In this document: positions 1-64,000 of the stretch, one piece after another | Numbering within the stretch: position 1 is the first letter of the stretch | Layout: each line of letters starts with the position of its first letter | Notes under the pieces: generated by a model | Told to the model about the DNA's origin: nothing | Database searches by the model: none | The model's input: the letters and a program-made list of their open reading frames with translations, nothing else | Made by a program: the position numbers and the translations under genes | Sequence record: PV730299.1 | Length of the DNA: 64,000 nt | Direction: 5' to 3' (one strand) | Source: a phage

Positions 1-696
1 TTCTGATACGCCATCGTCTTCACCTTCTCCATTCGGCTCTGCCTGAACGTCGATTACATCTTCTTCGGGATCAGGTCCTTTGGACGCAGCTTTCGCTGCA
101 GCACGTTCTTCAGCACGTTTACGGGCGTCTTCGATGGTCTTCAGTAGATCACGGGAAGACCTGGCCTGTTTACCGACGTTGACCGTGGTTGTGCCATCAG
201 GGGACGTGGTGACCTCGACGGTTGTTTCGTCTCCAGGAGGTGGCTCTCTGTCGCCCGTGACTGCCTTGATAGTTTTCTGGTTCTCCATCAGGTCTTTGTT
301 CAGACCGCGCATGAGTTCACCCAACTCTTTGAAGACTGTGAAAGCACGGGGTGCTTCAGTCGTCGTCGCAAGTTTGGCTGCCTGTCCCATCATGAACATC
401 GTGGCTTCCTGCATGGCATAAGTCGTGTCACGGATGCGTTTGTAGTCGGTGGTGGCATCAGTATCTTCGAAGTCTGGAACCTTAGACTCCTTGGGCTTCA
501 GCTCTTCTGGGTCCAATGAAGGAGGAAACACCACAGGCTCATACCCCGCAGGCTTTTCACTCAACCATTCGCCTGTATCCGGATCGTAATCTTTTCCGGC
601 CATAGGCGAGGTCTTCTCCATGACTTCTTGAGCGACCTCATCCCGCGCTTGGATAGCACTGAGGGTGGATAATAGGCGTTCTGACATAGCACTCAT
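1..696 (-). CDS. hypothetical late protein, N-terminal 232 codons only (gene continues beyond window start)
   Basis: Manual translation of minus strand from ATG at 696 (GGAG RBS, 2 nt after stop of upstream gene) to position 1 found no stop; acidic protein-like sequence; absent from ORF track because no stop lies inside window. Confidence 0.45.
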   Translation of the reverse strand, partial: MSAMSERLLSTLSAIQARDEVAQEVMEKTSPMAGKDYDPDTGEWLSEKPAGYEPVVFPPSLDPEELKPKESKVPDFEDTDATTDYKRIRDTTYAMQEATMFMMGQAAKLATTTEAPRAFTVFKELGELMRGLNKDLMENQKTIKAVTGDREPPPGDETTVEVTTSPDGTTTVNVGKQARSSRDLLKTIEDARKRAEERAAAKAASKGPDPEEDVIDVQAEPNGEGEDDGVSE

Positions 697-698
697 AA

Positions 699-1394
699 TC
701 AATCTCCAGGATGATGTACACCGTCTTTGTCAACACGGAACCACTCCGGCAGTTCCGTCCACGGTGTTTTCAAATCATTAGACATTTCGATAATTATCTC
801 TTTGATCCCGTTAGGATCCCCGCCTCCCTCGTTGTCCACCCAATAGTCATACCCGTAGATGAAGCCGCTCAGCTGGAACATGAAGGAGCAGTCGACGTGT
901 GGTGAATCAGAAGCATCCCCTTCCCAGTTATCGGACATCTGGTGGCTGACCAGTTGGATCTTGATCTTCTGGTCTTGCTGTAGTGTATCGTTGTCCTTGA
1001 TACCACAGTCTAGAGAGGGAGTGAATACCGAATAAACCTGCTCTAGCACCTGTAACATCTCAACCAATTTCTTGGTTCGGATATTGTACTCAAAATCGAT
1101 AATCAGGGGGATTCGCTGCTTCGCCCCTGCTGTTGGTGTCGATTGTCGATTGTGGTACGTCTTCGTCACCTGTTTGTTGATCTCAAACTGACCAAAAGAG
1201 AAGGTCGCAAATGGAAGCATGTTGGACGGCACGTTCCTGTTGAGGTCATTGCGTCTCCCGATGGCCATGTGTAATGGGACTTCCATAAGACCACGCTCTG
1301 TGTTCACCTTCAGATCAGACATAATGGTGGCAAACAGATTGATGTATTTCATCAATGAATCATGGTAGAAGTAATTTTCAAATGGTCTGGCCAT
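699..1394 (-). CDS. hypothetical late protein, 231 aa
   Basis: ORF track; ATG with GGAG RBS; 2-nt spacing to neighbours in minus-strand late operon. Confidence 0.6.
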   Translation of the reverse strand: MARPFENYFYHDSLMKYINLFATIMSDLKVNTERGLMEVPLHMAIGRRNDLNRNVPSNMLPFATFSFGQFEINKQVTKTYHNRQSTPTAGAKQRIPLIIDFEYNIRTKKLVEMLQVLEQVYSVFTPSLDCGIKDNDTLQQDQKIKIQLVSHQMSDNWEGDASDSPHVDCSFMFQLSGFIYGYDYWVDNEGGGDPNGIKEIIIEMSNDLKTPWTELPEWFRVDKDGVHHPGD

Positions 1395-1396
1395 GA

Positions 1397-2047
1397 TTAT
1401 TCTCCAAAGTCGATCTTTATCTTGTCTGTTGCAAGCCCCTTCTCAAGATCATCTGCTAAAGCATTGTCGGTCTGAAGAGAAGAATCCTTGTACACGTCCG
1501 GTTCGTTCTCTTCGTCCAAGATGGACAGACGTTTGTCGATATCGTCGATCTCCGGAACGCCCGTATCGAAGTTTTCGTTGCCGTACTGGAACAACGTGCA
1601 CGGCAGAGAGAACGTATACCATTTGCCAAATTGCATGAAGTCTTCATCGTTGTTCGGGTTGTTGACCTTGAAGATCTTGTTCGCCAGTGGTAGATAGATC
1701 AGGTCACCTTCCTGAGGTTGTTGTTCAAACCCAACACCGTTGCCTATCACCTCGGCAAATCGGCGGCGCGAGATAGAGAACGTCACTTCGTCTTGCAATT
1801 GGATACCCCCAAACTTCTCCCACATCTGGGTGTTGAAGCCCTGATAATCCTGCATGTATGCTTCGATGTCGAACGCCTGATCGAATCTGTGGTTAGCATC
1901 GTTGGTGATAGGAAATTTTTCAACGATGGAACGGGGTATATACTTGATGTCTATCCCGCGCAACTCAATCATTTCCTGTACCAAATCTTCAATCAGCTTC
2001 TGTGTGCCTTGGTGATTGGTGGCGTTGAAATATTTAGAAGTGGCCAT
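1397..2047 (-). CDS. hypothetical late protein, 216 aa
   Basis: ORF track; CTAAATA late-promoter-like motif about 25 nt upstream of ATG. Confidence 0.65.
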   Translation of the reverse strand: MATSKYFNATNHQGTQKLIEDLVQEMIELRGIDIKYIPRSIVEKFPITNDANHRFDQAFDIEAYMQDYQGFNTQMWEKFGGIQLQDEVTFSISRRRFAEVIGNGVGFEQQPQEGDLIYLPLANKIFKVNNPNNDEDFMQFGKWYTFSLPCTLFQYGNENFDTGVPEIDDIDKRLSILDEENEPDVYKDSSLQTDNALADDLEKGLATDKIKIDFGE

Positions 2048-2070
2048 ATCGATACCCTCAATTTTGAAGG

Positions 2071-2077
2071 TATTTAG
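2071..2077 (-). promoter_or_regulatory. late-promoter-like motif CTAAATA
   Basis: About 25 nt upstream of ATG 2047. Confidence 0.45.
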
Positions 2078-2106
2078 TCGAAGTTTATTCTTTTGAGGAA
2101 TAGCTC

Positions 2107-2319
2107 ATGCAAGTGGAAGACATTAAAGAAGTTCGCAGCGGTCGTCGCGTCCGAATCATCTGTGTGGACGCCAAGATTGGAGGTGGTGATTACGACATCG
2201 TCGGTCTGGTGAAAGAAGTAGATGGCACAGACTTCATTGAGTGGTGGAACTCCAAAGACAAGACAGAAGACGGTCTGCTGCGTGGTAGTGGCAACGGAAA
2301 CCTGGATTTGAAAATCTAA
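2107..2319 (+). CDS. small hypothetical protein, 70 aa, opposite-strand gene embedded in late module
   Basis: ATG with GAGGA RBS 8 nt upstream; stop followed immediately by hairpin terminator shared with convergent gene. Confidence 0.4.
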   Translation: MQVEDIKEVRSGRRVRIICVDAKIGGGDYDIVGLVKEVDGTDFIEWWNSKDKTEDGLLRGSGNGNLDLKI

Positions 2320-2321
2320 AA

Positions 2322-2345
2322 GAAGGGCGGGTAATCCCGCCTTTC
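2322..2345. terminator. bidirectional rho-independent terminator
   Basis: Stem GGCGGG/CCCGCC, loop TAAT, T-runs on both strands. Confidence 0.6.
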
Positions 2346-2346
2346 C

Positions 2347-3105
2347 TTATCCCATGTAGAAGTCGATAGGGTACTGCTGGCCAGTGCGCAGTTCTTCCTC
2401 TAAACGCTCGATCTCCGCTTCAGCCTCACTGAACATACTATCGCCATCCAGCTCGATACCGCCAGGGAGACGGATGCCTCTTGCCTTCTTGAGCACTTCT
2501 GCCCAGCGGCGCTTGACCAACGCAGTTGCATATGCCTTCAGCCACATATCATTCCATGCTTCTTCATTACCCTCAACCTCTGGGTCGATGTTCTGGAAGC
2601 ATTTGAACGCCAACACCTCGTCCTTTATCAGGGCGAATTGTGGGTAGAGTTTGCGCTGGAATTTCTTGTAAACGAAGGTGCGCTTCACGTTCAGCACACT
2701 GGTGATGTCAGACAAACGCTGTTGCATTGAAACATAGTCGACCAAGCGGATGGAAACGAGGGCGGCCTTTGGTACCAACATGGCTTGGGCCATCTGCCAT
2801 TGAGGGGTTGCCCAGTTACCGATCGATTCAATCGGAGGGCCAACGATGACTTCAACCACGTCGTCGATGTCTTTGGGGAATTCGATGTAACCATTGGTGA
2901 TAGTTTCTTCAGTCACCTGGTGAACAAAGAATGCGTCCTGACTGCCATCACGATGATACTCCCAAAACTTCTGTAGAGCATCGTCTACAGCATCCGAAAC
3001 TTGCGTTGGGTCAAGGTTGATCTGAATTACAGGTGCCCCCAATTTCTTGAGAATGTAATTCATAAATCCTTTACGATCAACAATAGAATTAACGGCCATT
3101 GCCAT
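2347..3105 (-). CDS. hypothetical late protein, 252 aa (start may be ATG at 3099)
   Basis: ORF track; AAGGGGA RBS better spaced for ATG at 3099. Confidence 0.6.
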   Translation of the reverse strand: MAMAVNSIVDRKGFMNYILKKLGAPVIQINLDPTQVSDAVDDALQKFWEYHRDGSQDAFFVHQVTEETITNGYIEFPKDIDDVVEVIVGPPIESIGNWATPQWQMAQAMLVPKAALVSIRLVDYVSMQQRLSDITSVLNVKRTFVYKKFQRKLYPQFALIKDEVLAFKCFQNIDPEVEGNEEAWNDMWLKAYATALVKRRWAEVLKKARGIRLPGGIELDGDSMFSEAEAEIERLEEELRTGQQYPIDFYMG

Positions 3106-3427
3106 TCCCCTTGTTGCTCTGGATATCAGCGACGGTGATACGTAAAGTGCGAACGTCGTCGGATAGACTGTTGCTATTGAGTTTCAACTCAGCAACGTTC
3201 TGCTTGACGTAGTTAACGTCTGTGTTTAACACAGCAATCTTCTCATTCATATCGTTCACCTTGGTGAGGATTAGGTCGACCTTGTTGGAGTCACGCTCAA
3301 CCACATCAAGGCGATTCTCAAATTTACCCATCATCCAAACAACCGAGCCAACAGAGACTATCGTCGCCGTCAGCACCCCGGTGAGGATCGCTTTCACATC
3401 GATCACAGTGTCAGTTTGGGTTGCCAT
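3089..3427 (-). CDS. small membrane / coiled-coil protein, 113 aa
   Basis: Start placed at internal ATG 3427 with AGGAGG RBS (ORF track extends to 3451); hydrophobic helix then heptad-like segment. Confidence 0.5.
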   Translation of the reverse strand: MATQTDTVIDVKAILTGVLTATIVSVGSVVWMMGKFENRLDVVERDSNKVDLILTKVNDMNEKIAVLNTDVNYVKQNVAELKLNSNSLSDDVRTLRITVADIQSNKGNGNGR

Positions 3428-3659
3428 CTTGGCCTCCTGACGGGAGTTCAATCCCGAGGTGTTCTGCCATGAGTTGTACCATCGCTGTCAGTTGATCTAT
3501 TTGCGCTGCCTGCGCTGCAATAGTTCTGTCCTTTTCTTCCTGATTTCGACGAGCGTTAAGTGCTGCCAAACCGGCAGCATTGTCTGTGCAGATGATAGCC
3601 CCAGGGCAAGAGCTACTTCTCATCATCGATGCATGCCCTTGTACTTTTACACCACGCAT
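3411..3659 (-). CDS. hypothetical protein, 82 aa
   Basis: ORF track; ATG preceded by GAGGA RBS and a GC hairpin. Confidence 0.5.
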   Translation of the reverse strand: MRGVKVQGHASMMRSSSCPGAIICTDNAAGLAALNARRNQEEKDRTIAAQAAQIDQLTAMVQLMAEHLGIELPSGGQDGNPN

Positions 3660-3708
3660 GATAATATCCTCTGTTAATGGCGGGGCAACCCCGCCTTGTT
3701 AATACTAC

Positions 3709-6700
3709 TTATGCCAGAGCAATCAAACGGAAATCTTTGAATGACGGCGGTGCTGTGCGGTTGCCTCTGACCAGCAGGCGGATCTTCAGGCCAACGAAAG
3801 GATTGGTGCTGTCTACAGTCTTGTCATACTCATATTCGAAGAATGTAGAACCGTCATTGACCAGAGGGGATGTCGGTGTCACAGTTTCCCATGCCACATC
3901 ATCCATCTCCTGGCCTGCGCGCAGCAGTTTAACTTGCACAGTCATTGAAGACTGAGAAGGTAGCATCGCGCCGAAGTATTGCTTCAGAGTGGTACAAGGG
4001 TTATCGAATCCGATATCCTTGGTCACATAGCTGAACACATCTTCAAACGGATCCACCCCGTAGGTGTTGAAGATGATAGTGAAATCATCACCGTCGATCA
4101 TTGGAGCCGTGTAGACATTACTCTCGTTGCGAGTCATGGTTGCACGAACCTGGAAGTCGCCCACCTGACGATAGATACCTTCCGTCGGCAGAGGCACGTC
4201 CGTATCGGATTCGAACTCAACCCAATCAGAGAATGAGTTGGAGGTCGCATCGCGATAGCGGTATTCCAGTTTCAACACAGATCCTTCCAGGGCTGAATTG
4301 GTGACGCTTGCGTAGAACATGTCTACCAAGTAGTTGCCTAGGAAAGAAGCCGCTTCACCACCAATCTGACCGTCGGAGTCGGCGTTGGAACTCAGAACGA
4401 ATTTGAACGTCGTGAACGTCGCATCAGTCACAGTGTGTTGAGCGTTCAGTTGCTCAGGAGTGAAACCGCAACCACCCGTCAACCCAGACAGAGTAACACT
4501 TTCACCCGCAGTCAGGCCATGCCCCGGAGCGTACACAGTAACAGTTGAAGAACCGTTGACACATTTCACGGTGTTCAGACCCAGAGGACGGATCTTCGGA
4601 CCGACTTTAGCATCGAAGGTCACGATGTTTGAACCAGCGGAGAAGTTGCAGCGATATACACGGAACTTCATATCGGCAGTCTGGTTTGGAGTCCAGGTCG
4701 TACCATTTGAAGATGTGAAGAACACGCCAGTGTACGGCTGTTTGGCAATGAACTCGTTGGTCAGCAAGTTCTTCTTGCCCATCTCTGCGATGTATGCGTT
4801 GTAGTCCTGAGTGTTGGCCAAGAGAACAATCGCGAACTCAGTCTGTGCCTGCAGATACACAGGATAATCAAACTTGAACATCGTTGGTACAGAAGAGTCT
4901 GTGGAGACGGAAACTTCTGATGGATTCAGAGTCTTACGAGTGACGACAGTCGTCGCTGGCAGACCATTGCTCATCTCGCGGATTTCCAGAGTGATCGGGA
5001 TATCACGGGACTTGGTAGAGAAGAAGACTTCGATGCCTTCGATGTATTCGCCGCCGATATTGGTGGCAACCATGAAGGACTGGGCGATAGGATCTTTCCA
5101 CTTCGCGACTTCAACCGTCTCTGTTTTGTTTTCCGTAGACTTGGTCGCAGTGTATCCCAGGACGCGGGTGTTGACATAAGTCTTCTGGATGCCCTGTTTC
5201 TTGCCGAAGGACTTATGAACAGCCTCAGCATTGGTCAGGGTATCATCAGCAGACTTGCTGTCCACAGGACTGTCAGTCAGACGGAAGACGTTGTCACCCG
5301 TGTTAAACTTGATAGTCTCGTTCTGAGGAACCGCAAACACACCTTTGATGTTGCCGTTGGCATCAGTGTTCAACGCACCACCCAGTACACCACCGTTTGG
5401 GGTACAGTACGCGCTCACATCACGTCCAGAGAAGAACGGATACACACGAGTGAACGGACGCAGCCCTGTGGCTTCGAAGTTGATGTTCGTTTTGCGCATG
5501 TATGGGATTACCTGCGTTTCAACGATCTGCTCGCCAGTCAGGGTAGTGGTCGTCTTGTCGGTGTACGTGTACGTGGTGACGTCACGGGTAGACACAGTCG
5601 TGCGGTAGCGATAGCCCCACCATACACCACCTGCACCATGCGGTTCCCACACACGCTCAGACACGGACACAGTACGCCATGTGCCATACACGGAACCTTC
5701 TTTGATCGCACCACGGGTGTTGATCGTTTCGTTGATCACACGTGGAGTAACATAGTAGTTCTCAAACCAGTAATCAGTAGTCGGGTTCAGCTTCAAGAAG
5801 CCTTCCCAGTTGAACACCGCATACGGGTTCACGTTGATGGTCGTGGTTGCATAGTCCTGGCGGACAGAGATCTCACGGGTGTAGTTGCATACAACCATGC
5901 CATCCTGAACGTTGTTCCAACCGACTGGCGTCAGGTCAATCGCGTTCTGCTGAACAAACGGACGCAGGCGACCATTGTCAGTGTCAATTGAACCCACCCA
6001 GTCTGCAGACAAATCGTCGATCAGACGGAAGTCTTTGAACGGGTCTGCTGCGATACCGTTCTTGAAGCGCGGGTTGCCAGTAATTGGATCGAACACCTGT
6101 TGTGACATCGCCGAGGATTCTAGCTGTGACAGTGAGGTGTAATATTCGACATTGGAGATACGGGTCTCCAGTTTACCGATATCGCGCATCGTGTAGCGGC
6201 GGTTGTCGATAGTACGAATCTGGATGTCGTCAATGTTGGCCGTGTAAGGCGGGATCATCAATTCATACAGGCGCATGCCGTTGTCTGGGATCGCAGGGGA
6301 AGCCAGGTTGTTGGAACTCACACCACGAGCAACGTTGAACACACCGTTGTCTGCCAGATACACAGCATCAATACGAGGCAGATAGTACTCTGCATCTAGG
6401 ATGATCGCGGTATTCGGGCGAACCATGTCCGTGTCCGACGCTCCGCTGGTGATCTTGGGACGGAAGTCCAGACTATCGGCCAACCCATACACAGTACCAG
6501 AACTGGATGAAACATAGTTCGGGATGTCTGGGTAGTTGATGGACGAATAGGAGTCCGCTGTGAAGAAATCACCAGAGCTGTGAGCGAAATACTGATACAC
6601 CACCGTGAACGTCCCTGAAATGGCTCCTGTGGACGATATGAGGTTAGAAAGGTAGTATGCAGCATCACGCTGACCGCCGTCCAGAGTGAAGTTAGAGGTG

Positions 6701-8547
6701 ACGTCAGCGCCATTTGCGTTCTTCACGCTGATCAGCTTGTAACCATCATGGTTCCCAAGTTGTGCGCTGGCTGCCGCAGTAAACGTCACAGTCTCGGTGA
6801 CTTCGGTAACAGTCTTGGTCTTGATCGTCGCTGTGGTGCGGACCATCAATGCCAACAGGTTGATAGACTGGTTGGCGTACCCCGCGCCCAGGGAAATCTG
6901 TAGTGCTGAACCAACCGGAGTACCAGCCAGGGACAGCCCCGAAGAGATATCAAACTGAGCTGCAGTGCCATCTGCTTTCGCTGCGGAGTACAGTGAAAAC
7001 TCAGGGCTGAAGCTGTAACCCAGAGGAGCGGAGATTGAGCCTGCACCAGCGGCGTTCAACGTGATCTTGTTTGACCGCAGGACAGTGTAGTTGATGTCGA
7101 TGGTGCCTGTAGGTGCTAGAGTCTTCACACCAAATACAGGCAGAGGGAAGATCAGGTCAATTGCTGAACTCTGACTGAACTGATTGGACTCCAGTTCGCA
7201 GGAGAACATCGTTGTACCGCTTTCTTCATAAGCGACTTTGGTCACCGTGCCCATGTCCCCAGTCACAACCAGGTCGCGCATATACAGACGGAATTCAGTA
7301 CCAGAGCGCTCTGCCGAAATCAGCAGGGCGGTGGCCTGCACATCGCTGGATGCGTTCAGGAACTTGTAGCGGATTGTGCGGGAGACAACCGGAACCCCTT
7401 TGGAGTTCTTGGACACCAGATAGTTGCCAGTCGAAACAGCCACAGGGTTGTTGTTCAGGATATCAGTGTCACGGGCTTTGTCAATTATGACCAGCTCTTC
7501 GCCGAGGTTTTCGATACGACGACCACGAACGTAGGAAATGCCTGGCTTCATAACCGCCACGAATTTGCTTTCGTCGCCACCTTCGGCCGGAGTGTATACG
7601 CCACCGTTGTTGTTCTCTTTCAGATGTTCGCGCAGGTCGATCTGGTGAGTAGAGACGTTGTAATCCCCGTTGGTCTCATAGGTACGCTGAGCCATGGCGT
7701 CTTCGAGGATGTTGTACGTTGACTGGGTGACCATGGACTGAATGCGACCGTCTTTCACCTTCGCCAGTTCAACGAAGTCGGCCACTTCTTCATCATAACC
7801 GTAGCGAGACAACACGAGGTCGACGCGCAGGCGATGCGCACCAGGGGCTTTAGAGTTCGGAGTACCCTGAGCATTGGAGAACAGACTTTCATCTTCTGCT
7901 TCGGTCACGATTGTTTCTGTCACTTTGAAGCCAATGCGGTGAGATGTAGAGTTCGATGCGTTGTCTACGATCAGAGTGGCTGGTTCAACATCCAGGAACA
8001 TACCACGAACGAAATAAACACCCTTTGTCATGCGAGCGACAATCGAACCGCCAACAGTATCGGCCACACCATAGCCGACACGGATGAAGTTATCGTTCAC
8101 GTCATAGGTGTTGAAGTATAGATTGTCACCAGCTTCGAAACCGTCTGAACTACCACTCTCAGTCATCTCTAAGATGGCATACATTGTATCCGGCTCAGCT
8201 GGATAACGTTCCAAGGACAGGACGCGTGCTTTCGCATTGTTGTCCTTGCCCAGAACATAGAGTTCGGAGATACCTTCCAGATCAGTGAACTCACTACCAC
8301 CAGCCAGAGTGAACTTCATGGACACAGCAGTATTGGTGATCGTTAGGCCGCCGGGGATAACCATTGAACCGTCTTTGAACAGATGGTTGCCAAGTTTCTC
8401 CAGTTGATCCTGGAAGATGGTCTGCATCTGGTTCAGTTCACGCGTCTGAACTTTGATAGGTGCCGGACGGAATAGGATGCGCGAAAAACGCTTCTCTGGA
8501 TTCCAGTCATCCCAATATGGGCGGCGATTGAGGTTCATTTCTTGCAT
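3709..8547 (-). CDS. large late structural protein, about 1612 aa, function unknown
   Basis: ORF track start 8595 is TTG; first in-frame ATG at 8547 has GGAG RBS and a CTAAATA-like motif about 35 nt upstream; Thr/Ser/Gly-rich composition. Confidence 0.7.
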   Translation of the reverse strand: MQEMNLNRRPYWDDWNPEKRFSRILFRPAPIKVQTRELNQMQTIFQDQLEKLGNHLFKDGSMVIPGGLTITNTAVSMKFTLAGGSEFTDLEGISELYVLGKDNNAKARVLSLERYPAEPDTMYAILEMTESGSSDGFEAGDNLYFNTYDVNDNFIRVGYGVADTVGGSIVARMTKGVYFVRGMFLDVEPATLIVDNASNSTSHRIGFKVTETIVTEAEDESLFSNAQGTPNSKAPGAHRLRVDLVLSRYGYDEEVADFVELAKVKDGRIQSMVTQSTYNILEDAMAQRTYETNGDYNVSTHQIDLREHLKENNNGGVYTPAEGGDESKFVAVMKPGISYVRGRRIENLGEELVIIDKARDTDILNNNPVAVSTGNYLVSKNSKGVPVVSRTIRYKFLNASSDVQATALLISAERSGTEFRLYMRDLVVTGDMGTVTKVAYEESGTTMFSCELESNQFSQSSAIDLIFPLPVFGVKTLAPTGTIDINYTVLRSNKITLNAAGAGSISAPLGYSFSPEFSLYSAAKADGTAAQFDISSGLSLAGTPVGSALQISLGAGYANQSINLLALMVRTTATIKTKTVTEVTETVTFTAAASAQLGNHDGYKLISVKNANGADVTSNFTLDGGQRDAAYYLSNLISSTGAISGTFTVVYQYFAHSSGDFFTADSYSSINYPDIPNYVSSSSGTVYGLADSLDFRPKITSGASDTDMVRPNTAIILDAEYYLPRIDAVYLADNGVFNVARGVSSNNLASPAIPDNGMRLYELMIPPYTANIDDIQIRTIDNRRYTMRDIGKLETRISNVEYYTSLSQLESSAMSQQVFDPITGNPRFKNGIAADPFKDFRLIDDLSADWVGSIDTDNGRLRPFVQQNAIDLTPVGWNNVQDGMVVCNYTREISVRQDYATTTINVNPYAVFNWEGFLKLNPTTDYWFENYYVTPRVINETINTRGAIKEGSVYGTWRTVSVSERVWEPHGAGGVWWGYRYRTTVSTRDVTTYTYTDKTTTTLTGEQIVETQVIPYMRKTNINFEATGLRPFTRVYPFFSGRDVSAYCTPNGGVLGGALNTDANGNIKGVFAVPQNETIKFNTGDNVFRLTDSPVDSKSADDTLTNAEAVHKSFGKKQGIQKTYVNTRVLGYTATKSTENKTETVEVAKWKDPIAQSFMVATNIGGEYIEGIEVFFSTKSRDIPITLEIREMSNGLPATTVVTRKTLNPSEVSVSTDSSVPTMFKFDYPVYLQAQTEFAIVLLANTQDYNAYIAEMGKKNLLTNEFIAKQPYTGVFFTSSNGTTWTPNQTADMKFRVYRCNFSAGSNIVTFDAKVGPKIRPLGLNTVKCVNGSSTVTVYAPGHGLTAGESVTLSGLTGGCGFTPEQLNAQHTVTDATFTTFKFVLSSNADSDGQIGGEAASFLGNYLVDMFYASVTNSALEGSVLKLEYRYRDATSNSFSDWVEFESDTDVPLPTEGIYRQVGDFQVRATMTRNESNVYTAPMIDGDDFTIIFNTYGVDPFEDVFSYVTKDIGFDNPCTTLKQYFGAMLPSQSSMTVQVKLLRAGQEMDDVAWETVTPTSPLVNDGSTFFEYEYDKTVDSTNPFVGLKIRLLVRGNRTAPPSFKDFRLIALA

Positions 8548-8581
8548 TTTGATGCTCCATCGATAGGTGCCATTATAGAGA

Positions 8582-8588
8582 TATTTAG
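8582..8588 (-). promoter_or_regulatory. late-promoter-like motif (ACTAAATA)
   Basis: About 35 nt upstream of ATG 8547. Confidence 0.45.
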
Positions 8589-8605
8589 TATACAACCAAC
8601 CGAGG

Positions 8606-8633
8606 AATAGAAAGAAATAAGCCCGAAGGGGCT
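8606..8633 (-). terminator. hairpin with U-tract on minus strand
   Basis: Stem AGCCC/GGGCT, loop GAAG, then TATTTCTTTC on minus strand. Confidence 0.35.
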
Positions 8634-8653
8634 TTGATTATCTTTCTGCGGTT

Positions 8654-8959
8654 ATGGTCATGGATTCGAGACCTCCGCATTCTTCAGGAACTATTGCAGG
8701 GGGTGCTGGTACAGCAAGAGAGTGGAGAACACAAACAAGACGAACCAATGGAATTACAGTAGTAGGTTCAGATGCTAGTGTTAAGGTACAGGGAACAGAC
8801 ATTGCTAACAGAGATAATGTATTAGCCACATACACACTTGGTTCAACCGATCCTTTCATGGTGAATGGTATTCAACTGGGTATGTTTAATATATCTGGCC
8901 AAGTAATTACTCTAACGGCAGTATCGGTTAGGGTAATACAAACAGTAAACTCTATATAA
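8654..8959 (+). CDS. possible small protein (101 aa) inside intergenic repeat copy 1; may be non-functional
   Basis: Only intact ORF among three homologous intergenic segments; copies 2 and 3 are frameshifted or truncated; no clear RBS. Confidence 0.25.
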   Translation: MVMDSRPPHSSGTIAGGAGTAREWRTQTRRTNGITVVGSDASVKVQGTDIANRDNVLATYTLGSTDPFMVNGIQLGMFNISGQVITLTAVSVRVIQTVNSI

Positions 8960-8970
8960 GAAATATTATT

Positions 8971-9004
8971 AATAAACAAAAGCTAACCCCGCAGAAGCGG
9001 GGTT
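8971..9004 (-). terminator. rho-independent terminator after the 733-aa tailspike gene
   Basis: 8-bp stem AACCCCGC/GCGGGGTT, loop AGAA, U-tracts on both strands. Confidence 0.65.
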
Positions 9005-9009
9005 ATGTT

Positions 9010-11211
9010 TTACTGAATAACAATACTACATTCAAGGTCTGAGATTACACCTGAATTGTTGTATGTCGTAATAGTCCATGATGTTGTTGATGTTTTATTA
9101 ACAACAACATACCTTCCAGTACCAGGCGAAGAAAAAGTGTAGCCTGCACGTGACATGTCAGTAGGGAAGTTGATGACCAAAACACCAACGGATGATTTAG
9201 TCGCGACACAACCCGTGGCAAGAGCAATCGCACCTGAAGAGTTGATATTAACTACGCACGGCGAACTTACCAGCTTAACCACACCAGAGTTGAGAGCATA
9301 TGTATCGTATACTGTGCCGATGCGGTTCATCCCAAGATAGGTCACCGCAGAAGAAGCCAATCCATCCCGGTTACGGAGCACGACAGACACACCAAGACCT
9401 GAGCAGTTAGTCACTTGCTGGTCAGAAACCATACCGGAAGTAGAACTGTATTGTTCAAGCACTGCGTCAACCGTGTTTGAACCGTTATAGCAGTTGAACG
9501 TTACATTTTCCAATCTGTTTCTTCGCACGCTTTTCCCGAAATCAGACCTAACATTACATATACGGTTATATTGTCCCGGTGTATTTATAATGACCATGCC
9601 GCCGCTGATAACGTTATCTAAGCAGTCTGTTAAAGAAATTTGATGGTCAAAGAAACCATAAGCACTTTTATAGTCACCGTTGTTTTGCATGAAGATCTGA
9701 ACATTTTCAAACCTGTTATTACTACATCCCTGAATTGCTAATACATGGTCGTTCCCATTAAAAGACCCATTAGCTACACTCGTGAACTTGCCACCTATAA
9801 CTTTACAGTTAGAGCACCCTCTAGAGAATTTAAGATTGTTATTACCGCCTACGGAGCCGTCAACGTTCCCCAAAACGGATGAATTCATAATACCCTCACA
9901 ATCTATGAATTTAAAATCCGTGGTCGGGAACCCAGTGCCATCTGCTGATGTGGCATGGAAGTTTATTAGTAGCCCGTTTTCTGCATATCCTTCTGACACA
10001 TAGCCACCTTTCACACCTAATATTTCCATGTTACCGCCAGCCCTTGATTGGCCTATAAATCTTGGAAATGTTATTTCAGGGTAAATTGCCCCTATTACTA
10101 CAAAATTGCCGTGGTTAGCTCCTTTGAAGCCTGTTCCGTCGAAGGTACAGCTGTTAGACCTTATTCCTTCCCTGCGTGAAGAGTCAGAGGCACCGTAAGA
10201 AGTATTTCCCATTCTCAATGGAGTTACCGATGTGCTAACGGTGTTGAACTTAATGCCTGAAACTTCCGTATAGTTACCGGTTAACTCAATCGCCCCTTTT
10301 GTGGTATCAAATGCTGAACCTGTCAAAGAGATCACAGCACCACCAATACCTATAATTCTTACACCGTCTGAAGAACTTATGACATTATTAGACAAAGAAA
10401 CTGGGATATCTATGTAGATGGTCTTGAAAGCCAATACTAGAGCGTTCATTAAGGAACTAACATCAGAACCAGAAGAAGTCCACTCTGAAATATAAGTTTC
10501 AATATGTCTGTTGTATTGCCTCAAAAACACAATTTCATCATCAACCACCACATGATCACGAGATAGTGATGAAATTACTCCGTTCACCTTGGGTTGCATC
10601 TCAAACAGTCCGTACTCAGTATTTATGAATGATGTCCCAGCAGGTATTGAGTCGCCAACATGAGCAACTTCAGACATGTTGAATGGATAAACGTTACCAC
10701 CAATCATTCTATTTCTTAAAAAATTAACGTCGCTTCTTACTACTGCATCCCCTACGCTAATCCATGCATAATGGCCTATACCACCAGTACTATCCGGGGT
10801 TGAACTAGCAGGTACAACTTTTGGAAGTTCTCCGCCCCATGAGTATTGCAATCCATTGTGGGTAAGTAACTCATTTCGAGTATTAACAGTAGAACCAGAA
10901 GTGAATGAACCAGGTAGTGTTACATATTCATTTCGCTCTGCTGCTAGTTCACCCAAATCAACAGTACCAGCTGAATGAACCAGGACTGCATGTTCATTGA
11001 GGCTTACAGCAGTAGTTCCTACAGGAAGTACAGGTAATGAGTAAGCACGTTGGGTAGACTTATCATAGATTACTTTGTAACCGCCTAAGTCTACACCTAC
11101 AGAAAAGTAGACTACTTCATTTTGCTTAACACCAAACTTACGGGCAATGGCTTGCTTATTGGTAAGAATACCAGTGGAGCCTTTACCACCTTGTGAGAAC
11201 ATTTCGTTCAT
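9010..11211 (-). CDS. tailspike protein, 733 aa, C-terminal region with beta-helix-like Gly/Asn/Ser-rich repeats
   Basis: N-terminal ~150-aa module (VVYFSVGVDLGGYKVIYDKSTQRAYSLP ... HSAGTVDLGELA ... NTRNELL) shared with three neighbouring genes; AAGAGG RBS. Confidence 0.8.
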   Translation of the reverse strand: MNEMFSQGGKGSTGILTNKQAIARKFGVKQNEVVYFSVGVDLGGYKVIYDKSTQRAYSLPVLPVGTTAVSLNEHAVLVHSAGTVDLGELAAERNEYVTLPGSFTSGSTVNTRNELLTHNGLQYSWGGELPKVVPASSTPDSTGGIGHYAWISVGDAVVRSDVNFLRNRMIGGNVYPFNMSEVAHVGDSIPAGTSFINTEYGLFEMQPKVNGVISSLSRDHVVVDDEIVFLRQYNRHIETYISEWTSSGSDVSSLMNALVLAFKTIYIDIPVSLSNNVISSSDGVRIIGIGGAVISLTGSAFDTTKGAIELTGNYTEVSGIKFNTVSTSVTPLRMGNTSYGASDSSRREGIRSNSCTFDGTGFKGANHGNFVVIGAIYPEITFPRFIGQSRAGGNMEILGVKGGYVSEGYAENGLLINFHATSADGTGFPTTDFKFIDCEGIMNSSVLGNVDGSVGGNNNLKFSRGCSNCKVIGGKFTSVANGSFNGNDHVLAIQGCSNNRFENVQIFMQNNGDYKSAYGFFDHQISLTDCLDNVISGGMVIINTPGQYNRICNVRSDFGKSVRRNRLENVTFNCYNGSNTVDAVLEQYSSTSGMVSDQQVTNCSGLGVSVVLRNRDGLASSAVTYLGMNRIGTVYDTYALNSGVVKLVSSPCVVNINSSGAIALATGCVATKSSVGVLVINFPTDMSRAGYTFSSPGTGRYVVVNKTSTTSWTITTYNNSGVISDLECSIVIQ

Positions 11212-11262
11212 AACGACCTCTTTGTTTTTCTAGTAAAGACCCTCCGAGGAGGGGGATTAATA

Positions 11263-13560
11263 TCACATAGTTAGCACACGTCTAACAATCAGAGAACCAG
11301 TAACGCCAGTAATAGACAGTCCTGTGGCAGTAAACCGACAGGACATATAACCAGTACCATCGCCAATATAGAGAGTTGTAGCATTTGTAACGTAATAGCT
11401 AATCTCATCTCTTGTGAATTTATATGGGGTTACTGGGTTATCCCCACTGGTATGAGTGATGTGGATTACCAACTCATTACAGTTTGCAATACCGGAAACT
11501 GTTATTGTAGAGGGTGCTGTTGCAACAGTAGTCCCCTCATAAGCAAGTGCTACTGGTTTAACACCACGTAAAAACTTAGGAGCACTCTGCACAGACCCGT
11601 AGATACCAACGTATGATACAGCACATACCTGCGACGGAGTTAAACCAGAACTGGCTTCTGTAGTTACCACATTAATTCGGTAAGCATTTATACGAGTAAT
11701 TTTACATACACCAAACCCAATGCCCGTATCGGCAAGTAATGCTGCTTCGTTGCTTATGGAGAAGGTTACATCAGAGTTATCAGGCATTGCTGCTGCAATT
11801 GTAGCTAGAGCAGAACCAGCAACCAACGATGCTGTATTAATGCCAAGCTCATCAAGAGAGTAGTAGCTAACCCAAAGGTTTTTTGGTACAGCACGTATTG
11901 CACTCCCCTCAGAATCTTCAGTAAAGATTACGGCATTAGTTGCAGAAGAACTACCGATATACTGTAAGAAAGACAGCTTACCTTCAAACCAAGACACTGC
12001 TTGTGGTTCATGTGAAGTAACTGTAATACCTCCAGCCAAAACGCCCATAGAGTTCCTACGGAACATTGCTCGCTCTATAACTTGACCAGTTAAGGAAACT
12101 TTAAAACAAGCCCAGTAATCATTCCATGTACCAGTAGAGGCAGCAGACCAAGAATTACCACAGGTAACGTACAAAAAACTTCCATCTGTAGTAATACCTT
12201 GTGGATACCCTGGCTTAACTAACTTACGGTCAATAGAGTTATCAGAGATAAAACCAGCGGTACGGCTAAGTACAGCAATACGAGTAATATTAGCTGTTGT
12301 ACCATCAGCATCCTGCAACTGGTAAATCAAATCTGTTTTACTGTCATAGCAGAAAGGAAAATCTTTCATAAAGCCAATACAGGCTACTTGGGAAGAAGTG
12401 CCTGCTGTGAAGTTAATTACAGTAATAGAACTGTTAGTAGCTCCCCCAATAAATACTTCACCAGACGAAAGAATACCAATACCTTGGCCGTGTGTACCAA
12501 ACGTACCTGGGAATGTTTCTTTGGCATTGGTAACTTTATTAATGCGGCTTAGGGTACAAGTGTAAGCACCACCAGAAGAAGTATCTTCTGTAATGTACCA
12601 ATAAGTGGCATCCTGGGCTAATCCTTGTGGATTAACTGATGCTACCATTACCTGGGAATAGTCTGGGGAATACTTAACAGGTATTGGTTTATAGATACTA
12701 TTCTTTAGAATCACTGATGTTTCTTCTAGTGTACCCAGCTCTTCTTGAACAGTCTTACCAGACTCAGTTCCAATAGTGGAAGCCCCTACATTTAAAGTGA
12801 GATTATCTTTAAACTCTTCTACAGAGCCTGGGACCGGTAAAAGGTCTACAATCACTGAACCGGGATTATAAGTCAGCTTACCATTGGCAACAGAATGGAT
12901 ATATACGTTAGAGGGTAATGTTGGTAATCCATATGCCTTCTGCTCACTAACAGAGTAAACAACCTTCTTACCATTGAGGTATTGAGTAGTATTAGAACTA
13001 AGGATTACTTCACTATCTTTAACGTTAGCAGTACGAGCGATTTCTTGAATACTTCGGTCAAACAACGGACTGATATTCGGTTGTTTAACAGACATTTCAG
13101 CGACTACCCAAACGCCTGCAGTCAGCGCAGTTTGTAAAGACACTTTCCCTGTCGTGCTGTCATAGGAATATTCAATTTCGGGTGTTTTGTACTCACCACC
13201 GATATAAAGAGATTGGACTCCATAAGATGTGTAATCAGGAGTGAACTCGGTTTCACCTCCTATAGCCTGAAACTTATAGATTCGAATCCCAGTTTTATAA
13301 TCTTCTGGAGACAGAATCTTATCAAACAGACAGAACACAACGTCACCTTTGGATAATGCGCGCCCGAGATTCAACGTATTTCCATCGATTTCGAAGTTGT
13401 CTAACGGAACTTGCACACCACCGTTGATTGTGACTATACCAGTGACAGGGTAGAAAGGGAGGGAGATAAACTTCTCTCCGCCCGTTGCTGTGTAAGTGTA
13501 TGGAATCTGGTGCGGAGCTGTTACGACCGCTCCAAAGATGCTCTCGACGTTTCTGGTCAT
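11263..13560 (-). CDS. tailspike protein, about 765 aa, N-terminal extension before the shared anchor module and a distinct C-terminal domain
   Basis: Shared module present internally; start set to ATG 13560 (ORF track 13575) to leave a normal leader after the CTAAATACCCC motif at 13597-13603. Confidence 0.75.
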   Translation of the reverse strand: MTRNVESIFGAVVTAPHQIPYTYTATGGEKFISLPFYPVTGIVTINGGVQVPLDNFEIDGNTLNLGRALSKGDVVFCLFDKILSPEDYKTGIRIYKFQAIGGETEFTPDYTSYGVQSLYIGGEYKTPEIEYSYDSTTGKVSLQTALTAGVWVVAEMSVKQPNISPLFDRSIQEIARTANVKDSEVILSSNTTQYLNGKKVVYSVSEQKAYGLPTLPSNVYIHSVANGKLTYNPGSVIVDLLPVPGSVEEFKDNLTLNVGASTIGTESGKTVQEELGTLEETSVILKNSIYKPIPVKYSPDYSQVMVASVNPQGLAQDATYWYITEDTSSGGAYTCTLSRINKVTNAKETFPGTFGTHGQGIGILSSGEVFIGGATNSSITVINFTAGTSSQVACIGFMKDFPFCYDSKTDLIYQLQDADGTTANITRIAVLSRTAGFISDNSIDRKLVKPGYPQGITTDGSFLYVTCGNSWSAASTGTWNDYWACFKVSLTGQVIERAMFRRNSMGVLAGGITVTSHEPQAVSWFEGKLSFLQYIGSSSATNAVIFTEDSEGSAIRAVPKNLWVSYYSLDELGINTASLVAGSALATIAAAMPDNSDVTFSISNEAALLADTGIGFGVCKITRINAYRINVVTTEASSGLTPSQVCAVSYVGIYGSVQSAPKFLRGVKPVALAYEGTTVATAPSTITVSGIANCNELVIHITHTSGDNPVTPYKFTRDEISYYVTNATTLYIGDGTGYMSCRFTATGLSITGVTGSLIVRRVLTM

Positions 13561-13596
13561 TTGAAGATACCCCATAGAGGATTTGCCAATATGGGG

Positions 13597-13603
13597 TATT
13601 TAG
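13597..13603 (-). promoter_or_regulatory. late-promoter-like motif CTAAATACCCC with inverted partner
   Basis: Upstream of ATG 13560; TACCCCATA / TATGGGGTA inverted repeat. Confidence 0.5.
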
Positions 13604-13863
13604 TCTGAACTAATAAAATTTATGAACAAAGGTATAACAAGACGAACCAATGGAACTATGGTAGTGGGTTCAGACGCTAGTGCAAAACGGACATTGCTAA
13701 CAGAGATAACGTATTAACCACACACTTGGTTCACATGGTAGATGGTATTCAGTTAGGTATGTTTATATATCCGGACAAGTAATCACCTTAACGACAGTGT
13801 CAGTTAGGGTGATGCAAACAGTGAACTCTATATAAGAAAAGCCCCCGAATTGGGGGCTTATTT
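13604..13863. repeat. inter-tailspike repeat segment, copy 2 (frameshifted)
   Basis: Same block with indels breaking the copy-1 frame; shares GGTATTTAG-CTGAACTAATAAA-TTTATGAACAAAGGTATAACAAGA with copy 3. Confidence 0.7.
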
Positions 13864-13866
13864 TTA
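13840..13866 (-). terminator. rho-independent terminator after the 768-aa tailspike gene
   Basis: Stem AGCCCCC/GGGGGCT, loop GAATT, T-run. Confidence 0.65.
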
Positions 13867-16170
13867 TACCACAGGTACTCCATTAACTCTAAATTCTTCT
13901 GTGCCGTTACTTGTACCGACGCCGCCGTTGGAAAACCGGTTTGGCGTAGCGGCATCGTAGTAGTTAGGTTCTACCTTGGCTACGCTGGTGCCGGTTGTCC
14001 TTGCGAAACGGTGCGCGTTAATGCAGCCGAAGAACTGGTTATTTCCCCACGGGAATATTGTTGTGGTATCCACATAGGTGTTGTACCACAACCCGTATGC
14101 AAAACCATAAATTTGATTCCCTCTTATATTTATGTTTTGCCCGTTTTGGTTTACCCGAATAGCGCAGTTTGATGTTGAGTCCGTAGAAGTACCATGGATT
14201 TCGTTGTTTTTAATATTTGCGCGAATTACGCCGCTAGACACAAATATTCCGTAACCGTCAGTCACGCGCTCAATACGACATCCGTCAATAGTATGCAACC
14301 GGAATAGTGTTGCGCCGCCTTTTGGCTCAAGAAAAATTCCAGCGCCAGTAGGTTCTATGCTTCTGTGCCCAATAACCATTACGTTAACCGATTCTGTCGC
14401 TATATGCACACCGTAGCCCGCGGAACCCTTATCAACACAGTTAGCTATTGTCAGCTTACCTGTACCTACAGAATCCTGAATTTTATACGCACCGTTATTA
14501 GCGTTGGCGAACCCTTCCACATAACAGTTGTTGATCATGTCTCCGTCCACTACGTCACCAAACAGAATACCAGCACCGATGTTGTCTTGATTTATACCAA
14601 AACCGCAATCGTACACGGAAACATTAGAGACTGTTGCTGGTTGGTATCGAACAGCTCCATCCAGGCCGCCGGACCGATATAAGCCCGTCCACCCTTTATC
14701 ACGGATGATAACATTGCTGACTTTTATGCCACCGCCGTATGTCTGATTGGAGTTGTAACCTATCGTAATTCCGTGACGAGCTTTAATATCTGAACGAGTC
14801 TTTGGCGTAAAATCTGTGGCGTCATACGTGAAACAGCGCCCATTGCTAATTAATATGTTTCTCCCAAAAGATAGAGAGTTTACGGAAATGCTCTGGCTGC
14901 CGTCAGAAAGACACGCAAAATTAGTTATACTGCATGATTTCGCCAACCCGGCGTTAGAAGTCCACTCAACCAAATCACCGCCAGAGGAGAATAGCGGGGA
15001 GCCGTCCCAATCATTTCGCCACCCAACAAAACCATCTATGGTCATGCTGTTGACTTCGAACCACATGACACCAGCGTTTTTCCATCCCTCACAACGGATA
15101 TCATTTAACGTAACTTCACGGCTACCTGCGATGTAAAAACCGTTTGCTTTATTTCTGTCCGTGGCTGTTAGCGAATAATCACCAAACGATTCCAGCCCTT
15201 CGATAATTATTCTGCGGGATGTGTCTTGTGGGAGTTCCACACCGTTTACGTTAGCTACAGTAGTCATCAGCCGCATTCCTTTAGCATCAATGTATTGTGG
15301 ATACGCTGGCGGTGATGGAATTAAGGCAGTTGTTTTATAAAAGACACCAACGGAACCGATACAGTGCTGCTGAGATGCCCATCTGTTAAGTGCCACGCCA
15401 TTATCAAATGATGGGTCATTAGGTATGCATCCACACTCTTCTGGTGTTAACCTGCCACGTTTAATGTTAATCCATCGACCAGCGCCAGTTACTGACGAAG
15501 GTTGAATAACCGAGAACCCATCATCGGCGGTTGTCGCAAGTGGGTGCCACTGAAAAATCCCACCGCCTACGTTATACCCAGCCAGGAAACTACGGACTAC
15601 CACTCTGTCTCCGTCAGAAAAAGGGGATAAATCGACTAAGGCTTTTAATGCCGCCACTGAAGGGAATGACCCTATTAGCGCTGCGCCTTGCTCAGATTTA
15701 AGGTCGTCGCGTAAATACGGGTCTGTCTGTGGTTTCCAATTAGCGTTTCCTACCGGGTCGGTTTCTGTAGAAATAGTTATGGGGAGGGAACCTAAGTAGG
15801 TGTAACCTATACCATTATGAAACAGTAACTCATTTCGAGTATTCACGACTAAACCGGCATCAAACGAGTCGGATAGGTTCACGAATTCTCTACGTGTAGC
15901 AGCCAGTTCACCTAAATCAACTGTGCCTGCGGAATGAACCAGGATTGCCTGTTCGTTCAGACTTATCGCAGTCGTTCCTGAAACAATACCTGAAGGAAGA
16001 GAATAAGCCCGTTGGGTAGACTCATCATAAATTACTTTAAATCCACTGAGATCAATATCAGAAGAGAAATAAACGACTTCGTCTTCTTTGACACCGAAAT
16101 TTCGAGCGATAGATTGTTTGTTAACTTCTATGGAAGTGGAGCCACGTGGTTGATTGAATTGAGAAATCAT
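13864..16170 (-). CDS. tailspike protein, 768 aa, beta-helix-like C-terminal domain
   Basis: N-terminal module highly similar to the 733-aa paralogue; CTAAATACCCC motif 30 nt upstream; hairpin terminator downstream. Confidence 0.8.
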   Translation of the reverse strand: MISQFNQPRGSTSIEVNKQSIARNFGVKEDEVVYFSSDIDLSGFKVIYDESTQRAYSLPSGIVSGTTAISLNEQAILVHSAGTVDLGELAATRREFVNLSDSFDAGLVVNTRNELLFHNGIGYTYLGSLPITISTETDPVGNANWKPQTDPYLRDDLKSEQGAALIGSFPSVAALKALVDLSPFSDGDRVVVRSFLAGYNVGGGIFQWHPLATTADDGFSVIQPSSVTGAGRWINIKRGRLTPEECGCIPNDPSFDNGVALNRWASQQHCIGSVGVFYKTTALIPSPPAYPQYIDAKGMRLMTTVANVNGVELPQDTSRRIIIEGLESFGDYSLTATDRNKANGFYIAGSREVTLNDIRCEGWKNAGVMWFEVNSMTIDGFVGWRNDWDGSPLFSSGGDLVEWTSNAGLAKSCSITNFACLSDGSQSISVNSLSFGRNILISNGRCFTYDATDFTPKTRSDIKARHGITIGYNSNQTYGGGIKVSNVIIRDKGWTGLYRSGGLDGAVRYQPATVSNVSVYDCGFGINQDNIGAGILFGDVVDGDMINNCYVEGFANANNGAYKIQDSVGTGKLTIANCVDKGSAGYGVHIATESVNVMVIGHRSIEPTGAGIFLEPKGGATLFRLHTIDGCRIERVTDGYGIFVSSGVIRANIKNNEIHGTSTDSTSNCAIRVNQNGQNINIRGNQIYGFAYGLWYNTYVDTTTIFPWGNNQFFGCINAHRFARTTGTSVAKVEPNYYDAATPNRFSNGGVGTSNGTEEFRVNGVPVV

Positions 16171-16203
16171 GATAATACCCCATAAAGGATGACCAATATG
16201 GGG

Positions 16204-16210
16204 TATTTAG
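16204..16210 (-). promoter_or_regulatory. late-promoter-like motif CTAAATACCCC with inverted partner
   Basis: 30 nt upstream of ATG 16170. Confidence 0.5.
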
Positions 16211-16466
16211 GCTGAACTAATAAATTTATGAACAAAGGTATAACAAGAACCCTGCCGAAGAGGGGGTTTGATTTTACTCTCCAAAATCACGATTACATGT
16301 GTAACCCCTAACAATTGTTGTGGATGGTATTCAGTTGGGTATGTTTAATATCTCAGGGCAAGTAATCACCATAACAGCAGTGTTAGTTAAGGTAATGCAA
16401 ACAGTAAACTCTATATAAAAAGTATCATTAGTAGGTAAAACTAACCCCGCCTGAGCGGGGTTGTTT
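16211..16466. repeat. inter-tailspike repeat segment, copy 3 (5' and 3' parts only)
   Basis: 3' part 16318-16430 could encode DGIQLGMFNISGQVITITAVLVKVMQTVNSI, matching the copy-1 C-terminus. Confidence 0.65.
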
Positions 16467-16468
16467 TT
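16443..16468 (-). terminator. rho-independent terminator after the 1047-aa tailspike gene
   Basis: Stem AACCCCGC/GCGGGGTT, loop CTGA, T-run overlapping stop codon. Confidence 0.65.
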
Positions 16469-19400
16469 ACATTGCGCTACCGTCTGCGTACTTCCATGCC
16501 TGAGCGTAAGCATCAAAGAAAGCAGGTTTCTTAGTATCAGTGTTATATATAACATGTCCATAACCGAGTAATGCCTTGTTCACCGCGTTTATTTGCGAAG
16601 TTGTTCCTGCTTTAATAATGCCTACATATCCTGCTGACTGGAGAACCCAGTTAGAGCCAGTCCAAGTAATCATTGTAGCTGAATCTGTTTGGTAGAATTT
16701 AAGACCTTCACGAAGTCTAGTGGGTCTGCCAGTAGATAAACCAACTACTGGATACCCATCTTCATCTTCCCACAATCCAGCTCCTGCACATCTTATGAAT
16801 TTAAGAAAGCTAGGGTCGTAGTATGAGAACCCTACAATTGCGGTAGCCGTGTAATCCTTCCACACCGCCGTGTTATCAAGACCCCGTACTTTTACATTCT
16901 GGACAGTAGCGCCGGATGCATTCAGTGGGTTCTGAGTGTTAACAGCATTACGACATGATATATCAATGTATGTGTATGTTGGAGCCATTTCACGAGTAAT
17001 GTTCTGGAACCCCTGATAATAGCAAGATTCTGACCTAAAACTTTCAGTTCGTATGCGGTCTGTTTTTGGATAGTAAACAGCTAACGCATTCACCGTCGCA
17101 AATGCCTCGTTTACATACGAACTTCCAACATCACTAACCCTATACGTGTTACGCCACTCTGCACCATTACTTATCCCTGCAACTGCCTCACGCATACGGA
17201 AATGGTTGTCAGCCATTTGTAATTCATCAACGTACCATGTTGCGTCTGGGTCCGCTGAGGCTTCATTTTGACCCGCAATAATAATACCTCTTGCATAAGT
17301 ACGTGCGCGGTTGTTATCAATACGGATATTTTCTATACTTTGGGATTTATGCAGCGTAACAAGACAGAATCCATATCCACCACGTAATGTGTTATGATGA
17401 AGATGTACTCGGTTTGTACCAATGAATTTAAAGCAAATTTCAACTGAAGTTTCAGCTGTTTCTGTGGTGTAGTCACGCATCACTGCCGTGTTGTTGTAGA
17501 CGAAAGCCTGACGTGTGGCACCCGTCCCGTCAGCTTGACTAGAACAATAAACCGCATGTCGATCAAGCGGAGCCCCTGAAACACCAAAGATACAACTGTC
17601 AACTGACACCAACTCACAATCAATTGGCACAGTGCCGTAACCGTATACACCCGCACTCCAGTCTTGAGACGCAAGTTGCTGGAAAACATTGTAATACTTA
17701 ACCCCATAACAAATATGAAGCTGGGCGGTAACTGTGTTTACACATGCGCTGATATTCCTCATCTCTGAGCTTTCATAATGTGCGTAAACGTTATTTACCG
17801 TAATCCCTACAACAGCCCGACCTACACCGCGAACTTTACCACCGTCTATCTTGACTTTAGTGGTTACACTTTCCACTCCCGTTCCGTCAAAAGTAAGAAT
17901 TTGATAATACGTGTTGGTATCCGTTGGAGTGAAGTTAATCCATCCGTCTGGGGTGGAGATTATTTTAATATCCTTTCCATTTAGAGATTTTCTAATTGGT
18001 GTTGTTATATTTTGCACACTATCAATAAGAACATCCGCATCGTTAGCAAGTGCGGTCTCTATAGCTGCCAGTAAAGATCCTGCTTCCGATGTCTTGACAA
18101 GCCCCCTTACTCCACCTATCAGAGAAAATCCATTATTTTTTAATAAATTACTACGCAAAGATGTGTCACCAACACTAACCCAAGCACCTAAATCAACGCC
18201 ACCAGAATTTTCTGGAGTTGAGCCAGCAGAAACTTCTTTAGGTAACACCCCATCCCAGCGATACTTACCATCAGCAAAGACAACCAGTTCGTTCTTAGTA
18301 TTAACAGTTACACCTGTTTCAAATGTCCCGGACAATGTGACGTACTCTTCACGAGATACAGCCAATTCCCCGAGATCTACAGAACCCGCTGAATGCACAA
18401 GTACAGCGGAAGGACTAAGACTGACAGCAGTAGTACCAGGGACAATATCAGCAGGCAAGGGATAAGCCCTTTGCGTCTCCTTGTCATAAATAACTTTATA
18501 CCCACTTAACGCAGCACCAACACTAAAATAAACGACCTCTGTATCTTTAACATTGGCTACACGAGCCACTTCCCGCAAAGTATAATCAATTTGATTATAG
18601 ATGTTTGGTGTTCCATTGATAATTACAACAACTTCATCTTCTGGTTCCAGTTCTTGTGCAAGAGAGATTTTACTGGTTAATGGATCGAATGTGAATCCCA
18701 GATTTTTATACTGGCGACTTCCGTTTATATCAATGGCCGGAACATCATCAACAACGACGTCCAACGTGATTTCGGTTTCACCGCCAATCGCTGAACCCCC
18801 ATTATAGACCCAGGTAATCGTAGAAGAACCAGAACCACCGACATTACCCAATTGAATAGGAGTATATTCAATCACCTGAAGTTCTGTGTTGGCTGGCAAA
18901 GAAGGACTGAAAGTGATTACATTCCCATCTAGTGAATATTTGGATTCCGCAAGACGTTTTCCGTCAGCATACACGTCCACAATTGTTGGTGGAGTATTGA
19001 GATTGACAGTACTTGTTTCAGACGCCAAAATTTTTGTAAAGATTTCACGACTGTAGACACGACCTTGGCCAAGACCGACGCCGGATGTAATAATCCAACC
19101 TTGTTCAGGTCCTGACCAAGTGAACGTTGCTGATACGTTATCAGTTGTTATAGCCATGTCTTCAGTGGAGCCATACAAATTATTCCCAGAAGGAGACACG
19201 GTCAATGGGTAAGTGGCAAATTTCCCATAAGCGTCACAAATAGTAACAGAATCCCCAACGCGCGTAGGGGAAGGGAGAACCACTGTAGATACCCCTGTGG
19301 TATTATTAATGAGATAGCCTCGCCCTCCAGTGAGCGTTGCCGTAGAGGCATGCGGAAGGACTTCCCAGCGGATACCACCGCCACCCAGCGGCAACCATCC

Positions 19401-19610
19401 ACCATTTTCATAGAAGCCCTCAAATTCGTCGGAGTCGGCATTGTAGCGAACGGAAGACGGGAGTCCTGCGCTGGCATTACCCTCGGGTAAAGTCAGGACA
19501 GCATCTGGTCCATGCTCAATCGTACCCGTGTTGAGGACACCAGCCAAAGTAGACTGCTCTTCAGCCGCCAGACCGAGAGGGAAAACAGGCTGTGTTGGTT
19601 TATTAGCCAT
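16467..19610 (-). CDS. tailspike protein, about 1047 aa, with ~350-aa N-terminal extension (likely baseplate attachment)
   Basis: Shared anchor module internal; start moved to ATG 19610 (MANKPTQ) because ORF-track ATG at 19640 lies 4 nt from the promoter motif. Confidence 0.75.
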   Translation of the reverse strand: MANKPTQPVFPLGLAAEEQSTLAGVLNTGTIEHGPDAVLTLPEGNASAGLPSSVRYNADSDEFEGFYENGGWLPLGGGGIRWEVLPHASTATLTGGRGYLINNTTGVSTVVLPSPTRVGDSVTICDAYGKFATYPLTVSPSGNNLYGSTEDMAITTDNVSATFTWSGPEQGWIITSGVGLGQGRVYSREIFTKILASETSTVNLNTPPTIVDVYADGKRLAESKYSLDGNVITFSPSLPANTELQVIEYTPIQLGNVGGSGSSTITWVYNGGSAIGGETEITLDVVVDDVPAIDINGSRQYKNLGFTFDPLTSKISLAQELEPEDEVVVIINGTPNIYNQIDYTLREVARVANVKDTEVVYFSVGAALSGYKVIYDKETQRAYPLPADIVPGTTAVSLSPSAVLVHSAGSVDLGELAVSREEYVTLSGTFETGVTVNTKNELVVFADGKYRWDGVLPKEVSAGSTPENSGGVDLGAWVSVGDTSLRSNLLKNNGFSLIGGVRGLVKTSEAGSLLAAIETALANDADVLIDSVQNITTPIRKSLNGKDIKIISTPDGWINFTPTDTNTYYQILTFDGTGVESVTTKVKIDGGKVRGVGRAVVGITVNNVYAHYESSEMRNISACVNTVTAQLHICYGVKYYNVFQQLASQDWSAGVYGYGTVPIDCELVSVDSCIFGVSGAPLDRHAVYCSSQADGTGATRQAFVYNNTAVMRDYTTETAETSVEICFKFIGTNRVHLHHNTLRGGYGFCLVTLHKSQSIENIRIDNNRARTYARGIIIAGQNEASADPDATWYVDELQMADNHFRMREAVAGISNGAEWRNTYRVSDVGSSYVNEAFATVNALAVYYPKTDRIRTESFRSESCYYQGFQNITREMAPTYTYIDISCRNAVNTQNPLNASGATVQNVKVRGLDNTAVWKDYTATAIVGFSYYDPSFLKFIRCAGAGLWEDEDGYPVVGLSTGRPTRLREGLKFYQTDSATMITWTGSNWVLQSAGYVGIIKAGTTSQINAVNKALLGYGHVIYNTDTKKPAFFDAYAQAWKYADGSAM

Positions 19611-19647
19611 TTCAAATACCCCTAAATGTGTTCGTTTCATCTAGGGG

Positions 19648-19654
19648 TATTTAG
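19648..19654 (-). promoter_or_regulatory. late-promoter-like motif CTAAATACCCC with inverted partner
   Basis: 34 nt upstream of ATG 19610. Confidence 0.5.
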
Positions 19655-19662
19655 TTTTCACT

Positions 19663-20853
19663 TTAGAAAGAAGCTACAATAGAATAATCGACCGAACAAG
19701 CAGTTGTTGTATTCGCATTAACAACGGAAATTCTCAATTTACCACCCACCACAGCCCCTGTGAACGTCACTGTACCGCTCGTACTTTTCTGAACCAACAA
19801 CTCCGATTTGATCGTTCCGTCGCGAGTTATGGTTACTCGATATGTATCAACAACGTTACCTGTTCCCCATTGCGCGGTCACCAGTATTTGACAAAGGTTC
19901 ACCAAATCAAAATCTGGAAGAGCCGTCGTCCCAGAAGCCGAAACCGTGTAAGAAGACAAATTCGTTTTGGTACGATAAACGGCGTTCCCTAAACTATTGT
20001 CGACAGAGGTCATCTTGGCATTATACGTTGATACACTAACTTTATCACTGGAAAGAGAACTGATGCTGTTATCCAGAGATGTCATCTTCGTGTTGTACGT
20101 GCTGACCTCGACTTTATTACCCAGAGACGTATTGATATTGGAGATACTCAAATCCAACGACGCCATCTTAGTGTTGTAAGTCGATGTGTTGACTTTCCCG
20201 TTCAACGATGTGTTGATGTTATTAATCTGGGACTCTAGACTCAGCATATCTGCGTCATACGCTGTCTTTGTCACATATCCATTAAATCGGTTATCTGCAA
20301 ACAACGCATCAAAAAATGCAGTCATTGTCCAATAACGTGCTCCAGAATCTGTTTGTACTGGAATTGAAGTCGGCATCGTTGATCCGGTATACGCAGACAA
20401 TCTGGTGAAATCCAAATTGAATTTGTAATATCCGGATGCCAACAACTCCCCAGCCAAACCAGAACCAGGTGGGGTAGTGTCTTCACTGACACCATGCTTT
20501 CTCAACATGCTCAGGTTAACACCATCTGTCGCTACTATAGGCTCATCCGCGATAGACAGTTTCTTTCCAGCCGGAACAGTCAGGCCGCCGTTGGCTGTCA
20601 ACAACGCAGCAAAAGTCTTGTTCCCGTTGATCGTTTGTTCACCACCGTCGGTGCGGATCACTTTGTTTTCCAGTGTGTCGTAGATATTATCCACAGAACG
20701 CTTCAGCTCGTATGTCAAATGAGCTGAAGGAGGGAACAACGGATCATCAACAGCGAAATCGTTGACAACATCAGTCTTGCTTATTTTGTCGTCAACAGAA
20801 GAAAGGATTGCATCAATCTGCTGACCTGTGTATCGACTCAGAAAATCGGCCAT
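19663..20853 (-). CDS. tail fibre-like protein with tandem ~20-aa repeats, 396 aa
   Basis: AAGGAG RBS; repeated STYNTKM-SLD-SIS-INTSLGNKV units in the central region. Confidence 0.6.
   Translation of the reverse strand: MADFLSRYTGQQIDAILSSVDDKISKTDVVNDFAVDDPLFPPSAHLTYELKRSVDNIYDTLENKVIRTDGGEQTINGNKTFAALLTANGGLTVPAGKKLSIADEPIVATDGVNLSMLRKHGVSEDTTPPGSGLAGELLASGYYKFNLDFTRLSAYTGSTMPTSIPVQTDSGARYWTMTAFFDALFADNRFNGYVTKTAYDADMLSLESQINNINTSLNGKVNTSTYNTKMASLDLSISNINTSLGNKVEVSTYNTKMTSLDNSISSLSSDKVSVSTYNAKMTSVDNSLGNAVYRTKTNLSSYTVSASGTTALPDFDLVNLCQILVTAQWGTGNVVDTYRVTITRDGTIKSELLVQKSTSGTVTFTGAVVGGKLRISVVNANTTTACSVDYSIVASF
19986..20256 (-). repeat. in-frame tandem repeats (~60 bp units) inside fibre-like gene
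   Basis: Repeated protein units STYNTKM-SLD-SIS-INTSLGNKV with matching nucleotide periodicity. Confidence 0.55.
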
Positions 20854-20855
20854 TT

Positions 20856-21710
20856 TTAACTCCTTGAACTTTCTAGGAATACAGTAAACCCAGCAGGATG
20901 GAAATGCTGACGGAAGACGCGATCAAACACACCTTCAAAATCAGATACGTTGCCAGGAACTCTTATCACATACGTGAATTCATCATAGTAGTAATCGTCA
21001 CGCATTCCTGTCGCGCCGTCACATTCAAAGTTGTCATCCAGGCCACCAATTGCTTCCTTGGGATAATACACACTCACTGGGCAACCAAAGTAAATCCAGA
21101 AGAACAATTCAATCGCTTTCTTCGTCCCGCGAATGCGATAAATGTGTTTAAGTAACTTCAACCAGCGTACATGGTCCAGTGTCCGGCGTTCAGTTCCCTC
21201 GACATACACAGAGAGTGTGTCTCCGTCTGAAGTCACCAAACTGTCCGAGCCAACTGGCACAAACTTCCCGAACTCCAGGAAGGACTTATCAACCGTTCTC
21301 TGGAATCCAAAATCAGCATACCAATCGTCGATGCGTTCGTTCTTGTCTTCCATTGAGATTAATGGTCGACCGTCCACGTCCAGCAAATCTTCGAAGTCTA
21401 GCGCCATCATGTTCTCAAACGTGCGCGTCAGGAACTTGTCTTCCAAGAAGTCTTTGGCCTCAGTACCTGGCGTCTTGCGCTTCTTGATGTCAATCAACTG
21501 CTCAATAGGAGACTGATCCGTATTTGGGTTCACCCAACCACCAGTGTCTGCCAGATACGCCAAGATCTCCTCTTCGGTGAATCCCTGCTGGCAATACAAC
21601 CAGTTGAAGAACGTATCCATAAACTCAATGAATACTGGGAATTCATTCTGGTAAAACAATGGGGTTTCATATTTCACCCCATTGTGTCCGTTATTAAGAT
21701 CTTTGGACAT
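20856..21710 (-). CDS. hypothetical late structural protein, 284 aa
   Basis: ORF track; GGAGGTG RBS; overlaps end of upstream gp6-like gene. Confidence 0.6.
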   Translation of the reverse strand: MSKDLNNGHNGVKYETPLFYQNEFPVFIEFMDTFFNWLYCQQGFTEEEILAYLADTGGWVNPNTDQSPIEQLIDIKKRKTPGTEAKDFLEDKFLTRTFENMMALDFEDLLDVDGRPLISMEDKNERIDDWYADFGFQRTVDKSFLEFGKFVPVGSDSLVTSDGDTLSVYVEGTERRTLDHVRWLKLLKHIYRIRGTKKAIELFFWIYFGCPVSVYYPKEAIGGLDDNFECDGATGMRDDYYYDEFTYVIRVPGNVSDFEGVFDRVFRQHFHPAGFTVFLESSRS

Positions 21711-23472
21711 AACGCACCTCCGGCTCCACAGTTACAGCACCGATGCGGAGCACCTGATTCTGTGTGGCCTGAATGTTCTGGTCAAGACCGTCTGGAGATA
21801 CAATTATTGTCACACCCTCAGTGTTGTAGTTGGATACTATGATACGCTGGAGTTCAACAACGCCAGTTGCATAATCAACCGTTCCAACAGCTTGTACCAG
21901 ATATTCCTTGGTCGTATCTGTTGTACTCACCTTGTACATATTCAGGACACCACTGACGTCGCGTATGTAGTAAGTGAATTCGACCTCGGCCGGAAGCGGC
22001 TTAAACCCACTGATACGCACAGAACCAGACGCAATCGAGCGCCCAAACTCGAATGTGAAGCTGTCCAGTACCCCGTAGTCTGGCTTGAAATGGCGTTTAT
22101 ACTTCACAGAAGTGATGTTTGACACTATCGATCTGTCCATGTCGGTGATGGCCGACTGTAACTGCTCTTTATCGAACAGTTCGTCGAATCCTTCTAGATT
22201 CCCCAAGCCCCAGTTGACAACACCGTTCTTCACGACTGTCTTCAACTGCTCTTCGGTATAGGACGTGGAAGTCGGATCCCAGAACACGCGGGTGGTGACA
22301 TCAACATAAGTCAGTTCAGCGTCGACAATCTTGGGTGTGATCGTGCCCACATTGTACTTGTCCAACGTCGCCACGATATCTGCCTTCTCAGCGCCCGAGA
22401 GAGCCTCACCAACAGAAGGTATCACAGCAATGTAAACGTATCCGGAGTCGGGCGGAGAGAGCGTGTCGCCGCCATATGCTTTGGCGCGGGAGACGTTGGA
22501 GAACAGACGCTCGGTCAACACAGCATAATCGACTTCGGCCACTGCCGCACCCTCAGCCTGATAAGCCAGCGGAGCAAGGCGCTTGATGTCCTCAATGCTC
22601 TCTGGGTCCTTACCACCAGAAGAACGTTCTGACACCAGCTCAACATCTACAAGGTTGAATCCCCCGATGGAAGACGCGGAGGACAAGGTAGTGATGTCAT
22701 TGCCGTCTGCACCAGCTGTCTCCAGATACTGGAGGTACACGACGTTCCCGTCTTCTACTCGCTTACAGATATACCCATCACCGAATTCGAACGTGTACAA
22801 CCCGTCCAACCCCAGCTCAACGAAGTAAAGTTGCGCATACTGGCTCAAATCGAACGGGCTGACATATCGTGAGAAGGTAGACCGCACGTCAGATGTCTCA
22901 GATTCCTGCACCTGCACCACCATATGGTCGATGTCCACGGAAGAAGATGGGATCACATAGGTAGAGATCGCGCTGCCTTCCACATCATAGGACTTGTACA
23001 GCCAGTTACCTTGTATGAGTTTGATGTTCTCGAACTTGTAAGAGCCGTCTACAAGAGAGGCACTCACAGGTTGGTCAACCGTGAAGTTATAGGATTTGCC
23101 ATCCTTCACCCCAATGAACATCGCGCGGCGATCCATTACAATCGTGTCTGGAGCCGTGCTGGCGTCATATGGAGTGACTGTGACGTTTGCGTACAGGTAC
23201 GCGGCCTGGTAGTTGTGAGGGGTGTAAGATAAGAACCCCGCCGCCAGACCGACATTAGAACGCTGTTGAGCAGAGTGAAGATGGCTTTCGCCATTCAGCA
23301 TGTTCTGCATGAACCCGATAGAGTTGGCATCCGAGGCCAAGATACGCACGATTGCACTGAGACCAGAACCTTCAAAGTCATAATCCTTGAAAGTTGGATC
23401 AGCTTTCATGCGCTTCTTGATAAGATACTCGAAAGCCCTGACATCGAGTGAAGGGACTGTTTGCGTGGCCAT
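21694..23472 (-). CDS. baseplate wedge protein, T4 gp6-like
   Basis: N-terminal DYDFEGS motif and MATQTV start resemble T4 gp6 as I recall it; start set to ATG 23472 (ORF track 23523); CTAAATA motif about 40 nt upstream. Confidence 0.7.
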   Translation of the reverse strand: MATQTVPSLDVRAFEYLIKKRMKADPTFKDYDFEGSGLSAIVRILASDANSIGFMQNMLNGESHLHSAQQRSNVGLAAGFLSYTPHNYQAAYLYANVTVTPYDASTAPDTIVMDRRAMFIGVKDGKSYNFTVDQPVSASLVDGSYKFENIKLIQGNWLYKSYDVEGSAISTYVIPSSSVDIDHMVVQVQESETSDVRSTFSRYVSPFDLSQYAQLYFVELGLDGLYTFEFGDGYICKRVEDGNVVYLQYLETAGADGNDITTLSSASSIGGFNLVDVELVSERSSGGKDPESIEDIKRLAPLAYQAEGAAVAEVDYAVLTERLFSNVSRAKAYGGDTLSPPDSGYVYIAVIPSVGEALSGAEKADIVATLDKYNVGTITPKIVDAELTYVDVTTRVFWDPTSTSYTEEQLKTVVKNGVVNWGLGNLEGFDELFDKEQLQSAITDMDRSIVSNITSVKYKRHFKPDYGVLDSFTFEFGRSIASGSVRISGFKPLPAEVEFTYYIRDVSGVLNMYKVSTTDTTKEYLVQAVGTVDYATGVVELQRIIVSNYNTEGVTIIVSPDGLDQNIQATQNQVLRIGAVTVEPEVRYVQRS

Positions 23473-23512
23473 GATAATCTCCATCACCTGAGTTTGAATA
23501 TGGTGTTGAAGA

Positions 23513-23519
23513 TATTTAG
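23513..23519 (-). promoter_or_regulatory. late-promoter-like motif CTAAATA
   Basis: About 40 nt upstream of gp6-like ATG 23472. Confidence 0.4.
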
Positions 23520-23838
23520 CCAACGGGAATCAAAACGGCTCGCGCGCGTTTAATTTATTCGAATATAACTCGCGAGGGGGCTGACGCCCTCGCTCGTAAC
23601 ACCGCCCTGTGCGGGCAGCACCATTCCACAGCCATGGAGGCTGCTTCTCGTTGTTCGTTGACACTCACAACTCGAAGGGCACTGCGTTAGGATACAGTTT
23701 CTTGATGTTGTAGAAAAGTAGTTTTTACCTATTAATAATCACTGTCATTATTTTATTGGTCATTCCTGTGTTTATATTCAATAAACATACTCCCAATATA
23801 ATAACGGAGACATTTAATCAATCCAGTGAGGCTCCGGA

Positions 23839-24408
23839 ATGCACATTAACACAGCAATCATGAAACACATTATTCCTTTGTTAGCAAAATACGAAGGGGA
23901 ACGCGCCACGAAAATCCCTTTTGGAACAATCACCGATGAAGTGAAACGCCTGACAGGTAAAAGTATCAATTTCCGTCGCGTTATTGAATCTGCGTTAGAG
24001 TTGGCCCGTTCTGATTTACGAAATCCAACATTTTCATTTAATATTGACATAACTTCTTCTCTTCGACAAGAAATGGAAGAATCATCACAAGCGCGGCGCA
24101 ATCGTTTCCGTCATTTATATGTTCGTAACGAATTCTCTGAAGGTCGTGTTGGTATGAAACTGGAGTCTATTCGTTCTGACATTTGCTTCACTGTCAACTA
24201 TGTTTTAGAGCCAGAAAGCGGGCGCATTTATTTTGGCGCGATTATCGGTTTCTATGGGAACTCTATTAATGGTTGGGCTGAACGCGTTGGATTAAAAGAA
24301 ACCCAGAACACTCATTCCACACCTTCTACCCATTATATGACGCATGAAGCTGCTGGCGAATATGTTTACCTTCTGCGTCGTATTGTGAAGTTAGAAGTGT
24401 TAAAATAA
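23839..24408 (+). CDS. hypothetical early protein, 189 aa
   Basis: ORF track; first plus-strand gene after AT-rich divergent control region. Confidence 0.55.
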   Translation: MHINTAIMKHIIPLLAKYEGERATKIPFGTITDEVKRLTGKSINFRRVIESALELARSDLRNPTFSFNIDITSSLRQEMEESSQARRNRFRHLYVRNEFSEGRVGMKLESIRSDICFTVNYVLEPESGRIYFGAIIGFYGNSINGWAERVGLKETQNTHSTPSTHYMTHEAAGEYVYLLRRIVKLEVLK

Positions 24409-24465
24409 CGCTTTATTCAATAAATAATTGCAGTAAAGTTAGTTGCATGGAAGGGAGGGAACACT

Positions 24466-24612
24466 ATGTTTTACATGATGTTACTCCTCATCCTCCTGAT
24501 CGGGATTACCTTTACTCTCCTGGGTCTACCCGATCAGTCCGGTAAACAGACGCCCACTTCGGCGCATCCGGTTTTGTGCGAAGGTTCGTCCGCACTGCTG
24601 TGGGCAGTGTAG
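24466..24612 (+). CDS. small hydrophobic peptide, 48 aa
   Basis: ATG with AAGGGAGGGA RBS 6 nt upstream; single hydrophobic helix; below ORF-track size cutoff. Confidence 0.35.
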   Translation: MFYMMLLLILLIGITFTLLGLPDQSGKQTPTSAHPVLCEGSSALLWAV

Positions 24613-26439
24613 CTCAAAGAGGAGAGGACTTTTCAAATTAGCTGGGCTGCAGTAAAGTATTAAGCGTGAGGCGAACAACGCATCGAGTTAGGCATCTAAA
24701 GCCGACCTCGCTAATCCCAGTCTCAGGGGCATGCGTGAATAGAGGCGTGATATCCACCTTGCATGGTGTCAGTGGACGCACTTGACCGTCGGAGAACGAA
24801 ACTCCCTGTTGTAGCGTGATTAGCTCAGAATCAGAGAGCACCCCGTTGGCAAGTCGACACCAACGCAAGGGGAGGTCGGGGGCGCTAATCTCCATCACGC
24901 CGACAACATTATGAGTCTTCCATAGAGGGTTCATAATGTTGCGTCAAAGGGCAACAAGGTTCCTGTTGGTTGAATTAACTTGATTCATAGTTCCTACTGA
25001 TCTTCCCGGATTCGAAGGAGCACCAACAGGCGAGGCCGGATGCGTAAGTTCCGGTAAATCGATGGTGATACCCTCGCCAACAAAAATAAAAGGTTTTATC
25101 AATAACGGGTTACAAAGTATAGTTAACCCACTGAAGCGAAAAGCTGTTTGGGCATTAGACAAACACTTCGATGTGAACCCAGGACATGGTGTCTTGTGCT
25201 CAAACAGGTTTTCGTTTTCGTTGTGAGTGACTTTGCGGGTTTTTAGAAACTGACCAAGCAAATAACTGCTAATGATTCCGAAGTTCTGATGGCGGCGTAA
25301 CAGCCTATAAGTCAGTGAGGTCTTCCGATTCCTCATCACCAAATTCGGCGCACTAAAATAGACGGGAGGGTGTGATTAATAATCTCCCGTCGACAATGCC
25401 GTTATATCTGACTGTCCAAAGGGGATAAGCTCCTGAGTAAGCAGAGGTGGGTTGCCTAAGTCAGATGGGATGTAAGGTCAGCGCTGGCCAAGCATTTGGG
25501 TTCGACTCCTAAAAACGGCTCCACATCTTTGAGGATATTCTCACGAGTATCTTGAAAGATGTGAGCGAAGTCTTGCCATCAGCCCTGATCCCTGGCAGGT
25601 GAAGGGCACACAAATCGAAGTGTCTTGACAATTTATCTTAAACCCAAAGGTTGATCTAGAAATTGGGCGGCCAATCCGGTGGACGATAACAGCATATTGG
25701 GCCATACTGTTGAGTCAGGGCACTTCGATTTGTGAACTTGAGAGAGCATTGGGTGAAATAGACCATGCCTTGCAGATTGCGATGTCTACACACATTCCGG
25801 ACACTGGTGGGCACCAAGAAGAACTCAGTAGCAGACGAGCCATCAGGGTTAGCTACCCGGCGCGGCGAGGACTGGGAGGCCGAACTAAGGGGAAACCCGA
25901 GACAGGCGTAGTATTCTCAAGTTCACAAAATGAAGAGCATTTAAAGAGTTCGATTCTCTTTCAGGCCATTCGTGGTGTGATGTGAGTCATGAATGTTCTT
26001 CATCTTTGGGTGATTCTATGTTGCCGGGCTATCAACCCATGCTTGCTGGAGCAACCAGCGGCTCTGAATCAACCAGCCAGCCTAGTTTGGTCCGAGCGTT
26101 AGAGGACAAGTTGCTTCTGTATGGAAGCTGCGAGTTGTAACATTTGGTTGCAACTTTGATGGCTCTGGATTTTATAAACCATGTCTATGGGTGACGCGGG
26201 ATCTTTAGTACCAGAGCTATCAAAGTTGTGTCCAACCCGATCTTACAAGCCCGTATCCCGGTCTGGTTAAGACTTGTAAGTGGAAAGCCCTGGAAAAATA
26301 AACGCCTGTGGCGAGGCTATGGTGCAAGCCAAAGACCCACAGAAGCGCATGCCGTGAGGCGCACAAACAGGCATGCATGAACTGATCATGCACAAACGGG
26401 ATAAAGGGTTGACAGTCCTTGGTTGGTACACAATAATTT

Positions 26440-26516
26440 GGTCCTGTAGCTCAGTCGGTTAGAGCAGTGAACTCATAATTCATTGGTCATTGGTTCAAAC
26501 CCAATCAGGATCACCA
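26440..26516 (+). tRNA. tRNA with CAT anticodon (Met, or Ile2 if lysidine-modified)
   Basis: Manual cloverleaf: acceptor GGTCCTG/CAGGATC, D-arm GCTC-AGTCGGTTA-GAGC, anticodon loop CTCATAA, T-arm ATTGG-TTCAAAC-CCAAT, encoded CCA. Confidence 0.85.
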
Positions 26517-26769
26517 TGTTAAGGGGTGTGAAACATAACACTCCGACAAACACAGTAAGCGTTGCAGCCAGCTGTGTATAAAATGGGGATGACTCCGCAT
26601 CGGAAACGATGCCCCAACTTCCAGAAATGGTCGGGCGCAAAGCCTGTAAAGTTCCAGGAGATCGAACCAGAAGGCACTGGTCGCCAGTTAACCAATCGGC
26701 GCTGAGAAGCGCGGGGAGTTGGGCTACGGCAGATCAAATGCTCAATCGGGTGTGAAGCCCGTCCAAATT

Positions 26770-26858
26770 GGAAGGTTGCCCGAGAGGTTTAAGGGACTCG
26801 ACTGCTAATCGAGTGGGGCTTTTAGCCCCCGAAGGTTCGAATCCTTCACCTTCCGCCA
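26770..26858 (+). tRNA. tRNA-Ser (GCT anticodon), type II with long variable arm
   Basis: Manual cloverleaf: acceptor GGAAGGT/ACCTTCC, anticodon loop CTGCTAA, variable arm GTGGGGCTTTTAGCCCCC, T-arm GAAGG-TTCGAAT-CCTTC, discriminator G plus CCA. Confidence 0.85.
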
Positions 26859-27228
26859 AATTACGGGCGTGACTTCCTGAAGAGTTAGAAGATGTGCATG
26901 TCGACTCTCTCGTAATCGGGGTGTTTAGGAAGTTAAGAAAATCGCGGCGAGGATAGTGAAATGCAAATAGCTTTCTCTACGTCGACGACTTCAGGTTCGA
27001 CTCCTGACGCGCTCTCCCATAGGGTAGTACCAGTGCAAGCGTGTAGTCTTTCAACCCATCCCATCGATGTGGTATAGCCGGATATCCTATCCGGCTTTCT
27101 TTTTATCCCTGTCTTATTATCTTCTTATCGGCCCAAGCATGTCCTCCTTTATCATAGTTTGTTCAATGATACAAAGGGGGTTTAAAATTTAACCGTTAAC
27201 CCCCTGTCATAGATTTGAGGATACACCG

Positions 27229-27417
27229 ATGCGTAATGTTTCTATCTGGGAATTGAACGAAGTGATTTCCCGTGACACCCCTCCAATTGTCAGACTCTTC
27301 CGATACAAGGGTGTCAAGCGCACTCTGAATGAGTTCCTGTCGCCTGTTTACGTCTACCGTGATGGCGGGTTCTTCCGCCGCGATAAAAAACATCCCGAAC
27401 CTTGGTATGACGTTTGA
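27229..27417 (+). CDS. hypothetical protein, 62 aa
   Basis: ORF track. Confidence 0.4.
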   Translation: MRNVSIWELNEVISRDTPPIVRLFRYKGVKRTLNEFLSPVYVYRDGGFFRRDKKHPEPWYDV

Positions 27418-27886
27418 TTTGAGTATCAAAGGCCAGGTTGTGCTGATGGGTTATGGTAGCCTGGAACAATCTGAGAAAGGCCAGGGCGCTCCACTTATGG
27501 TCTTCGGTTCGTTTGAACAAGCCGTGCACTGGCTGATCAGAAACGGATATGATTTCTATGGCGAAGAAAGCGCCAATTGGCGTCGTCGCAAGGTCAAGTC
27601 TGTTGATCTGGTGGATTTGAATCTGATGTACCAGGCCATGGCTCGCGAGTATGAAAAGAATCTCGTCAAGCCTGTCGCTCAGGAGAACAATGTTGTTAAC
27701 GACGCAACTGAGTCTTCTCATCATGACGTGAACATCGTTCCAGCCTGTGAAACGAAAGCACCGACACCGCCTACTCCTCCGGCCAGTCGTGTTCTGAATG
27801 ATCAGGGTGCTCCAGTAAAACAAAAGGTCAAAAAGCCAACTTTCATGGATAACATGATGAAGTTCCTTCGTCTGTTCAAGAAGTAA
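27407..27886 (+). CDS. hypothetical protein, about 160 aa (start uncertain, alternative ATG 27446)
   Basis: ORF-track frame; first ATG overlaps stop of upstream ORF. Confidence 0.45.
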   Translation: MTFDLSIKGQVVLMGYGSLEQSEKGQGAPLMVFGSFEQAVHWLIRNGYDFYGEESANWRRRKVKSVDLVDLNLMYQAMAREYEKNLVKPVAQENNVVNDATESSHHDVNIVPACETKAPTPPTPPASRVLNDQGAPVKQKVKKPTFMDNMMKFLRLFKK

Positions 27887-27908
27887 TCCGAGATTCTCCT
27901 TTTCTATA

Positions 27909-27948
27909 CTCCTGTAGATACACTATGATAAGCCAATGTCTACAGGAG
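27909..27948 (+). promoter_or_regulatory. perfect 10-bp inverted repeat hairpin sequestering the RBS of the PLP-enzyme gene
   Basis: CTCCTGTAGA (27909-27918) pairs with TCTACAGGAG (27939-27948); 3' arm contains the AGGAG RBS. Confidence 0.45.
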
Positions 27949-27956
27949 AAAATAGA

Positions 27957-29150
27957 ATGAACAAGACCATCTTCGATATCCTTTCCCTCGACCGCAACCT
28001 GGTCCATTGGGAAGATTATCTCTACAAGCACACCCCGTGCGAACTTGTCGTCAACCCCGAAACCAATCAGCAGGTCTGGTTCAAGCGTGAAGATTATTTT
28101 GCGCCGCTGTCCAATTATGCAAATGGCCAGCAGGGCATCAACGGCAGCAAACTCCGCCAGGCCATCTGGTTGATGGTTGAGCACCTCAAGGCCGGAGGCT
28201 CCCCTGACATCATCCATGGTACTGTCGTTGGTAGTCCGCAGTCCCCTATGGCGACAGCAGTCTCTCGGCACTTCGGCGGCAAGACAACCACTGTACTCGG
28301 AGCGACCAAACCCACCACCTGTATGAACCACGACATGGTGGCAATGTCAGCCTGGTTTGGTAGTGAGTTCAACTTCGTCGGCTCGGGTTACAACAGCACG
28401 ATCCAGCCGCGCTGTAAGAAGTTGATCGAACAACAGAATCCAAAGGCGTATTATCTGGAATATGGTATCACCCTCGACCATACAGCGCATTCTCCTGAGC
28501 GCATCGCTGGCTTCCATATGCTGGGTGGCGAGCAGGTTGCCAACATCCCTGACCATATTACCGATCTGATTATCCCAGCCGGATCGTGCAACTCTTGCAC
28601 AAGTATCCTGACCGGGCTGGCAATGCATCCGAAGCCTAATCTGAAGCGTGTGTATCTGATTGGCATCGGTCCGAACCGCCTGGACTTTATCGAGAGCCGT
28701 CTGCGCATCATCGGCAAACATGCCAATCTGCCGCACATTGTCGACTTCACCCGTCGCTATCACGACAACCCAGACTATGTACACGGCAAGAAGGAGCTTC
28801 AGCATGCCTCTAAGAGCGTTTCGCTGGCTGGCCTCCTAAGTGGTATCAGGCAGAAGGAAGAGCCACAGGTCGTGCTTCCTCGCTTTGAGGTACACCATTG
28901 GGATCTTCACACCACTAATTGGGTTCGTTATAATGACCTGATGGAATATCAGTGGGGTGATATTGAGTTGCATCCTCGCTATGAAGGCAAGGTCATGACC
29001 TGGATCCAGCAGAACAAGCCCGAGTTGCTCAATGAGAAAACTCTGTTCTGGATTGTGGGAAGCAAGCCGTACATCGAGCCGATGAAGGCTGCATGTCCTG
29101 AACTGGCTATCCCCGAAGCAGTACCTGTAAACGAATTCACCCCTTCCTGA
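27957..29150 (+). CDS. PLP-dependent enzyme, fold type II (ACC deaminase / D-cysteine desulfhydrase-like)
   Basis: KREDYFAPL ... GINGSKLRQ pattern resembles the family motif K-R-E-D ... GGNK-x-RK with PLP lysine; start set to ATG 27957 with AGGAG RBS. Confidence 0.6.
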   Translation: MNKTIFDILSLDRNLVHWEDYLYKHTPCELVVNPETNQQVWFKREDYFAPLSNYANGQQGINGSKLRQAIWLMVEHLKAGGSPDIIHGTVVGSPQSPMATAVSRHFGGKTTTVLGATKPTTCMNHDMVAMSAWFGSEFNFVGSGYNSTIQPRCKKLIEQQNPKAYYLEYGITLDHTAHSPERIAGFHMLGGEQVANIPDHITDLIIPAGSCNSCTSILTGLAMHPKPNLKRVYLIGIGPNRLDFIESRLRIIGKHANLPHIVDFTRRYHDNPDYVHGKKELQHASKSVSLAGLLSGIRQKEEPQVVLPRFEVHHWDLHTTNWVRYNDLMEYQWGDIELHPRYEGKVMTWIQQNKPELLNEKTLFWIVGSKPYIEPMKAACPELAIPEAVPVNEFTPS

Positions 29151-29156
29151 TTCCTC

Positions 29157-29167
29157 CTAAATACCCC
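29157..29167 (+). promoter_or_regulatory. late-promoter-like motif CTAAATACCCC (distal copy)
   Basis: Followed by ATACCCCATAC / GTGTGGGGTAT inverted repeat. Confidence 0.4.
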
Positions 29168-29255
29168 ATACAACCAGTGTGGGGTATCTATGAAACCTTC
29201 CTCCAATATTTCCTAGAGGCGTCCTGTACAAACCAGGCCTCGCCAAGCGGGAAGC

Positions 29256-29266
29256 CTAAATACCCC
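29256..29266 (+). promoter_or_regulatory. late-promoter-like motif CTAAATACCCC (proximal copy)
   Basis: 29 nt upstream of ATG 29295. Confidence 0.5.
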
Positions 29267-29294
29267 ATATGGCTAACCCACTGAGGAACCCAAC

Positions 29295-29753
29295 ATGCCA
29301 ACCTCCAAATTGTTTGAATCAGAATACACCAATGACATCCCTGTATGGACTGGTGTTCAAGACGGTATCACGATTGAGCTGTTTGATCGTGAAGAGACAG
29401 GCGCGGAAGAGATCTATGCAGGCGTTGAAGGCACTGATGTTGTCCGCGCCGCCGTAGCTCTTGCCACCTTCCTAGAAGATGCACCGATTGATGGTGTGCC
29501 GTTCGAGGCGCACGTAGATCCCAAGGATCCGACCTCTATCATCATTACAGTGAATGGGGTGCCATACACTTCGTACAGTATCGAGACGGACGAAGAAGGC
29601 AGTGGAGCGCTGTATATTGCCACCGACCTGCAGCTGGAAGACGATGAGATGGATTATCTGATTCAGAACGGGGTGCTGCCACCGTTTACCGATGAAGAAC
29701 TGGACACGGAACTGGCCGCCGTCGGGGACGACGAAGACTTCTGGGAAGAATAA
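29295..29753 (+). CDS. acidic hypothetical protein, 152 aa, apparently late-expressed
   Basis: GAGGAA RBS; two CTAAATACCCC motifs upstream; strong terminator downstream. Confidence 0.65.
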   Translation: MPTSKLFESEYTNDIPVWTGVQDGITIELFDREETGAEEIYAGVEGTDVVRAAVALATFLEDAPIDGVPFEAHVDPKDPTSIIITVNGVPYTSYSIETDEEGSGALYIATDLQLEDDEMDYLIQNGVLPPFTDEELDTELAAVGDDEDFWEE

Positions 29754-29756
29754 GAA

Positions 29757-29785
29757 AAGGGGCTTAACGCCCCTTTCTTTATTTC
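29757..29785 (+). terminator. rho-independent terminator
   Basis: Stem AAAGGGGC/GCCCCTTT, loop TTAAC, then TCTTTATTT. Confidence 0.7.
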
Positions 29786-29914
29786 ACCTTCCGGTGCTCT
29801 GCTTCGGTATATTCGATTGCCATGATATAGTCCTTCTCTTCAGATTGTTGTTCCGTACTACAATTAGAAGTATACACCAGTTATTGAAGAAGTAAACTTT
29901 ATTCAATAAATATT

Positions 29915-30127
29915 TTAATAAATTTTGAACTCCGCTCCTTTATACACCGCCGACCCTCGTTCTATGAGGCCATCGGGAACAATCACTTTTGTTGGCCAAC
30001 CACCATCTGGAGCCTTAACAGTCAGGCGTGTCTTGTGATCGCCCAGCTGTGTCTGTTCATAGATCCTTCCGCGCACTATCGTCGCCCCGCCTTGGGTGAC
30101 GAGCAATCTCTTGTTTACCACATTCAT
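29915..30127 (-). CDS. small hypothetical protein, 70 aa
   Basis: ORF track; only 20 nt downstream of a minus-strand terminator, so would need read-through. Confidence 0.35.
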   Translation of the reverse strand: MNVVNKRLLVTQGGATIVRGRIYEQTQLGDHKTRLTVKAPDGGWPTKVIVPDGLIERGSAVYKGAEFKIY

Positions 30128-30136
30128 TCCCTAAAC

Positions 30137-30164
30137 ACCAAAAGAAAGGGGAGTTTCCTCCCCT
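30137..30164 (-). terminator. rho-independent terminator after minus-strand membrane protein gene
   Basis: 7-bp stem AGGGGAG/CTCCCCT, U-tract on minus strand. Confidence 0.55.
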
Positions 30165-30169
30165 TGAAC

Positions 30170-30742
30170 TTATTTCTTCAGATCAGGCCACGCACCAGAG
30201 GTCGCAGTAGACCCAGCTGGGGGAGCAGACTCAAGATCGGGAGAACCCGACTGAGTAACAACAGTGGGATCTTTCTGTACGACCCGAACCCCAAATTGCT
30301 TGAGAGCATCCATAGCTTGGGCTTTTCGCCTGTTGCTTTTGTAGTGGTTGTAGCCTTTGATACCGAATGATGCACTAATTGCTGTCAATAACGAATAGGT
30401 ATACCATTCAGGCGCGGTATCTAGTGCCTGAAGGCCACCGATTACTGCTTTGATGAAATCCCCTTTATGATACTCACCAGGGAACAAAATCAGTTCCACA
30501 ACTGGAGCAGTCATGACGAGGATGGCGGGTATGGCCAACACGATAGTCCAGAATTCGTCTTTCCAAGACCCGCCGACTTCGGTAATCTTAGACAGCTCCC
30601 AATCTGAGGAGGACTTGATGGCCTCCAGCTTGACGTCGTGTTTGGCCTGTACAACTTCCCGCTTATATTGGATCAAATCAGTCCCGAGGTTCCAGAGTTG
30701 CTTGAGCACCCCTGGGATCATACCAACGAGGGGGATTGCCAT
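30170..30742 (-). CDS. membrane protein, about 190 aa
   Basis: ORF-track start 30760 is TTG; ATG 30742 has AAGGAG RBS 7 nt upstream; hydrophobic segments; hairpin terminator downstream. Confidence 0.6.
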   Translation of the reverse strand: MAIPLVGMIPGVLKQLWNLGTDLIQYKREVVQAKHDVKLEAIKSSSDWELSKITEVGGSWKDEFWTIVLAIPAILVMTAPVVELILFPGEYHKGDFIKAVIGGLQALDTAPEWYTYSLLTAISASFGIKGYNHYKSNRRKAQAMDALKQFGVRVVQKDPTVVTQSGSPDLESAPPAGSTATSGAWPDLKK

Positions 30743-30821
30743 AATAAACTCCTTGGTCAATGAATGGCTCTATGGTTAAATATGCCCACGTGCTAACGGC
30801 ACGGATAACCTGGAGAATTAC

Positions 30822-33821
30822 ATGACCGTTTTCTATACGAACGTTGCCCGAAGGGGCAATGACCTGTTGATTCGAATTGCAGATGACATGGGTAATCGCC
30901 GTCTGTTGAAAAAGAAATTCGAACCCACTCTCTATTTACCCACGGCTGACTATTCAAATGTTGAAAAGGTCGGTCTTCTCAATGAACCCCTGGTAGCCAA
31001 GCAGTTCCCTTCCATGCGTGACGCTGACAACTATCTTGAAGAGTACAAGGAAGTCCAGGGTGCTGCCATTTACGGACAGACCGATTATGCATACCAGTTC
31101 ATCGCCCATAGCTTTCCTGGAAAGATTGAGCCGGATTATTCCAACATCCATATTGCTAACCTCGATATCGAAGTGTTCTCCGCCGGGTGGAAAGACGGAA
31201 AGATGACCAAAGGTCCATTCCCTCACCCAACCATTGAGCAGCAGACGTTCAAAGGGAATGAGGCGCGCATTCGCCGCTTCCATAAACAAGTGCTGGCCAA
31301 CCATGAATTTGTCCGTGAGCACTTCCCTGGTTCTTTCATCAGCAACAACGTCACTGATCAGTTCCCTATCATTGATAGCAATGGTAAGATCACCCAGGAC
31401 ATGAATGCGGCGTTCCCCATTACCCTGATCCAGCTTCAGGATATGGCGACCAATAAGTTCATGGTCTGGGGTATGCCCTGTGCCAAAGACCGCAATAAGT
31501 TCGCATACGACACCGAAGACAAAGAGATCGGCGGCCTTGAGGTTGTTTATCAGGAGTTCACCACCGAACAAGATCTGCTGCGCTCGTTCCTAGACTTCTG
31601 GTCGGAGCGTCAGTTCGACGGATGGACTGGCTGGAACATTGAGACGTTTGATAGCCCTTATCTTGTTGAGCGCATGAATCAGGTTCTGGGTGAGGCTGAA
31701 ACGTCGCGCCTCAGTCCTTGGGGTATCATTAAGAAGCGTATCATTCGCGATAAGAAGGGCGATATCACGACGTATCAGTTCGTGGGCTGTCCTATGCTCG
31801 ATTATATGCAGATCTACAAGAAACACACGTACACCACCCGTGAACGCTACTCTCTTGACTGGATTGCGTATTGTGAGCTGGGTGAGAAGAAGATGGACTA
31901 CAGTGAGAGCAAGTCGCTCTTTGATCTGTACTTCAACGACTACTGCAAACACACCCGATATGGTATCAAAGACGTTAAGCTGGTATGGCGACTTGAACAG
32001 AAGCTGCGCCTGCTCCAGCTGATGTTCGTCCTTGCTTACCGCACCAAGTCCAACTATGAGGACGGCCTGGGTACTGTGGCTCCGTGGCTGGCCATGTGCT
32101 ACTATCGCCTGTACGAGAAGGGGATAGTACCTAAGATCCAGCGTGTATACGATGGTCCGACCGACTTTGAGGGTGCATACGTCATGGATGTGACACCAGG
32201 AATCTACTTCTGGGTCTTCTCGGAAGATTTGAACTCCCTGTATCCTCACATCATTCAGCAGTACAACCTCGGTCCAGAGACTATCGTTGGCGACAAACAC
32301 CAGCGCCGCGAGATTATTGAGGCTATGTGTGAAGAGCTGGCTGCTCAGATGAATAACATGGCAACGCCGATGCACAAACGTCGGTTGATGAAAGCCCTTC
32401 ACGACAAGCTGTTGCGTGCGGTTGATGAACGCCTGCAGGTTGTTGATGAGTTGGTTGCCCTGGGTGAGTTCCACTTTGAAACCCTGCGCCGCTACAACGT
32501 GTCGTTCACACCGAACGTTCAATTCTTCAGCAACGAGAAGATGTCGTTCCTGTCTGAAATCATGCGCGGTATCTACAGCGACCGTAAAGTAGAGAAGGCC
32601 AAGGGGCTGAAGTACGAGCAGTGGGCTGGTTGGTGTAAAGAGATGTCGAAGGGCGACTTCCATCTTGAGTCTGCCATGAAGTCTCGCTACTATGACCCAG
32701 AGTGGTATGAAGAGCACAAGAACATTGATCTTGATGCCCTGACCGAAGTGATGAAGAAGTGGGAAGACCTGGGCGTCGCTCAAGATACCCTTCAACAAGG
32801 TCTGAAGATCTTGATGAACGCAGGTTATGGCGCGATCTCAAACGTCTGGTTCAAAGAGTACTTCAACCTCAACATTGCCGAAGCCATCACCACATCCGGT
32901 CAGCTGATCAACAAGTGGAACAAGCGTTACACCGATGATTATCTGAACAAGCTGTGTGGTACAACAGGCCAGGACTTCGTCATCGCAGGGGATACCGACT
33001 CCAACTACATCTGCATTGAGCGTCTTGTCAAGCATTTGTGGCCTGATGTTACTGACCATCATGCTATGGTTGATAATATCGACCAATGGATCAAAGACAA
33101 CTACCAGCCGAAGACCAATGAGTGGGCACAGCTTCTGTGTAACACCATGAACGGATTTGAACAGCGCATGGTGTGGGAGCGTGAGGTCATTGCGTCAGCC
33201 GCTGTCTGGCGAGCCAAGAAGATGTATGCCATGGCCGTGTACGACAGTGAGGGTATCAAGTACGAGAAGCCGAAGATCAAGTTCAAAGGTCTGGAAGCCC
33301 GCAAGTCCACCACACCGGAATGGTGTCGTGAGCGTCTTGTCAAGTGCTATGAGAAGATCCTACTCGGCACCGAAGAGGAAGTGCAGACGCTCATCTCCCA
33401 GTACAAAGAGGAGTATATGAAACTCTCTGTAGACGATATCGCCAAGGCGTCAGGTGTGTCCGACATAGAGAAGTGTGTGGCTGCTGACGGATCGTTTATA
33501 TCTGGTGCTCATTTTGCTGCCAAGGCGTGTGTGGGCTACAACCGTCTGGTTGAGAAGAACGAAGATCTGGGTCTACCGATGATCGAGTCGGGTGATAAGG
33601 TACAGATGGTGTTGTTGAAGCCGGGCAACCCGTTTGGGCAGAACTACTTTGCATATCCTGAGTTCTTCCCCGAGGAGCTTGGTCTGGGCAAATGGGTGGA
33701 TTATCAGGCGGCCTTTGAGAAGTCCTTCATTGATCCGATTCAGTCTATCCTCGACGTGGTCGGCTGGTCACACAAGCGCCGTGTGAACCTTCTTGCCATG
33801 ATGCAAAAGAAGAAAGGTTGA
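30822..33821 (+). CDS. DNA polymerase, family B, T4 gp43-like
   Basis: FPSMRDA N-terminal motif, SLYPHII and GDTDS polymerase motifs, AITTSGQ; TGGAG RBS. Confidence 0.95.
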   Translation: MTVFYTNVARRGNDLLIRIADDMGNRRLLKKKFEPTLYLPTADYSNVEKVGLLNEPLVAKQFPSMRDADNYLEEYKEVQGAAIYGQTDYAYQFIAHSFPGKIEPDYSNIHIANLDIEVFSAGWKDGKMTKGPFPHPTIEQQTFKGNEARIRRFHKQVLANHEFVREHFPGSFISNNVTDQFPIIDSNGKITQDMNAAFPITLIQLQDMATNKFMVWGMPCAKDRNKFAYDTEDKEIGGLEVVYQEFTTEQDLLRSFLDFWSERQFDGWTGWNIETFDSPYLVERMNQVLGEAETSRLSPWGIIKKRIIRDKKGDITTYQFVGCPMLDYMQIYKKHTYTTRERYSLDWIAYCELGEKKMDYSESKSLFDLYFNDYCKHTRYGIKDVKLVWRLEQKLRLLQLMFVLAYRTKSNYEDGLGTVAPWLAMCYYRLYEKGIVPKIQRVYDGPTDFEGAYVMDVTPGIYFWVFSEDLNSLYPHIIQQYNLGPETIVGDKHQRREIIEAMCEELAAQMNNMATPMHKRRLMKALHDKLLRAVDERLQVVDELVALGEFHFETLRRYNVSFTPNVQFFSNEKMSFLSEIMRGIYSDRKVEKAKGLKYEQWAGWCKEMSKGDFHLESAMKSRYYDPEWYEEHKNIDLDALTEVMKKWEDLGVAQDTLQQGLKILMNAGYGAISNVWFKEYFNLNIAEAITTSGQLINKWNKRYTDDYLNKLCGTTGQDFVIAGDTDSNYICIERLVKHLWPDVTDHHAMVDNIDQWIKDNYQPKTNEWAQLLCNTMNGFEQRMVWEREVIASAAVWRAKKMYAMAVYDSEGIKYEKPKIKFKGLEARKSTTPEWCRERLVKCYEKILLGTEEEVQTLISQYKEEYMKLSVDDIAKASGVSDIEKCVAADGSFISGAHFAAKACVGYNRLVEKNEDLGLPMIESGDKVQMVLLKPGNPFGQNYFAYPEFFPEELGLGKWVDYQAAFEKSFIDPIQSILDVVGWSHKRRVNLLAMMQKKKG

Positions 33822-33834
33822 TTCAATAAACCAA

Positions 33835-33854
33835 AGGGGGATATAATTCCCCCT
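33835..33854 (+). terminator. hairpin after DNA polymerase gene (weak U-tract)
   Basis: Stem AGGGGG/CCCCCT, loop ATATAATT; preceded by TTCAATAAA. Confidence 0.35.
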
Positions 33855-33883
33855 GTTAACCCTTTGACAAACAGGTGATTGAA

Positions 33884-34225
33884 ATGAAACTCAATAAGAT
33901 TCTTCTGGTGTGCGCTCTGGCTTTCTCTACCACTGCGTGTTCCACCCTTCTGGACGTTGCTTCTACTGTAGACCTTGACGCGCCGACGTTCACCAATGAG
34001 CAGGCCGTGTCCAAGATGGAAGACACCATCAAGGCGCATGCAGCACTGGACAACACTACCCCAGGTCCGCTCCAAACTGTCTGCAACTATGACGATTCCA
34101 TCCAGGAAGACGAAACTTACCACTGCATCACCTACGTGAAGCAGGCCTCCGTCGTTCTGTATGCAGATTGTACCGAAGAACAGTGTGTTGCTACAGGCTA
34201 CGATAAAGTTGAGGAAGACAAATGA
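33884..34225 (+). CDS. putative secreted protein or lipoprotein, 113 aa
   Basis: Signal-peptide-like N-terminus ending LAFSTTAC; start set to ATG 33884 with AGGTGA RBS. Confidence 0.5.
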   Translation: MKLNKILLVCALAFSTTACSTLLDVASTVDLDAPTFTNEQAVSKMEDTIKAHAALDNTTPGPLQTVCNYDDSIQEDETYHCITYVKQASVVLYADCTEEQCVATGYDKVEEDK

Positions 34226-35001
34226 ACAACCTGGTTTGTATCTATGATATGAAATCAAAGGTCGGTGGCCTGTATCGCGTCCTCGTGGATGTTGACCTGA
34301 CGTTGGTCGACAGCCTCTCCCCTTGGGTGCAGTGGTTTAACGAAGAGAACATCGCCGCCGCTGCTATCGCTACGGGGGAACATAAGTCATACCAGTTCCA
34401 GCCGATTACCAAAGAGTGTTATATGTCCCATGCTGGCGACCTGGCTATTCTGATGCGTGAACGTGCGCATCCGGCGTGGCTATACCATGAAGTCCAATTG
34501 GGGATGCACAAACAACGTGTGCCAAGCGGTAACGATCCTATGGACTGGTGGCGTCGCCCTGACTTGTACGCCAAGATGAACCCACTTCCTGGTGCTTACG
34601 AGTTCCTGGTGAATCTGAAGAAGATTCTGCTCGAAGACTTTGACAATGTTGAATTCATCGCGGTGTCGAAGTGCGAGCCGGAACACGAGCGCAGCAAGCG
34701 TCAGTTTGTCTATGATAAGTTCCCTGGTATCTTCAACGGGTTTGTCAGCACCGACGAAAAGCATCTGCTGGCTGGCGATGTCCTGATTGATGACAATCCG
34801 AAGTATGTCGAGCCATGCGGTCTGAACAACATCTTTGTCATCTTTGTTCCTCAGGGCAATTATGAAAAACTGGATCTTTCGAATTCGGAAGACATGCTTT
34901 ATATTAAACCAGTAGAAGGCCAGAATCACTTCGACTTCCTGAACCGCAATATTGTTGAAGTGGTTAACCGCCTGATTAGTCATTATCAATACGTCCGATA
35001 G
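34222..35001 (+). CDS. HAD-superfamily hydrolase, possible nucleotidase/phosphatase
   Basis: N-terminal DVDLTLVD (DxDxT) HAD motif; ATGA start/stop overlap with upstream gene. Confidence 0.6.
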   Translation: MNNLVCIYDMKSKVGGLYRVLVDVDLTLVDSLSPWVQWFNEENIAAAAIATGEHKSYQFQPITKECYMSHAGDLAILMRERAHPAWLYHEVQLGMHKQRVPSGNDPMDWWRRPDLYAKMNPLPGAYEFLVNLKKILLEDFDNVEFIAVSKCEPEHERSKRQFVYDKFPGIFNGFVSTDEKHLLAGDVLIDDNPKYVEPCGLNNIFVIFVPQGNYEKLDLSNSEDMLYIKPVEGQNHFDFLNRNIVEVVNRLISHYQYVR

Positions 35002-35010
35002 GAGGACATC

Positions 35011-35316
35011 GTGCAAGAACAATCCAAGTTTGGGGAAACCCCAGACAAGCGTTCCGGTGATAGCGACATGGATAGCGTGATTAACCATGTGAACAACTTC
35101 ATTCGTCAGCAGGAGACTCCAACTCCTATCGGTGCAGCCAAGGCTCTTCATGATGTACTGGTGAAGATCGGCCAGCGCTCTGAAGCGGATGAAATCTTCT
35201 ATAACTTTGAAGACCAGTATAAAGTGAAGTTTGAAGAAAACGGTCGTCCGCAGGTTGCTGTGTTCTGGGCACCTTGGCTGGGCGGCGTGAGCTGGCGTAT
35301 TGAGGATGCTGTGTAA
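35011..35316 (+). CDS. hypothetical protein, 101 aa (GTG start)
   Basis: AGGAGG RBS 5 nt upstream of GTG. Confidence 0.5.
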   Translation: MQEQSKFGETPDKRSGDSDMDSVINHVNNFIRQQETPTPIGAAKALHDVLVKIGQRSEADEIFYNFEDQYKVKFEENGRPQVAVFWAPWLGGVSWRIEDAV

Positions 35317-36002
35317 TGCTGTCGCTCTACCTGATCACGAATCTCGTCAATCATAAATTCTATATCGGTGTCACCTCAGAACCGGATAGGCGGTTGGCTG
35401 AGCATAAGTGTGGTCAGGGGAGCATTGCATTACAACGAGCGTTCAAGAAATACGGTGAAGACCAGTTCAAGTTTGAAGTTCTGTTCCGAGGGAAAGATTC
35501 GGTTATCCTTGAGATAGAGTCTGAACTGGTCTGCCAGGAGATCCTTGACTCTGGGTGGTGCTACAACATGGTCGTCGGGGGTGGGAAGCCTCCATTGGCC
35601 ACGCCAGAGTCATCCGCAAAGAGCGCCGCAACCCGCAAACGTTTGATCGCTGAAGGTAAGATTAAACCTCCACCAAGACTCACCCCTGAAGCACAAGCCA
35701 GAAAGGGTAAGATCATAAGCAAATTGATGTCAGAAGGGAAGATCCCCAAACCACCAAGACCTTCCTCTGAATCTCAAACGCGTGGAGGGGGAACTAGGAA
35801 GAGGCTGCATGCTCTTGGTCTGATAGACATTGGTCCTGGTCGCGATGAAAAGATTTACAAATGGCAGCACAAAGATGGTCGCATCGTTGAGTTAAGAAGA
35901 TGCGACATGGAACTTCAATATGGCCTCCCTTCCGGTAATATAACGAATCTCTTGAAAGGTAGGGCTAAAACATGTCTCGGTTGGAGAATATTAAATGGCT
36001 AA
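35316..36002 (+). CDS. GIY-YIG homing endonuclease (Seg-like), free-standing
   Basis: N-terminal LYLITN-x-KFYIGVT with downstream Arg and EH residues; basic repetitive C-terminal DNA-binding-like region. Confidence 0.75.
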   Translation: MLSLYLITNLVNHKFYIGVTSEPDRRLAEHKCGQGSIALQRAFKKYGEDQFKFEVLFRGKDSVILEIESELVCQEILDSGWCYNMVVGGGKPPLATPESSAKSAATRKRLIAEGKIKPPPRLTPEAQARKGKIISKLMSEGKIPKPPRPSSESQTRGGGTRKRLHALGLIDIGPGRDEKIYKWQHKDGRIVELRRCDMELQYGLPSGNITNLLKGRAKTCLGWRILNG

Positions 36003-36912
36003 AATAATTGTAGTGAAAGGCACCTCGGCCACGGGCAAGGGTACGAGAGTGGTCCAGTTCATCGAATGGCTGCGCACTAAGCTGGAGCCTACCGAACTGA
36101 CCTACACCGTTGGTGACAAGACTCGCCCGTTTGGCCTGAAGTTCGGAGAGCTGAAGTTAATCTTCGTTGGGCAGTACACCGTGTCTAACAAATCCGGTCT
36201 GGCTTCCTGGACTTCAATGGATGCAATCCATGCTGCTACAGGCTCAGGCGATATTGCTCGTGATCTAATCAAGTGCTGGTTGGTTCAGGGATACACTCTG
36301 GTGTGTGAGGGCGAACCTCTCATGCTATCGGACAAATGGCGTCCTGAATGGATGTTCAAGAACTATCCGATTGAATCATTGGCGCTGCTGTACTTTGCGT
36401 ACCCCGACCGCTATCAGTACGATGCTCGTATCCGTGGTCGATCTGGTAAAGAAGCAGGGAACTCCGGCTGGTCGCGCAACGAATCTTACTACAAGGAGTT
36501 TGAGAAGTCGAAGGCCGAAATGCTGGCGCTGGGCTTCACTGTGGCTGTTGATGATTACAGCGGACAGGATATCCTGTATAAATCACCGGATGCCAACACC
36601 AAGGAGTTCACAACCAAACAGCAGTCTGAGTTGGCGGTACTACCGTTCGACGCCCCGCTGTGGGTTGTGGGTAATGCGATTTGTCATCAGATCCGCTCTG
36701 AACTGCGTGGTGTTGACATGCACACCAAAGACTTCTACGCCTACTGTGAAACCAATCCGATGACTCGTGAAATCGGCGGCCAGGATCCTTTGGCGCACAG
36801 AGTCCCTGAGAAGCCGCAGAAGGCATCCAAAACTAAAACCAAGGCGAGCGCCCAGCCAGAAGCACCGAAGGCAGCGTCGCGCTCTCTCCTTGACCTGATG
36901 AAGAAGGGGTGA
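35995..36912 (+). CDS. P-loop kinase-like protein (candidate nucleotide or DNA-base kinase)
   Basis: N-terminal KGTSATGKGT Walker-A-like motif; overlaps stop of homing endonuclease gene. Confidence 0.55.
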   Translation: MAKIIVVKGTSATGKGTRVVQFIEWLRTKLEPTELTYTVGDKTRPFGLKFGELKLIFVGQYTVSNKSGLASWTSMDAIHAATGSGDIARDLIKCWLVQGYTLVCEGEPLMLSDKWRPEWMFKNYPIESLALLYFAYPDRYQYDARIRGRSGKEAGNSGWSRNESYYKEFEKSKAEMLALGFTVAVDDYSGQDILYKSPDANTKEFTTKQQSELAVLPFDAPLWVVGNAICHQIRSELRGVDMHTKDFYAYCETNPMTREIGGQDPLAHRVPEKPQKASKTKTKASAQPEAPKAASRSLLDLMKKG

Positions 36913-36914
36913 TC

Positions 36915-37112
36915 ATGAAACGGTTGTCTAATTATCTGTTGTTCATTGGTCTGGTTATGGCAGCCGTTTCAATGTGTACTGCCCTAGCCTATCATTTCAC
37001 CCCTCTGGACTTAACAACCTCAGAGAAGTTGAACGTGACTGTGATGTACTGTATTGGCGCGGTGATGTCTATCGGCGCTGCTGGTTACAAAATATTCAAG
37101 GAACCAAAATGA
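36915..37112 (+). CDS. small membrane protein, 65 aa
   Basis: Two hydrophobic helices; ATG with AGGGGTGA RBS. Confidence 0.45.
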   Translation: MKRLSNYLLFIGLVMAAVSMCTALAYHFTPLDLTTSEKLNVTVMYCIGAVMSIGAAGYKIFKEPK

Positions 37113-37489
37113 AAATTCAAATCCCTCGCGATGCTGTGGCTGTTGCGATCGACTACACCGGAAACGCCAAGCACATTACTGCCGTGCGCCTGATTCCTGA
37201 AAAGAACTGCGTCATCCCTCAGTTCCAACTGAATGCCAATCCGTCGTCCAAAGACTTTGGCAAGTGGTTGCAGGCTGCTCCGTTCCGTACCCAGACGAAC
37301 GCTCAGATGTTCATCTCGAGTAAGACCCACACCGCAGCCCGTCTGTGGTTCGTGACCGCTGACCGTCGCTTTGTCGATATGTGGGAACGTCCGATGGGGT
37401 TCGTGAAGCCGGAAGATATTCAGCTGGCTCCTGAGCCTGAAGCTGTGGCTCCTGAAGAGGAAGCGAAAGATGAAAATCAAGCAGGTTGA
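37109..37489 (+). CDS. hypothetical protein, 126 aa
   Basis: ATGA overlap with upstream stop. Confidence 0.55.
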   Translation: MKIQIPRDAVAVAIDYTGNAKHITAVRLIPEKNCVIPQFQLNANPSSKDFGKWLQAAPFRTQTNAQMFISSKTHTAARLWFVTADRRFVDMWERPMGFVKPEDIQLAPEPEAVAPEEEAKDENQAG

Positions 37490-37655
37490 TTTTATCTTCA
37501 TGATGTTGATGTTCGTTATCTTTACGGTTTCGCTGGTCGGCGTCATGGTCACAGAAGGAGTGCAACAGCGCCCATTCTTGGTGATATGTCCTGTATCTAT
37601 CGCCACTTTCTTCTATCTGGCGTTCCGTGTTGAACTCGGGAGTAAAATCGGATGA
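37470..37655 (+). CDS. small membrane protein, 61 aa
   Basis: ORF track; hydrophobic; overlaps neighbours at both ends. Confidence 0.45.
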   Translation: MKIKQVDFIFMMLMFVIFTVSLVGVMVTEGVQQRPFLVICPVSIATFFYLAFRVELGSKIG

Positions 37656-38887
37656 CACATCTGTCTAAAATGCCGCAGGGATATAAAGCCCCTGAAAAAT
37701 GGAAATACCCGATTGATCTGGCAATAGATTATCGTAAGCCAGAAAATCGCATGTACCTACTCAAGGCTTGGGTGGAGGCGCTGTCCTACACCGAAGAGCA
37801 CAACCAGCAGATGCGTCTGATGGACTATGCGATCGAAGTCACTGAAGGTATCAGCCTCGAACAGAAAGTCGAGCGCAAGATCTGGATGGCATTCCTGTGG
37901 GGTTGTTGCTATAACGCCGTCGGGCCGTGGACGATCTACAGTGAGTTCCCTGTACCACCCCAGTCCAAAGAAGGGATGCAGCGCTTCTCTGATTGGTATA
38001 ATCTGAACTTTGATCGCATGCGATTCGATACCGACTGTCGCTACCGCAAGTCCAAGATGATTCCGTGTGTTCAGTCCTATATTGACTGGCTGGCTGGCCG
38101 TACTCAATATGACGCTTTCCGTGGGATGTTGGTGTGCATCGATAAGACAGAACAATTCACCCAGCTGTGGGACACGGCGATGTCCTGGAAATACTTCGGT
38201 CGCCTGAGCGCCTGGAACTTCCTGGAAGCCCTGAACATGGTCTTCGGGAACGAATACACCATTGACGTCCCTGGCTTCATGCTGCGTGATCGTGATGGAA
38301 GCGAGTCCAACCGTAATGGCGCGGCGTTCTTGTCCAACCGTGACGATTGGGTGACTAAACACGGGAAGAAAAAGATCAACGGTTGTCCTATCACGGATGA
38401 AGAGTGTGACATCCTTGAGGCCGACCTTGAGCAGGCGTTCCAGGATTGTGTGGCTGAGTTCGGGCACCTGACGTTCATCAACCGCCTGAACTTTGAAACC
38501 TCCGGCGCTTGTTGGCTGAAGAAATTCTTCCGACTGAAGAATACCCGTTACATCGGGTGGGACGCAGAGCGTACCTGGGATGAGATAGACTACATGGAAC
38601 GCGTCTGGCCTGAATACTCCTGCGCAGAGCTCTGGGAAGCCCGTTCGCTCTGGCTGCCAGATACCCTGTTATGTGAAAAGGCTCCTGCAGGGCACGTTCC
38701 AGGCGTCCAGAAGTGGAAGATGCCTGTATTCTTTGAGACTGGTGTTCCTCTGCATATCTGGCACCTGCAAAAGGGTACGCGCTGGGAACCATCCGAGGTA
38801 TGTACGAACCTGAAGATGCCTGTGCGCAAGGTTGAGGACAAGTCGAAGTCCAGCAGCGTCAACCTCATGGCACTCTTGAAACGCTGA
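37652..38887 (+). CDS. hypothetical protein, 411 aa, Trp/Cys-rich; possible partner of the kinase
   Basis: ORF track; ATGA-coupled to upstream genes; no motif I can assign. Confidence 0.6.
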   Translation: MTHLSKMPQGYKAPEKWKYPIDLAIDYRKPENRMYLLKAWVEALSYTEEHNQQMRLMDYAIEVTEGISLEQKVERKIWMAFLWGCCYNAVGPWTIYSEFPVPPQSKEGMQRFSDWYNLNFDRMRFDTDCRYRKSKMIPCVQSYIDWLAGRTQYDAFRGMLVCIDKTEQFTQLWDTAMSWKYFGRLSAWNFLEALNMVFGNEYTIDVPGFMLRDRDGSESNRNGAAFLSNRDDWVTKHGKKKINGCPITDEECDILEADLEQAFQDCVAEFGHLTFINRLNFETSGACWLKKFFRLKNTRYIGWDAERTWDEIDYMERVWPEYSCAELWEARSLWLPDTLLCEKAPAGHVPGVQKWKMPVFFETGVPLHIWHLQKGTRWEPSEVCTNLKMPVRKVEDKSKSSSVNLMALLKR

Positions 38888-38895
38888 TATAAATA
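38888..38895 (+). promoter_or_regulatory. TATAAATA, canonical T4-type late promoter sequence
   Basis: 29 nt upstream of ATG 38924; overlaps 5' arm of a hairpin. Confidence 0.35.
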
Positions 38896-38923
38896 TCCTC
38901 GCCTATAAAGCGAGGATATTATC

Positions 38924-39091
38924 ATGTTACAAGATCTGCTGGTTTATGCGCTTCCTGGCGCGGTTGTCGGCTTCATTGCTGGTGCTCTGGTCTTCCGTAA
39001 ACACGCGCAAGATGGTGAAGTGATTGTTCAGAAAGGCAAAGAGATTCTGGACCAGATCGAAGCCAAACTGGAAGAGCTGAAGAAAAAGTAA
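38924..39091 (+). CDS. small membrane protein, 55 aa
   Basis: Manual ORF; hydrophobic N-terminal helix; strong terminator downstream; TATAAATA 29 nt upstream. Confidence 0.4.
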   Translation: MLQDLLVYALPGAVVGFIAGALVFRKHAQDGEVIVQKGKEILDQIEAKLEELKKK

Positions 39092-39119
39092 TCTGACTGG
39101 GGTTGCTTCCTTCAATAAA

Positions 39120-39158
39120 GGGGAATGGGTTATTATTAGCCCATTCCCCTTTCTTTTT
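39120..39158 (+). terminator. rho-independent terminator
   Basis: 10-bp stem GGGGAATGGG/CCCATTCCCC, loop TTATTATTAG, then TTTCTTTTT; preceded by TTCAATAAA. Confidence 0.75.
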
Positions 39159-39259
39159 GCAAGAATATACATCATGGCAATGCAACGAATTGAAGATATG
39201 TCTCTACTCAACATGGAAGCGACTTTTGGCGCTTCCGTTATCGTCATGGGAGAATCCAA

Positions 39260-39478
39260 ATGATCAAGAACACCCGAACAATGAAGCGCGCAATCGCTCA
39301 CTGTGTCCATTCAGTGGCAACTATTATGTTCCGCCACCACATCACATTTGATGAAGCACTGGACCCACAGTACCATGAAGAGCGTTGGGATTTGTTGTTA
39401 AAGAACGGCGCCAATCCTGAGCATAAAGATCAACTCCTTGGTATGACCAAGGCGCAGCTCGTCGGTGAATCCAAATGA
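39260..39478 (+). CDS. hypothetical protein, 72 aa
   Basis: ORF track. Confidence 0.45.
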   Translation: MIKNTRTMKRAIAHCVHSVATIMFRHHITFDEALDPQYHEERWDLLLKNGANPEHKDQLLGMTKAQLVGESK

Positions 39479-40590
39479 TCTACCTCCTGTTTGGTGTGCC
39501 ATTGGTACTGGCTATCCTGTTTGTGACCTACCACCGCAAGACCCATGAGCCGAAAGAGACTCTGATAGCGACCGCGATTGTAGTGGTGCTATCCTGTCTG
39601 ATTCAGGCGGGGACTTATGCTGCGTTCTCCCTTGGTAGTTCAGGGGATGTTGAGATCCTGAACGGGTACGTCACTGCAAAGGAGCGGAATGAGGTGAGCT
39701 GTGAGCATTCATATGAATGCAACTGTTACTACACCACATCTTGTACAGGTTCAGGAAATAACCGATCTTGTACACAAACGCGTCATTGCAGCACATGCTA
39801 TGAGCATTCATATGACGTGGACTGGGATGTGTTGACGACTGTCGGTAATCTGACGATTGACCGCATTGATCGTCGCGGCCTTGGTCAGCCCCCGCGCTGG
39901 GCGCAGGTTCAGATCGGCGAACCCGCAGCCCGTGAGCATTCCTACATGAACTATGTGCTGGGTAACAAGGACTCTCTGTTCTCTCGCTCGGACCAGCAGT
40001 TTGCTGAGCGCTTCAAAGACAAGATTCCGAAGTATCCCGAAGTCTATGACTACTATCGCGTCACTCGTGTACTGAATGTGTCTGGTCTGGCGTTACCGAC
40101 CACATACTGGAACGACTATCTGAACAATACTCTGAAAACATTAGGCGCTTCACGTCAGGTCAATATCGTCTGGGTTGTGACTTCCGGTCAGCCAGTTGAA
40201 TACTTCCAGGGCTTGGTCTATGCTTGGGATGGTGGTAAAAAGAACGACGTTATCGTCGTGACCGACATCAACAAAGACCTGAAGATCAACTGGGGTAAGA
40301 GCACTTCGTTCGCTGATGGTATGCATAACCGTGAACTCCACTCTCGCAATGGCATGGCTCTCACAGGCCACGACATGGGTGTCGGTGTCATGGCTGATGT
40401 TGTCGCTAACATCACCAAAGGCTACAACCGCGTTGAGATGAAGGAAATGGAGTACCTGAAGTGGCGGGAACTCAAGACCTGGGAAGTTGTGATTGTTGTT
40501 CTGCTAGGCTGTCTACCGTTCACCGCAATTTTCATATTACAGCGAATGGAGTACAATGGTGGCCGTCGTCGTTATCCGTTTAATTTTTAA
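39475..40590 (+). CDS. membrane protein with Cys-rich extracytoplasmic region, 371 aa
   Basis: N- and C-terminal hydrophobic helices; cluster of eight Cys in CEHSYECNCYYTTSCTGSGNNRSCTQTRHCSTC; immediately upstream of LemA-like gene. Confidence 0.6.
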   Translation: MIYLLFGVPLVLAILFVTYHRKTHEPKETLIATAIVVVLSCLIQAGTYAAFSLGSSGDVEILNGYVTAKERNEVSCEHSYECNCYYTTSCTGSGNNRSCTQTRHCSTCYEHSYDVDWDVLTTVGNLTIDRIDRRGLGQPPRWAQVQIGEPAAREHSYMNYVLGNKDSLFSRSDQQFAERFKDKIPKYPEVYDYYRVTRVLNVSGLALPTTYWNDYLNNTLKTLGASRQVNIVWVVTSGQPVEYFQGLVYAWDGGKKNDVIVVTDINKDLKINWGKSTSFADGMHNRELHSRNGMALTGHDMGVGVMADVVANITKGYNRVEMKEMEYLKWRELKTWEVVIVVLLGCLPFTAIFILQRMEYNGGRRRYPFNF

Positions 40591-40608
40591 TCAAAAGAGG
40601 AAGTAAGA

Positions 40609-41178
40609 ATGTCTCAATCTAAGGGTATCGCAACAGGTTGGATAGTTGGTTTGGCTTTGCTGGGTATAATGATTCTCGGCATCGGTACAGTCATCAGCTA
40701 CTTCAACGACTTCAACCGCACTGAGCAGCAGGTCAAGAAGTTCAACAAAGACTCCGAGAACTACCTGAGCAACTACACGCTCAAAGTTCAGGAGACGGCG
40801 CAGATTCCTGACATGTATAAAGACGGCCTGAAGGAAGTGATCAAAGGCACGTTCGAAGGGCGTTATGGCGCTGATGGTTCCAAGGCCGTCATGCAGTGGA
40901 TCCAGGAGCAGAATATTCAGTTCGATTCCAGCCTGTACAAAGAGATCCAGGTGGTGATCAGTTCTGGGCGTGATGAATTCCGCATCAGCCAGACCAAGAA
41001 GCTGGATATCTGCACAATATACGAAACTAAGCTGGCTCAGTTCCCTGGTTCGTTGATTGCTGGCATGTTCGGCTACCCGCGTATCGACCTTGACAAGACC
41101 TGTCAGGTGGTGAGTGATACCCGTACCCAGGCCGCGTTCGACGCTGGTATTCAGAAACCGATTAACTTCAAAGGCTGA
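40609..41178 (+). CDS. LemA-family protein
   Basis: N-terminal TM helix and C-terminal FPGSLIAGMFGYPRI resembling the LemA signature; AAGAGG RBS. Confidence 0.6.
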   Translation: MSQSKGIATGWIVGLALLGIMILGIGTVISYFNDFNRTEQQVKKFNKDSENYLSNYTLKVQETAQIPDMYKDGLKEVIKGTFEGRYGADGSKAVMQWIQEQNIQFDSSLYKEIQVVISSGRDEFRISQTKKLDICTIYETKLAQFPGSLIAGMFGYPRIDLDKTCQVVSDTRTQAAFDAGIQKPINFKG

Positions 41179-41182
41179 TGTC

Positions 41183-41596
41183 ATGAGCGTGAAACTCACT
41201 GAATCCCTGACACTGGACCAACAGCAGGCTTTGTTGGATGAGGTAGTGATCTCTGCTATCAAGCAAGGGATTATCAAAGACGACTTGTTGATTGACCGTC
41301 CCGAGATGATCCATCATCTGGTGGTGTGCCTGGGTGAGGCCAGCAACCCTCGCAAGAAGATCGTGCTGTTTACTGATGGTGTGATCCTTCCGAGCGGGAA
41401 ATGTGCGTTCTTGGATGTGGTTGAACATCCGAACACGAAAGGCAAAGAGGTCAAGACTTCTGTTCCGGTGACTCCATACACCGAGGGTGTTGACCATCTG
41501 TCTTGGTTTGAGACAATCAACACCATTTATGTGATGACACCGGACGGTAAACCAGTTCGGGATCTACGAGGCGGCAAAGTAGAATCTGAAGACTAA
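41183..41596 (+). CDS. hypothetical protein, 137 aa
   Basis: Start set to ATG 41183 after LemA stop. Confidence 0.5.
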   Translation: MSVKLTESLTLDQQQALLDEVVISAIKQGIIKDDLLIDRPEMIHHLVVCLGEASNPRKKIVLFTDGVILPSGKCAFLDVVEHPNTKGKEVKTSVPVTPYTEGVDHLSWFETINTIYVMTPDGKPVRDLRGGKVESED

Positions 41597-41612
41597 TCGT
41601 TCTTCAATAAAA

Positions 41613-41646
41613 GGGGATAGGGTATTATTGCTCTATCCCTTTTTCG
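41613..41646 (+). terminator. rho-independent terminator
   Basis: Stem GGGATAG/CTATCCC, loop with TATTATT, then TTTTT; preceded by TTCAATAAA. Confidence 0.7.
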
Positions 41647-41707
41647 TGGACAGGAACATGACAGACAAGCCAAGAAAGATGAAGAACAAACACCGGAGCA
41701 AACGCTG

Positions 41708-42163
41708 ATGACTACCAAACCAACTTATGAAGAACTGGCGCAGACCGTTCTGACCTTTGACAGCACCCTGAAGAATCTTTACAAGGTGCTGGGAAATAAC
41801 CCGACTTCAGAGTCAGGAGAAACAGTTAATCTTCTGTTACTGATGAACCCTCTGTGGGATATTGATGCCACTATTGCTGCCCTGAAAGATCCTGGGGCAC
41901 AGGAGCCGGAGCCAACCCCTGTATCCACTGGGATTCAGAAATACCTGGAGAACTTTGACGAGTACTCCTTCACAGATCTGCTCCTGCGTGATATGATCAA
42001 CACAGAACGCCGTCGCCAGGGGAAGAACTGTCCTGTGGTCCAGTCTGATGAAGAAATAGAGCAGAGTGTTCGGGAAGATCTGAACAGCACCTACTCGCCT
42101 ATCGATCTGGCTGTAATGATTGTTCAGGCGCTGTCCTACGCCGCCAAAGGAGAAACGAAATGA
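41708..42163 (+). CDS. hypothetical protein, 151 aa
   Basis: ORF track. Confidence 0.5.
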   Translation: MTTKPTYEELAQTVLTFDSTLKNLYKVLGNNPTSESGETVNLLLLMNPLWDIDATIAALKDPGAQEPEPTPVSTGIQKYLENFDEYSFTDLLLRDMINTERRRQGKNCPVVQSDEEIEQSVREDLNSTYSPIDLAVMIVQALSYAAKGETK

Positions 42164-42363
42164 AGCCGAAGATGTCTTCAGTTGTTGTGGCTGCGGCTCT
42201 GGCGTTGTCAGAGAGCGTTCAGGTTGCCCAACACCGTGGTGATTTCTGGGATGAAAGTCGCTACGTCAACAGTGGTCCTGGAACCGCCGGACATGGTCGC
42301 CCGTCTGTAACCCGCAAGAAGAAGGCGAAGACCAATGGAAAGAACAAGCGCAAACGTAAGTGA
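42160..42363 (+). CDS. small secreted/basic protein, 67 aa
   Basis: Signal-like N-terminus and Lys/Arg-rich C-terminus; ATGA overlap. Confidence 0.4.
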   Translation: MKPKMSSVVVAAALALSESVQVAQHRGDFWDESRYVNSGPGTAGHGRPSVTRKKKAKTNGKNKRKRK

Positions 42364-42504
42364 GGAGTGCCTGAAGGATCTTTCTACAGGCAATCCAAAG
42401 TTGGCCAGATCATGGGTGATGTTTGATGACCGACGAGATAATCTTCCTTCGAGCAGAGGTCGCTCGATTAAGTAAAACCGAACCCAAAAAGTAGAGGATA
42501 TGTT

Positions 42505-42852
42505 ATGAGTTCTATTGAACAGCTGATCACCCCACAGTATGTGTACTCCAACATTGTTGAGCACCTGCGCTCACAGTTGAACGTGGGAACCCTGAGCAGC
42601 ACTGACCTGAAAGATCTACAAATCGTTGAAGTCGAAGTGGCGGCCTTTGGTTCTCGCTATCACTTCAATGTGGAATACACGCGTGTAGAAGAGCAGCAGT
42701 CCTCTATCATCGCGCTGGCTACTCCAGTCAACCCACGCAAAGAGCCTGTGTCGGTCACTCGCACCATCATCGGCTATCTGGAAGAGAAGTTGGAACCTGG
42801 TGCCCAGCGCCCAACATTCGACTTCCAGGCGCGATTTGCCACCGAAGATTGA
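42505..42852 (+). CDS. hypothetical protein, 115 aa
   Basis: GAGGA RBS; terminator downstream. Confidence 0.5.
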   Translation: MSSIEQLITPQYVYSNIVEHLRSQLNVGTLSSTDLKDLQIVEVEVAAFGSRYHFNVEYTRVEEQQSSIIALATPVNPRKEPVSVTRTIIGYLEEKLEPGAQRPTFDFQARFATED

Positions 42853-42861
42853 TCTGAACAA

Positions 42862-42884
42862 AGCCCTCAGTCGAGGGCTTTTTC
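42862..42884 (+). terminator. rho-independent terminator
   Basis: Stem GCCCTC/GAGGGC, loop AGTC, then TTTTT. Confidence 0.7.
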
Positions 42885-42958
42885 AATTGAAGACACCCAC
42901 CGTATTATACCCACTCAACCAATATGTTCCCCTTTGACATTGATAGGATTTCTATACT

Positions 42959-45715
42959 ATGAAAATGCGCAAGTCCGAGCACTTTATCCGCTCGTCGTCT
43001 TCCATTCAGGGGCAGGCGTTCAACGTTAAAATGAACGATAAGATGTTTGAGACTCTGTTCTCATCATTGTATCGTTACAAAGAGGCTGCAGCCCTGCGCG
43101 AAACCGTCTGTAACGCCATCGACTCCCATGGCATGCGTGATCGTATGCACCGTGTGATGGCATCCCACTACGCGCCTCTCACTCCCCCTCCTGCCCGCCA
43201 CAGCAAATACCTTGCACCGAAGGGTAAGCAGGTTGTTGTGCATCTACCTGATGACTTTGAGCCATGGCTGGAAATCCGTGATTACGGCATCGGTCTGCCA
43301 CTTGAGAAGATCATTGGTGAGCCTATCCCAGCACAGGAAGATGAGGTGCTGCTGGAAGGCAACATGGTGGTCAAGGAAGATGAGATCCCTGACTCAGCTG
43401 AGGTCATCGGCGTGCCTGCGTTCTATAATGGTGGTCTAGTGTTCCGTCGCGAAGATGGTGAAATCATTCGTACGCCTGGGTTGTATACCACTCTCTTCCA
43501 CAGTACGAAGGAAGAAGATGATGATCAGATTGGGGCATTCGGTCTTGGCTCCAAATCACCATTTGCGGTATCGGATTCGTTCACTGTGGAAAGCCGCATG
43601 GACGGTAAACTCCATCGCTTCCTGATGTACCTGAATGCCAAGCGCATCCCGACTGTTGATCTGATCACCAAAGATCTTGAAACCCGTGATCCTAAGCCGG
43701 AAGACACCGATGAGTTCAACGGCATGACGGTGAAGATCCCGGTGAAGAACGCTCGCTTCTCCGCATTCTCCGATGAGCTGGTTCGCCTTGGTCGTGTTAT
43801 ACGCCCTGAACAACGTCCAATTGTTGAGAACGCTTCATACCGCTTCGGCTGGGAAGATATCAGTTATGAATTCAAGGTCAATAACACATACATCCAGCCG
43901 AAAGGCCAGGGGAACATCCATTATGCTGTAATGGGTGGCGTGTCGTACCCGATTGACCTGGACCAGCTGGACCCGGACACTGCTTCCATCATGAGCAAGT
44001 TTCCATCGTCCTATACGTTCTTCGAACTCGGCTCGCTGAACGTACCACCGTCGCGTGAAGACCTTTCATATGACGAATTCACGCGTGAGACGCTCTCTGA
44101 GGAGTTTAAGGGCACCGCCAATGCAATCTTGACAGAAAAGATGCGTGACCTGGAGCTGGCGTGTAAGCGTGGTCCTCTTGCCCTGTATATGGAGAAGGTA
44201 AAACTGAGTGAAATGTTCGGCAGTGGGTTCCGCAAGATGGTTGAAAAGGAATACCCGGCAGACAAGCGCTTTCATGATTCATATTACCGTTACCCGCTGC
44301 CTGTTGAGATCGACCGTGACTATGACCACACCGCGCCGTTCAATGAATTGTCATCGCCGTTCTCTATGGAGATCTTCTATGACTGGGGTGAGTCCAGTAA
44401 TTTGACCATTTCAGAAATCCAGAAGTGGATTGATCGCGGCCAGCATGTTACTGTGGTGATCGAAGATAGTGTTCGTGCTCGTAACCTGAAGATCAAGCAG
44501 CTGAAAGATACAGGGACGATAGTCATCGTGGCCAAGCCGAACACATCCTATGTCACCAAGCGCAACCAATCTAAGGACAACCCTGCGTTCAAGAATTCTC
44601 AGGCTCTCTATGATTTCTTTGAAACTTGGATTGGTAAAGAAGAAACGACGGTTGATTATCTGTGCTTCGCCGACAAGTTCGTCGATTGGCTGAGTGCGGT
44701 GTTGGAGCCTGCTGAAGTCAAGTTCATGAACGAACTGTCGTATGTCACGCCCCCGGTCACCAAAGACCCTGGCCTGTTTCCGTTCACGCGCAGCAACTTC
44801 GACATATACCAGTATGAAGAACTAACGGGCGACCAGATCTCAGATATCATCAACAAGGGCGAGCGCATCGTCTATATTGAGGTGTCTGGCCATGCGTGTA
44901 TCCATCAGGTGATGGACAGAACGTTGACGACTGCGGCGGCGCGGGGTATTCGTAAATCTCTGTATGAGCACGCAGTCAGTGTCGACGATGAAGGCAAGCC
45001 AGTGTACATCAGCGATATGTTGAACGTTCACAACCGAATCTTCTTGGCTCGTCGTAAATCCGTGCCAATGATGAAGAAGTTCCCAGAGGTCTTCATACCG
45101 ATCGATGAAATCCTGAAGATCATGTTGGAAAACGTGAAGCCTATGATGGAGCGCGATAGCGCCAGGCGCATACTGGAATCATACCGCCGCATGCGCCTTG
45201 GGGCGGATCGATTAAAATACGGGAGCCATCTGGTTCATCAGGCGTTTGGTGATGTTGAAGACGATCGTTATGGCAAATTGGTCAGCCGTTACAACAAGTT
45301 AATGAAAGTTGTGGACGATATCTTGGATGAGCAGACTGTACGTCATTACCAAAGCCTGGCGAAAGCCCCGGTTTCAATCAATGACAAGCGTCGATTTAGC
45401 CATTTCCAGGACACAATACATTCTCTTAACGTGAATTTGTACGCCAACGAGCGTGACGAAAAGATCTTCCGTTCAGAACATCAGATGCTACAGATCTTTG
45501 AATGCGCTTCGGATGTGTTGCGGTTTCATGGATTTACACCGTTTGATATATCGAGGACTCCGTCATTGAAAGCAAGGCGGGAAAACCGATTGACCATCGA
45601 GCGTCATCGTGTTGTCCGGTTCTTGAAAGAGAATTACAAACCAAGCGCCCTGAACCCGATTGAAAAATCTTCGGATTACTTGGACGTTATTTCAAATTCC
45701 ATTATCAGGGCATAA
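42959..45715 (+). CDS. rIIA: rIIA-like protein with GHKL-type ATPase domain
   Basis: N-box-like ETVCNAIDSH, G1-like IRDYGIGLP, G2-like GAFGLGSKS; large size and position beside rIIB-like gene and topoisomerase genes. Confidence 0.6.
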   Translation: MKMRKSEHFIRSSSSIQGQAFNVKMNDKMFETLFSSLYRYKEAAALRETVCNAIDSHGMRDRMHRVMASHYAPLTPPPARHSKYLAPKGKQVVVHLPDDFEPWLEIRDYGIGLPLEKIIGEPIPAQEDEVLLEGNMVVKEDEIPDSAEVIGVPAFYNGGLVFRREDGEIIRTPGLYTTLFHSTKEEDDDQIGAFGLGSKSPFAVSDSFTVESRMDGKLHRFLMYLNAKRIPTVDLITKDLETRDPKPEDTDEFNGMTVKIPVKNARFSAFSDELVRLGRVIRPEQRPIVENASYRFGWEDISYEFKVNNTYIQPKGQGNIHYAVMGGVSYPIDLDQLDPDTASIMSKFPSSYTFFELGSLNVPPSREDLSYDEFTRETLSEEFKGTANAILTEKMRDLELACKRGPLALYMEKVKLSEMFGSGFRKMVEKEYPADKRFHDSYYRYPLPVEIDRDYDHTAPFNELSSPFSMEIFYDWGESSNLTISEIQKWIDRGQHVTVVIEDSVRARNLKIKQLKDTGTIVIVAKPNTSYVTKRNQSKDNPAFKNSQALYDFFETWIGKEETTVDYLCFADKFVDWLSAVLEPAEVKFMNELSYVTPPVTKDPGLFPFTRSNFDIYQYEELTGDQISDIINKGERIVYIEVSGHACIHQVMDRTLTTAAARGIRKSLYEHAVSVDDEGKPVYISDMLNVHNRIFLARRKSVPMMKKFPEVFIPIDEILKIMLENVKPMMERDSARRILESYRRMRLGADRLKYGSHLVHQAFGDVEDDRYGKLVSRYNKLMKVVDDILDEQTVRHYQSLAKAPVSINDKRRFSHFQDTIHSLNVNLYANERDEKIFRSEHQMLQIFECASDVLRFHGFTPFDISRTPSLKARRENRLTIERHRVVRFLKENYKPSALNPIEKSSDYLDVISNSIIRA

Positions 45716-45746
45716 TAGTCCTGTTAACCAACGTGGGAACTACAAG

Positions 45747-47309
45747 ATGAACAAGATTGACGAAAAGATCCTGAAGTATTTGAAGGAAGGCAAAAGCCAG
45801 AGTGCAATTGCTACTCTGTTGGGCATACCCCGCTCGACTGTACAACGTGTTGCAGACACGGAACTCGGTGTCAACCCGTTATCGCTGAAATCTCTTACCA
45901 CTGAAGAGATTCAGCAGATTCAGATGAAGAGCAAGGCTGGTGAAAGCAACCGTGCCCTGGCTGAGTTCTTTGCTGTAAGCGCCAAGACGATCGCCCGTGC
46001 CCTGTTGGTCCGCATTACCGAGGAGGAAAACAAGGTAACTGTGATCTCTCCTATCAAGCCGGAAGAGCAGGAAGTATTCGAGGTCCAACCGGGCGGCACG
46101 GCCAAAGACAAAGATGGCACAGAATGGTATGTTGGGGCATATCTGCCGAACCACAACAAGTATCTGTGTCTCACTAACAACGGCAATTTCAAAGGGGCTT
46201 TCTTTGAAAAGTCTGAATTGACTCCTGTGGAAGGTGATAGTTGCGCTTTCGATGTTGAAGCTATCGGCGAGATGGCAGAAATTTCTGTGGCACTGTCAGA
46301 AGGTGCGGACAAAGTTCCGAGCAACGTTGAAATCAGCGTTGTGGTTGACGGGGAAACCTATCCTATCCGTGGATCCTTGGATGCCCGTCGCCGTGTTGGT
46401 TACTTTGATGGCATCCTCGGTCGCACCCTGCGTCTGGCTCTGTCTTCTGTAGAATTCGCCGTCGCTGTCAAAGACGTTGAAGAAGTGGCTGATGATAAGA
46501 AGACCAAGCAGGACTTCGGCGCGAAAGACCTGGACGTGTTCCTGAACGAACACCAGATCCTGATTCTTCCTGACAGCGTTGTTATCGCGATTGACGGCAA
46601 GCCGGAAACGATCACCACTTCACACCCGGCCTATGACCGCATCGTACAGGCGATCAAAGACAAAGACGTGAAGCTGGCATACTCGCTGATGCGCCCCCGT
46701 GAAGCCATCGCGAAGTACGCTGCTGGTCTGGTAGACGTGTCTGACAACCGTGTCCGCTGGTCTGGCCATGACATCACAGGCACATCCATCGCCAAGCGTG
46801 TACTGGCGCTGATGCTGAAGGGTGACTTCCACAACCTGGACCGCATGGCGAAGTTTATGGACAAAATGTTCCAGAACCCGTCAGCTTCTCTGGTTCAGTC
46901 TGGGCGCATCTATGAGTTCATGGCGTACTCTGACATCGAAATTGACGACGATGGTGACATCATCCTCTACAAATCGGTGCGCGGCAACTACATGGACAAG
47001 CACAGCAACACGATCAGCAACGCCCCAGGCACTATCGTGCGGATGGCTCGCTCATTCGTGAACGACAACAACTCTGAACTGTGTTCATACGGTTTGCACG
47101 TTTGCTCCCTGGCCTACCTGAAGGAGTGTTTCGGTTCTGTTGGCCAGCGCGTCGTTCGCTGTAAGCTGAACCCGCGTGATATCGTGTCGGTCACCGATGA
47201 TTTTGGTTCAAGCAAAATCCGCTGCTGTGAATACCTGGTGTTGGATGACTACACCGCTGAGTACAACCGCCAGCACAAGTCTATTGACGTGACAGGCCTG
47301 TACAAGTAA
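45747..47309 (+). CDS. rIIB-like protein (by synteny) with two N-terminal helix-turn-helix motifs
   Basis: ORF-track start 45660 is TTG and overlaps rIIA-like gene; ATG 45747 chosen; HTH-like GKSQSAIATLLGIPRSTVQRV and SNRALAEFFAVSAKTIARAL. Confidence 0.4.
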   Translation: MNKIDEKILKYLKEGKSQSAIATLLGIPRSTVQRVADTELGVNPLSLKSLTTEEIQQIQMKSKAGESNRALAEFFAVSAKTIARALLVRITEEENKVTVISPIKPEEQEVFEVQPGGTAKDKDGTEWYVGAYLPNHNKYLCLTNNGNFKGAFFEKSELTPVEGDSCAFDVEAIGEMAEISVALSEGADKVPSNVEISVVVDGETYPIRGSLDARRRVGYFDGILGRTLRLALSSVEFAVAVKDVEEVADDKKTKQDFGAKDLDVFLNEHQILILPDSVVIAIDGKPETITTSHPAYDRIVQAIKDKDVKLAYSLMRPREAIAKYAAGLVDVSDNRVRWSGHDITGTSIAKRVLALMLKGDFHNLDRMAKFMDKMFQNPSASLVQSGRIYEFMAYSDIEIDDDGDIILYKSVRGNYMDKHSNTISNAPGTIVRMARSFVNDNNSELCSYGLHVCSLAYLKECFGSVGQRVVRCKLNPRDIVSVTDDFGSSKIRCCEYLVLDDYTAEYNRQHKSIDVTGLYK

Positions 47310-47326
47310 CCAAACCCCATCCACCA

Positions 47327-47348
47327 AGGAGGCTCCGGCCTCCTTTTC
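47327..47348 (+). terminator. rho-independent terminator after rIIB-like gene
   Basis: Stem GGAGGC/GCCTCC, loop TCCG, then TTTT. Confidence 0.7.
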
Positions 47349-47534
47349 AGTTCGAAGGCGAGACCAGGGAATACTCCCACAAGAACTTTCCTCCCCGTGA
47401 AGTTCATGAACAACAGTTCGTGAAATTGTTCTGTCGCTGTGGTGGGTGTGATTTCACGGATGATGGTTACGCGATGCACGTATACTGCTGCAATTGCTGT
47501 GGTAAATACGTAACAGTCTATAGGAGAACCGAAC

Positions 47535-47960
47535 ATGGCGAAGAAACCTGAAGTCAAGAAAGTTGAAATTAAAACCGAAGCCCCAGTCGATGACATCCAG
47601 GCGAAGGAGGAAGGTGTGTTGCCTACCTACCTACAACGCGCCATCGATAACATCCCTCCAGGGGGAGACGGAGGCGTCGTCTACGCTGGCGGGTACGGTT
47701 GGGTGTGCGAATACCAAGACGGCACGAAGGAACTCCTCCAGGAGCTTCCAGGGCTGGCTGCGACCCTCAAGCGTTATGGTCGCGACAAGTTCGGCAAGCC
47801 GTTTGAAACCGGGGCTGTGATTGAAACTAACATCACAGTCGAGACTCTGAACCTGCTGGGTGAAGATGATCTCAAGTTGTTGGCTGCGCCGCTGGGTATC
47901 ACAGAAGAAGATCGCATTCAGCTGATTGCGAAGCTGATCGAAAAATTGCAGATTAAATAA
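47535..47960 (+). CDS. hypothetical protein, 141 aa
   Basis: TAGGAGA RBS. Confidence 0.55.
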   Translation: MAKKPEVKKVEIKTEAPVDDIQAKEEGVLPTYLQRAIDNIPPGGDGGVVYAGGYGWVCEYQDGTKELLQELPGLAATLKRYGRDKFGKPFETGAVIETNITVETLNLLGEDDLKLLAAPLGITEEDRIQLIAKLIEKLQIK

Positions 47961-47990
47961 GCCGACGTACAACAGCTGAACTTATTCAAT

Positions 47991-48383
47991 ATGCCTATCG
48001 TTGACGAAAGCAACTTGATGGATTATGCACTGAGGCATTATATTGTAGATTCTGTCTCGTGGGATGAACTGCTGGTAGACATTCAGCGGATTTCGCTAAT
48101 TAATCAATCATTGAAGAGATTTGTCCCTGGTAAGAGTCCTCGGTTGATTCTCAATCAATTGATTACTGTCTTCAATACGTTCGAAACAGAGGCCGCTTGC
48201 CGTATGCTCGTTTTGAAGGTGGATAAGCCCCAGTTGCCACGCCTCAAGGCTGCTTTGTTGACATTAGGCGTATGGCGCGATGATTTATGTTCCGGTTCAT
48301 ACGAACCAGATAATGAGCTGATGATGGCTCTGAACAACGATTTGGATGAGTGGAGGAAACCATGCCAACGATCACTGTATTAG
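47991..48383 (+). CDS. hypothetical protein, 130 aa
   Basis: ORF track. Confidence 0.5.
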   Translation: MPIVDESNLMDYALRHYIVDSVSWDELLVDIQRISLINQSLKRFVPGKSPRLILNQLITVFNTFETEAACRMLVLKVDKPQLPRLKAALLTLGVWRDDLCSGSYEPDNELMMALNNDLDEWRKPCQRSLY

Positions 48384-49171
48384 TAGCACCGGAAGTTGTT
48401 CGCAACAAACCGGAAACTGAGCGTCTTCACACTGTAACAGGTACTGCTCGGGGTTGGGAAAAGACCAGTCTTAACCAAGACCCAGACGAGATCCTGACTG
48501 AGTGTAAAGGTCTGGATGCACTGCTGACCAAGAGCAATTTGCAGGCCGATGGCGTCACCAAAGTGGATCCAACCAAGCCCGTTGGCTTCCAGCTGTCTTA
48601 TGAAATCCACGACCCAAGCGCTGTGCTGACCACTGGCCTGACCATCACCCCTGAAACTGCTAATGGTGAAGTCGGTCAGGTTGTTGAACTGAAGGCGGTC
48701 GTCGCTCCGGAGAACGCGACCTACCAGGGTGTCAACTGGTACTCTGGCGATCTGACCAAAGCTGTGCACATCGGTGGTGGTAAATTCAAGCTGCTGGCGC
48801 CGGGTTCAGTGACTGTTTACGGTGTAACCATCGAAGGTGACCACACTGACTCTACCGTCATCACAGTGGCTGGCGCTCTGTCTCTGTCTACCGATCTGGC
48901 TGCTTCTCAGGATGTAACAACAGGTGAATCCGCAACCTTCACCATCGCTGCTACAGGCGGCACTACCCCATACACACATACTTGGTACTTCTCTGATGTC
49001 CCTGGTGGTGAAGGTGAGGTGATCGATGCTGGCACTAACCCCACTGCTGCAACTGCGAGCCTGGTTATCACTACAGTTGCTGCCGAAAACGAGGGTGAGT
49101 ACTGGTGTGTTGTTGAAGACGCTGACGGCCACTCTGTGACCTCTACTCGTTGCGAAATGGCTGCGGTCTAA
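48362..49171 (+). CDS. Ig-like domain protein (Hoc-like / Big_2-like)
   Basis: Ig-like segments GQVVELKAVVAPENATYQGVNWYSGD and ENEGEYWCVVEDADG; GGAGGA RBS. Confidence 0.55.
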   Translation: MPTITVLVAPEVVRNKPETERLHTVTGTARGWEKTSLNQDPDEILTECKGLDALLTKSNLQADGVTKVDPTKPVGFQLSYEIHDPSAVLTTGLTITPETANGEVGQVVELKAVVAPENATYQGVNWYSGDLTKAVHIGGGKFKLLAPGSVTVYGVTIEGDHTDSTVITVAGALSLSTDLAASQDVTTGESATFTIAATGGTTPYTHTWYFSDVPGGEGEVIDAGTNPTAATASLVITTVAAENEGEYWCVVEDADGHSVTSTRCEMAAV

Positions 49172-49173
49172 TC

Positions 49174-49407
49174 ATGAAAGGCTTCCAGGACTTCCTTGAA
49201 GACTCAGTAGCCCCTGGAACCACGACCGCCGATGTGGGGAAACCCGAAGGCGGTATGGTGAAAGAGCCTGTCAAGAAGCCCAAGGATCTTGAGGAAGAAC
49301 AAGAGCAGACCTCCTTCCAAAAGATCTTTGGAAACATCTTCAAAGACCTCGACCTGAAGAATGCGCGAAAGTGGAACTTCAGGACAGGCAAATATGAAGA
49401 GGAATGA
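49174..49407 (+). CDS. hypothetical protein, 77 aa
   Basis: Start set to ATG after upstream stop; terminator downstream. Confidence 0.4.
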   Translation: MKGFQDFLEDSVAPGTTTADVGKPEGGMVKEPVKKPKDLEEEQEQTSFQKIFGNIFKDLDLKNARKWNFRTGKYEEE

Positions 49408-49437
49408 GCCATGAACGCGATGATCATGGGTTAACAA

Positions 49438-49458
49438 AAGAGGCTCCGGCCTCTTTTT
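49438..49458 (+). terminator. rho-independent terminator
   Basis: Stem GAGGC/GCCTC, loop TCCG, then TTTTT. Confidence 0.7.
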
Positions 49459-49525
49459 CATTTCCAGCATTTGGTGTATAATGGACCCGTTCCCCATGAG
49501 CGGAACCTAACTGAGGATACACCAA

Positions 49526-50026
49526 ATGAAATCCATGGTCAAACGTAAAGTCGAAATCTCCCTGACTGCCCATATTGAAATGGTCCAACAACTTATCCTG
49601 GATGCGTATGAAATCCAGAAAGATCGCCAATCGAGGGGAGGTGTGACGGACCCCACCTGTCCTGGAAACATACTGTACTATCGCATGCTGCGCCAGACTG
49701 GGCACACCGCCGCGCTGAAGAAGATTCTGTCCTATGATTTCCAGACAGAGAACAACCTCAACATCATGGGTGTCTTCCATAGCGTTAGTGAACGCGATTC
49801 TTTCTTCCGCTCCCGAGCAGGCGCGGATGTATCATTACCCGATGTAGACAAGAAACAGCACACGACAACCATCTCCCATTACATGGGCACGGGCATCGAT
49901 AAAGCAAACATCATCGTGTTCTCTGATACGTTGCATGACCCCAAGCGCCTTGCATCTGCGCATGAAATGCTGCGGGAAGGCCGCAGCGCCCTCACTAATT
50001 TGACTTTAGTAGTGTTTCTGGGCTAG
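49526..50026 (+). CDS. hypothetical protein, 166 aa
   Basis: GAGGA RBS. Confidence 0.5.
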   Translation: MKSMVKRKVEISLTAHIEMVQQLILDAYEIQKDRQSRGGVTDPTCPGNILYYRMLRQTGHTAALKKILSYDFQTENNLNIMGVFHSVSERDSFFRSRAGADVSLPDVDKKQHTTTISHYMGTGIDKANIIVFSDTLHDPKRLASAHEMLREGRSALTNLTLVVFLG

Positions 50027-50035
50027 ATAGTTACA

Positions 50036-50057
50036 GGGGAGTTTCCTCCCCTATTTC
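50036..50057 (+). terminator. hairpin terminator
   Basis: Stem GGGGA/TCCCC, loop GTTTCC, then TATTTCCC. Confidence 0.5.
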
Positions 50058-50075
50058 CCTAACAGGAGGTGCGCA

Positions 50076-50273
50076 ATGTACAAGTTCAGAATTAACAGAG
50101 AACGTAATTCGTTCAAATTCGGTGTAATCGCTGGGGTGTGTTTGTTCCTGGCGCTCGAAAGCGTTATCGGCCTGCTTACAACACCACAAATGCAGGTGAC
50201 TCGTTACCTTCTTGCCATTATATTTTCTGTTGTCGGTTTACTCTGCTCCTATTTGGGGTGTGTGAAGAAATAA
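50076..50273 (+). CDS. small membrane protein, 65 aa
   Basis: AGGAGG RBS; two hydrophobic helices. Confidence 0.5.
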   Translation: MYKFRINRERNSFKFGVIAGVCLFLALESVIGLLTTPQMQVTRYLLAIIFSVVGLLCSYLGCVKK

Positions 50274-50315
50274 ACTGGCTGCACACAGCAATACTTTGAT
50301 TTGAGAAACTACATC

Positions 50316-50804
50316 ATGATGCTGTTAATGAGCGTTCCACAGAACAAGATGACCCCTGCAACAGAGGGTAAGAATCACTTCAACATCTACAGCCGGAGCC
50401 AGACGGAACTCGGGCGCTTCCTCTCGCATTTTACCCATCATCCAATGACTACCCATGAACATGGTGTGTTTAACTCCATGGAGGGGTACTGGTATTGGCT
50501 GAAGTATAGGGATGACAACCTGCGCCTGCTCGACGGTTATGAGGCCAAGCAATATGGACAGGGATTGGCGGCTTCCCGCGTCATTGTCCTGGATCCGTCT
50601 ACCGAAGAATTCAAGCGCGATATCCTATTTGCAACTAGCATGAAACTCCAGACAATGCCTGAACGTCTGAAGATCAGATTGGCTTACAGTCGCCTACCCC
50701 TGATCCATGCATATGTTCAGAACGGGAAATACAGTTTTCAAAACTCTATGGACTATATCATTGCCCACATTAATCGTCTCCGCATACAAGGAACTTTGAA
50801 ATGA
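50316..50804 (+). CDS. NADAR (YbiA/DUF1768-like) domain protein, candidate ADP-ribosyl hydrolase
   Basis: HFNIYSRS ... LSHF ... FNSMEGYWYWLKY pattern resembles the NADAR signature; ORF-track start is TTG, start uncertain. Confidence 0.5.
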   Translation: MMLLMSVPQNKMTPATEGKNHFNIYSRSQTELGRFLSHFTHHPMTTHEHGVFNSMEGYWYWLKYRDDNLRLLDGYEAKQYGQGLAASRVIVLDPSTEEFKRDILFATSMKLQTMPERLKIRLAYSRLPLIHAYVQNGKYSFQNSMDYIIAHINRLRIQGTLK

Positions 50805-51382
50805 AATTTCTACACACTATCGTCGACACTTCTTATGACTGCACTGCTCATACCCCAGACCGTTCGCCTGTGTTTGTTCTGAACAAACTAGGTGAAGAGA
50901 TCTGTGAACTGTCTGATGTGTTTCATGGCATAGTATCTTCCGAGCCGTTGAATGGCGAAGTTGCTGATGTCATTATCTCTGCTATTGACCTTCTGTACGT
51001 CATGGATTATGACGACGTCCAAATGCGCGGCTCTATGAACAAGGCCGAAATGATCGACTCTGTCATCAACCACATGGCGACAGTGAACGATATTTCTTCT
51101 AATCTGTTGGAAGAAGACTGGTTCCGTCTGATTGATCGTGATCCTCAAAAGCATCTGAATCTTATTCATCACTATCATGGCCGGATTATCCGATTGTGCA
51201 ACCAGCCTTATCGCAGTCAAGACAGATTGGATCATCTTGTCAATGACCTAATCAAGCATGTTGCGCGCATGGGGTGTGGGGAAGGGGCGATCCGTGGATC
51301 CTCTTTGATGGCCACTCGCATTAAAGTGGAGCACGCTATTGAACACAAGGTTGAAAAGTGGCGTAGCAAATTTGGTCTATAA
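50801..51382 (+). CDS. MazG-like all-alpha nucleoside triphosphate pyrophosphohydrolase
   Basis: NKLGEEICELSDV and GEVADVIISAIDLLYVM resemble EExxE / ELADV motifs; ATGA overlap. Confidence 0.5.
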   Translation: MKFLHTIVDTSYDCTAHTPDRSPVFVLNKLGEEICELSDVFHGIVSSEPLNGEVADVIISAIDLLYVMDYDDVQMRGSMNKAEMIDSVINHMATVNDISSNLLEEDWFRLIDRDPQKHLNLIHHYHGRIIRLCNQPYRSQDRLDHLVNDLIKHVARMGCGEGAIRGSSLMATRIKVEHAIEHKVEKWRSKFGL

Positions 51383-51431
51383 GCCGACCCCATACATAAT
51401 CTTGTGTGTTTACCATTGACGGGATAGGCCG

Positions 51432-53342
51432 ATGTCCAACAAAATTGATATTGAACGCAAGTACAAGAAGCTCACTCACGTTGAGCATATCCTACTCCGC
51501 CCAGAGCGTCATCTGGGCAGTATTCGTTCGTCTGTGGGGACGGTGTGGGTGTATGACCCAACTAAGGATAAAGTCATCTTCCGTGACAACTTTGAGTACT
51601 CCCCCGCGCTGATCAAACAGTTTGATGAAATTATCACCAACTGTGTTGACCACAGCAAGACCCCTGAGGGCAAATCCCTGACGGAAATCACCGTCACAGT
51701 TTCCCCGATGAACGGTCAAATCATCGTTGCTGACAACGGGGGTATCCCTGTGGTCAAGCATGGCGTCACCAACGAGTGGCTTCCTGAAATGTTGTTCGGC
51801 TCTCTATATGCGGGATCGAACTTCAACGACGAAGACGAAGAGTACAACAACCAGAAGTCCGGTGGTCAGAATGGCGAAGGGGCGTCCCTCGTCAACGTGT
51901 TCTCCAAATGGTTCCGCGTCACGACTAATGACGGCAAGAAGTCTTATACTCAGACGTTTGAAGACAACATGAGCAAGAAATCTAACCCAGTCATCAGCAA
52001 CGTGAACAGTCCTGGCACATCCATCGCCTGGATCCCTGACTATGCTCGTCTAGGCGTCAAAGGACTTGACCAGAACAACCTGCTGATGATCTATCGCCGC
52101 GCGTTTGAAGTGGCTGCGTGTAACCCGCGCCTGAAGATTGTTCTCAACGGGAAGCAAATCCGGATTGACCGCTTTGGCCACTTCGTTGATTACTTCCATG
52201 CTGGCTCGGCTGTTGACGAAACCGGGGATTGGTCTGTTGCTGTAGCCCCTTCATCCGGTACGTTCATGCACGCATCATACGTGAACTCTATTGCCACCCA
52301 CATCGGTGGTCCTCACGTTGATTATGTTGCCGACCAGATCGTGGCAGCGATTCGTCCCCAGCTGGTGAAGAAGTTCAAGACCGAACTGAAGCCAGCAATG
52401 ATCAAGAACCACATGTCCTTGTTCATCGCTGCCGACATCAACAACCCGCGCTTTGACAGCCAGACCAAGGAGCGCATGACCACTCCTGTCAGCCAGTTCG
52501 GTACGTCGTACAAGCCCAGTGATAAACTCATCCGCAAGGCGCTTGAGTTCGTTATGGCTGGTCTGAGCAAAGAACTGGCTTCCCTGCGCAATGAGCAGGA
52601 TGATGCTGAGTTTGAAAAGGCCAAGAAGGACATCAGCAAGCGGGATTATCGTGAGATTGAGAAGTATTACCCGGCGACCGCCCGTGGTGACCGCAGCGGA
52701 TGCTCCCTGTTGCTGACAGAGGGTGATAGTGCCTCCAATCCTATCCTGAACGCCCGCGACACCAAGAAGATCGGGTTGTTCCCGCTTCGTGGTAAGTTCA
52801 TCAACTGCCTGAACGCCCCGCGCTCAAAGGTGATGAACAATGAAGAGTTCAAGAACCTGTGTACGATCCATGGCGGCGCAGTGCCAGGCCAGCCCCTTGA
52901 TATCACCCGTTACCCACAGACTGTTGTGGCTACCGATGCGGACGATGACGGCATCCACATCCGTGGGTTGTTGATCACCCTGTATTGCACCTACTGGCCG
53001 GAGTACGTCCGTCAGGGCAGGCTGAAGCTCCTGCGCACCCCTTACATGCGTGTGTGGTGTGGTAAGGTGATGCATGAGTTCATGAACAACGCAGAGTATG
53101 AGGAGTTCCTGAAGACGCCTGATGCCAAGAAGATCACGAAGAAGAAATATCTGAAAGGTCTGGGTGGTAACAGCACTGAAGACTTCAAACGTATTCTAAA
53201 CAACCTGGATGCGTATACTACGACGGTCACGCTGGACGATGGTTATCAACAGTCACTGAAGAATGGCTTCGGTGATGAGGCCGCCGATTACCGCAAAACC
53301 TGGTTTAGCGATGTTTGCCTGTTTGAAACTGAGGATGAATAA
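51432..53342 (+). CDS. DNA topoisomerase II large subunit, fused T4 gp39+gp60-like
   Basis: N-terminal LTHVEHILLRPERHLGS and FDEIITNCVDHS resemble the T4 gp39 N-terminus; 636 aa matches the fused form. Confidence 0.9.
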   Translation: MSNKIDIERKYKKLTHVEHILLRPERHLGSIRSSVGTVWVYDPTKDKVIFRDNFEYSPALIKQFDEIITNCVDHSKTPEGKSLTEITVTVSPMNGQIIVADNGGIPVVKHGVTNEWLPEMLFGSLYAGSNFNDEDEEYNNQKSGGQNGEGASLVNVFSKWFRVTTNDGKKSYTQTFEDNMSKKSNPVISNVNSPGTSIAWIPDYARLGVKGLDQNNLLMIYRRAFEVAACNPRLKIVLNGKQIRIDRFGHFVDYFHAGSAVDETGDWSVAVAPSSGTFMHASYVNSIATHIGGPHVDYVADQIVAAIRPQLVKKFKTELKPAMIKNHMSLFIAADINNPRFDSQTKERMTTPVSQFGTSYKPSDKLIRKALEFVMAGLSKELASLRNEQDDAEFEKAKKDISKRDYREIEKYYPATARGDRSGCSLLLTEGDSASNPILNARDTKKIGLFPLRGKFINCLNAPRSKVMNNEEFKNLCTIHGGAVPGQPLDITRYPQTVVATDADDDGIHIRGLLITLYCTYWPEYVRQGRLKLLRTPYMRVWCGKVMHEFMNNAEYEEFLKTPDAKKITKKKYLKGLGGNSTEDFKRILNNLDAYTTTVTLDDGYQQSLKNGFGDEAADYRKTWFSDVCLFETEDE

Positions 53343-53343
53343 G

Positions 53344-54675
53344 ATGGTTGCTAAGAGCATTACTGTAACGGACTTTGTCAACACTGACCATAAGCAGTTT
53401 TCTGTGGTCAACAGCATCCGTCAAATCCCTCAGCTGATTGACAGCCTCAAGCCAAGCCAGCGCAAGATCCTTTTCGCTGCTCTTGAGTACAACAAGGAGG
53501 AGATTGTTGACCGCCTTGGTATGTTCGCCGCCGCTCGCACCAACTACAAGTCTGGTGGGGAGAATATGAGCGGCACTATCGTGAACATGGCTCAGGGGTT
53601 CCCAGGCACGAACAACATCCCGTACTTTGACCGCGATGGCCAGTTTGGTTCTATCATGGGGCGTGATGCTTCATCTGCCCGATACATATCCGTCGCTGTA
53701 TCTGACGTTATCCGTAAGATCTTCCGCAAGGAGGATGAGGGTATCTTGGAATACAACTACCTTGGTGAAGAAAGGCTGGAGCCGAAGTTCTTTCTGCCCA
53801 TCCTACCCATGTTCCTGGTGAATGGGATCAATGGTATCGGCACCGGATATTCCACCGACACCCCGTGTCATTGCGTTAAGTCCGTGCTCAGTGCCCTGAG
53901 AGCGCTTCTCCGTGGCGAAGACCCGAAAGACTTAAAACCGTACTGGAACGGCTTCAAAGGAGAGACAGGCTATACTGAGGAAGGAAGAGCATACAGTCGC
54001 GGCATCTTCCGTCGCGTCAATGCCACGACCCTGCATATCACCGAAGTCCCAGTGGGTTGGTTCGCCAAAACCTATGAGACCAAGGTGTTGCTGCCTCTGT
54101 ACAAGGCAGGTATCCTCACCGAGTACGCCAACGACACGACGGAAGATGGCTGGGATATCACGGTTGTGTTTAAGCGCGGCGAACTCTCTAAGCTGAGTGA
54201 CGAGCAGGTTGAGCAGATGTTCAAGCTGTATTCAGCCACCAAGCCTGTTTGGACGGCATGGGATGAAGACGGTGTTATTCATCGTTATTCTGGTTGGCGG
54301 GACATGTTGCTGCCGTTCTTCAATTATCGCCTGTCACGGTACGAAGACCGTCGCCAGTATCTGTTGAAGGACATGGCAGACAGGATCCGCAAGCTGGGTG
54401 ACCGGGCGGTGTTCATTGAATGGGCGACGCGTGTTGATCTCCGCCAAAAGATTGACGTGCTGAAGTCTCTGTTCATGCAGGATTACCCGGACTTTGGTGG
54501 TGATCTTGACGAGTTGTTCAAGATGCCTCTGTCGTCTATTACTCTGGACGCCCGTGAGCGCCTACTGAAGCAGATTGAGAACCTTGAAGCACAGCACAAG
54601 GAATTAAGTAAGAAAGAGGATATCGATCTTTACACTGAAGACCTTGATGACCTTGAAAAGGCTCTTGGCCTATAA
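53344..54675 (+). CDS. DNA topoisomerase II medium subunit, T4 gp52-like
   Basis: LKPSQRKILFAA, DGQFGS ... SSARYISV and FFLPILPMFLVNGINGIGTGYST align with gp52 motifs; start set to ATG 53344 after gp39-like stop. Confidence 0.9.
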   Translation: MVAKSITVTDFVNTDHKQFSVVNSIRQIPQLIDSLKPSQRKILFAALEYNKEEIVDRLGMFAAARTNYKSGGENMSGTIVNMAQGFPGTNNIPYFDRDGQFGSIMGRDASSARYISVAVSDVIRKIFRKEDEGILEYNYLGEERLEPKFFLPILPMFLVNGINGIGTGYSTDTPCHCVKSVLSALRALLRGEDPKDLKPYWNGFKGETGYTEEGRAYSRGIFRRVNATTLHITEVPVGWFAKTYETKVLLPLYKAGILTEYANDTTEDGWDITVVFKRGELSKLSDEQVEQMFKLYSATKPVWTAWDEDGVIHRYSGWRDMLLPFFNYRLSRYEDRRQYLLKDMADRIRKLGDRAVFIEWATRVDLRQKIDVLKSLFMQDYPDFGGDLDELFKMPLSSITLDARERLLKQIENLEAQHKELSKKEDIDLYTEDLDDLEKALGL

Positions 54676-54716
54676 CATCGGAGGGGTTCGCCCCTCCTCA
54701 CCTGGAGGGTTGCGCT

Positions 54717-55004
54717 ATGTTCTATCTCCGTTCTGCAGCACCTGTGGTATTCATCATTATCCTATTTGATTTCCTGGTTCCTCGCTTTATCAAAGAGGAG
54801 GTAGCGTTTGGTCTCTATGGTGAGACGGAAGACCCAGAGGTCGATGAATATTACCCAATGTGCGCCCTGAAAGATATCGAGGAAGGGGAAGATGTTTCAA
54901 TGGTCGGCACCATGCGTTCTTTCAACCTGTTCGGGATTGCACTCTTTCCGAAACTAGTTGGTGAACTGCGCCCCTACGTTCCTGAAGCCACTGTAGACGG
55001 TTGA
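54717..55004 (+). CDS. hypothetical protein, 95 aa
   Basis: GGAGGG RBS. Confidence 0.5.
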   Translation: MFYLRSAAPVVFIIILFDFLVPRFIKEEVAFGLYGETEDPEVDEYYPMCALKDIEEGEDVSMVGTMRSFNLFGIALFPKLVGELRPYVPEATVDG

Positions 55005-55039
55005 TCGTAACATAGCTTCTGAGTCCTAAACTTCTGCCT

Positions 55040-55318
55040 ATGGATGATTCCTTGTATTTTCATTGTCCTGGGTGTGGTATACTTCATCTATATCGCATTA
55101 AGGGCGAAGCCCAAGGTCCGATGTGGATGTGGAACAACAATGTTATTGAGCCTACGTTCACACCGAGCCTGCTGGTGAATGCAACCGATCCAGCATTATT
55201 TTGCCATCTGTTCCTGACCGACGGCAAAATACAATTCCTCGGCGACTGTTTCCATGATCTGAAGAACCAGACAGTGGATATGGTCGACATCTCTGAACCT
55301 GAAATTTGGATTGAATAG
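55040..55318 (+). CDS. small Cys/His-rich (zinc-binding?) protein, 92 aa
   Basis: HCPGCG near N-terminus with later FCH and CFH. Confidence 0.5.
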   Translation: MDDSLYFHCPGCGILHLYRIKGEAQGPMWMWNNNVIEPTFTPSLLVNATDPALFCHLFLTDGKIQFLGDCFHDLKNQTVDMVDISEPEIWIE

Positions 55319-55321
55319 ATT

Positions 55322-55732
55322 ATGAAATTACTGGGATATTTTCGTGAACTCCCAACGGGCACTGAAGGCAAGTTGTTCTCACAGGTGAAGGGGGATGACA
55401 TCGGTGATACGATGATTCCATTGTACACTCGTGAACTTCCTGCCGAAGGTGCCTGGGAGCGCCGTGTGGTCGCTGCCGCCAACAAATATGGTGACGTGAT
55501 CGTCGTTGCTGACCGTCACCACAGCCGATTCATGAACAGCCAGCTCAAGATCCTGAAAGAAGCAGGCGTCATTAAATCCATCCATACCCGCGAACAGGGC
55601 TTCATCGACAACCAGGGCAACTTCCTCACTCGTGAAGAGGCGTGCATCGTAGCCCGTGAAGCTGGACAGATTAATCAGGTGCGCCTGAAGACAACCCCTT
55701 TCCGAGAACTCTTTTCCGAAGACCTCTATTGA
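55322..55732 (+). CDS. hypothetical protein, 136 aa
   Basis: ORF track; hairpin downstream. Confidence 0.55.
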   Translation: MKLLGYFRELPTGTEGKLFSQVKGDDIGDTMIPLYTRELPAEGAWERRVVAAANKYGDVIVVADRHHSRFMNSQLKILKEAGVIKSIHTREQGFIDNQGNFLTREEACIVAREAGQINQVRLKTTPFRELFSEDLY

Positions 55733-55739
55733 AGAAAAA

Positions 55740-55757
55740 GGCGGTATTATTACCGCC
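55740..55757 (+). terminator. hairpin, terminator-like (weak U-tract)
   Basis: Stem GGCGGTA/TACCGCC, loop TTAT. Confidence 0.4.
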
Positions 55758-55782
55758 TCGACCCCTTGTTTGGTAACATCAA

Positions 55783-56025
55783 ATGAGCCCAGAATTTGAA
55801 AATCTGTTCGAGCGATGCTTCGAACCAGGTTCTGTGTCCGGTTACATGGACCGCCTTTGCACTGCCATTGTAATACGCCTTGCTGCCAAGGGTATCGTTG
55901 TCAACACCATTATCCGCAATGGGAACAACTTTATCATGCAGATGACTGATTATCACCGCCGCACAGGCATCATCCAGGTGTCATGTGTTGACAACAGCAT
56001 TATTGAATGGAGACAGTACGCATGA
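55783..56025 (+). CDS. hypothetical protein, 80 aa
   Basis: ORF track; ATGA-coupled to macro domain gene. Confidence 0.45.
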   Translation: MSPEFENLFERCFEPGSVSGYMDRLCTAIVIRLAAKGIVVNTIIRNGNNFIMQMTDYHRRTGIIQVSCVDNSIIEWRQYA

Positions 56026-56621
56026 CAACCTATGTAATCAATGGCGGCGATTTACTGAAAGCCGCCTGTAGTTTCAATCTGATCGACATCTTTGCCCACG
56101 GTGCCAACTGTTGGTCTACCATGGGCGCGGGCATTGCTCTGCACATCGGTAACAACTTCCCAGCCCTGCGTGAAGTCGATGCGAACGACCCTCGTGGTCC
56201 AGAGCAACGCCTGGGTGGTATGTCCTATGCATTTGACCACAGCAAGGGCGTTTGGGGCGCGAACCTCTACACTCAGTTTTATCCAGGTCCGAACGCTCGA
56301 ATGCCGTCAGTCATCAGTTCTGTTCAGACCCTGTTTGAGCAGGTGCATGAAATTGTGGAAGCAACTAAAGACGAAACTGTCTATGTCGGCCTGCCTGCTG
56401 TCGGCTGTGGCATTGGTGGCCTGAACCTCTACAGTGTAGTGCGCCATATCAATCGAATCTCTGAAAGCGTGTATGAAGAGACCCGCCGTCGTGTCGTCCC
56501 AGTCTTCTATATCAGGGAAGGAGACGGGTTCGATGATGATCTGATGGAACTTTCTCATCTGGACACAGAAAGTATCATGATTGTCGAAGATGAGCAAGAA
56601 ATCATCGACGAGGAGGCGTAA
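56022..56621 (+). CDS. macro domain protein (ADP-ribose binding / hydrolysis)
   Basis: DIFAHGANCWSTMGAGIA aligns with macro motif VNAAN-x-L-x-GGGV-x-GAI; later VGLPAVGCGIGG; start at ATG 56022 overlapping upstream stop. Confidence 0.55.
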   Translation: MTTYVINGGDLLKAACSFNLIDIFAHGANCWSTMGAGIALHIGNNFPALREVDANDPRGPEQRLGGMSYAFDHSKGVWGANLYTQFYPGPNARMPSVISSVQTLFEQVHEIVEATKDETVYVGLPAVGCGIGGLNLYSVVRHINRISESVYEETRRRVVPVFYIREGDGFDDDLMELSHLDTESIMIVEDEQEIIDEEA

Positions 56622-57254
56622 ATGTACAAGTCTAATTTCCTTGCAGTTGCCGACAGCGAAACCCTGGGTCGCTGGGATGATGCAGTCATGTTGTCCTGGG
56701 CGCACACCATCGCTGACCTGACCAAGCGTTATACTCTTCAGCAGCTGGTTGAGGAGCGCACGACGTTCATTAAGCTGAATGTCAAAGAGCAGCTCGAACT
56801 TGGTCGCGTGAAGGACGCTGGGACAGTTGAATGGTGGCTGGGGGCGGGTAAACGTAACCCGTGTGATGCGGCTCGCGCCGTCAGTCTGTACCCGACTGAG
56901 CAGGACATCTCTATCTTCCAATTGGCCGATGAAATCCGCAAGGGTTGTCATCGTCTTGGGGTAGACCCGCGCTCGGTTGACTGGTGTGACCGTAACTTGT
57001 TCGATCTGCGCAAGGCTCAGCACATCATTGAGGTGACGTGTAAGCAGGACTCCAACGAGCCTTGGGATTACCACCACACCTTCGACATCGTGAGTTGGCT
57101 GAAGGGTGTTGGACAGCAGGATCGGTATGCTGGCATCAAGGCGTGGGAACTGGAAGGTATGGTCTATCACGACCCTCGTTATGACGCTGCGCTTGACTGG
57201 CTGCGTATTCAGAAGACCATGGAAGATCTGATGGGGCTGGAGGTTGTGGGATGA
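56622..57254 (+). CDS. DEDDh-type 3'-5' exonuclease (DexA-like)
   Basis: Exo I-like AVADSET and Exo III-like YHDPRYDAALDW; GAGGAGG RBS. Confidence 0.55.
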   Translation: MYKSNFLAVADSETLGRWDDAVMLSWAHTIADLTKRYTLQQLVEERTTFIKLNVKEQLELGRVKDAGTVEWWLGAGKRNPCDAARAVSLYPTEQDISIFQLADEIRKGCHRLGVDPRSVDWCDRNLFDLRKAQHIIEVTCKQDSNEPWDYHHTFDIVSWLKGVGQQDRYAGIKAWELEGMVYHDPRYDAALDWLRIQKTMEDLMGLEVVG

Positions 57255-57553
57255 TTGTATTCACTGTCATCGGTGTGATCGTAACAGCTGGGGTGTTCGC
57301 AGCCATATTGGGCTACCTGTACTTCATGTTCCTTCATCCGTTATTTCAGGCGTTCAGTCTCACGAATTGGTGCTTGGCCTGCCTAAAGGCCGACGGCGGC
57401 GTGAACACGGCCTCTCTTCCTTACTGGCGGCTGGTGGCGCATTACTACTCGGTCGGTGGCTGGCCTGGGGAAAGGACATGGAACTCTATCGGTGAGTGGT
57501 ATGGAATAGGTCGATGGCGTATATTCCCTGATGAAGACGATCAAGCCCCGTGA
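57251..57553 (+). CDS. membrane protein, 100 aa
   Basis: ATGA overlap; hydrophobic N-terminus; terminator overlaps stop. Confidence 0.5.
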   Translation: MIVFTVIGVIVTAGVFAAILGYLYFMFLHPLFQAFSLTNWCLACLKADGGVNTASLPYWRLVAHYYSVGGWPGERTWNSIGEWYGIGRWRIFPDEDDQAP

Positions 57554-57564
57554 GGGGCTTTTCT
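57544..57564 (+). terminator. rho-independent terminator overlapping stop codon of the 57251 gene
   Basis: Stem AGCCCC/GGGGCT, loop GTGA, then TTTTC. Confidence 0.6.
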
Positions 57565-57617
57565 ATATCCGGGATAGAGTATCATTGGTTTCACCAACGA
57601 ATCCTCGGGAAACTGTT

Positions 57618-57830
57618 ATGACTACAGAAAGAAGTTACAGAAAGAACTTCAATATCGAAGGGATTGAGTTCTACCACCATTACGCCCAGGACACCCATGG
57701 CACTGTATGCAACACATATATGCTTGACGGTCACCCTGTAAGTTCCGATGAGTTCTATCGTGTTTTGCGCGAGTCTACAGAAGAATCCCTGTCTTACATT
57801 ATCAATGCCAACGGATTGATTAAACCATGA
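57618..57830 (+). CDS. hypothetical protein, about 70 aa
   Basis: ORF-track start 57531 overlaps upstream gene and terminator; internal ATG 57618 chosen. Confidence 0.4.
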   Translation: MTTERSYRKNFNIEGIEFYHHYAQDTHGTVCNTYMLDGHPVSSDEFYRVLRESTEESLSYIINANGLIKP

Positions 57831-58516
57831 TCAACGTATCAATAAACGACCGTGATTTCGTTCGCGATGTTATGACAAACAACAAAGACCCTCTTGCGTA
57901 CAACGGGGAGAAGGTTACTCTGTTCTGGTCAGGCGGCGTGGACAGCACGTACATGCTATTCTGGCTGTTGGCTCACGGGTACGAAGTTCACACGATCTAC
58001 TGCGAACTGGAGAACAACTCCTTCAAGGTGAAGCGTGAGAACTGGGCGCGCAAGAAGATCAGGGAGTGGGTGACCACCAATTCACCGAGGTTGAACACTC
58101 ATTGGCATCACAGGGAAACCCCGATCAGCAAAATGAGCATCCAGTCTGGTGGGTTCCGGCCTTGTCTGGCTCAAGCCCCTGTATGGTTAGTGAACACTCA
58201 ATTCGTGGGCGGCCATTTTGATCGAGGACTGCCAAGAACTTATGTGATGGCATACGTCAACGGAGACGACGCTCTCCACTGGATTCCAGCCTTCAACAAG
58301 ATCGTGGAGGGTTATAACATGTTGGCCAAAGACGGACATGAGATCACCGTTCTCTTCCCTCTCGCCAGCATGAAGAAGACATGGTTCTACGAAGCCCTGA
58401 AACCGATCTATGGCCTGATGACCTGGTGTGAATATCCCGTTCTGAAAAAGAACTGTGATTGCCCCGCTTGTGTCCGCCACCGTCATGAACTTTCCGTGTT
58501 TGAGGGGAAACAATGA
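57827..58516 (+). CDS. PP-loop ATP pyrophosphatase, QueC-like
   Basis: LFWSGGVDST PP-loop motif; C-terminal CDCPACVRHRH resembles QueC zinc site. Confidence 0.6.
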   Translation: MINVSINDRDFVRDVMTNNKDPLAYNGEKVTLFWSGGVDSTYMLFWLLAHGYEVHTIYCELENNSFKVKRENWARKKIREWVTTNSPRLNTHWHHRETPISKMSIQSGGFRPCLAQAPVWLVNTQFVGGHFDRGLPRTYVMAYVNGDDALHWIPAFNKIVEGYNMLAKDGHEITVLFPLASMKKTWFYEALKPIYGLMTWCEYPVLKKNCDCPACVRHRHELSVFEGKQ

Positions 58517-58854
58517 AACCGTCTGTTGTGGTGAACGACATCACGAGATTGATAAACCTTGTCAAAGATGTGTTTCCACAACAGGTGGATGTCGAGTACG
58601 TGGGGAAGAACGGGAAGTGTTACCAGGTCGCTCTGTTGTTGAAGCACGTGTACCCTCAAGCAGAGATCCATTACAGTCAGATTGAAGGTCATGTGTATAC
58701 TCTGATTGATGGGCATTACTACGACATCGAAGGTATCCACTTCAGTGTCCCACCGGATACGTGTTTGCTCGAACACAACAGAGGCCATAAACCACATCGC
58801 TGGCATAAAGGGTTTGTGAACGTACCGATTTTAGAATGGTTGAGGAGACCATAA
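58513..58854 (+). CDS. hypothetical protein, 113 aa
   Basis: ATGA overlap. Confidence 0.5.
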
Positions 58855-59414
58855 TGGCGGGAATTGTGAAGTATCTGGGAGACACCCACCTCGGACACAA
58901 GAAGGTCTTCAAGCCCCGTGGGTTCGATACCCAAGAAGCGCATGATGCTGCAGTTATCGACAGTATCTTTCAGGGGCTGAAGTCCCGAGATGTCCTTGAA
59001 CTGGCTGGGGACATCTGCTTCATCGGGGCTGAGGGGGTCATTCGCCTGATGCGCGAGGGTGCCAAGCGGAATATTGATGAGTTCAAGCGCCGCCCGGTTC
59101 CCGATGACTGGCGACCGAACTTTATCATCAGGGTGGCGCAAGGCAACCATGACAGCTTCAAGATGTTGATGAAGCTGTATCAAGAGGGATGGATTAGCTC
59201 CTTTGGTGCGATGTATGAGCGTGATACTCCGGTTGGTCGTGTGCTGACCACTCACGTTCCTTATCAATTAGACCGCTGGGCGTATAATATCCATGGTCAT
59301 CTTCACAGTGAAATGCGTGAAGAGCGCGAATACCTGAACTGTAGTTGGGAACAATTCAAGCGCCCTGTAACCCTGTCTGAGTTGTTATACACCAATCTGG
59401 GGATTGAAATATGA
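58854..59414 (+). CDS. calcineurin-like metallophosphoesterase
   Basis: GDTHLGH, GNHD and GHLH motifs; start set to ATG 58854 with GAGGAG RBS. Confidence 0.6.
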
Positions 59415-59611
59415 AAATTTATTTTTCTGGACAAAAAGTGCCTTATAAAGTGCAGAAGGTCACAATCACAGGCTACCGGAAAGGGGATCCATATCTGCGC
59501 TTCTCCTCTCCATGTATCTTGAAGCAAACTAAAACGGGTTATTATATCAGGCCGATTGTGTTGATTATTGGTGTGCTTTCCGTTTTAGCTCTGAAAGGAG
59601 TATTGTCATGA
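59411..59611 (+). CDS. small protein with C-terminal hydrophobic helix, 66 aa
   Basis: ATGA overlap. Confidence 0.4.
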
Positions 59612-59946
59612 AAAAGCCGCGTATTACAGGACACCAACTCTTGGTTCTCTACGGGATAGAGAACTTTGAGAAAGGTCATTACCGTTATGGTGAATGGTAC
59701 TTGCATCCCAAATCCTGGACCAATGACAAGGGCAACACCGTCTGGACGTTCCAGGTATGCCCGAACACTGGTGGTTTCACCTCCGTCAAAGGCGACCCAT
59801 GGGACACCCGCACAGGGGCTTCCCTGCTCGCCAAGGGGTTGATCGAACCAGCTGGCTCAATGGTTCATGACGGTTCTTACGTGAACTGGCCGAACACTGA
59901 GGTGACGTTCTATCGCCTGACCGAACTCGGTAAATCTTATCTCTGA
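59608..59946 (+). CDS. hypothetical protein, 112 aa
   Basis: ATGA overlap; terminator downstream. Confidence 0.5.
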   Translation: MKKPRITGHQLLVLYGIENFEKGHYRYGEWYLHPKSWTNDKGNTVWTFQVCPNTGGFTSVKGDPWDTRTGASLLAKGLIEPAGSMVHDGSYVNWPNTEVTFYRLTELGKSYL

Positions 59947-59969
59947 ATAAAGATTCAGCGGTTATTGAA

Positions 59970-60000
59970 GAAGGGGGAGTATATACTTCCCTTCGTTTAT
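59970..60000 (+). terminator. rho-independent terminator
   Basis: Stem GAAGGG/CCCTTC with palindromic AGTATATACT interior, then GTTTATT. Confidence 0.6.
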
Positions 60001-60015
60001 TAAGAGGAACCGGAA

Positions 60016-60330
60016 ATGACCCCATTAAAAGAAATGTATGAGCGTCTGGCTGAACTACAGGCGAAGGAAAAGCGCTTCTCAGAAGAAGAGTCTGAAATTG
60101 CCGAGCTGAACAACCTGATCGCCACTCGTGAGAAGTACCTGCAGCGCTACATTAATCACCCGCCGCGCATGGTAGACCGCGTCAGCACTATCATGGACCT
60201 GGATGAAGTTACTCCTGGCAAAGAAATCATTGTCAGGGAAGTCCACCAGATGGTCGCCATGGGTCAGATCTTTGGTCGTGCAGACCAAGACGACATGATC
60301 TTCCTCCTTGAAAAGAAACTGGTGATGTGA
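60016..60330 (+). CDS. hypothetical protein, 104 aa
   Basis: ORF track. Confidence 0.5.
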   Translation: MTPLKEMYERLAELQAKEKRFSEEESEIAELNNLIATREKYLQRYINHPPRMVDRVSTIMDLDEVTPGKEIIVREVHQMVAMGQIFGRADQDDMIFLLEKKLVM

Positions 60331-60836
60331 TGGCTATCAAACCCCGTATGTTATTTGCGCATATGCGCTCGGCTCATGCATACGCTCTGTCCAGCTATGC
60401 CCAGCGCCTGAAGGTCGGCTGTGTTATCGTTGACCCGCGTGTTGACCAGCCCCTGTCTATCGGTTGGAACGGGACTGCTCCTGGCGCTCCTAATGTCTGT
60501 GAGAAGGAAGTAGACGGTCAACTGGTATCGGTGGGTGTTATCCACGCCGAGGAGAATGCTCTGAGCAAACTCCCCCAGCACACCGAAGACTGTTGTGGTC
60601 TGGTGATGTTTGTCACTCATAGTCCATGCCCAGAGTGCACCCGTCGTATTATCGACAGTGGCAAGATCGCTAAAGTGTTCTATGACCGACCATATCGTAT
60701 CATAGACGGCATTATTGAAATGCTGGCTGCTGGGATTGAAGTATATCGCATGGTCGATCAGATTGTTGTAGTCCAGCATTCTGTGAAGAACGGCGAACTG
60801 GTATCCACCCCTGTTTTAGTGAACCCTGACAAATAA
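60330..60836 (+). CDS. cd: dCMP deaminase (cytidine/deoxycytidylate deaminase family)
   Basis: HAEENAL and SPCPECTRRI zinc-binding motifs; ATG overlaps upstream stop. Confidence 0.8.
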   Translation: MAIKPRMLFAHMRSAHAYALSSYAQRLKVGCVIVDPRVDQPLSIGWNGTAPGAPNVCEKEVDGQLVSVGVIHAEENALSKLPQHTEDCCGLVMFVTHSPCPECTRRIIDSGKIAKVFYDRPYRIIDGIIEMLAAGIEVYRMVDQIVVVQHSVKNGELVSTPVLVNPDK

Positions 60837-60846
60837 GGAATTTATC

Positions 60847-61254
60847 ATGCGTTATGTAGATCGTATGCTCGGCAAAGACGAGCACGTTATTGCCTTCACC
60901 CGCCCGACTTGGTGGAGCGGTTTTTGGATTTACGTTCTGGTTATTTTAACGTTTATCCCAACATTTGGATTCAGCTTGTTATTTCTGATACCAACAATTT
61001 TAAATGTATTGACAACTGAATTCGCTGTGACTAACAAGCGTGTCATCGTCAAACGTGGTTTCATCCGTCGTGATGCTGATGAGTTGCGCATCGGTAAGGT
61101 GGAAACAGTGAAGGTTGATCAGTCCATCACAGGCCGCATCTTGGGCTTCTCAACAATCAGCGTGATCGGTACGGGCGGCACCCGCCTGCTGGCCAAGGGT
61201 TGTGCTGGTGGTAATGCGTTCCGTCAGAAGATCTACGATCACCTAGAAGACTGA
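60847..61254 (+). CDS. membrane protein with bacterial PH-like domain
   Basis: Two hydrophobic helices then TNKRVIVKRGFIRRDADELRIGKVETV, typical of bPH membrane-flanked domains. Confidence 0.45.
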   Translation: MRYVDRMLGKDEHVIAFTRPTWWSGFWIYVLVILTFIPTFGFSLLFLIPTILNVLTTEFAVTNKRVIVKRGFIRRDADELRIGKVETVKVDQSITGRILGFSTISVIGTGGTRLLAKGCAGGNAFRQKIYDHLED

Positions 61255-61256
61255 TC

Positions 61257-61469
61257 ATGATCATTTCAGGTTACACCATCGATCTTTATTGTGAATGCTC
61301 AGATTGCAAGGCATGCAGTTGGGCTTGGGAAGAGCATCACCCCAAGTGCGGGTTCAAACAATACACTGGTGAGACTTGGGGTGAGTGTGTCAAACAGGCG
61401 CGAGCAGACGGCTGGCAAATTGGGCGCGACAGGCATACCTGTTACGCCCCTGGCCACAAGAGAAGTTAA
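61257..61469 (+). CDS. small Cys-rich protein, 70 aa
   Basis: Seven Cys and several His in 70 aa; ATGA overlap. Confidence 0.45.
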   Translation: MIISGYTIDLYCECSDCKACSWAWEEHHPKCGFKQYTGETWGECVKQARADGWQIGRDRHTCYAPGHKRS

Positions 61470-62080
61470 GGTAAGAGCAGTCCATCATCCCGCTCCGTTG
61501 GGGCGGGTTTAATCTCCTTCCGCATCTGTTCCTTCAGCACCCTGACACGCTCAGCATGGCGACGGTCTTGCATCTCCATATCCCGTTTCTTTTTCGACTT
61601 CAACTCAAACTGTTTACGAACATCCGGATCTTCACCCGGAACAAGATGCTCTTCGGTCCATATAATGAACTTCCAGTTCTTCTTGGCACACAGTTCGCGG
61701 GTGGCCTCCCACTTGGCAGAGTTGACCAACCAGGTTCGCATCGCATTGTTGAATGTCGACTCCTTCATGTTCGGAGTCTTCTTCGGCTGCTTGATCTGGT
61801 CTTTGGGCTTGATCTCAATGAGGGTGACCTGTAGTTCCTCTTGCCCTTCACGGCGCGTCCAGACCTTGAGGTCCATGAAGTAACGATGGGTGCGCCCGTC
61901 GACTGGGGAAATGTAAGGGATTACGGTCTCCTCACTAGACCACTTCACTATCGCGGAGTTCATATCACAGAACTTGAAAGCCACCAACTCCAACGAAGAG
62001 CGGAAGATGATGTTATTCACATTCCCCTGATACTTCTTGGGATTAACTGGGGTGTACTTCCCCTGAAGATAGTTGCTCAT
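61466..62080 (-). CDS. possible head completion protein (T4 gp4-like), PD-(D/E)XK-like
   Basis: N-terminal IIFRSSLEL ... KWSSEETVIPY ... RYFMDL ... LIEIKP from memory of the gp4 family; sits at late-module boundary with TTAAATA motif upstream. Confidence 0.4.
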   Translation of the reverse strand: MSNYLQGKYTPVNPKKYQGNVNNIIFRSSLELVAFKFCDMNSAIVKWSSEETVIPYISPVDGRTHRYFMDLKVWTRREGQEELQVTLIEIKPKDQIKQPKKTPNMKESTFNNAMRTWLVNSAKWEATRELCAKKNWKFIIWTEEHLVPGEDPDVRKQFELKSKKKRDMEMQDRRHAERVRVLKEQMRKEIKPAPTERDDGLLLP

Positions 62081-62089
62081 AATCTAGTC

Positions 62090-62096
62090 CTAAATA
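62090..62096 (+). promoter_or_regulatory. late-promoter-like motif CTAAATA
   Basis: 35 nt upstream of ATG 62131. Confidence 0.45.
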
Positions 62097-62112
62097 GCCA
62101 TAACACTCTATC

Positions 62113-62119
62113 TATTTAA
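62113..62119 (-). promoter_or_regulatory. late-promoter-like motif (TTAAATA variant)
   Basis: About 30 nt upstream of minus-strand ATG 62080; divergent from the promoter at 62090. Confidence 0.3.
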
Positions 62120-62130
62120 GGGCTGAGACC

Positions 62131-63099
62131 ATGGCCGACTTCAAGAAGACAATCGATAAGATCAAGGTTCTGAACACGAAGGGATTGTCCCAGGCTCAGA
62201 AGCAATTGTCTTATCCCCTGGACGTCACTGGGGGTAAGACATTAGGACACTATGTCCTATTCAACATCAACCGTATCTCCGGTTCATCTTATGGCAACAC
62301 GGCTACTCAGACTATCGAGAACCCAATACAGAACCCTCTGGGGAATACTCCTGTGGTCTATGGGTCCAAGTCTGGTTCCATCACCAAATATGCATGGGCG
62401 CGTCACGTTCGTTCAAACGAGTCTATCGTACTTTGTATGCCCGAGTCCATTACAACCAACTATGGCGTTGGCTGGAATGGTAGTGAGCTGGGGTTGGCTG
62501 GTATGGGGGCACAGTTCCTTTCCCGCGCCGCCCAAGACATGACTCAATTTAAACTGGGTGATGCGCTCAACGTCGGGAAGGAGATGGGGCGATTCGCTGC
62601 CACCAAGGCTATCCAATCTGCGTCGGAGGCTATTCCATTCCTGCCGAGCATTAACGCCCATGACACCCTTGAGTTGTTCACAGGCACCATGACCAACCCA
62701 TATGTGGAGATGATCTTCCAGGGTGTTCGCAACCGTGAGATTCCATTTACATTCAAATTCACGCCGCGATCTCAGAAGGAAGCCAAGATGGTCCGTGAGA
62801 TCATCCGCATGTTCAAGATGCACATGTACCCAGAGTACAAGTACAACAAGAATTCCAGCGCGTTTTACTTGCATCCTTCAACATTCGACATTACGTTCAT
62901 GGTCAATGGGGAGCGTAACCAGTGGCTGCACCGCATCTCCACTTGTGTACTTTCCAACATGTTCGTCAACGAGACGCCGGACAGTTCATACGCGGTTCAC
63001 AAAGATGATGGTATCGTGTCCACGCAGGTTGACATGACCTTCATCGAACTGGAGCCTCTACACAAAGGGCGCTTTGAAACCGAAGGCGATAGCTTCTAA
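62131..63099 (+). CDS. late structural protein, 322 aa (baseplate/tail-associated candidate)
   Basis: CTAAATA motif 35 nt upstream. Confidence 0.55.
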   Translation: MADFKKTIDKIKVLNTKGLSQAQKQLSYPLDVTGGKTLGHYVLFNINRISGSSYGNTATQTIENPIQNPLGNTPVVYGSKSGSITKYAWARHVRSNESIVLCMPESITTNYGVGWNGSELGLAGMGAQFLSRAAQDMTQFKLGDALNVGKEMGRFAATKAIQSASEAIPFLPSINAHDTLELFTGTMTNPYVEMIFQGVRNREIPFTFKFTPRSQKEAKMVREIIRMFKMHMYPEYKYNKNSSAFYLHPSTFDITFMVNGERNQWLHRISTCVLSNMFVNETPDSSYAVHKDDGIVSTQVDMTFIELEPLHKGRFETEGDSF

Positions 63100-63110
63100 G
63101 AGAGGATGCC

Positions 63111-63665
63111 ATGAAATATTTTGAGAAGTTTCCACTTGTTTGGCATCAATTGCAAGATGTCCAAGAGAATGATCAGGTGCTGTTACAGAATTTAACGCGC
63201 CGGGTGATGATCTTACAGAAAATTAAGGACATCGAAGGGCTTCTCCTGCCGTATACGATCCAAGATGGGGAAACCCCAAGGTCTTTCGCAGAACGCGTTT
63301 ACGGATCCTTCGAGTTGTTTTGGATACCTTGTCTGATAAACGGCATCATGGACATCAATAAGGACTGGCCGAAACCGGAACGCCGTATTGTTGAAGAACT
63401 GACTGCAGATTACGGCATCGATGGTATGTGGGATACAGCCTATTATGTCGACCAGTTCAACAATGTGACCGACGCCCGTGCTATCAAATTTGCATATAAC
63501 CTAGACCTAGATGAGCCGTCCATAATTGCTAACTATGGTCTGACGGCAGTTTCATACCATGATGATGCAATCAGTAAGAATGAAGCCAAACGGAACATCC
63601 AAGTACTCGACCCAGATTATGTGTCTTCGTTTGTCAATCAGCTGGAGCAGGAGTTGGCGAAATGA
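63111..63665 (+). CDS. late structural protein, 184 aa
   Basis: AGAGAGGA RBS. Confidence 0.55.
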   Translation: MKYFEKFPLVWHQLQDVQENDQVLLQNLTRRVMILQKIKDIEGLLLPYTIQDGETPRSFAERVYGSFELFWIPCLINGIMDINKDWPKPERRIVEELTADYGIDGMWDTAYYVDQFNNVTDARAIKFAYNLDLDEPSIIANYGLTAVSYHDDAISKNEAKRNIQVLDPDYVSSFVNQLEQELAK

Positions 63666-64000
63666 TCGAAAACAGAGAGACCCAAGACGGTATTGTAACA
63701 CCGTCAACAACATTTGACCTGAAGTATATGGCGATACTCCCTCATACACCCCAGGGCGGATCACCAACGCCATATGACCTGACGGCGTTGTTTGAGGAGT
63801 TCAACGTCTTCCAGGATCTGGGTCTTGAAGGGAAGTCATCTCCATCACTTACAGCCAATGTCTTGATAAAAGAAGGGTGGGACATTCTTGACACAATGCC
63901 TATCTTGGGTGGTGAAGAAGTTGTGGTGTCATTCAAGAGTCCGGCGGCCTCGGAATATACCACTCTCTCCCTGCGCGTAGCGCGTGTTGGGCGCGTAGCT
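63662..64000 (+). CDS. late structural protein, N-terminal 113 codons only (gene continues beyond window end)
   Basis: ATGA overlap with upstream stop; open frame to window end. Confidence 0.45.
   Translation, partial: MIENRETQDGIVTPSTTFDLKYMAILPHTPQGGSPTPYDLTALFEEFNVFQDLGLEGKSSPSLTANVLIKEGWDILDTMPILGGEEVVVSFKSPAASEYTTLSLRVARVGRVA

Follow-up and report, generated by a model that had tools for sequence, protein, structure and literature searches.

A two-part, promoter-like motif nested in intergenic hairpins of a ViI-like phage

At positions 39111–39158 of the 64,000-nt stretch of phage DNA analyzed here (record PV730299.1; hereafter the window), a short A/T-rich sequence stands between a stop codon and a G/C-rich hairpin, raising the question of whether the locus ends one transcription unit, begins the next, or does both. 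The short sequence, TTCAATAAA, which we call the box, occupies 39111–39119 on the plus strand, 20 nt after the stop codon at 39091, and the three A's at its end pair with the first nucleotides of a downstream T-run. The plus-strand hairpin (39117–39152) is formed by arms at 39117–39132 and 39137–39152, with 16 pairs including A-U and G-U pairs. A −10-like hexamer, TATTAT (39131–39136), lies in the apical loop region, 11 bp 3′ of the box, and the T-run, TTTCTTTTT (39150–39158), completes the shape of an intrinsic terminator. The ATG at 39174–39176, 63 nt after the start of the box, opens an ORF of only 29 codons at a place where the related phage AV101 has two small genes. The original prediction, made from the sequence of the window, regarded this arrangement as a recurrent terminator carrying a conserved upstream box, which might also include a promoter for the following unit.

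The window comes from a ViI-like phage of the family Ackermannviridae and is ∼96% identical to Escherichia phage AV101. The 12-kb stretch around the locus has matches in 284 phage records, the best of which is AV101 (Ackermannviridae, Aglimvirinae; 96.7% identity). The gene layout of the window was taken from alignment to the whole AV101 genome together with the AV101 annotation, and the assembled AV101 sequence (156,759 bp; 91.9% coding and 8.1% intergenic) was used for genome-wide counts. Minus-strand late genes, among them those for the tail spikes and baseplate gp6, fill the first 23.5 kb of the window, and plus-strand genes of early and middle types follow from ∼23.8 kb on, including tRNAs, DNA polymerase (30822–33821), rIIA (42959–45715) and topoisomerase. 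An Rfam scan of the window returned two tRNAs and nothing else. A stretch of ∼1.3 kb (25100–26440), reaching from a degenerate promoter-like site at 25098 to tRNA-Met (26440–26516), has no annotated AV101 gene, no Rfam match and only short ORFs, and may hold untranslated RNAs or decayed tRNA genes.

The box is strongly over-represented and its placement is far from random. Six copies of TTCAATAAA are present in the window, where 0.75 would be expected; each is intergenic and on the plus strand, and 100 shuffled sequences never contained as many. Exact copies are present where they had been predicted, at 39111, 41603, 33822 and 23777; the remaining two lie at 24416 and 29902, not at 24415 and 29895 as first reported. 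The proposed position shortly 3′ of a stop codon also holds, with the box starting 1 nt after the stop of the DNA polymerase gene (33821), 20 nt after 39091 and 7 nt after 41596. AV101 has 16 exact boxes where ∼1.5 are expected, and the motif is clearly not as frequent within coding regions as between them: 15 of the 16 are intergenic (binomial p = 6e-16). When up to two mismatches to the box are allowed in AV101, its start lies 53–63 nt before the next start codon in about 15 intergenic sites. An alignment of 20 sites yields the consensus TTCAATAA(A/C), in which the C is invariant and upstream of which nothing is conserved; a TGn extended −10 element is absent from these 20 sites.

The box is tied to the −10-like hexamer. 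The combination TTCAATAAA-N11-TATWAT is found four times in the window, compared with 0.00 expected from shuffled sequences, so that four of the six box copies fit it. The same association holds in AV101, where a hexamer with at least five of six matches to TATAAT follows intergenic boxes (at most one mismatch, n = 35) at spacers of 10, 11, 12 and 13 bp in 3, 8, 1 and 3 cases, respectively; only one of 58 boxes in coding sequence has such a hexamer at such a spacer. When two box mismatches are tolerated, AV101 has 25 intergenic two-part sites and 12 in coding sequence, in a genome that is 92% coding. Altogether there are about 20–25 copies of the two-part motif per genome, conserved in both subfamilies, and a scan of IMG/VR for TTCAATAAA-N11-TATAAT found it in at least 120 unrelated contigs, with one match each among the matches listed, a result that does not bear on family specificity.

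This spacing does not depend on a hairpin. The two-part motif occurs without one at 23777 in the window, ahead of tRNA-Asn in AV101, and at positions 26056 and 27977 of Kuttervirus CBA120, and the distance from box to hexamer is 10–13 bp, mostly 11 bp, whether a hairpin is present or not. The box is therefore best read as the upstream half of a promoter and not, as originally supposed, as the conserved upstream part of a terminator. The site at 23777 (box 23777–23785, TATAAT 23797–23802, 11-bp spacing, plus strand) has the minus-strand gp6 gene on one side and, on the other, the first of the plus-strand genes (ATG 23839); genes that diverge in this way require a promoter between them.

The box is linked to one kind of hairpin. 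In a catalogue of intergenic AV101 hairpins, in which one hairpin may be entered once per strand, the entries fall into two groups: many plain terminators with tetraloops such as TTCG and GAAA, and a smaller number with a −10-like hexamer in or around the loop. A box with at most two mismatches lies 9–13 bp upstream in 11 of the 18 entries with a −10-like loop but in only 1 of the 118 others (Fisher p = 7e-11), which indicates that loop sequence and box belong together. The hexamer lies inside the loop at 33822, 39111, 41603 and 27162 in the window and at at least eight further AV101 sites.

The second composite element of the window (41603–41644, plus strand) closely parallels the first. Its box (41603–41611) is followed by TATTAT (41623–41628) within a hairpin of 16 pairs (arms 41609–41624 and 41629–41644; −24.2 kcal/mol) and by the T-run TTTTT (41640–41644); the ATG that follows (41658) belongs to a remnant of 16 codons, and the subsequent ORF starts at 41708. 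The third (33822–33854, plus strand) has its box at 33822–33830 and a hairpin of seven G/C-rich pairs (33835–33841 and 33848–33854) around the loop TATAAT (33842–33847), and the next ATG is at 33884. G/C-rich hairpins with TATTATT- or TATAATT-type loops are thus present at all three sites named in the original prediction, where they enclose TATAAT (33822) and TATTAT (39111 and 41603) and the hexamer is itself the loop. The predicted T-run follows at 39111 and 41603, that is at two of the three; no T-run follows the 33822 element, where TGTTAACCC comes next. A stable G/C-rich stem with an immediate U-run 3′ of a gene, the usual shape of an intrinsic terminator, is accordingly found at 39117–39158 and 41609–41644 but not at 33835–33854, so that the 33822 hairpin would at best be an attenuator or an RNA-stabilizing stem. 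Roughly one in two composite hairpins has no U-run, and for these the term terminator is not established.

The sites that had been listed as related forms of the same element (23777, 24416 and 29902) all lack such a hairpin. At 24416–24439 (plus strand), the box forms part of a near-palindrome, CTTTATTCAATAAAT, and is followed after a 9-bp spacer by a weak −10, TAAAGT, with an ATG at 24466; this site is probably a weak or different variant. At 29902–29910, the plus-strand match comes from reading a near-palindrome, TTTATTGAATAAA, in antisense; the near-palindrome stands just ahead of a promoter on the minus strand that belongs to a second class (29869–29910; TTTACT 29896–29891, 16-bp spacer, TATACT 29874–29869). 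The match is produced by the A/T-rich upstream region of that promoter, TTTATTGAATAAAG, and is not a member of the box class. Degenerate members on the plus strand are ATCAATAAC-N11-TATAGT at 25098–25123 and TTCAATGAT-N12-TAAAAT at 27162–27205 (ATG 27229), the latter with its hexamer in the 15-nt loop of a hairpin (27175–27182 and 27198–27205). Upstream of rIIA, the parts are arranged without overlap on the plus strand (42860–42908): a plain terminator hairpin (42860–42881) is followed by TTCAATTGA (42882–42890), a 12-bp spacer and TATTAT (42903–42908), with the rIIA ATG at 42959.

Two further intergenic features were noted. The sequence CCCTTTGACA has exactly two copies, at 33860–33869 after the DNA polymerase gene and at 42930–42939 before rIIA. 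Both copies lie in the predicted 5′ leader 3′ of a box/−10 promoter, and the first is invariant across 15 relatives; the sequence contains TTGACA, without a suitably placed −10. Most other intergenic hairpins, including those at 29755–29777, 30146–30165 and 42860–42881 and many in AV101, are symmetric, consisting of an A-run, a G/C-rich tetraloop stem and a T-run. Such hairpins score as terminators on both strands and are candidates for bidirectional terminators between convergent or tandem genes.

The folding of the composite stems and their conservation point to constraint on both the RNA and the loop. The 39111 hairpin (−27.8 kcal/mol for a 61-nt fold, z −5.6) and the 41603 hairpin (z −5.1) are far more stable than shuffled sequence. 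Among 12 composite stems, the sense strand is on average 4 kcal/mol more stable than the antisense strand, and G-U pairs number 18 in the sense strand compared with 3 in the antisense strand (p = 0.012), which points to selection acting on the sense RNA. Orthologous loci from IMG/VR, 18 after the DNA polymerase gene and 19 after the gene ending at 41596, come from both subfamilies and are flanked by proteins 67–100% identical to those of the window; the conservation counts rest on 15–18 distinct relatives, again from both subfamilies. The 33822 element is unchanged at 28 of its 33 positions, with a mean identity of 96% compared with ∼80% for the adjacent 120 nt of coding sequence. The 41603 element has 34 invariant positions of 44, and third codon positions just upstream of it average 56% identity. 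Box, stem and loop are all conserved and nearly invariant in both subfamilies, whereas the sequence of a loop could vary freely if its sole role were to close a terminator. The orthologous copies are too conserved to contain true compensatory changes, and support for the stem comes instead from the different stems at paralogous sites and from the G-U asymmetry.

The reading we favor, with a probability of roughly 0.6, is that each composite element is a promoter for the next gene, made up of box and −10 hexamer, built into the terminator or attenuator hairpin of the previous gene, so that RNA polymerase would both stop and start within it. The central idea of a terminator compounded with a promoter for the next unit is thus supported, but the anatomy differs from that first proposed: box and loop would together be the promoter, and this promoter would lie inside the hairpin. 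The 9-bp box, TTCAATAA(A/C), would span roughly −32 to −24, and the −10 element, a hexamer similar to TATAAT, would follow it after 11 bp (range 10–13 bp). The spacer and the stretch just 3′ of the hexamer are G/C-rich and mutually complementary, so that the spacer would supply the 5′ arm and the start region the 3′ arm. In RNA arriving from the upstream gene, the two arms would pair and leave the −10 hexamer in the loop. Transcription would then end at those elements that have a U-run after the hairpin (39111 and 41603); at 33822, which has none, the stem would probably do no more than attenuate read-through or protect the 3′ end. Initiation at the embedded promoter is predicted ∼7 nt after the hexamer, within the 3′ arm, which would place the transcription start of the 39111 element near 39143 and those of the others near 41635 and 33854. 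Without a 5′ arm, the new RNA would be unable to fold into the hairpin and would continue into the following gene, the ATG of which is 53–63 nt beyond the box. A promoter 3′ of the hairpin is not feasible because only ∼20 nt separate the hairpin from the next ATG.

The closest precedent for such an arrangement is the promoter-early stem-loop (PeSL), an intergenic element of the T4-like phages RB49, phi1, PST and nt-1 (Arbiol et al. 2010, PMC2839356; Comeau et al. 2014, PMC4122927). Between the upstream stop codon and the ATG, PeSLs contain, in order, an A/T-rich stretch, a strong promoter together with a G/C-rich stem-loop, and a Shine-Dalgarno sequence; the usual place of the stem-loop is between the −35 and −10 elements or over the −10 (PMC2839356; PMC4122927). 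PeSLs recur many times in a genome, for the most part ahead of small genes without known function, and their promoter and terminator activities were measured with lacZ fusions (PMC2839356; PMC4122927). The elements described here likewise fit between stop codon and ATG in an intergenic cassette within ∼100 bp, the box starting 1–20 nt after the stop and the ATG following 53–63 nt after the box start, and they also carry a stem-loop over the −10, with activities that in our case are deduced from sequence. They differ in that PeSLs have a σ70 −35 element, TTGACA, at 16–18 bp from the −10, whereas here TTCAATAA(A/C) stands at 11 bp from a near-consensus −10; and PeSLs are known from T4-like Straboviridae, whereas these elements belong to Ackermannviridae. 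The nesting of promoter and terminator is familiar from T4-like phages, but the upstream box is unusual.

In its geometry the box matches a T4 middle promoter, in which a MotA box at −30 is combined with a σ70 −10 element through 'sigma appropriation' by MotA and AsiA (Hinton 2010, PMC2988021). Both classes have a 9-bp box in place of a −35 element, at 11–13 bp from a TAnnnT −10 in T4 and at 10–13 bp here, and both serve replication and nucleotide-metabolism genes. The box itself, TTCAATAA(A/C), is nonetheless unrelated to the MotA box, (a/t)(a/t)(a/t)TGCTT(t/c)A. Using T4 MotA and AsiA queries that were 100% identical to database entries, we obtained no phmmer match at E ≤ 10 in six-frame translations of AV101 and the window, a search whose scope is sequence similarity and does not extend to remote structural homologues. 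Neither protein has been reported for CBA120, ViI or Ag3 (CBA120 paper), and the authors of the CBA120 paper could not find early or middle promoters of ViI-like phages.

Relative to intrinsic terminators, the 39111 and 41603 elements share the G/C-rich stem followed by a U-run. They depart from the other hairpins of the genome, which have variable tetraloops, in having conserved, −10-like loops of 6–10 nt, and several members, including 33822, lack the U-run. The Ag3 genome paper lists the 39111 orthologue as the rho-independent terminator Torf248 and the 33822 orthologue as the σ70 promoter Porf237, together with one other member as a σ70 promoter. The coordinates of one such promoter overlap those of a listed terminator, although that paper did not note the box or the general design.

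Two other promoter motifs of the genome bear on the class of the box. A σ70-like class, TTTACT-N16/17-TATACT, has 10 intergenic sites and one coding site in AV101. In 8 of the 10, a box in either orientation is found no more than 25 bp upstream of the −35 hexamer, and a box-like sequence stands in the spacer of four; any factor that reads the box may thus have a wider role, and this proximity explains the plus-strand match at 29902. Sites of this class include window 29869–29896 (minus strand), AV101 5166, 79360 and 116754 and seven others; several have a terminator hairpin whose 3′ arm directly adjoins the −35 hexamer, and ∼80 nt including the 5′ leader are common to three. The second motif, CTAAATAYC, occurs eight times in the window compared with 0.66 expected, and six copies lie on the minus strand within the late region at 1–23.5 kb (2069, 8580, 13595, 16202, 19646 and 23511). 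In AV101, many genes for late structural proteins (gp22, sheath, gp14, tail spikes and gp6) have it 35–50 nt upstream, and it is probably the gp55-type late promoter of Ackermannviridae, distinct from the TATAAATA of T4. The two plus-strand copies, at 29157 and 29256, suggest that late transcription enters the genes at 29.2–29.8 kb. We rejected a late (gp55) promoter function for TTCAATAAA itself, since late genes carry CTAAATAYC and the 23-kb late region of the window contains no box.

The strongest competing explanation is that these are ordinary σ70 early promoters, which host RNA polymerase would read in its unmodified form; some would overlap terminators by chance, and the box would be a weak −35 region. 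The Ag3 assignments agree with this, and a simple scan finds TTGATT-N18-TATAAT (33818), TTATCA-N16-TATAGT (25096) and TTTTCA-N17-TATTAT (42880). Moreover, the 23777 site heads the first plus-strand early cluster, where a promoter that the host can use is expected. The σ70-like scores are nevertheless confined to 33818 (TTGATT-N18) and two degenerate members; most members lack a −35 match of at least four of six at 16–18 bp, and none has an extended −10 (TGn). The pattern of conservation also disagrees, with nothing conserved upstream of the box and a nearly invariant TTCAATAA that reaches into the would-be spacer. Reading TTCAAT as a normal −35 hexamer was rejected because its spacer would be 14 bp, and in general the box stands too close to the −10 hexamer to be a normal σ70 −35. 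A separate and clearly σ70-like class, TTTACT-N16/17-TATACT, exists in the same genome. We consider the ordinary σ70 interpretation unlikely.

A somewhat less probable alternative is that the box is the site of a phage or host DNA-binding protein, such as a repressor, a nucleoid-type protein or a timing switch, that modulates several promoter classes from outside the promoter core. The variable position and the two orientations of the box near the −35 in 8 of 10 TTTACT-class promoters are as expected for such a site, as are the near-palindromes (TTTATT-C/G-AATAAA) at window 24416 and 29902 and at AV101 89281, and the phage encodes HU-like and 'histone-like' proteins. The box may also resemble the high-affinity site of H-NS, TCGATAAATT, and IHF sites; the IHF consensus did not fit the one site compared by eye (25098). 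A free operator would not, however, be expected to show the sharp 11-bp spacer peak and the fixed sense orientation, which are the behavior of a core promoter element. Nor did a candidate protein emerge from the eight proteins driven by TTTACT promoters, which gave no significant Pfam match and whose PHROGs families are all of unknown function, leaving no activator candidate among them.

Plain intrinsic terminators, in which AATAAA would be an A-tract pairing with the U-run, the A/T-rich loops would be incidental and the repeats would stem from cassette copying by recombination, account for the AAA–UUU pairing in the 39111 and 41603 hairpins, the A-runs and T-runs that flank many plain terminators of this genome and the differences in gene content beside several cassettes, but are very improbable given the hairpin-free copies of the two-part motif, the box on only 1 of 118 plain hairpin entries, the constant distance to the next ATG and a loop hexamer that is invariant across subfamilies where the loops of real terminators vary freely. 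An RNA-level signal, with UUCAAUAAA beside a stable stem acting as an RNase E-type processing site or a stabilizer of mRNA 3′ ends that separates cistrons, is equally hard to credit: the sense-strand G-U asymmetry, the single-stranded, A/U-rich box immediately 5′ of the stems and one AV101 box (79384) that precedes a plain tetraloop terminator would suit it, but it leaves unexplained both the fixed distance to TATAAT at hairpin-free sites and the copy at the divergent 23777 junction, where no upstream sense transcript is expected.

For the promoter nested in a hairpin, the remaining question is which polymerase would read it. Because the box is too close to the −10 for a σ70 −35 element, and because the σ70-like class and the late motif are separate, we infer, with less confidence than for the promoter itself, that a phage-made factor would be needed and that the box marks a delayed-early or middle promoter class. 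The genes served are of early and middle types, the sites lying after DNA polymerase and before nrdA, gp32 and the thymidylate synthase operon. In its full form the proposal is tentative: an undescribed delayed-early or middle class of Ackermannviridae, with TTCAATAA(A/C) near −30 possibly read by a candidate phage factor that retargets host RNA polymerase in the manner of MotA/AsiA but without homology to them, nested in preceding terminators so that one signal of ∼35–45 bp would end one unit and start the next. The literature searched yielded no published 5′ or 3′ transcript ends, reporter data or promoter motif for Ackermannviridae and, within its incomplete coverage, no paper describing the box.

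The surroundings of the cassettes vary among relatives. At 39180 and 41679, which are 4–21 nt past the cassette ATG, gene content departs from that of AV101 or other relatives, and a breakpoint of an indel falls just before the box at 25098 (25067/25090). After the 39111 cassette, two small AV101 genes are replaced by 79 bp (39181–39259), and after the 41603 cassette (41658–41707) there is a 16-codon remnant (MTDKPRK...) of a Rossmann-type gene that is intact in relatives. A 185-aa minus-strand gene has been cut to 14 codons (29786–29823), and tRNA-Asn and tRNA-Tyr are absent from the window, a difference in gene content from relatives whose changed stretches include 25067–25098 and 26527–26546. 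The changes beside cassettes are reminiscent of the shuffling linked to PeSLs, though at least one case (29812) looks like a simple internal deletion.

The two-part motif is a concrete candidate for a promoter class that was missed by the first genome papers on ViI-like phages, and it also points to a candidate phage factor that would retarget the polymerase. A promoter nested in a terminator would carry the PeSL concept beyond the T4-like phages. The motif may be of use in annotating transcription units in Ackermannviridae, which are widely used in therapy and biocontrol, and the nested element could provide a compact insulating part for phage engineering.

Follow-up and report, generated by a model that had tools for sequence, protein, structure and literature searches.

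A divergent LemA-TPM gene pair co-inherited across large virulent phages of Gram-negative hosts

A four-gene block in an Ackermannviridae genome

The window analysed here, a stretch of 64,000 nucleotides from record PV730299.1, belongs to a phage of the family Ackermannviridae, subfamily Aglimvirinae. Two consecutive genes on its plus strand encode a membrane protein of 371 residues (39475..40590, phrog_2087), hereafter the partner, and a bitopic LemA-like protein of 189 residues (40609..41178, phrog_1383). The stretch that holds them matches the Escherichia phages YX22, ZQ1, AV101 and A221 at 95-98% identity. A previous sequence-only reading had placed both open reading frames at these positions and on this strand, with the LemA-like gene directly 3' of the membrane-protein gene, and we found the same arrangement. 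Only 18 nt separate the two, and a strong Shine-Dalgarno sequence (AGAGGAAG) precedes the LemA-like gene. With hundreds of homologues, which share 25-98% identity, the two genes are real and evolve under selection. A minus-strand ORF of 228 codons (40591-41277) that overlaps the LemA-like gene was taken as a spurious antisense ORF.

The pair lies within a block of four plus-strand genes. An intrinsic terminator at 39117..39152 (plus strand; a 16-bp stem followed by a T-run, recognised both by the terminator scan and in the sequence) ends the upstream unit and forms the 5' edge of the block. The first gene encodes 72 residues (39260..39478, plus strand, phrog_16350), and its stop codon shares the tetranucleotide ATGA with the start codon of the partner. 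Although it belongs to the same transcription block as the pair, this gene is kept within the Ackermannviridae only and therefore falls outside the mobile two-gene module. The last gene, of 136 residues (41186..41596, plus strand, phrog_4236), begins 7 nt past the LemA-like stop codon and is also kept within the Ackermannviridae only. A terminator-like hairpin read from the sequence (GGGATAG...CTATCCC plus a T-run, plus strand, about 41610..41645) marks the 3' edge of the block and resembles the terminator at 39117; because its loop exceeds 8 nt, it was missed by the consensus terminator scan. In agreement with these limits, the annotation of phage LIMEstone1 has terminators at both matching places. 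Matches in a promoter scan of the window were no more frequent than in shuffled sequence.

The genes nearby encode a 5-hmdU DNA kinase, an amino-acid:DNA transferase, a DUF7181 protein and rIIA, the last of them 1.8 kb downstream of the pair. The LemA-like gene lies far from the structural modules and is tightly coupled to the gene of an integral membrane protein with three transmembrane (TM) segments, a setting that argues against its usual database label. PHROG 1383 and many RefSeq and GenBank records speak of a 'virion structural protein', 'putative structural protein' or 'structural protein', which would suit a protein that is packaged and inserted into the host membrane at entry. We regard such a role as very improbable. 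The label is unsupported in two proteomics papers: ORF195 is absent from the mass-spectrometry table of 39 LIMEstone1 virion proteins, and the mass-spectrometry paper on RAY and Deimos-Minion makes no mention of gp46. Moreover, rIIB, DNA ligase and PhoH were also present in the virion preparations of these studies, which makes membrane contamination plausible.

The LemA-like protein and its TPM-fold partner

The shorter protein had been assigned to the LemA family from the sequence alone. This assignment stands as remote homology and falls short as a Pfam classification. A Pfam scan matched PF04011 over residues 125-158 only, at 13.7 bits (E 0.056) against a gathering threshold of 26.2 bits, and precomputed Pfam domains are absent from all 97 homologues. 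LemA is nevertheless the Pfam family most often matched, weakly, by the relatives of this protein, with sub-threshold PF04011 matches in 9 of 40 family members (best E 0.0016). When a profile of these 40 sequences was compared with the PDB, the top match was the LemA protein of Thermotoga maritima (2etd, E 0.0037), aligned from query position 34 to 162 with chain positions 10 to 155 and hence over nearly the whole soluble domain. Likewise, hhalign of the profile against 31 bona fide LemA proteins gave a probability of 96.6% (P 6.8e-10, 135 columns). The lengths of these LemA proteins, 186-195 residues, are close to the 189 residues of the phage protein.

The architecture also agrees with that of LemA, namely one N-terminal anchor and an all-helical domain of ~160 residues with a long first helix. 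The single TM anchor spans residues about 9-31 (40633..40701, plus strand), or 12-30 by hydropathy, and in some relatives a lipobox takes its place. It is followed by the helical soluble domain (40702..41175, plus strand), predicted to be periplasmic. In the AF2 model (pLDDT 83.8) the helices cover residues 6-63, 68-82, 87-100 and 108-143. The soluble domain bears the stretch GRYGADGSKAVMQWIQEQN, which corresponds to the signature GRYGxDGSKAxxQWIQEQN of the phage family, as well as the C-terminal LemA-type motif Y-x7-FPGSLIAGMFGYP. Here, YETKLAQFPGSLIAGMFGYP of the phage protein aligns with YNxxIKRFPxVIxAxxFGF of LemA (motif Y-x(7)-FP-x(4)-A-x(2)-FGF). As judged by these alignments, the protein is a genuine but remote LemA homologue, related at the superfamily level only. 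Family scans of both proteins against Pfam, NCBIfam and PADLOC returned only sub-threshold or spurious TM and coiled-coil matches; Spore_III_AF, DUF948, LeoBC (E 8e-4) and a killer-cell lectin receptor were set aside as noise.

The partner is a member of PHROG 2087, has no Pfam, NCBIfam or PADLOC assignment in scans of all three, and is labelled in databases only as 'hypothetical' or 'membrane protein', a description that the present analysis corrects. Its high-confidence AF2 model (pLDDT 90.4) consists of two N-terminal TM helices, a β-rich domain, an α/β domain and a C-terminal TM helix. Hence, what had been read as a two-helix membrane protein has three TM segments. According to hydropathy and the AF2 helices, TM1 (residues 1-19) and TM2 (about 26-55) form a helical hairpin (39475..39639, plus strand) joined by the short basic loop HRKTHEPK. 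TM3 (about 335-361; 40477..40557, plus strand), seen in the AF2 model and by hydropathy, is followed by the short basic tail NGGRRRYPFNF that ends the protein. The eight clustered cysteines of the sequence-only reading likewise become seven (C76, C82, C84, C90, C99, C105 and C108), two others being located inside TM helices. The extracytoplasmic placement of the cluster was supported, as the basic loop and the basic tail predict it to be periplasmic.

Residues 57-158 (39643..39948, plus strand), delimited by the AF2 model and the cysteine cluster, make up a β-rich Cys7/His2 domain with two 'EHSY' motifs and the near-invariant residues H78 and H111. We found no counterpart of this domain in the known TPM proteins examined. 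Among 44 sequences of the partner family, C84 and C105 disappear in concert, as would two partners in a disulfide. The joint loss of C108, H78 and H111 in two of these sequences, both GAP32-like, hints that the three residues form one shared site, possibly a predicted metal site.

The α/β domain (residues about 199-328; 40069..40458, plus strand) has the TPM fold and contains the core motif QVNIVWVV...AWDGGKKNDVIVV. The pattern sought was a β-strand, a helix, W/Y-G-x-G, basic residues and a (D/N)N-G-V-L-L strand. When TPM, proposed beforehand as a domain to look for in the partner, was checked, the fold was borne out and the Pfam match was not: a scan of the window protein with PF04536 (TPM_phosphatase) gave no match at E <= 1. 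Sub-threshold PF04536 matches do occur in 10 of the 44 family members (best E 1.8e-4). In addition, hhalign against four bacterial TPM proteins placed QVNIVWVV...AWDGGKKNDVIVV in register with AQVVVVVV...EWGIGQKEKNNGVLLLV at a probability of 13% (P 0.0022). The sequence-level TPM signal is thus weak but consistent. The succession of TPM domain, TM helix and basic tail is present, whereas the N-terminal part differs by its two TM helices and the Cys/His β-domain of ~100 residues.

Many polar and aromatic positions of the partner, among them H78, H111, D114, D116, W117, R141, N159, D192, K255, K256, N257 and D258, vary little or not at all even in relatives that are only about 35% identical. Such conservation might be expected of an enzyme. 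On this view, a predicted metal-dependent phosphatase or nucleotidase would be built from the Cys/His 'EHSY' site and the TPM domain, whose GGKKND loop is invariant. Its substrate would be a periplasmic or membrane-bound phosphate compound, such as a nucleotide or an undecaprenyl-pyrophosphate-linked glycan intermediate, so that envelope synthesis would be reprogrammed, and the LemA-like protein would serve as a membrane scaffold. The joint loss of C108, H78 and H111 is what one site would predict. According to work cited in PMC11237479, phosphatase or ATPase/ADPase activity has been reported for the TPM domains of TLP18.3, BA41 and BA42, and a mycobacterial LemA-like domain has been proposed to act as a scaffold for membrane enzymes (bioRxiv 10.64898/2026.07.15.738315). 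However, the enzymatic activities of TPM proteins are weak and disputed, and AscF is described in PMC13456599 as binding neither metal nor nucleotide. Furthermore, metal binding is deduced from covariation in only 2 of 44 sequences, and the gene context points to no substrate. An enzymatic function thus appears rather unlikely.

Several features bear on the orientation of the two proteins in the membrane. In the LemA-like family, the net charge is +2.4 before the anchor and -0.4 after it. The soluble domain has almost exclusively either no cysteine or two, and C135 and C165 covary perfectly, both being present in 24 sequences and neither in 16. About a dozen family members have a lipobox instead of the TM anchor. 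In the partner, the basic TM1-TM2 loop and the basic C-terminal tail put the large domain outside, and the TM count of a natural 553-residue fusion of the two proteins sets both domains on the same side. The charge bias, the covarying cysteine pairs, the lipoprotein variants and the fusion together provide good support for the prediction that both soluble domains face the periplasm.

This predicted architecture, with a short N-terminus, one TM helix, a periplasmic domain of ~160 residues and one disulfide, resembles that of the T4 holin T. In this respect, a bitopic LemA-like protein could conceivably work as a T-like holin or an antiholin under the control of its partner. The pair is close to rIIA/rIIB, and the record of phage Vi01 names the partner gene 'host lysis protein'. 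Nevertheless, that name is given without a stated basis, and the product line of the same entry reads 'conserved uncharacterised protein'. Pfam, PHROG and fold searches gave no match to holin T or RI, and no endolysin or spanin gene is adjacent in the ten lineages examined. The pair is also found in T4-like Aeromonas phages of the Straboviridae, a family that normally carries its own t/rI genes, and the helical domain is homologous to LemA. We therefore consider a function in lysis control quite improbable.

A phage counterpart of the bacterial lemA-TPM operon

The nearest known system is the bacterial lemA-TPM operon (PF04011 and PF04536), exemplified by T. maritima TM0961 (2etd) and the TPM gene downstream. 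In the two genomes examined, of Thermotoga and Neobacillus, lemA is directly followed by a TPM_phosphatase gene, with overlapping stop and start codons. At the C-terminus of the bacterial TPM proteins lie a TM helix and a Gly/Arg-rich tail, GRGRRWYRGPRF, which TM3 and the NGGRRRYPFNF tail of the phage partner resemble. The phage pair and the bacterial operon thus have in common two tightly coupled genes, a bitopic helical LemA-type protein of ~190 residues, and a TPM-fold protein that is anchored in the membrane and has a TM helix and a basic tail at its C-terminus. In both, the charge bias indicates the same N-in/C-out topology.

On the other hand, the order of the genes is TPM-like then LemA-like in phages and lemA then TPM in bacteria. 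Both phage proteins are below the Pfam thresholds. Two additional TM helices at the N-terminus and the ~100-residue Cys7/His2 β-domain set the phage partner apart from the bacterial TPM proteins examined; compared with bacterial LemA, the phage LemA-like family has its own signature and often a disulfide. As bacterial lemA adjoins TPM genes, we conclude that the phage gene pair is a divergent, phage-adapted version of the lemA-TPM operon. The partner combines a TPM fold with a novel Cys/His β-domain, and the pair forms a mobile and widespread cassette of phages, parallel to the bacterial operon. Our literature search on phage LemA and on LemA in Ackermannviridae and jumbo phages found no paper describing the pair.

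The sequence-only reading had called a phage-encoded pair of this kind unusual. On the contrary, tblastn against 50,697 phage records found the two proteins in 502 and 488 of them, with almost identical host distributions, so that the pair occurs in about 500 phage records. It is adjacent and in the same order in Kuttervirus ViI, ICP1, the T5-like Vibrio phage VF16, the nucleus-forming jumbo phage RAY, Asteriusvirus Sharanji, an Acinetobacter Saclayvirus, Sinorhizobium phiM19, Xanthomonas XacN1 and a T4-like Aeromonas phage, and it is also carried by RaK2-like and Agricanvirus jumbo phages. An independent sample of 82 IMG/VR loci revealed the LemA-like gene directly 3' of the partner in 80, with a median gap of 53 nt. 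In one of the remaining two, 1.4 kb of small genes is inserted, and in the other the contig ends too early; the LemA-like gene is thus present in all 81 evaluable loci. The two genes are therefore kept together in other phages rather than scattered among unrelated contexts. The 553-residue fusion is encoded by a single ORF on one metagenomic phage contig.

The LemA-like family comprises about 1,400 clusters at 50% identity in a profile search of a representative library, the best 150 matches listed all being strong. Among 185,579 species-representative cellular genomes, the partner family occurs only 24 times, mostly in MAG contigs, and in most of these cases the LemA-like gene lies beside it, in one of them with the gene order of bacteria. 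The partner is found alone in a few high-GC contigs of myxobacterial type, and the LemA-like gene alone in Lak megaphages. When neighbourhoods from 12 lineages were compared by all-against-all BLAST, the pair were the only genes shared between lineages, and no third conserved component was detected. ORFs of ~200 codons that recur 5' of the partner gene in the phages ICP1, RAY, Sharanji and Aci05 encode unrelated soluble proteins and were rejected as a third component.

All identified hosts of the pair-bearing phages are diderm bacteria, in line with the periplasmic placement predicted for both soluble domains. The pair is conserved at 35-45% identity between unrelated families of phages whose hosts include Vibrio, Acinetobacter, Sinorhizobium, Xanthomonas and enterics. 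Altogether, these results show that the pair is a self-contained cassette co-inherited across unrelated large phages of Gram-negative hosts.

The distribution of the pair also bears on superinfection exclusion, a function suggested by the earlier reading. A complex at the periplasmic face of the inner membrane might block the entry of a secondary phage genome, as T4 Imm/Sp do. Both domains are indeed predicted to lie in the periplasm with an anchor in the inner membrane, and the genes are located outside the structural and lysis modules, adjoining rIIA, another membrane-associated conflict gene. In addition, some LemA-like relatives are lipoproteins, as is T5 Llp. However, known exclusion proteins are small, fast-evolving and lineage-specific, whereas this pair retains 35-45% identity and many invariant residues across unrelated phage families, whose pair-bearing members differ in their entry machinery. 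The homology to a housekeeping-type bacterial operon argues instead for a generic membrane function, and we find exclusion an unlikely role for the pair.

Possible functions during infection

LemA (PF04011) and TPM (PF04536) are very widespread membrane-associated families. Few small cassettes are common to otherwise unrelated large virulent phages, and the divergent pair described here is among them. These phages are a compact, genetically tractable setting for asking what such a pair does, and hence a route to the function of LemA and TPM proteins in general.

The evidence gives good support to the view that the two proteins act together, probably as a heteromeric inner-membrane complex. More tentatively, as the cellular LemA and TPM proteins suggest, the predicted complex may work on the envelope of the infected host from within the periplasm, and it is probably neither a part of the virion nor of the lysis machinery. 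We lean, with slightly better than even confidence, towards a phage version of the lemA-TPM system with such an envelope role. The LemA-like and TPM-fold proteins would assemble in the inner membrane with their soluble domains in the periplasm. The resulting complex would stabilise or remodel the cytoplasmic membrane, or act as a chaperone for a membrane complex, and might thereby preserve the integrity and the energy state of the cell for the whole of the long cycle that a large virulent phage needs.

This proposal is in line with what has been reported for both families. MamQ, a member of the LemA family, acts in magnetosome membrane biogenesis (PMC4902198). A preprint portrays LemA-like domains as four-helix bundles with an extended first helix and implicates them in the remodelling of membranes or as scaffolds for membrane enzymes (bioRxiv 10.64898/2026.07.15.738315). 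For TPM proteins, a role as chaperone-like partners of PspA and membrane complexes has been proposed (PMC11237479; PMC13456599). Furthermore, envelope perturbation co-induces lemA and a TPM gene (PMC13236525).

A bolder version, which we hold to be possible yet doubtful, is a pan-phage 'envelope guard'. A metal-containing Cys/His-TPM ectodomain, together with the LemA-like bundle, would form a heteromeric complex in the inner membrane. From its periplasmic face this complex would sense or repair damage to the cytoplasmic membrane, or it would disarm abortive infection systems that target the membrane, and the infected cell would thereby stay energised. If true, this would give the LemA and TPM families their first mechanistic function and would define a new class of broadly conserved counter-defence or host-maintenance genes beside rIIA/rIIB.

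Other known systems also invite comparison with the phage pair. MamQ is the only LemA relative linked to a cellular process, the biogenesis of a membrane compartment (PMC4902198). It is a bitopic membrane protein of the LemA family, a likeness to the phage protein at the family level; its partners are magnetosome-specific proteins and include no TPM protein. TPM proteins assist membrane complexes, or help to assemble them, from the lumenal or periplasmic side, and have also been connected with envelope stress. Those compared here, TLP18.3/Psb32 (photosystem II repair and assembly), AscF (the mycobacterial CIII-CIV supercomplex) and B. subtilis YdjH (PspA operon), have neither the Cys/His β-domain nor the three-TM topology of the phage partner, and nothing comparable to their client complexes is known from phage infection. 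Finally, T4 rII, Imm/Sp and holin T/RI are phage inner-membrane proteins that act on the envelope during infection, as we propose for the pair. No homology between them and the pair was detected, and they are lineage-restricted, whereas the LemA-TPM pair crosses phage families.

Genes and signals around the four-gene block

In the window, two DNA-modification genes lie a short distance upstream of the four-gene block that contains the pair (39260-41596, + strand). One (35995-36912) encodes a 5-hmdU DNA kinase, matching PF18747 at 524 bits, and the other (37652-38887) an amino-acid:DNA transferase, matching PF18724 at 203 bits. Both are part of the set of thymidine-hypermodification genes that ViI-like phages typically carry. 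Adjoining the kinase gene is an ORF of 228 aa (35316-36002) whose N-terminus, YLITN...FYIGVT, is GIY-YIG-like; the corresponding region of phage LIMEstone1 is annotated as homing endonuclease F-LimXI.

A T4-type late-promoter motif, TATAAATA, lies 5' of a 55-aa gene (38924-39091) encoding a TM and coiled-coil protein, which is followed by a terminator with a 16-bp stem. Together, these elements (38888-39152) form a mini-unit of their own immediately upstream of the four-gene block. The two terminators flanking the block (39105-39152 and 41600-41645) have in common the extended sequence TTCAATAAA(A)GGGGA..GGGT(T)ATTATT...CCCTTT, which suggests that a repeated terminator element is present in this genome. 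On the minus strand, a 228-aa antisense ORF (40591-41277) covers the entire LemA-like gene and is presumed to be spurious.

Fused, split and solitary forms

The TPM-fold membrane partner and the LemA-like protein are fused in a single 553-aa ORF on a metagenomic phage contig (P0253; L008 1012-2673). Among the sampled IMG/VR loci, only one has the pair split (L051 4022-5120), by an insertion of approximately 1.3 kb of small genes. One of their products, 196 aa long, has a signal peptide as well as TM helices at its C-terminus. At locus L107, the pair follows the bacterial order, with the LemA-like gene preceding that of the partner.

Each member is also encountered alone. Divergent relatives of the partner are found without a LemA-like gene in high-GC MAG contigs of myxobacterial or deltaproteobacterial type (L116, L120 and L121). 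Prevotella Lak megaphages, in turn, encode a LemA-like protein (L017 3836-4381) with no recognisable partner near its gene, upstream of which are a ClpX-like gene and small ORFs.

In the Vi01 GenBank record, the partner Vi01_203 (L009 3501-4610) carries the gene name 'host lysis protein', a name for which no basis was found; the product line of the same record reads 'conserved uncharacterised protein'.

Recurring neighbours in other phages

RNA ligase or repair genes are located one or two genes from the pair in four unrelated phages (L011 1779-2765; L016 1658-2308; L020 6311-6931; L012 4910-6148). These neighbours are Rnl2, a 2'-5' RNA ligase, a PF09414 RNA ligase and an RtcB-like protein. 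Since they belong to different families, their recurrence may simply reflect a common early or middle region. Of separate note, the jumbo phage Sharanji encodes a TelA-like protein (toxic-anion resistance, membrane stress) two genes upstream of the pair (L013 893-2029).

Follow-up and report, generated by a model that had tools for sequence, protein, structure and literature searches.

Two overlapping genes in a phage genome (PV730299.1) raise the question of whether a protein with a NADAR domain and a putative NTP pyrophosphohydrolase work together against host defences. Within the window, as we call the whole 64,000 nt stretch that was analysed, ORF-A (50316–50804) encodes 162 aa and ORF-B (50801–51382) 193 aa. 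Both lie on the + strand, and the start codon of ORF-B lies over the stop codon of ORF-A in an ATGA at 50801–50804 (+ strand). These coordinates and the junction, as read from the sequence, agree with the initial annotation, and the public record of Escherichia phage AV101 has identical starts and stops for both genes. The region 49500–51450 is 99% identical to the Escherichia phages YX22 and AV101, the latter classified in the Aglimvirinae of the Ackermannviridae, and 80–96% identical to other Ackermannviridae (for example Agtrevirus, Limestonevirus and Enterobacter phage EspM4VN). On the + strand the gene order is rIIB, several small genes, a “histone-like” gene (phrog_4164), a gene for a 65-aa membrane protein, ORF-A, ORF-B and the large and medium subunits of topoisomerase II. 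Protein-level matches to ORF-A came from 582 phage records and, at E ≤ 1e-3, from 1,838 cluster representatives, and those to ORF-B from 286 phage records. As both are this widely conserved, they are genuine conserved genes and not chance open reading frames.

The best sigma-70-like promoter match in a consensus scan (TTTTCA, 16 nt spacer, TATAAT; 10/12) was located at 49455–49482 on the + strand, upstream of the histone-like gene. On the basis of this consensus match, the site may drive the histone-like, small membrane protein, ORF-A and ORF-B genes. No convincing + strand terminator was found from here to the topoisomerase gene, including the interval between ORF-B and topoisomerase. The sequence AAGGAA at 50788–50793 (+ strand), within the 3′ end of ORF-A, is a candidate Shine-Dalgarno sequence for ORF-B, again as a consensus match only.

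The initial annotation had called ORF-A a NADAR protein from a set of short motif strings. All of these are found in the translation, where the motifs read F22-N-I-Y25-S26, L36-S-H-F39 and F52-N-S-M-E56-G-Y-W-Y-W-L-K63. The residues are family signatures: across the 150 family representatives used for all column statistics, N23, Y25, F52, E56 and W59 are present in every one, S26 in 149, H131 in 147 and F39 in 144. Standard models nevertheless failed to recognise the protein. The Pfam search that had been proposed as a check on the NADAR (PF08719) and MazG calls matched neither protein at E ≤ 1, and for ORF-A this extends to all Pfam models, PF08010 included, and to NCBIfam. None of its homologues carries a precomputed Pfam domain, and searches of PDB sequences, with the single sequence or with a profile, recovered no NADAR chain. 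ORF-A thus escapes every Pfam, NCBIfam and PDB-sequence model and stands far from any tested enzyme, with 14–17% identity to solved NADARs and about 20% to the profile of AdfN (anti-DarT factor NADAR; Pfam PF08010), the name now given to T4 gp30.3 (PMC11825919).

A narrow ORF-A HMM gave T4 gp30.3 alone about 10 bits, and a profile–profile comparison was needed to see the relationship. Using hhalign, we compared an alignment of 32 AdfN-family sequences, every one with PF08010, with the ORF-A family, and obtained a match of 96.2% probability (E 2.8e-9) over 136 columns. The alignment places E56, K63 and H131 of ORF-A on E36, K43 and H123 of T4. E56 (codon 50481–50483, + strand) is the predicted ribose-binding catalytic Glu, corresponding to T4 AdfN E36, which has been equated with the distal-ribose Glu E43 of the Phytophthora NADAR (PMC11825919, PMC11543638). 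K63 (codon 50502–50504, + strand) is the predicted phosphate-binding Lys, the counterpart of K50 in the Phytophthora NADAR and K43 in T4, at the same +7 spacing from the Glu, although this position is not conserved across the wider clade. H131 (codon 50706–50708, + strand) sits where predicted strand 132–135 begins and is the last-strand marker of phage-type NADARs such as gp30.3/AdfN; where YbiA has Glu and DarG1 has Asp, phage NADARs have His (PMC11125620, PMC11543638). The 136 aligned columns span most of the 162 residues, as expected of a standalone core domain, and a short N-terminal extension of about 10–20 residues is conserved within the Ackermannviridae. Thus, by fold, homology and conservation of catalytic residues, ORF-A belongs to the NADAR superfamily (YbiA fold), and the profile–profile match and the conserved E56, K63 and H131 bear out the original call.

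Both T4 gp30.3 (E 9e-51) and ORF-A (E 2.5e-52) match phrog_652, whereas PF08010 scores gp30.3 at 4.6e-71 and does not match ORF-A. Combined with the hhalign result, these profile matches place ORF-A in a divergent clade that is sister to the His-type phage NADARs of the gp30.3 type, inside the PHROG and outside the Pfam model. Besides phrog_652, ORF-A and T4 AdfN have in common a single core NADAR domain of about 150–160 aa, the Glu/Lys/His triad with its identical Glu-to-Lys spacing of 7 residues, and the status of an orphan gene in a T4-like genome that has no toxin partner and overlaps the downstream gene by 4 nt. They differ in genomic location and in their detection by PF08010/PF08719, which find all gp30.3 relatives but not ORF-A. 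The ORF-A clade also has a signature of its own, H21-x-N23-x-Y25-S26, E-G-Y-W-Y-W, A77-K78, K110 and L-P-x-x-H131-x-Y133. K63 is retained in the lineage of the window, but elsewhere in the clade G, S or L mostly takes its place, so that most members have lost the Lys, whereas K110 (149/150) and K78 (145/150) are nearly invariant. This pattern may reflect another way of binding or another substrate.

A further difference from AdfN is that relatives of ORF-A are often fused to Macro, SLOG or DUF4326 domains. Of the 150 representatives 68 are longer than 200 aa, and the extra domains in these multidomain relatives comprise DUF4326 (12), Macro (9), DUF488-N3a (4), canonical NADAR (1) and the SLOG-type domains YAcAr (6), DprA-like (5), YpsA (2) and LDcluster4 (1). 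One protein of 1,415 aa combines an ORF-A-type domain with a canonical NADAR. The same viral NADAR architectures have already been described by Iyer et al. (PMC9503650), and because our fusion set matches them, that survey probably already included the ORF-A clade among its NADARs. With at least 1,838 sequence clusters, and with jumbo and marine phages among those that carry it, the clade is covered by no Pfam model. In curated models some homologues are annotated as “virion structural protein” and others as hypothetical; the structural label is unsupported, as the LIMEstone1 virion proteome (39 proteins) contains neither ORF10 nor ORF11.

What would such an enzyme act on? Every NADAR branch tested can free guanine of ADP-ribose; ADP-ribosylated cytidine and thymidine are not substrates of the His-type (T4) and Asp-type (DarG1) enzymes (PMC12945103, PMC11825919). 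AdfN is a DNA ADP-ribosylglycohydrolase by which T-even phages escape DarTG1, with E36 and K43 as the residues tested functionally, and independently acquired NADARs of T5-like and rV5-like phages likewise neutralise DarT1 (PMC11825919). That phage NADARs are orphan antitoxins against DarTG1 was shown recently, in tests confined to T4 and one representative each of the Markadamsvirinae and Vequintavirinae. ORF-A is itself an orphan, because no toxin gene is found beside it: its neighbours are the 65-aa membrane protein and ORF-B, and none of the flanking genes gave an ART-like match, as a DarTG1 operon would require. Given the activity of the tested branches and this orphan status, we favour a role for ORF-A as a guanine-ADPr glycohydrolase acting against DarT1-type enzymes, a prediction from homology at about 20% identity. 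Host ADP-ribosyltransferases, DarT1-type or pierisin-like, would modify guanine in phage DNA, and possibly in RNA, and ORF-A would hydrolyse the N-glycosidic bond through which the ADP-ribose is attached. If it works as the solved NADARs do, the distal ribose would be positioned by E56 and the diphosphate bound by K63, with H131 substituting for the last-strand Glu or Asp. Removal of the ADP-ribose would restore replication, and ORF-A would thus serve as an antitoxin mimic lacking a toxin partner.

The other characterised NADARs offer less close models. Unlike the DarG1 antitoxin of DarTG1 (Geobacter/Trichlorobacter lovleyi, PDB 8bat; PMC11543638), ORF-A has no adjacent DarT toxin gene, has His where DarG1 has its last-strand Asp, and is missing the N-terminal helix and β-sheet extension of DarG1 (PMC12945103). 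The NADARs of E. coli (YbiA) and Phytophthora nicotianae (PDB 2b3w, 8bau) share the low identity given above for solved structures, and have a last-strand Glu in place of the His of ORF-A. Members of the YbiA and NADAR families can in addition remove C-ADPr, and a role with riboflavin intermediates is known for YbiA (PMC12945103, PMC11125620); neither activity would be expected of a His-type enzyme such as ORF-A.

Another reading is modestly favoured by the fusion partners and by the absence of the Lys from most of the clade: ORF-A would act mainly on soluble molecules derived from ADP-ribose (such as cyclic or linear ADPr immune signals, or by-products that RNA repair makes from NAD) and so blunt host signalling through NAD and ADPr. 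Iyer et al. argued for this in most phage NADARs (PMC9503650). The Macro, SLOG and DUF4326 partners are thought to process small ADPr derivatives, so that the fusions fit soluble substrates equally well, the clade has its own invariant K110, and the presence of two NADAR types in the 1,415-aa protein implies non-redundant specificities. ORF-A nevertheless retains all three residues that the G-ADPr reaction needs, and both removal of G-ADPr from DNA and an effect against DarTG1 have been found in each branch tested so far, T4 AdfN and the two separately acquired phage NADARs among them (PMC11825919, PMC11125620). We regard soluble ADPr derivatives as an unlikely main substrate. We give very little credence to a more radical version, in which the clade is a functionally distinct NADAR lineage with a substrate other than G-ADPr DNA (for instance a signal of host immunity made from ADPr, or some other adduct on a base or on RNA) and in Ackermannviridae forms a two-step disposal unit with ORF-B, the latter being an accessory phage factor of the sort inferred for T4 AdfN.

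ORF-A might also serve the phage itself, by reversing or limiting ADP-ribosylation by its own Alt/Mod-like ADP-ribosyltransferase, in which case it would be a self-regulator and not a counter-defence protein. NADARs of T4-like phages are expressed together with ARTs (Iyer et al., PMC9503650), and a 95%-identical relative encodes a 167-aa protein matching phrog_832, “RNA polymerase ADP-ribosylase” (E 1e-12). This ART assignment is weak, with no Pfam match, and the ART gene and the ORF-A-type gene are about 69 kb apart. NADARs cleave base–ADPr linkages and are not known to cleave the arginine–ADPr made by Alt/Mod. T4 itself encodes Alt, ModA and ModB, and its NADAR nonetheless acts against host DarT1 (PMC11825919). 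We consider self-regulation most improbable.

Our literature search found no report tying DarTG or AdfN to Ackermannviridae, and a 2024 review of the family mentions none of NADAR, DarT, MazG or dUTPase. With our assignment the His-type branch of phage NADARs takes in all of the Ackermannviridae, which include biocontrol phages for Salmonella, E. coli O157, Klebsiella and Dickeya, and the very large ORF-A clade besides. For work on host range it predicts that Ackermannviridae should resist DarTG1 by means of the ORF-A gene. Such activity may depend on context, since T4 AdfN is fully active only in T-even infections and possibly needs another phage protein (PMC11825919).

The second gene of the pair had been described as MazG-like, and ORF-B indeed matches phrog_1247, “MazG-like pyrophosphatase” (1.6e-35). 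No Pfam or NCBIfam family (MazG, MazG-like, dUTPase_2, PRA-PH and PF08761 included) matched at E ≤ 1. The AF2 model (pLDDT 93.3) has nine helices and no strands. In a family alignment of 22 members E32, E33, E36, E53, D56, E83 and D86 are invariant, and they include the EExxE metal-binding motif (E32, E33 and E36; codons 50894–50908, + strand) and the ExxD motif (E53 to D56; codons 50957–50968, + strand). Conserved basic residues are R128, R131, R138, K183, K186, R188 and K190. The sole match among PDB sequences was cyanophage S-2L MazZ (7ody), a weak one (E 0.16–0.29) that falls exactly over the EExxE and ExxD helices, where the two proteins, members of one superfamily, correspond residue for residue (EEigE and EvaD in MazZ). 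A helical core with E-x-x-E and E-x-x-D motifs is what characterises all-alpha NTP pyrophosphohydrolases.

The nearest folds of the ORF-B model are dimeric dUTPases, and it shares the dimeric d(C/U)TPase fold. Among the viral structures in BFVD, phage NTP-PPases and dUTPases were matched only weakly, at a TM of about 0.5; one of them is the putative dUTPase of the hypermodifying phage PhiW-14. From the helical model, the invariant metal motifs, the MazZ match and the viral structure matches, we regard ORF-B, as modelled, as an all-alpha NTP pyrophosphohydrolase that has its metal site intact and is structurally of the dimeric-dUTPase class. The term MazG-like is thus appropriate at the level of the superfamily, as phrog_1247 and the metal motifs attest, but dimeric-dUTPase-like fits the nearest folds better. 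ORF-B would cleave a (deoxy)nucleoside triphosphate into the monophosphate and pyrophosphate in a reaction dependent on a divalent metal. It is only 9–14% identical to dimeric dUTPases (C. jejuni, 1w2y; staphylococcal phage phiDI, 5myd; PF08761) and, unlike them, lacks a PF08761 match and lies outside any nucleotide-metabolism cluster. True dUTPases have five catalytic motifs, with a His-Phe clamp in motif IV conferring specificity for deoxyuridine (PMC5608427). The conserved W107-F108 and H124 of ORF-B are tentative candidates for such a clamp.

Do the two genes then form a unit, as the initial annotation had suggested for counter-defence? In such a unit the NADAR would free ADP-ribose or a nucleotide adduct and ORF-B would destroy the product, or ORF-B would be an accessory factor for full NADAR activity. 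The overlap itself is real, and the pair with its 4-nt overlap is kept from the Aglimvirinae to Miltonvirus, although ORF-B is only 26% identical there, which is compatible with some selection for co-expression; Serratia phage 2050H1 has the 4-nt overlap. T4 AdfN, too, seems to need another T-even factor and is coupled by 4 nt to its downstream gene (PMC11825919), so that a lineage-specific partner of ORF-A is possible. The T4 pair is not the same pair, however: 30.3 is coupled to 30.2, whose product belongs to phrog_420 and is unrelated to ORF-B (hhalign 0.1%). In Pseudomonas phage Amme-3 a MazG-like gene lies about 1 kb from the ORF-A homologue, but it scored only 5.9 bits against the ORF-B profile.

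Several observations speak against a functional unit. The whole block from rIIB to topoisomerase is syntenic across the family, so the adjacency of ORF-A and ORF-B is explained by inheritance by descent. In Erwinia phage Bue1 (Nezavisimistyvirus) ORF-A lies directly upstream of topoisomerase and there is no ORF-B, and in Vibrio Ackermannviridae the ORF-A homologue comes after nrdD and nrdG with no ORF-B-like neighbour. Around remote homologues of ORF-A, in other phages and on metagenomic contigs, a search with the ORF-B profile found no NTP-PPase neighbour; three of the contexts lacking one are from metagenomic phages. Fusion to an NTP-PPase was seen in 0 of the 68 multidomain relatives. Overlaps of 4 nt are also common, occurring at 12 of 64 same-strand junctions (19%) in the first 50 kb of a relative, where 27 of the 64 overlap to some extent. 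Co-expression of the two genes is likely, while functional dependence is unsupported, and we consider a two-enzyme unit very unlikely. As neighbours in a compact syntenic Ackermannviridae block, and not as an obligate two-component system, ORF-A and ORF-B are probably co-transcribed and translationally coupled. We infer the substrates of the two proteins, the role of ORF-A in counter-defence and its independence from ORF-B. The explanation as a whole, an orphan His-type NADAR acting on G-ADPr nucleic acid next to a separate ORF-B enzyme, with no obligate two-component system, is the one we hold to be probable, with measured confidence. The two proteins are divergent additions to known families and not a new kind of system.

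A separate ORF-B enzyme could serve the modified DNA of these phages. In Ackermannviridae such as ViI part of the thymidine is replaced by 5-NeOmdU, which derives from 5-hmdU (PMC5889632, PMC8989533). ORF-B might be a pool enzyme for this hypermodification, for instance a dTTPase or dUTPase that lowers dTTP or supplies dUMP, with its place beside the NADAR gene incidental. Its kinship in fold to the dimeric dUTPases and the weak match to the PhiW-14 dUTPase point this way, as does its confinement, at the BLAST level, to Ackermannviridae, a family with hypermodified thymidine (PMC5889632, PMC8989533). However, the 95%-identical relative PQ306799 already has a dimeric dUTPase gene (PF08761, E 6e-9; phrog_173) beside a dNMP kinase and a thymidylate-synthase homologue, and control of the pool in this pathway would most naturally fall to that gene. 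ORF-B has no detectable sequence similarity to its product (hhalign 0.1%), and the hypermodification papers mention no pyrophosphatase (PMC5889632, PMC8989533). The proposal of a nucleotide-pool sanitiser linked to base modification is therefore not favoured by the genomic context, and we regard a role of ORF-B in thymidine hypermodification as possible but doubtful. PQ306799 also encodes a third MazG-like protein (phrog_2144, 290 aa). A paralogy of ORF-B with the other two NTP-PPases, those of this relative, found no support: no similarity was detectable, in each case in a comparison of a profile with a single sequence, which has limited power. Ackermannviridae of this kind thus have three separate all-alpha NTP pyrophosphohydrolases, with an obvious role for one only.

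The lysine at position 63 of ORF-A, the divergent His-type NADAR protein, is encoded at 50502-50504 of the window, and most members of the ORF-A clade have G, S or L at the equivalent position (alignments A1 and A4). A phosphate-binding lysine at this position is important in the NADARs that have been tested. Another lysine, K110, is specific to the clade and is kept in 149 of the 150 representatives of the ORF-A family. A canonical PF08719 NADAR (residues 10-143) and an ORF-A-type NADAR (residues 550-694) are found together with a DUF4326 domain in P0173, a metagenomic protein of 1,415 aa. Their presence on one polypeptide points to non-redundant roles for the two types.

In T4, adfN (gene 30.3) overlaps its downstream gene 30.2 by 4 nt (L002 9475-10766), just as ORF-A overlaps ORF-B. 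The 30.2 product belongs to phrog_420 and gave a weak polynucleotide-kinase-like PHROG match (E 0.003) and no Pfam match. It could be a candidate for the T-even factor on which AdfN appears to depend.

A protein of 167 aa annotated as "RNA polymerase ADP-ribosylase" is encoded outside the window, at 76672-77175 of the close relative PQ306799 (L014 26672-27175). It matches phrog_832 over the C-terminal part of that family (E 1e-12), and a Pfam search gave no match. If the assignment is real, the phage would own an ADP-ribosyltransferase as well as a NADAR.

Three distinct all-alpha NTP pyrophosphohydrolase-like proteins are encoded in the lineage of the window phage, as examined in PQ306799, and no similarity between them could be detected. 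The first is ORF-B (phrog_1247); the genes for the other two lie outside the window (PQ306799 loci L007 33945-36108 and L014 35937-36809). The second is a PF08761 dimeric dUTPase (phrog_173), whose gene adjoins those for a dNMP kinase and a thymidylate-synthase homologue, and the third is a MazG-like protein of 290 aa (phrog_2144) whose gene neighbours regA and those of the clamp loader. In the unrelated 97-kb Pseudomonas phage Amme-3 (L005 1-3435) an annotated MazG-like gene is located ∼1 kb upstream of the ORF-A homologue, and it scores only 5.9 bits against the ORF-B profile. A DprA-like (SLOG) gene is found ∼2.4 kb from the same homologue.

The spacer of 49 nt that separates ORF-B from the gene for the large subunit of topoisomerase II (51383-51431) carries no insert in the window. 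In relatives, free-standing homing endonucleases are inserted here: Salmonella phage CECAV_050 has an insert of 844 bp (L007 8416-9259), and LIMEstone1 has F-LimI (L016 2321-2886). In AV101 the genes for the two topoisomerase II subunits are separated by a 445-bp insertion (L001 9842-10286), annotated as a hypothetical protein of 148 aa, which by blastn is missing from the window (site about 53340) and from CECAV_050.

The best promoter-like site of the region lies upstream of the gene for a protein annotated as "histone family DNA-binding" (49526-50026), which matches phrog_4164 (E 2e-76) and neither Pfam nor NCBIfam. A conserved gene between rIIB and the gene for a Hoc-like Ig-domain structural protein (47991-48383) encodes a 130-aa DUF7207 protein (PF23837, E 2e-26).

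Follow-up and report, generated by a model that had tools for sequence, protein, structure and literature searches.

An unsplit topoisomerase II large-subunit gene next to the medium-subunit gene in a Kuttervirus genome

Is a phage gene that covers, in one frame, what T4 encodes as gp39 and gp60 a fusion of two genes, or a gene that was never split? A 64,000-nucleotide phage sequence (PV730299.1, hereafter the window) raises this question with an ORF for a topoisomerase II large subunit of 636 aa, which the original prediction had described as the fused gp39+gp60 form of a T4-like phage. Judged by its sequence, the window is a genome of the family Ackermannviridae, genus Kuttervirus (ViI-like), and not a T4-like one, so that this framing does not hold: it has 98% nucleotide identity to Escherichia phage YX22 and 98–99% to its closest records, and the large subunit is 99.8% identical at the amino acid level to the annotated CDS of its nearest relative, Enterobacter phage fGh-Ecl02, with which its coordinates agree.

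The large-subunit ORF starts with ATG, has zero internal stops across its 636 aa and is followed by the gene of the medium subunit (Table 1). At the junction, a Shine-Dalgarno-like GAGGA (53331–53335) precedes the TAA stop (53340–53342), a single spacer base and the ATG (53344–53346) of the second gene, and fGh-Ecl02, LHE287, and phiD3 are annotated with this layout too. This ATG is the real start of the medium-subunit gene, the mechanical ORF start at 53263 being an upstream in-frame extension; its stop at 54675 matches the end coordinate of the original prediction, which had correctly placed gp52 immediately downstream. Because the second gene starts one base past the stop of the first, behind GAGGA, the two are probably co-transcribed and would also be translationally coupled. 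A promoter/terminator consensus scan of positions 50200–55400 returned sites at chance level (6 versus 5.3 and 6 versus 4.3 in shuffled sequence) and neither supports nor refutes an operon. An Rfam scan of the whole window at the gathering threshold gave two tRNAs only, and no hit within 51432–54675.

Table 1. Features of the topoisomerase II locus (window coordinates).
Feature	Coordinates	Strand	Basis and remarks
Spacer (49 nt) separating the MazG-like and large-subunit genes	51383..51431	+	ORF limits; no ORF inside
Topoisomerase II large (GyrB/gp39-type) subunit gene	51432..53342	+	ORF; 636 aa, unsplit
gp39-homologous part (aa 7-481)	51450..52874	+	GHKL ATPase, transducer, first Toprim half; BLASTP against T4 gp39
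Twelve codons, aa 482-493, GAVPGQPLDITR	52875..52910	+	Position of the T4 MobA cassette; uninterrupted in the window
gp60-homologous part (aa 494-626)	52911..53309	+	Second Toprim half and TOPRIM_C; BLASTP against T4 gp60
Gene junction	53331..53346	+	Sequence read directly
Topoisomerase II medium (GyrA-N-terminal/gp52-type) subunit gene	53344..54675	+	443 aa; Pfam, PHROG, and PDB matches

The protein was compared by BLASTP with both T4 products, the gp60 query being rebuilt by joining its 46 and 114 codons over the 50-nt gap. Residues 7–481 align with aa 2–466 of T4 gp39 (31% identity, E 4e-58), which is 516 aa long, as had been stated, and residues 494–626 with aa 33–159 of gp60 (31% identity, E 2e-16). 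The protein thus spans both regions in one frame, and its C-terminal part is homologous to gp60, as predicted. The T4 gp39 tail (aa 467–516) and the gp60 N terminus (aa 1–32) have no significant BLASTP match in it. It is collinear from end to end with the unsplit gp39 of phage RB27 (605 aa), residues 7–626 aligning with aa 2–604 (E 1e-77), and at the MobA site the two differ by one alignment column. At the point equivalent to the T4 bypass there is no stop, frameshift, or gap: the DADDDG motif (nt 52935–52952), encoded by GAT GCG GAC GAT GAC GGC, continues in frame with ATC CAC ATC into IHIRGLL. The single ORF has neither the 50-nt gap of T4, with its GGA take-off codon, stop codon, and GGA landing codon, nor a split within Toprim by the MobA cassette, and it is devoid of insert-derived extensions; the expectation that a gene-60-type split or bypass element would be missing is borne out. 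In the gp39/MobA/gp60 arrangement of T4, homologous protein sequence flanks the split on both sides, whereas the window has no MobA gene, no gp39 tail or gp60 N terminus, and no stop and 50-nt gap after DxDxDG. The two loci differ in layout as well, since gene 52 does not adjoin gene 39 in the T4 record, and is not found within ~13 kb beyond it, while the genes of the window abut.

The domain content of the large subunit corresponds to a complete B-type chain. Residues 2–635 match PHROG 543, "DNA topoisomerase II large subunit" (E 4.7e-226), and the Pfam families DNA_gyraseB, Toprim, and TOPRIM_C exceed their cut-offs. HATPase_c reaches 23.3 bits, slightly below the gathering cut-off of 26.4 bits, a shortfall offset by the motifs of this domain and by its alignment in full to ATPase domains of known structure. 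The GHKL ATPase motifs are EIITNCVD (66–73, N-box), DNGGIP (101–106, G1), and GGQNGEG (144–150, G2), and a PDB search aligned this region in full with the ATPase domains of TOP2A and the T6 enzyme. The transducer (PF00204, aa 267–368, E 1.6e-17) carries its QTK loop as SQTK (343–346). The Toprim region is defined by PF01751 and PF16898, both over their cut-offs, the latter (TOPRIM_C) spanning aa 535–627, and by the motifs EGDSA (430–434), with the catalytic Glu, and DADDDG (502–507), the DxDxD metal site; PLRGK (451–455) and KGLG (575–578) are also present. These features are those of the B-type subunit (GyrB/ParE/gp39) of a type IIA topoisomerase.

The medium subunit matches PF00521 over aa 26–427 of its 443 residues (E 1.4e-65) and PHROG 551 (E 5.9e-170). 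Its residues 21–437 align with aa 24–441 of T4 gp52 (PDB 8yo3_A, 442 aa; E 1.9e-35). The putative catalytic residue is Tyr114 (nt 53683–53685), in the sequence SSARYISV with ARY at aa 112–114. No GyrA C-terminal domain (β-pinwheel) was detected by the Pfam search in the 443-aa chain. The protein is an A-type subunit of the gp52 type, with the DNA_topoisoIV cleavage core and the Arg-Tyr active site but devoid of the C-terminal domain. In the PDB search, both subunits match, over their full length, chains of T6/T4 topoisomerase II and of its eukaryotic counterpart.

We are all but certain that the two genes constitute a compact phage type IIA DNA topoisomerase cassette whose large-subunit ORF is ancestral and was never hit by MobA, a reading drawn directly from the ORFs and their motifs, from the homologies and collinear alignments, and from the occurrence of the gene across phage records; no feature of the sequence speaks against it. 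The large subunit provides the GHKL ATPase, the transducer, the Toprim domain, and the Toprim-associated C-terminal domain, and the medium subunit a winged-helix domain with the catalytic tyrosine, a tower, and a coiled-coil gate; a C-terminal domain of the gyrase type is absent from the latter. Given their homology to the T4/T6 enzyme of known structure, an A2B2 relaxing topoisomerase that lacks the β-pinwheel C-terminal domain (PMC11461880), they should form an A2B2 heterotetramer. This enzyme is predicted to break both strands of one duplex transiently and, using ATP, to pass another duplex through the gap; it would relax and decatenate DNA without supercoiling it and support phage DNA replication. 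The large-subunit gene never received the MobA homing-endonuclease/bypass cassette that divides T4 gene 39 into 39 and 60, and so requires no translational bypass.

The direction of the change is set by the origin of the T4 arrangement. The preprint by Manning & Atkins, citing Bonocora et al. 2011, describes the T4 39/60 split as a secondary insertion of MobA into a parental single ORF (bioRxiv 10.1101/2022.08.31.505936). The single large-subunit ORF is the ancestral state, and the term "fused" reverses the polarity. The distribution among phages is as follows: the gene is in one piece in at least 1865 of the 2220 phage records with a homologue, the whole T4 cassette occurs in 42 of 50,697 phage records, and the MobA site is uninterrupted in 279 of the 283 Ackermannviridae relatives.

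A literal fusion of two ancestrally separate genes has nothing in its favor beyond a naming convention inherited from T4. It is opposed by these counts, which make the one-piece gene the phage norm, by the bacterial (GyrB/ParE) and eukaryotic (Topo II) enzymes, which are also unsplit and align across the junction, and by the fact that the T4 split falls just where a mobile endonuclease cassette sits and where the termini derive from the insert; we rejected it as highly improbable. A one-piece gene could also result from MobA insertion followed by later excision ("hit and run"), for which some Aeromonas phages offer a precedent: their re-fused genes keep insert-derived C-/N-terminal extension sequence at the insertion site (bioRxiv 10.1101/2022.08.31.505936). 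The window protein is indeed 31 aa longer than RB27 gp39, but its extra residues lie at the N terminus, in alignment columns 35–43 and ~143–146, in the linker, and at the C terminus, and none at the MobA site; compared with RB27, the protein has no insertion there of the kind kept by the Aeromonas clade of Manning & Atkins. The lack of a match to gp39 aa 467–516 and gp60 aa 1–32, together with the collinearity of nearly all family relatives at this site, also speaks against re-fusion, which, with no extension-derived sequence at the MobA site, was discarded as very unlikely.

A host origin, with a DNA gyrase/topoisomerase IV (GyrB/GyrA-like) pair in place of a T4-type topoisomerase II, is suggested by the annotation of some relatives as "DNA gyrase subunit B/A family protein". 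The scores run the other way: for the large subunit, 91–108 bits with GyrB/ParE against 258–329 with phage T6/T4 and eukaryotic Topo II, and for the medium subunit, 48–52 bits with GyrA against 126–197. The medium subunit is also missing the C-terminal domain that GyrA requires for supercoiling. With no such domain and low bacterial scores, a host gyrase was dismissed as having a negligible probability.

Among enzymes of known structure, human TOP2A/TOP2B give the highest scores for both subunits (329 and 197 bits), and the alignment with eukaryotic Topo II covers the ATPase, the transducer, Toprim, and the cleavage core. The eukaryotic enzyme is, however, one chain with a long C-terminal region, whereas the window encodes separate B-type and A-type polypeptides. 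The unsplit gp39 and the gp52 of T2, T6, and RB27 (T6 structure 8ylu) have the same domain order and two-subunit architecture but only ~30% identity, and belong to Straboviridae instead of Ackermannviridae. The pairs of Kuttervirus/Ackermannviridae relatives (fGh-Ecl02, YX22, LHE287, and Salmonella phage Vi01) comprise the same genes, of 636/637 and 443 aa, with the one-base junction and with shared neighbors: the MazG-like gene upstream, a small membrane protein gene downstream, and rIIA/rIIB and DexA nearby. They are essentially identical to the window, except that an extra ORF lies between the genes or just upstream of them in some relatives only.

In some Ackermannviridae, this extra ORF is of homing-endonuclease type; the window has none at either site. 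The types found at the two sites are GIY-YIG, HNH/AP2, and PHROG-655-type, plus a 132-aa ORF with no assigned function, and in phiD3, phiDP10.3, and pSal-SNUABM-02 an HNH-type ORF immediately precedes the large-subunit gene. The insertion breakpoints were placed by DNA alignment with MAFFT, which set the medium-subunit start of the window left of the inserted ORFs, although a clear break falls at the stop codon. Across the genera of Ackermannviridae, unrelated homing endonucleases of the free-standing kind may have landed repeatedly in the one-base junction and the upstream spacer, with the window as an empty, cleavable recipient allele, a reading that we find plausible while leaning slightly against it. 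If true, it would parallel the targeting of the T4-group topoisomerase gene by MobA, though in another family and at other positions.

The observation is right, but it is ordinary and already known: a gene in one piece is the rule among phages, and the split gene of T4, with its ribosome "hop", is a rare exception. Being nearly universal, the unsplit state is a poor lineage marker, contrary to the use proposed for it; with the site uninterrupted in almost every record of the family, it discriminates nothing within Ackermannviridae. It is plesiomorphic and says only that the phage is outside the few MobA-carrying clades. For typing within Ackermannviridae, the variable character is instead the presence or absence of a flanking homing-endonuclease ORF. 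The annotation of the locus is now fixed: the large- and medium-subunit genes of a Kuttervirus topoisomerase II, in the ancestral unsplit form.

The stretch 51432-54675 corresponds exactly to the span of two adjacent genes encoding the large (GyrB/gp39-type) and medium (GyrA-N-terminal/gp52-type) subunits of a topoisomerase II, neither of which carries an internal stop in its translation. The mechanical ORF call for the medium subunit, 53263..54675, overlaps the large-subunit gene and contains, in its own frame, the ATG at 53344; the 443-aa CDS that begins at this ATG is the one annotated in the closest genomes. It aligns with T4 gp52 (442 aa; aa 21-437 to 24-441), with agreement in length and N-terminal register, which bears out the placing of gp52 directly downstream. 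The gene just upstream of the pair matches a MazG-like pyrophosphatase family, although the closest record labels it only "hypothetical".

Features of the topoisomerase locus, sequence motifs of the two subunits and further features of the window
Feature	Position	Strand	Details
Large-subunit ORF	51432..53342	+	636 aa, ATG start; ORF listing of 49000-57500
GAGGA ahead of medium-subunit ATG	53331-53335	+	direct read of sequence
Large-subunit stop TAA	53340-53342	+	direct read of sequence
Medium-subunit start ATG	53344	+	1 base past large-subunit TAA; 443 aa
GHKL ATPase motifs, large subunit	aa 66-73, 101-106, 144-150		EIITNCVD, DNGGIP, GGQNGEG
QTK loop, large subunit	aa 343-346
Toprim motifs, large subunit	aa 430-434, 451-455, 502-507		EGDSA, PLRGK, DADDDG
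KGLG, large subunit	aa 575-578
Arg-Tyr active-site motif, medium subunit	aa 113-114
MazG-like gene	50801-51382		PHROG 1247, E 1.6e-35
tRNA-Met (CAT)	26440-26516	+	ARAGORN and Rfam agree
tRNA-Ser (GCT)	26770-26858	+	ARAGORN and Rfam agree

The large subunit matches PHROG 543, "DNA topoisomerase II large subunit", over aa 2-635 (E 4.7e-226). The Pfam families DNA_gyraseB (E 1.6e-17), Toprim and TOPRIM_C all pass their cut-offs, while HATPase_c, at 23.3 bits, falls slightly under its 26.4-bit cut-off. The medium subunit matches PF00521 over aa 26-427 (E 1.4e-65) and PHROG 551 (E 5.9e-170), and the Pfam search detects no gyrase-type C-terminal domain in it. For each subunit, human TOP2A/TOP2B is a better-scoring match than the solved phage enzyme of T4/T6 (329 versus 258 bits for the large subunit, 197 versus 126 bits for the medium one), a difference probably due to rapid evolution on the T-even side.

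In the T4 comparison record, gene 39 encodes 516 aa, as the original prediction held, and is followed by mobA and then by gene 60, from which we rebuilt gp60 as 46 codons, a 50-nt gap after GAT GGA TAG, and 114 codons. The window protein aligns separately with both products and in a single frame: aa 7-481 with gp39 aa 2-466 (31% identity, E 4e-58) and the C-terminal aa 494-626 with gp60 aa 33-159 (31% identity, E 2e-16). These pairwise alignments reveal no counterpart of the gp39 tail (aa 467-516) or of gp60 aa 1-32 in the window protein. Residues 7-626 are collinear with the unsplit 605-aa gp39 of the T-even phage RB27 (E 1e-77), and this alignment crosses the T4 split site ungapped. T4 gene 60 is interrupted by its 50-nt gap just after the DxDxDG codons; at exactly this take-off point the window gene continues in frame (...GAC GGC ATC CAC ATC...). 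The claim that one protein covers the gp39 and gp60 regions, with neither a gene-60-type split nor a bypass, is thus borne out, and the test proposed to refute it, a C-terminal region not homologous to gp60, likewise turned out in its favour.

The term "fused" nevertheless reverses the polarity of the change, since Manning & Atkins, citing Bonocora et al. 2011, describe the parental gene as a single ORF (bioRxiv 10.1101/2022.08.31.505936). According to the same work, an approximately 1.1-kb MobA homing-endonuclease element with a bypass cassette was inserted independently in a few clades, lengthening ORF1 at its C-terminus and ORF2 at its N-terminus; the structural paper on the T4/T6 enzyme describes the same material as a Toprim insertion missing from the original gp39 homologues (PMC11461880). 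A gene re-fused after such an insertion is known in some Aeromonas phages, where extension-derived sequence is retained (bioRxiv 10.1101/2022.08.31.505936), and the window protein does exceed RB27 gp39 by 31 residues. These, however, sit at both termini, in the linker and in alignment columns 35-43 and ~143-146, and at the MobA site the two proteins differ by one alignment column only. With the excess residues placed away from this site, a re-fusion remnant is very unlikely, and this reading is rejected.

The T4-like framing of the phage is also incorrect: its closest relatives are Ackermannviridae, and Straboviridae homologues of the large subunit are only ~30% identical. Identity reaches 99.8% with the large subunit of Enterobacter phage fGh-Ecl02 (Ackermannviridae, Cvivirinae, Kuttervirus), and window 44000-64000 shows 98.2% identity to Escherichia phage YX22 over 95% of its length; ~5% of this segment is uncovered in the best-matching genomes. 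Its gene order, deduced from relatives, is rIIA, rIIB, the topoisomerase genes, Arn.3-like, Tk.4-like and DexA exonuclease, and several of the genes clustered here are grouped around gene 39 in T4 as well, although the window's family is not that of T4. Ackermannviridae Topo IIA already figures in published phylogenies, placed within Straboviridae sequences (Guglielmini et al. 2022, PMC9752973). With an identically organised gene pair annotated in hundreds of Ackermannviridae genomes as the closest known counterpart, the original prediction reads the sequence correctly, but the feature is ordinary and has been described before.

Its proposed use as a lineage marker is of low value. By tblastn, 2220 phage records carry a large-subunit homologue, 1865 of them with 80% or more of the protein covered at a single location, while the whole T4 segment (gp39 tail, mobA and bypass) occurs in only 42 of 50,697 records. 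A 601-nt probe over the MobA-equivalent site matched 283 records of the window's family, 279 with at least 80% coverage, and each of the 30 sampled rows is a single collinear piece. Given such counts, the unsplit state is invariant where variation would be needed.

What does vary in this family is homing-endonuclease insertion at the topoisomerase locus. A 901-nt probe across the large/medium junction matched 285 records, and 8 of 40 evenly spaced rows are split by 440-690 extra bases. Between the two genes, KE30 (Kuttervirus) carries a 233-aa GIY-YIG homing endonuclease (Pfam GIY-YIG; PHROG 314/5123), and pSal-SNUABM-02, from a different genus (Agtrevirus), carries the same element without differences over the aligned stretch. 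The same position holds a 173-aa AP2/HNH-type ORF in Dickeya phage phiDP10.3 (PHROG 953, E 1e-77), a 132-aa ORF with no assigned function in EP75 (PHROG 4049), and in bering, ISTP3 and Se-S a 440-nt insert equal in size to that of EP75. Directly upstream of the large-subunit gene, and slightly overlapping it, lies a homing-endonuclease ORF in Dickeya phages phiD3 (276 aa, PHROG 655) and phiDP10.3 and in Salmonella phage pSal-SNUABM-02. We compared the upstream slot (window 51383-51431) with locus L004 (2675-3505) and the junction (window 53340-53346) with L005 (2644-3090), L006 (2640-3341), L007 (2642-3222) and L008 (2641-3339), all of them loci of relatives. In the alignment, homology to the window breaks off at the large-subunit stop codon and restarts at the medium-subunit start, so the inserts at the junction are intergenic and split no gene. 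The window is free of both insert types: a single base separates the two genes, and the spacer upstream of the pair measures just 49 nt.

In the solved T6/T4 enzyme, which assembles as A2B2, gp39 contributes the GHKL, transducer and Toprim domains and gp52 the WHD, tower and coiled-coil; the enzyme is without a β-pinwheel CTD and relaxes DNA in an ATP-dependent manner (PMC11461880). Because the window pair shares its domains and motifs, it would be expected by homology to pass strands by the same mechanism and to take part in phage DNA replication. A promoter/terminator scan at the locus gave sites at chance level. The GAGGA-N4-TAA-G-ATG arrangement of the junction suggests translational coupling of the two subunits; if they are coupled, translation would help to equalize the output of both.
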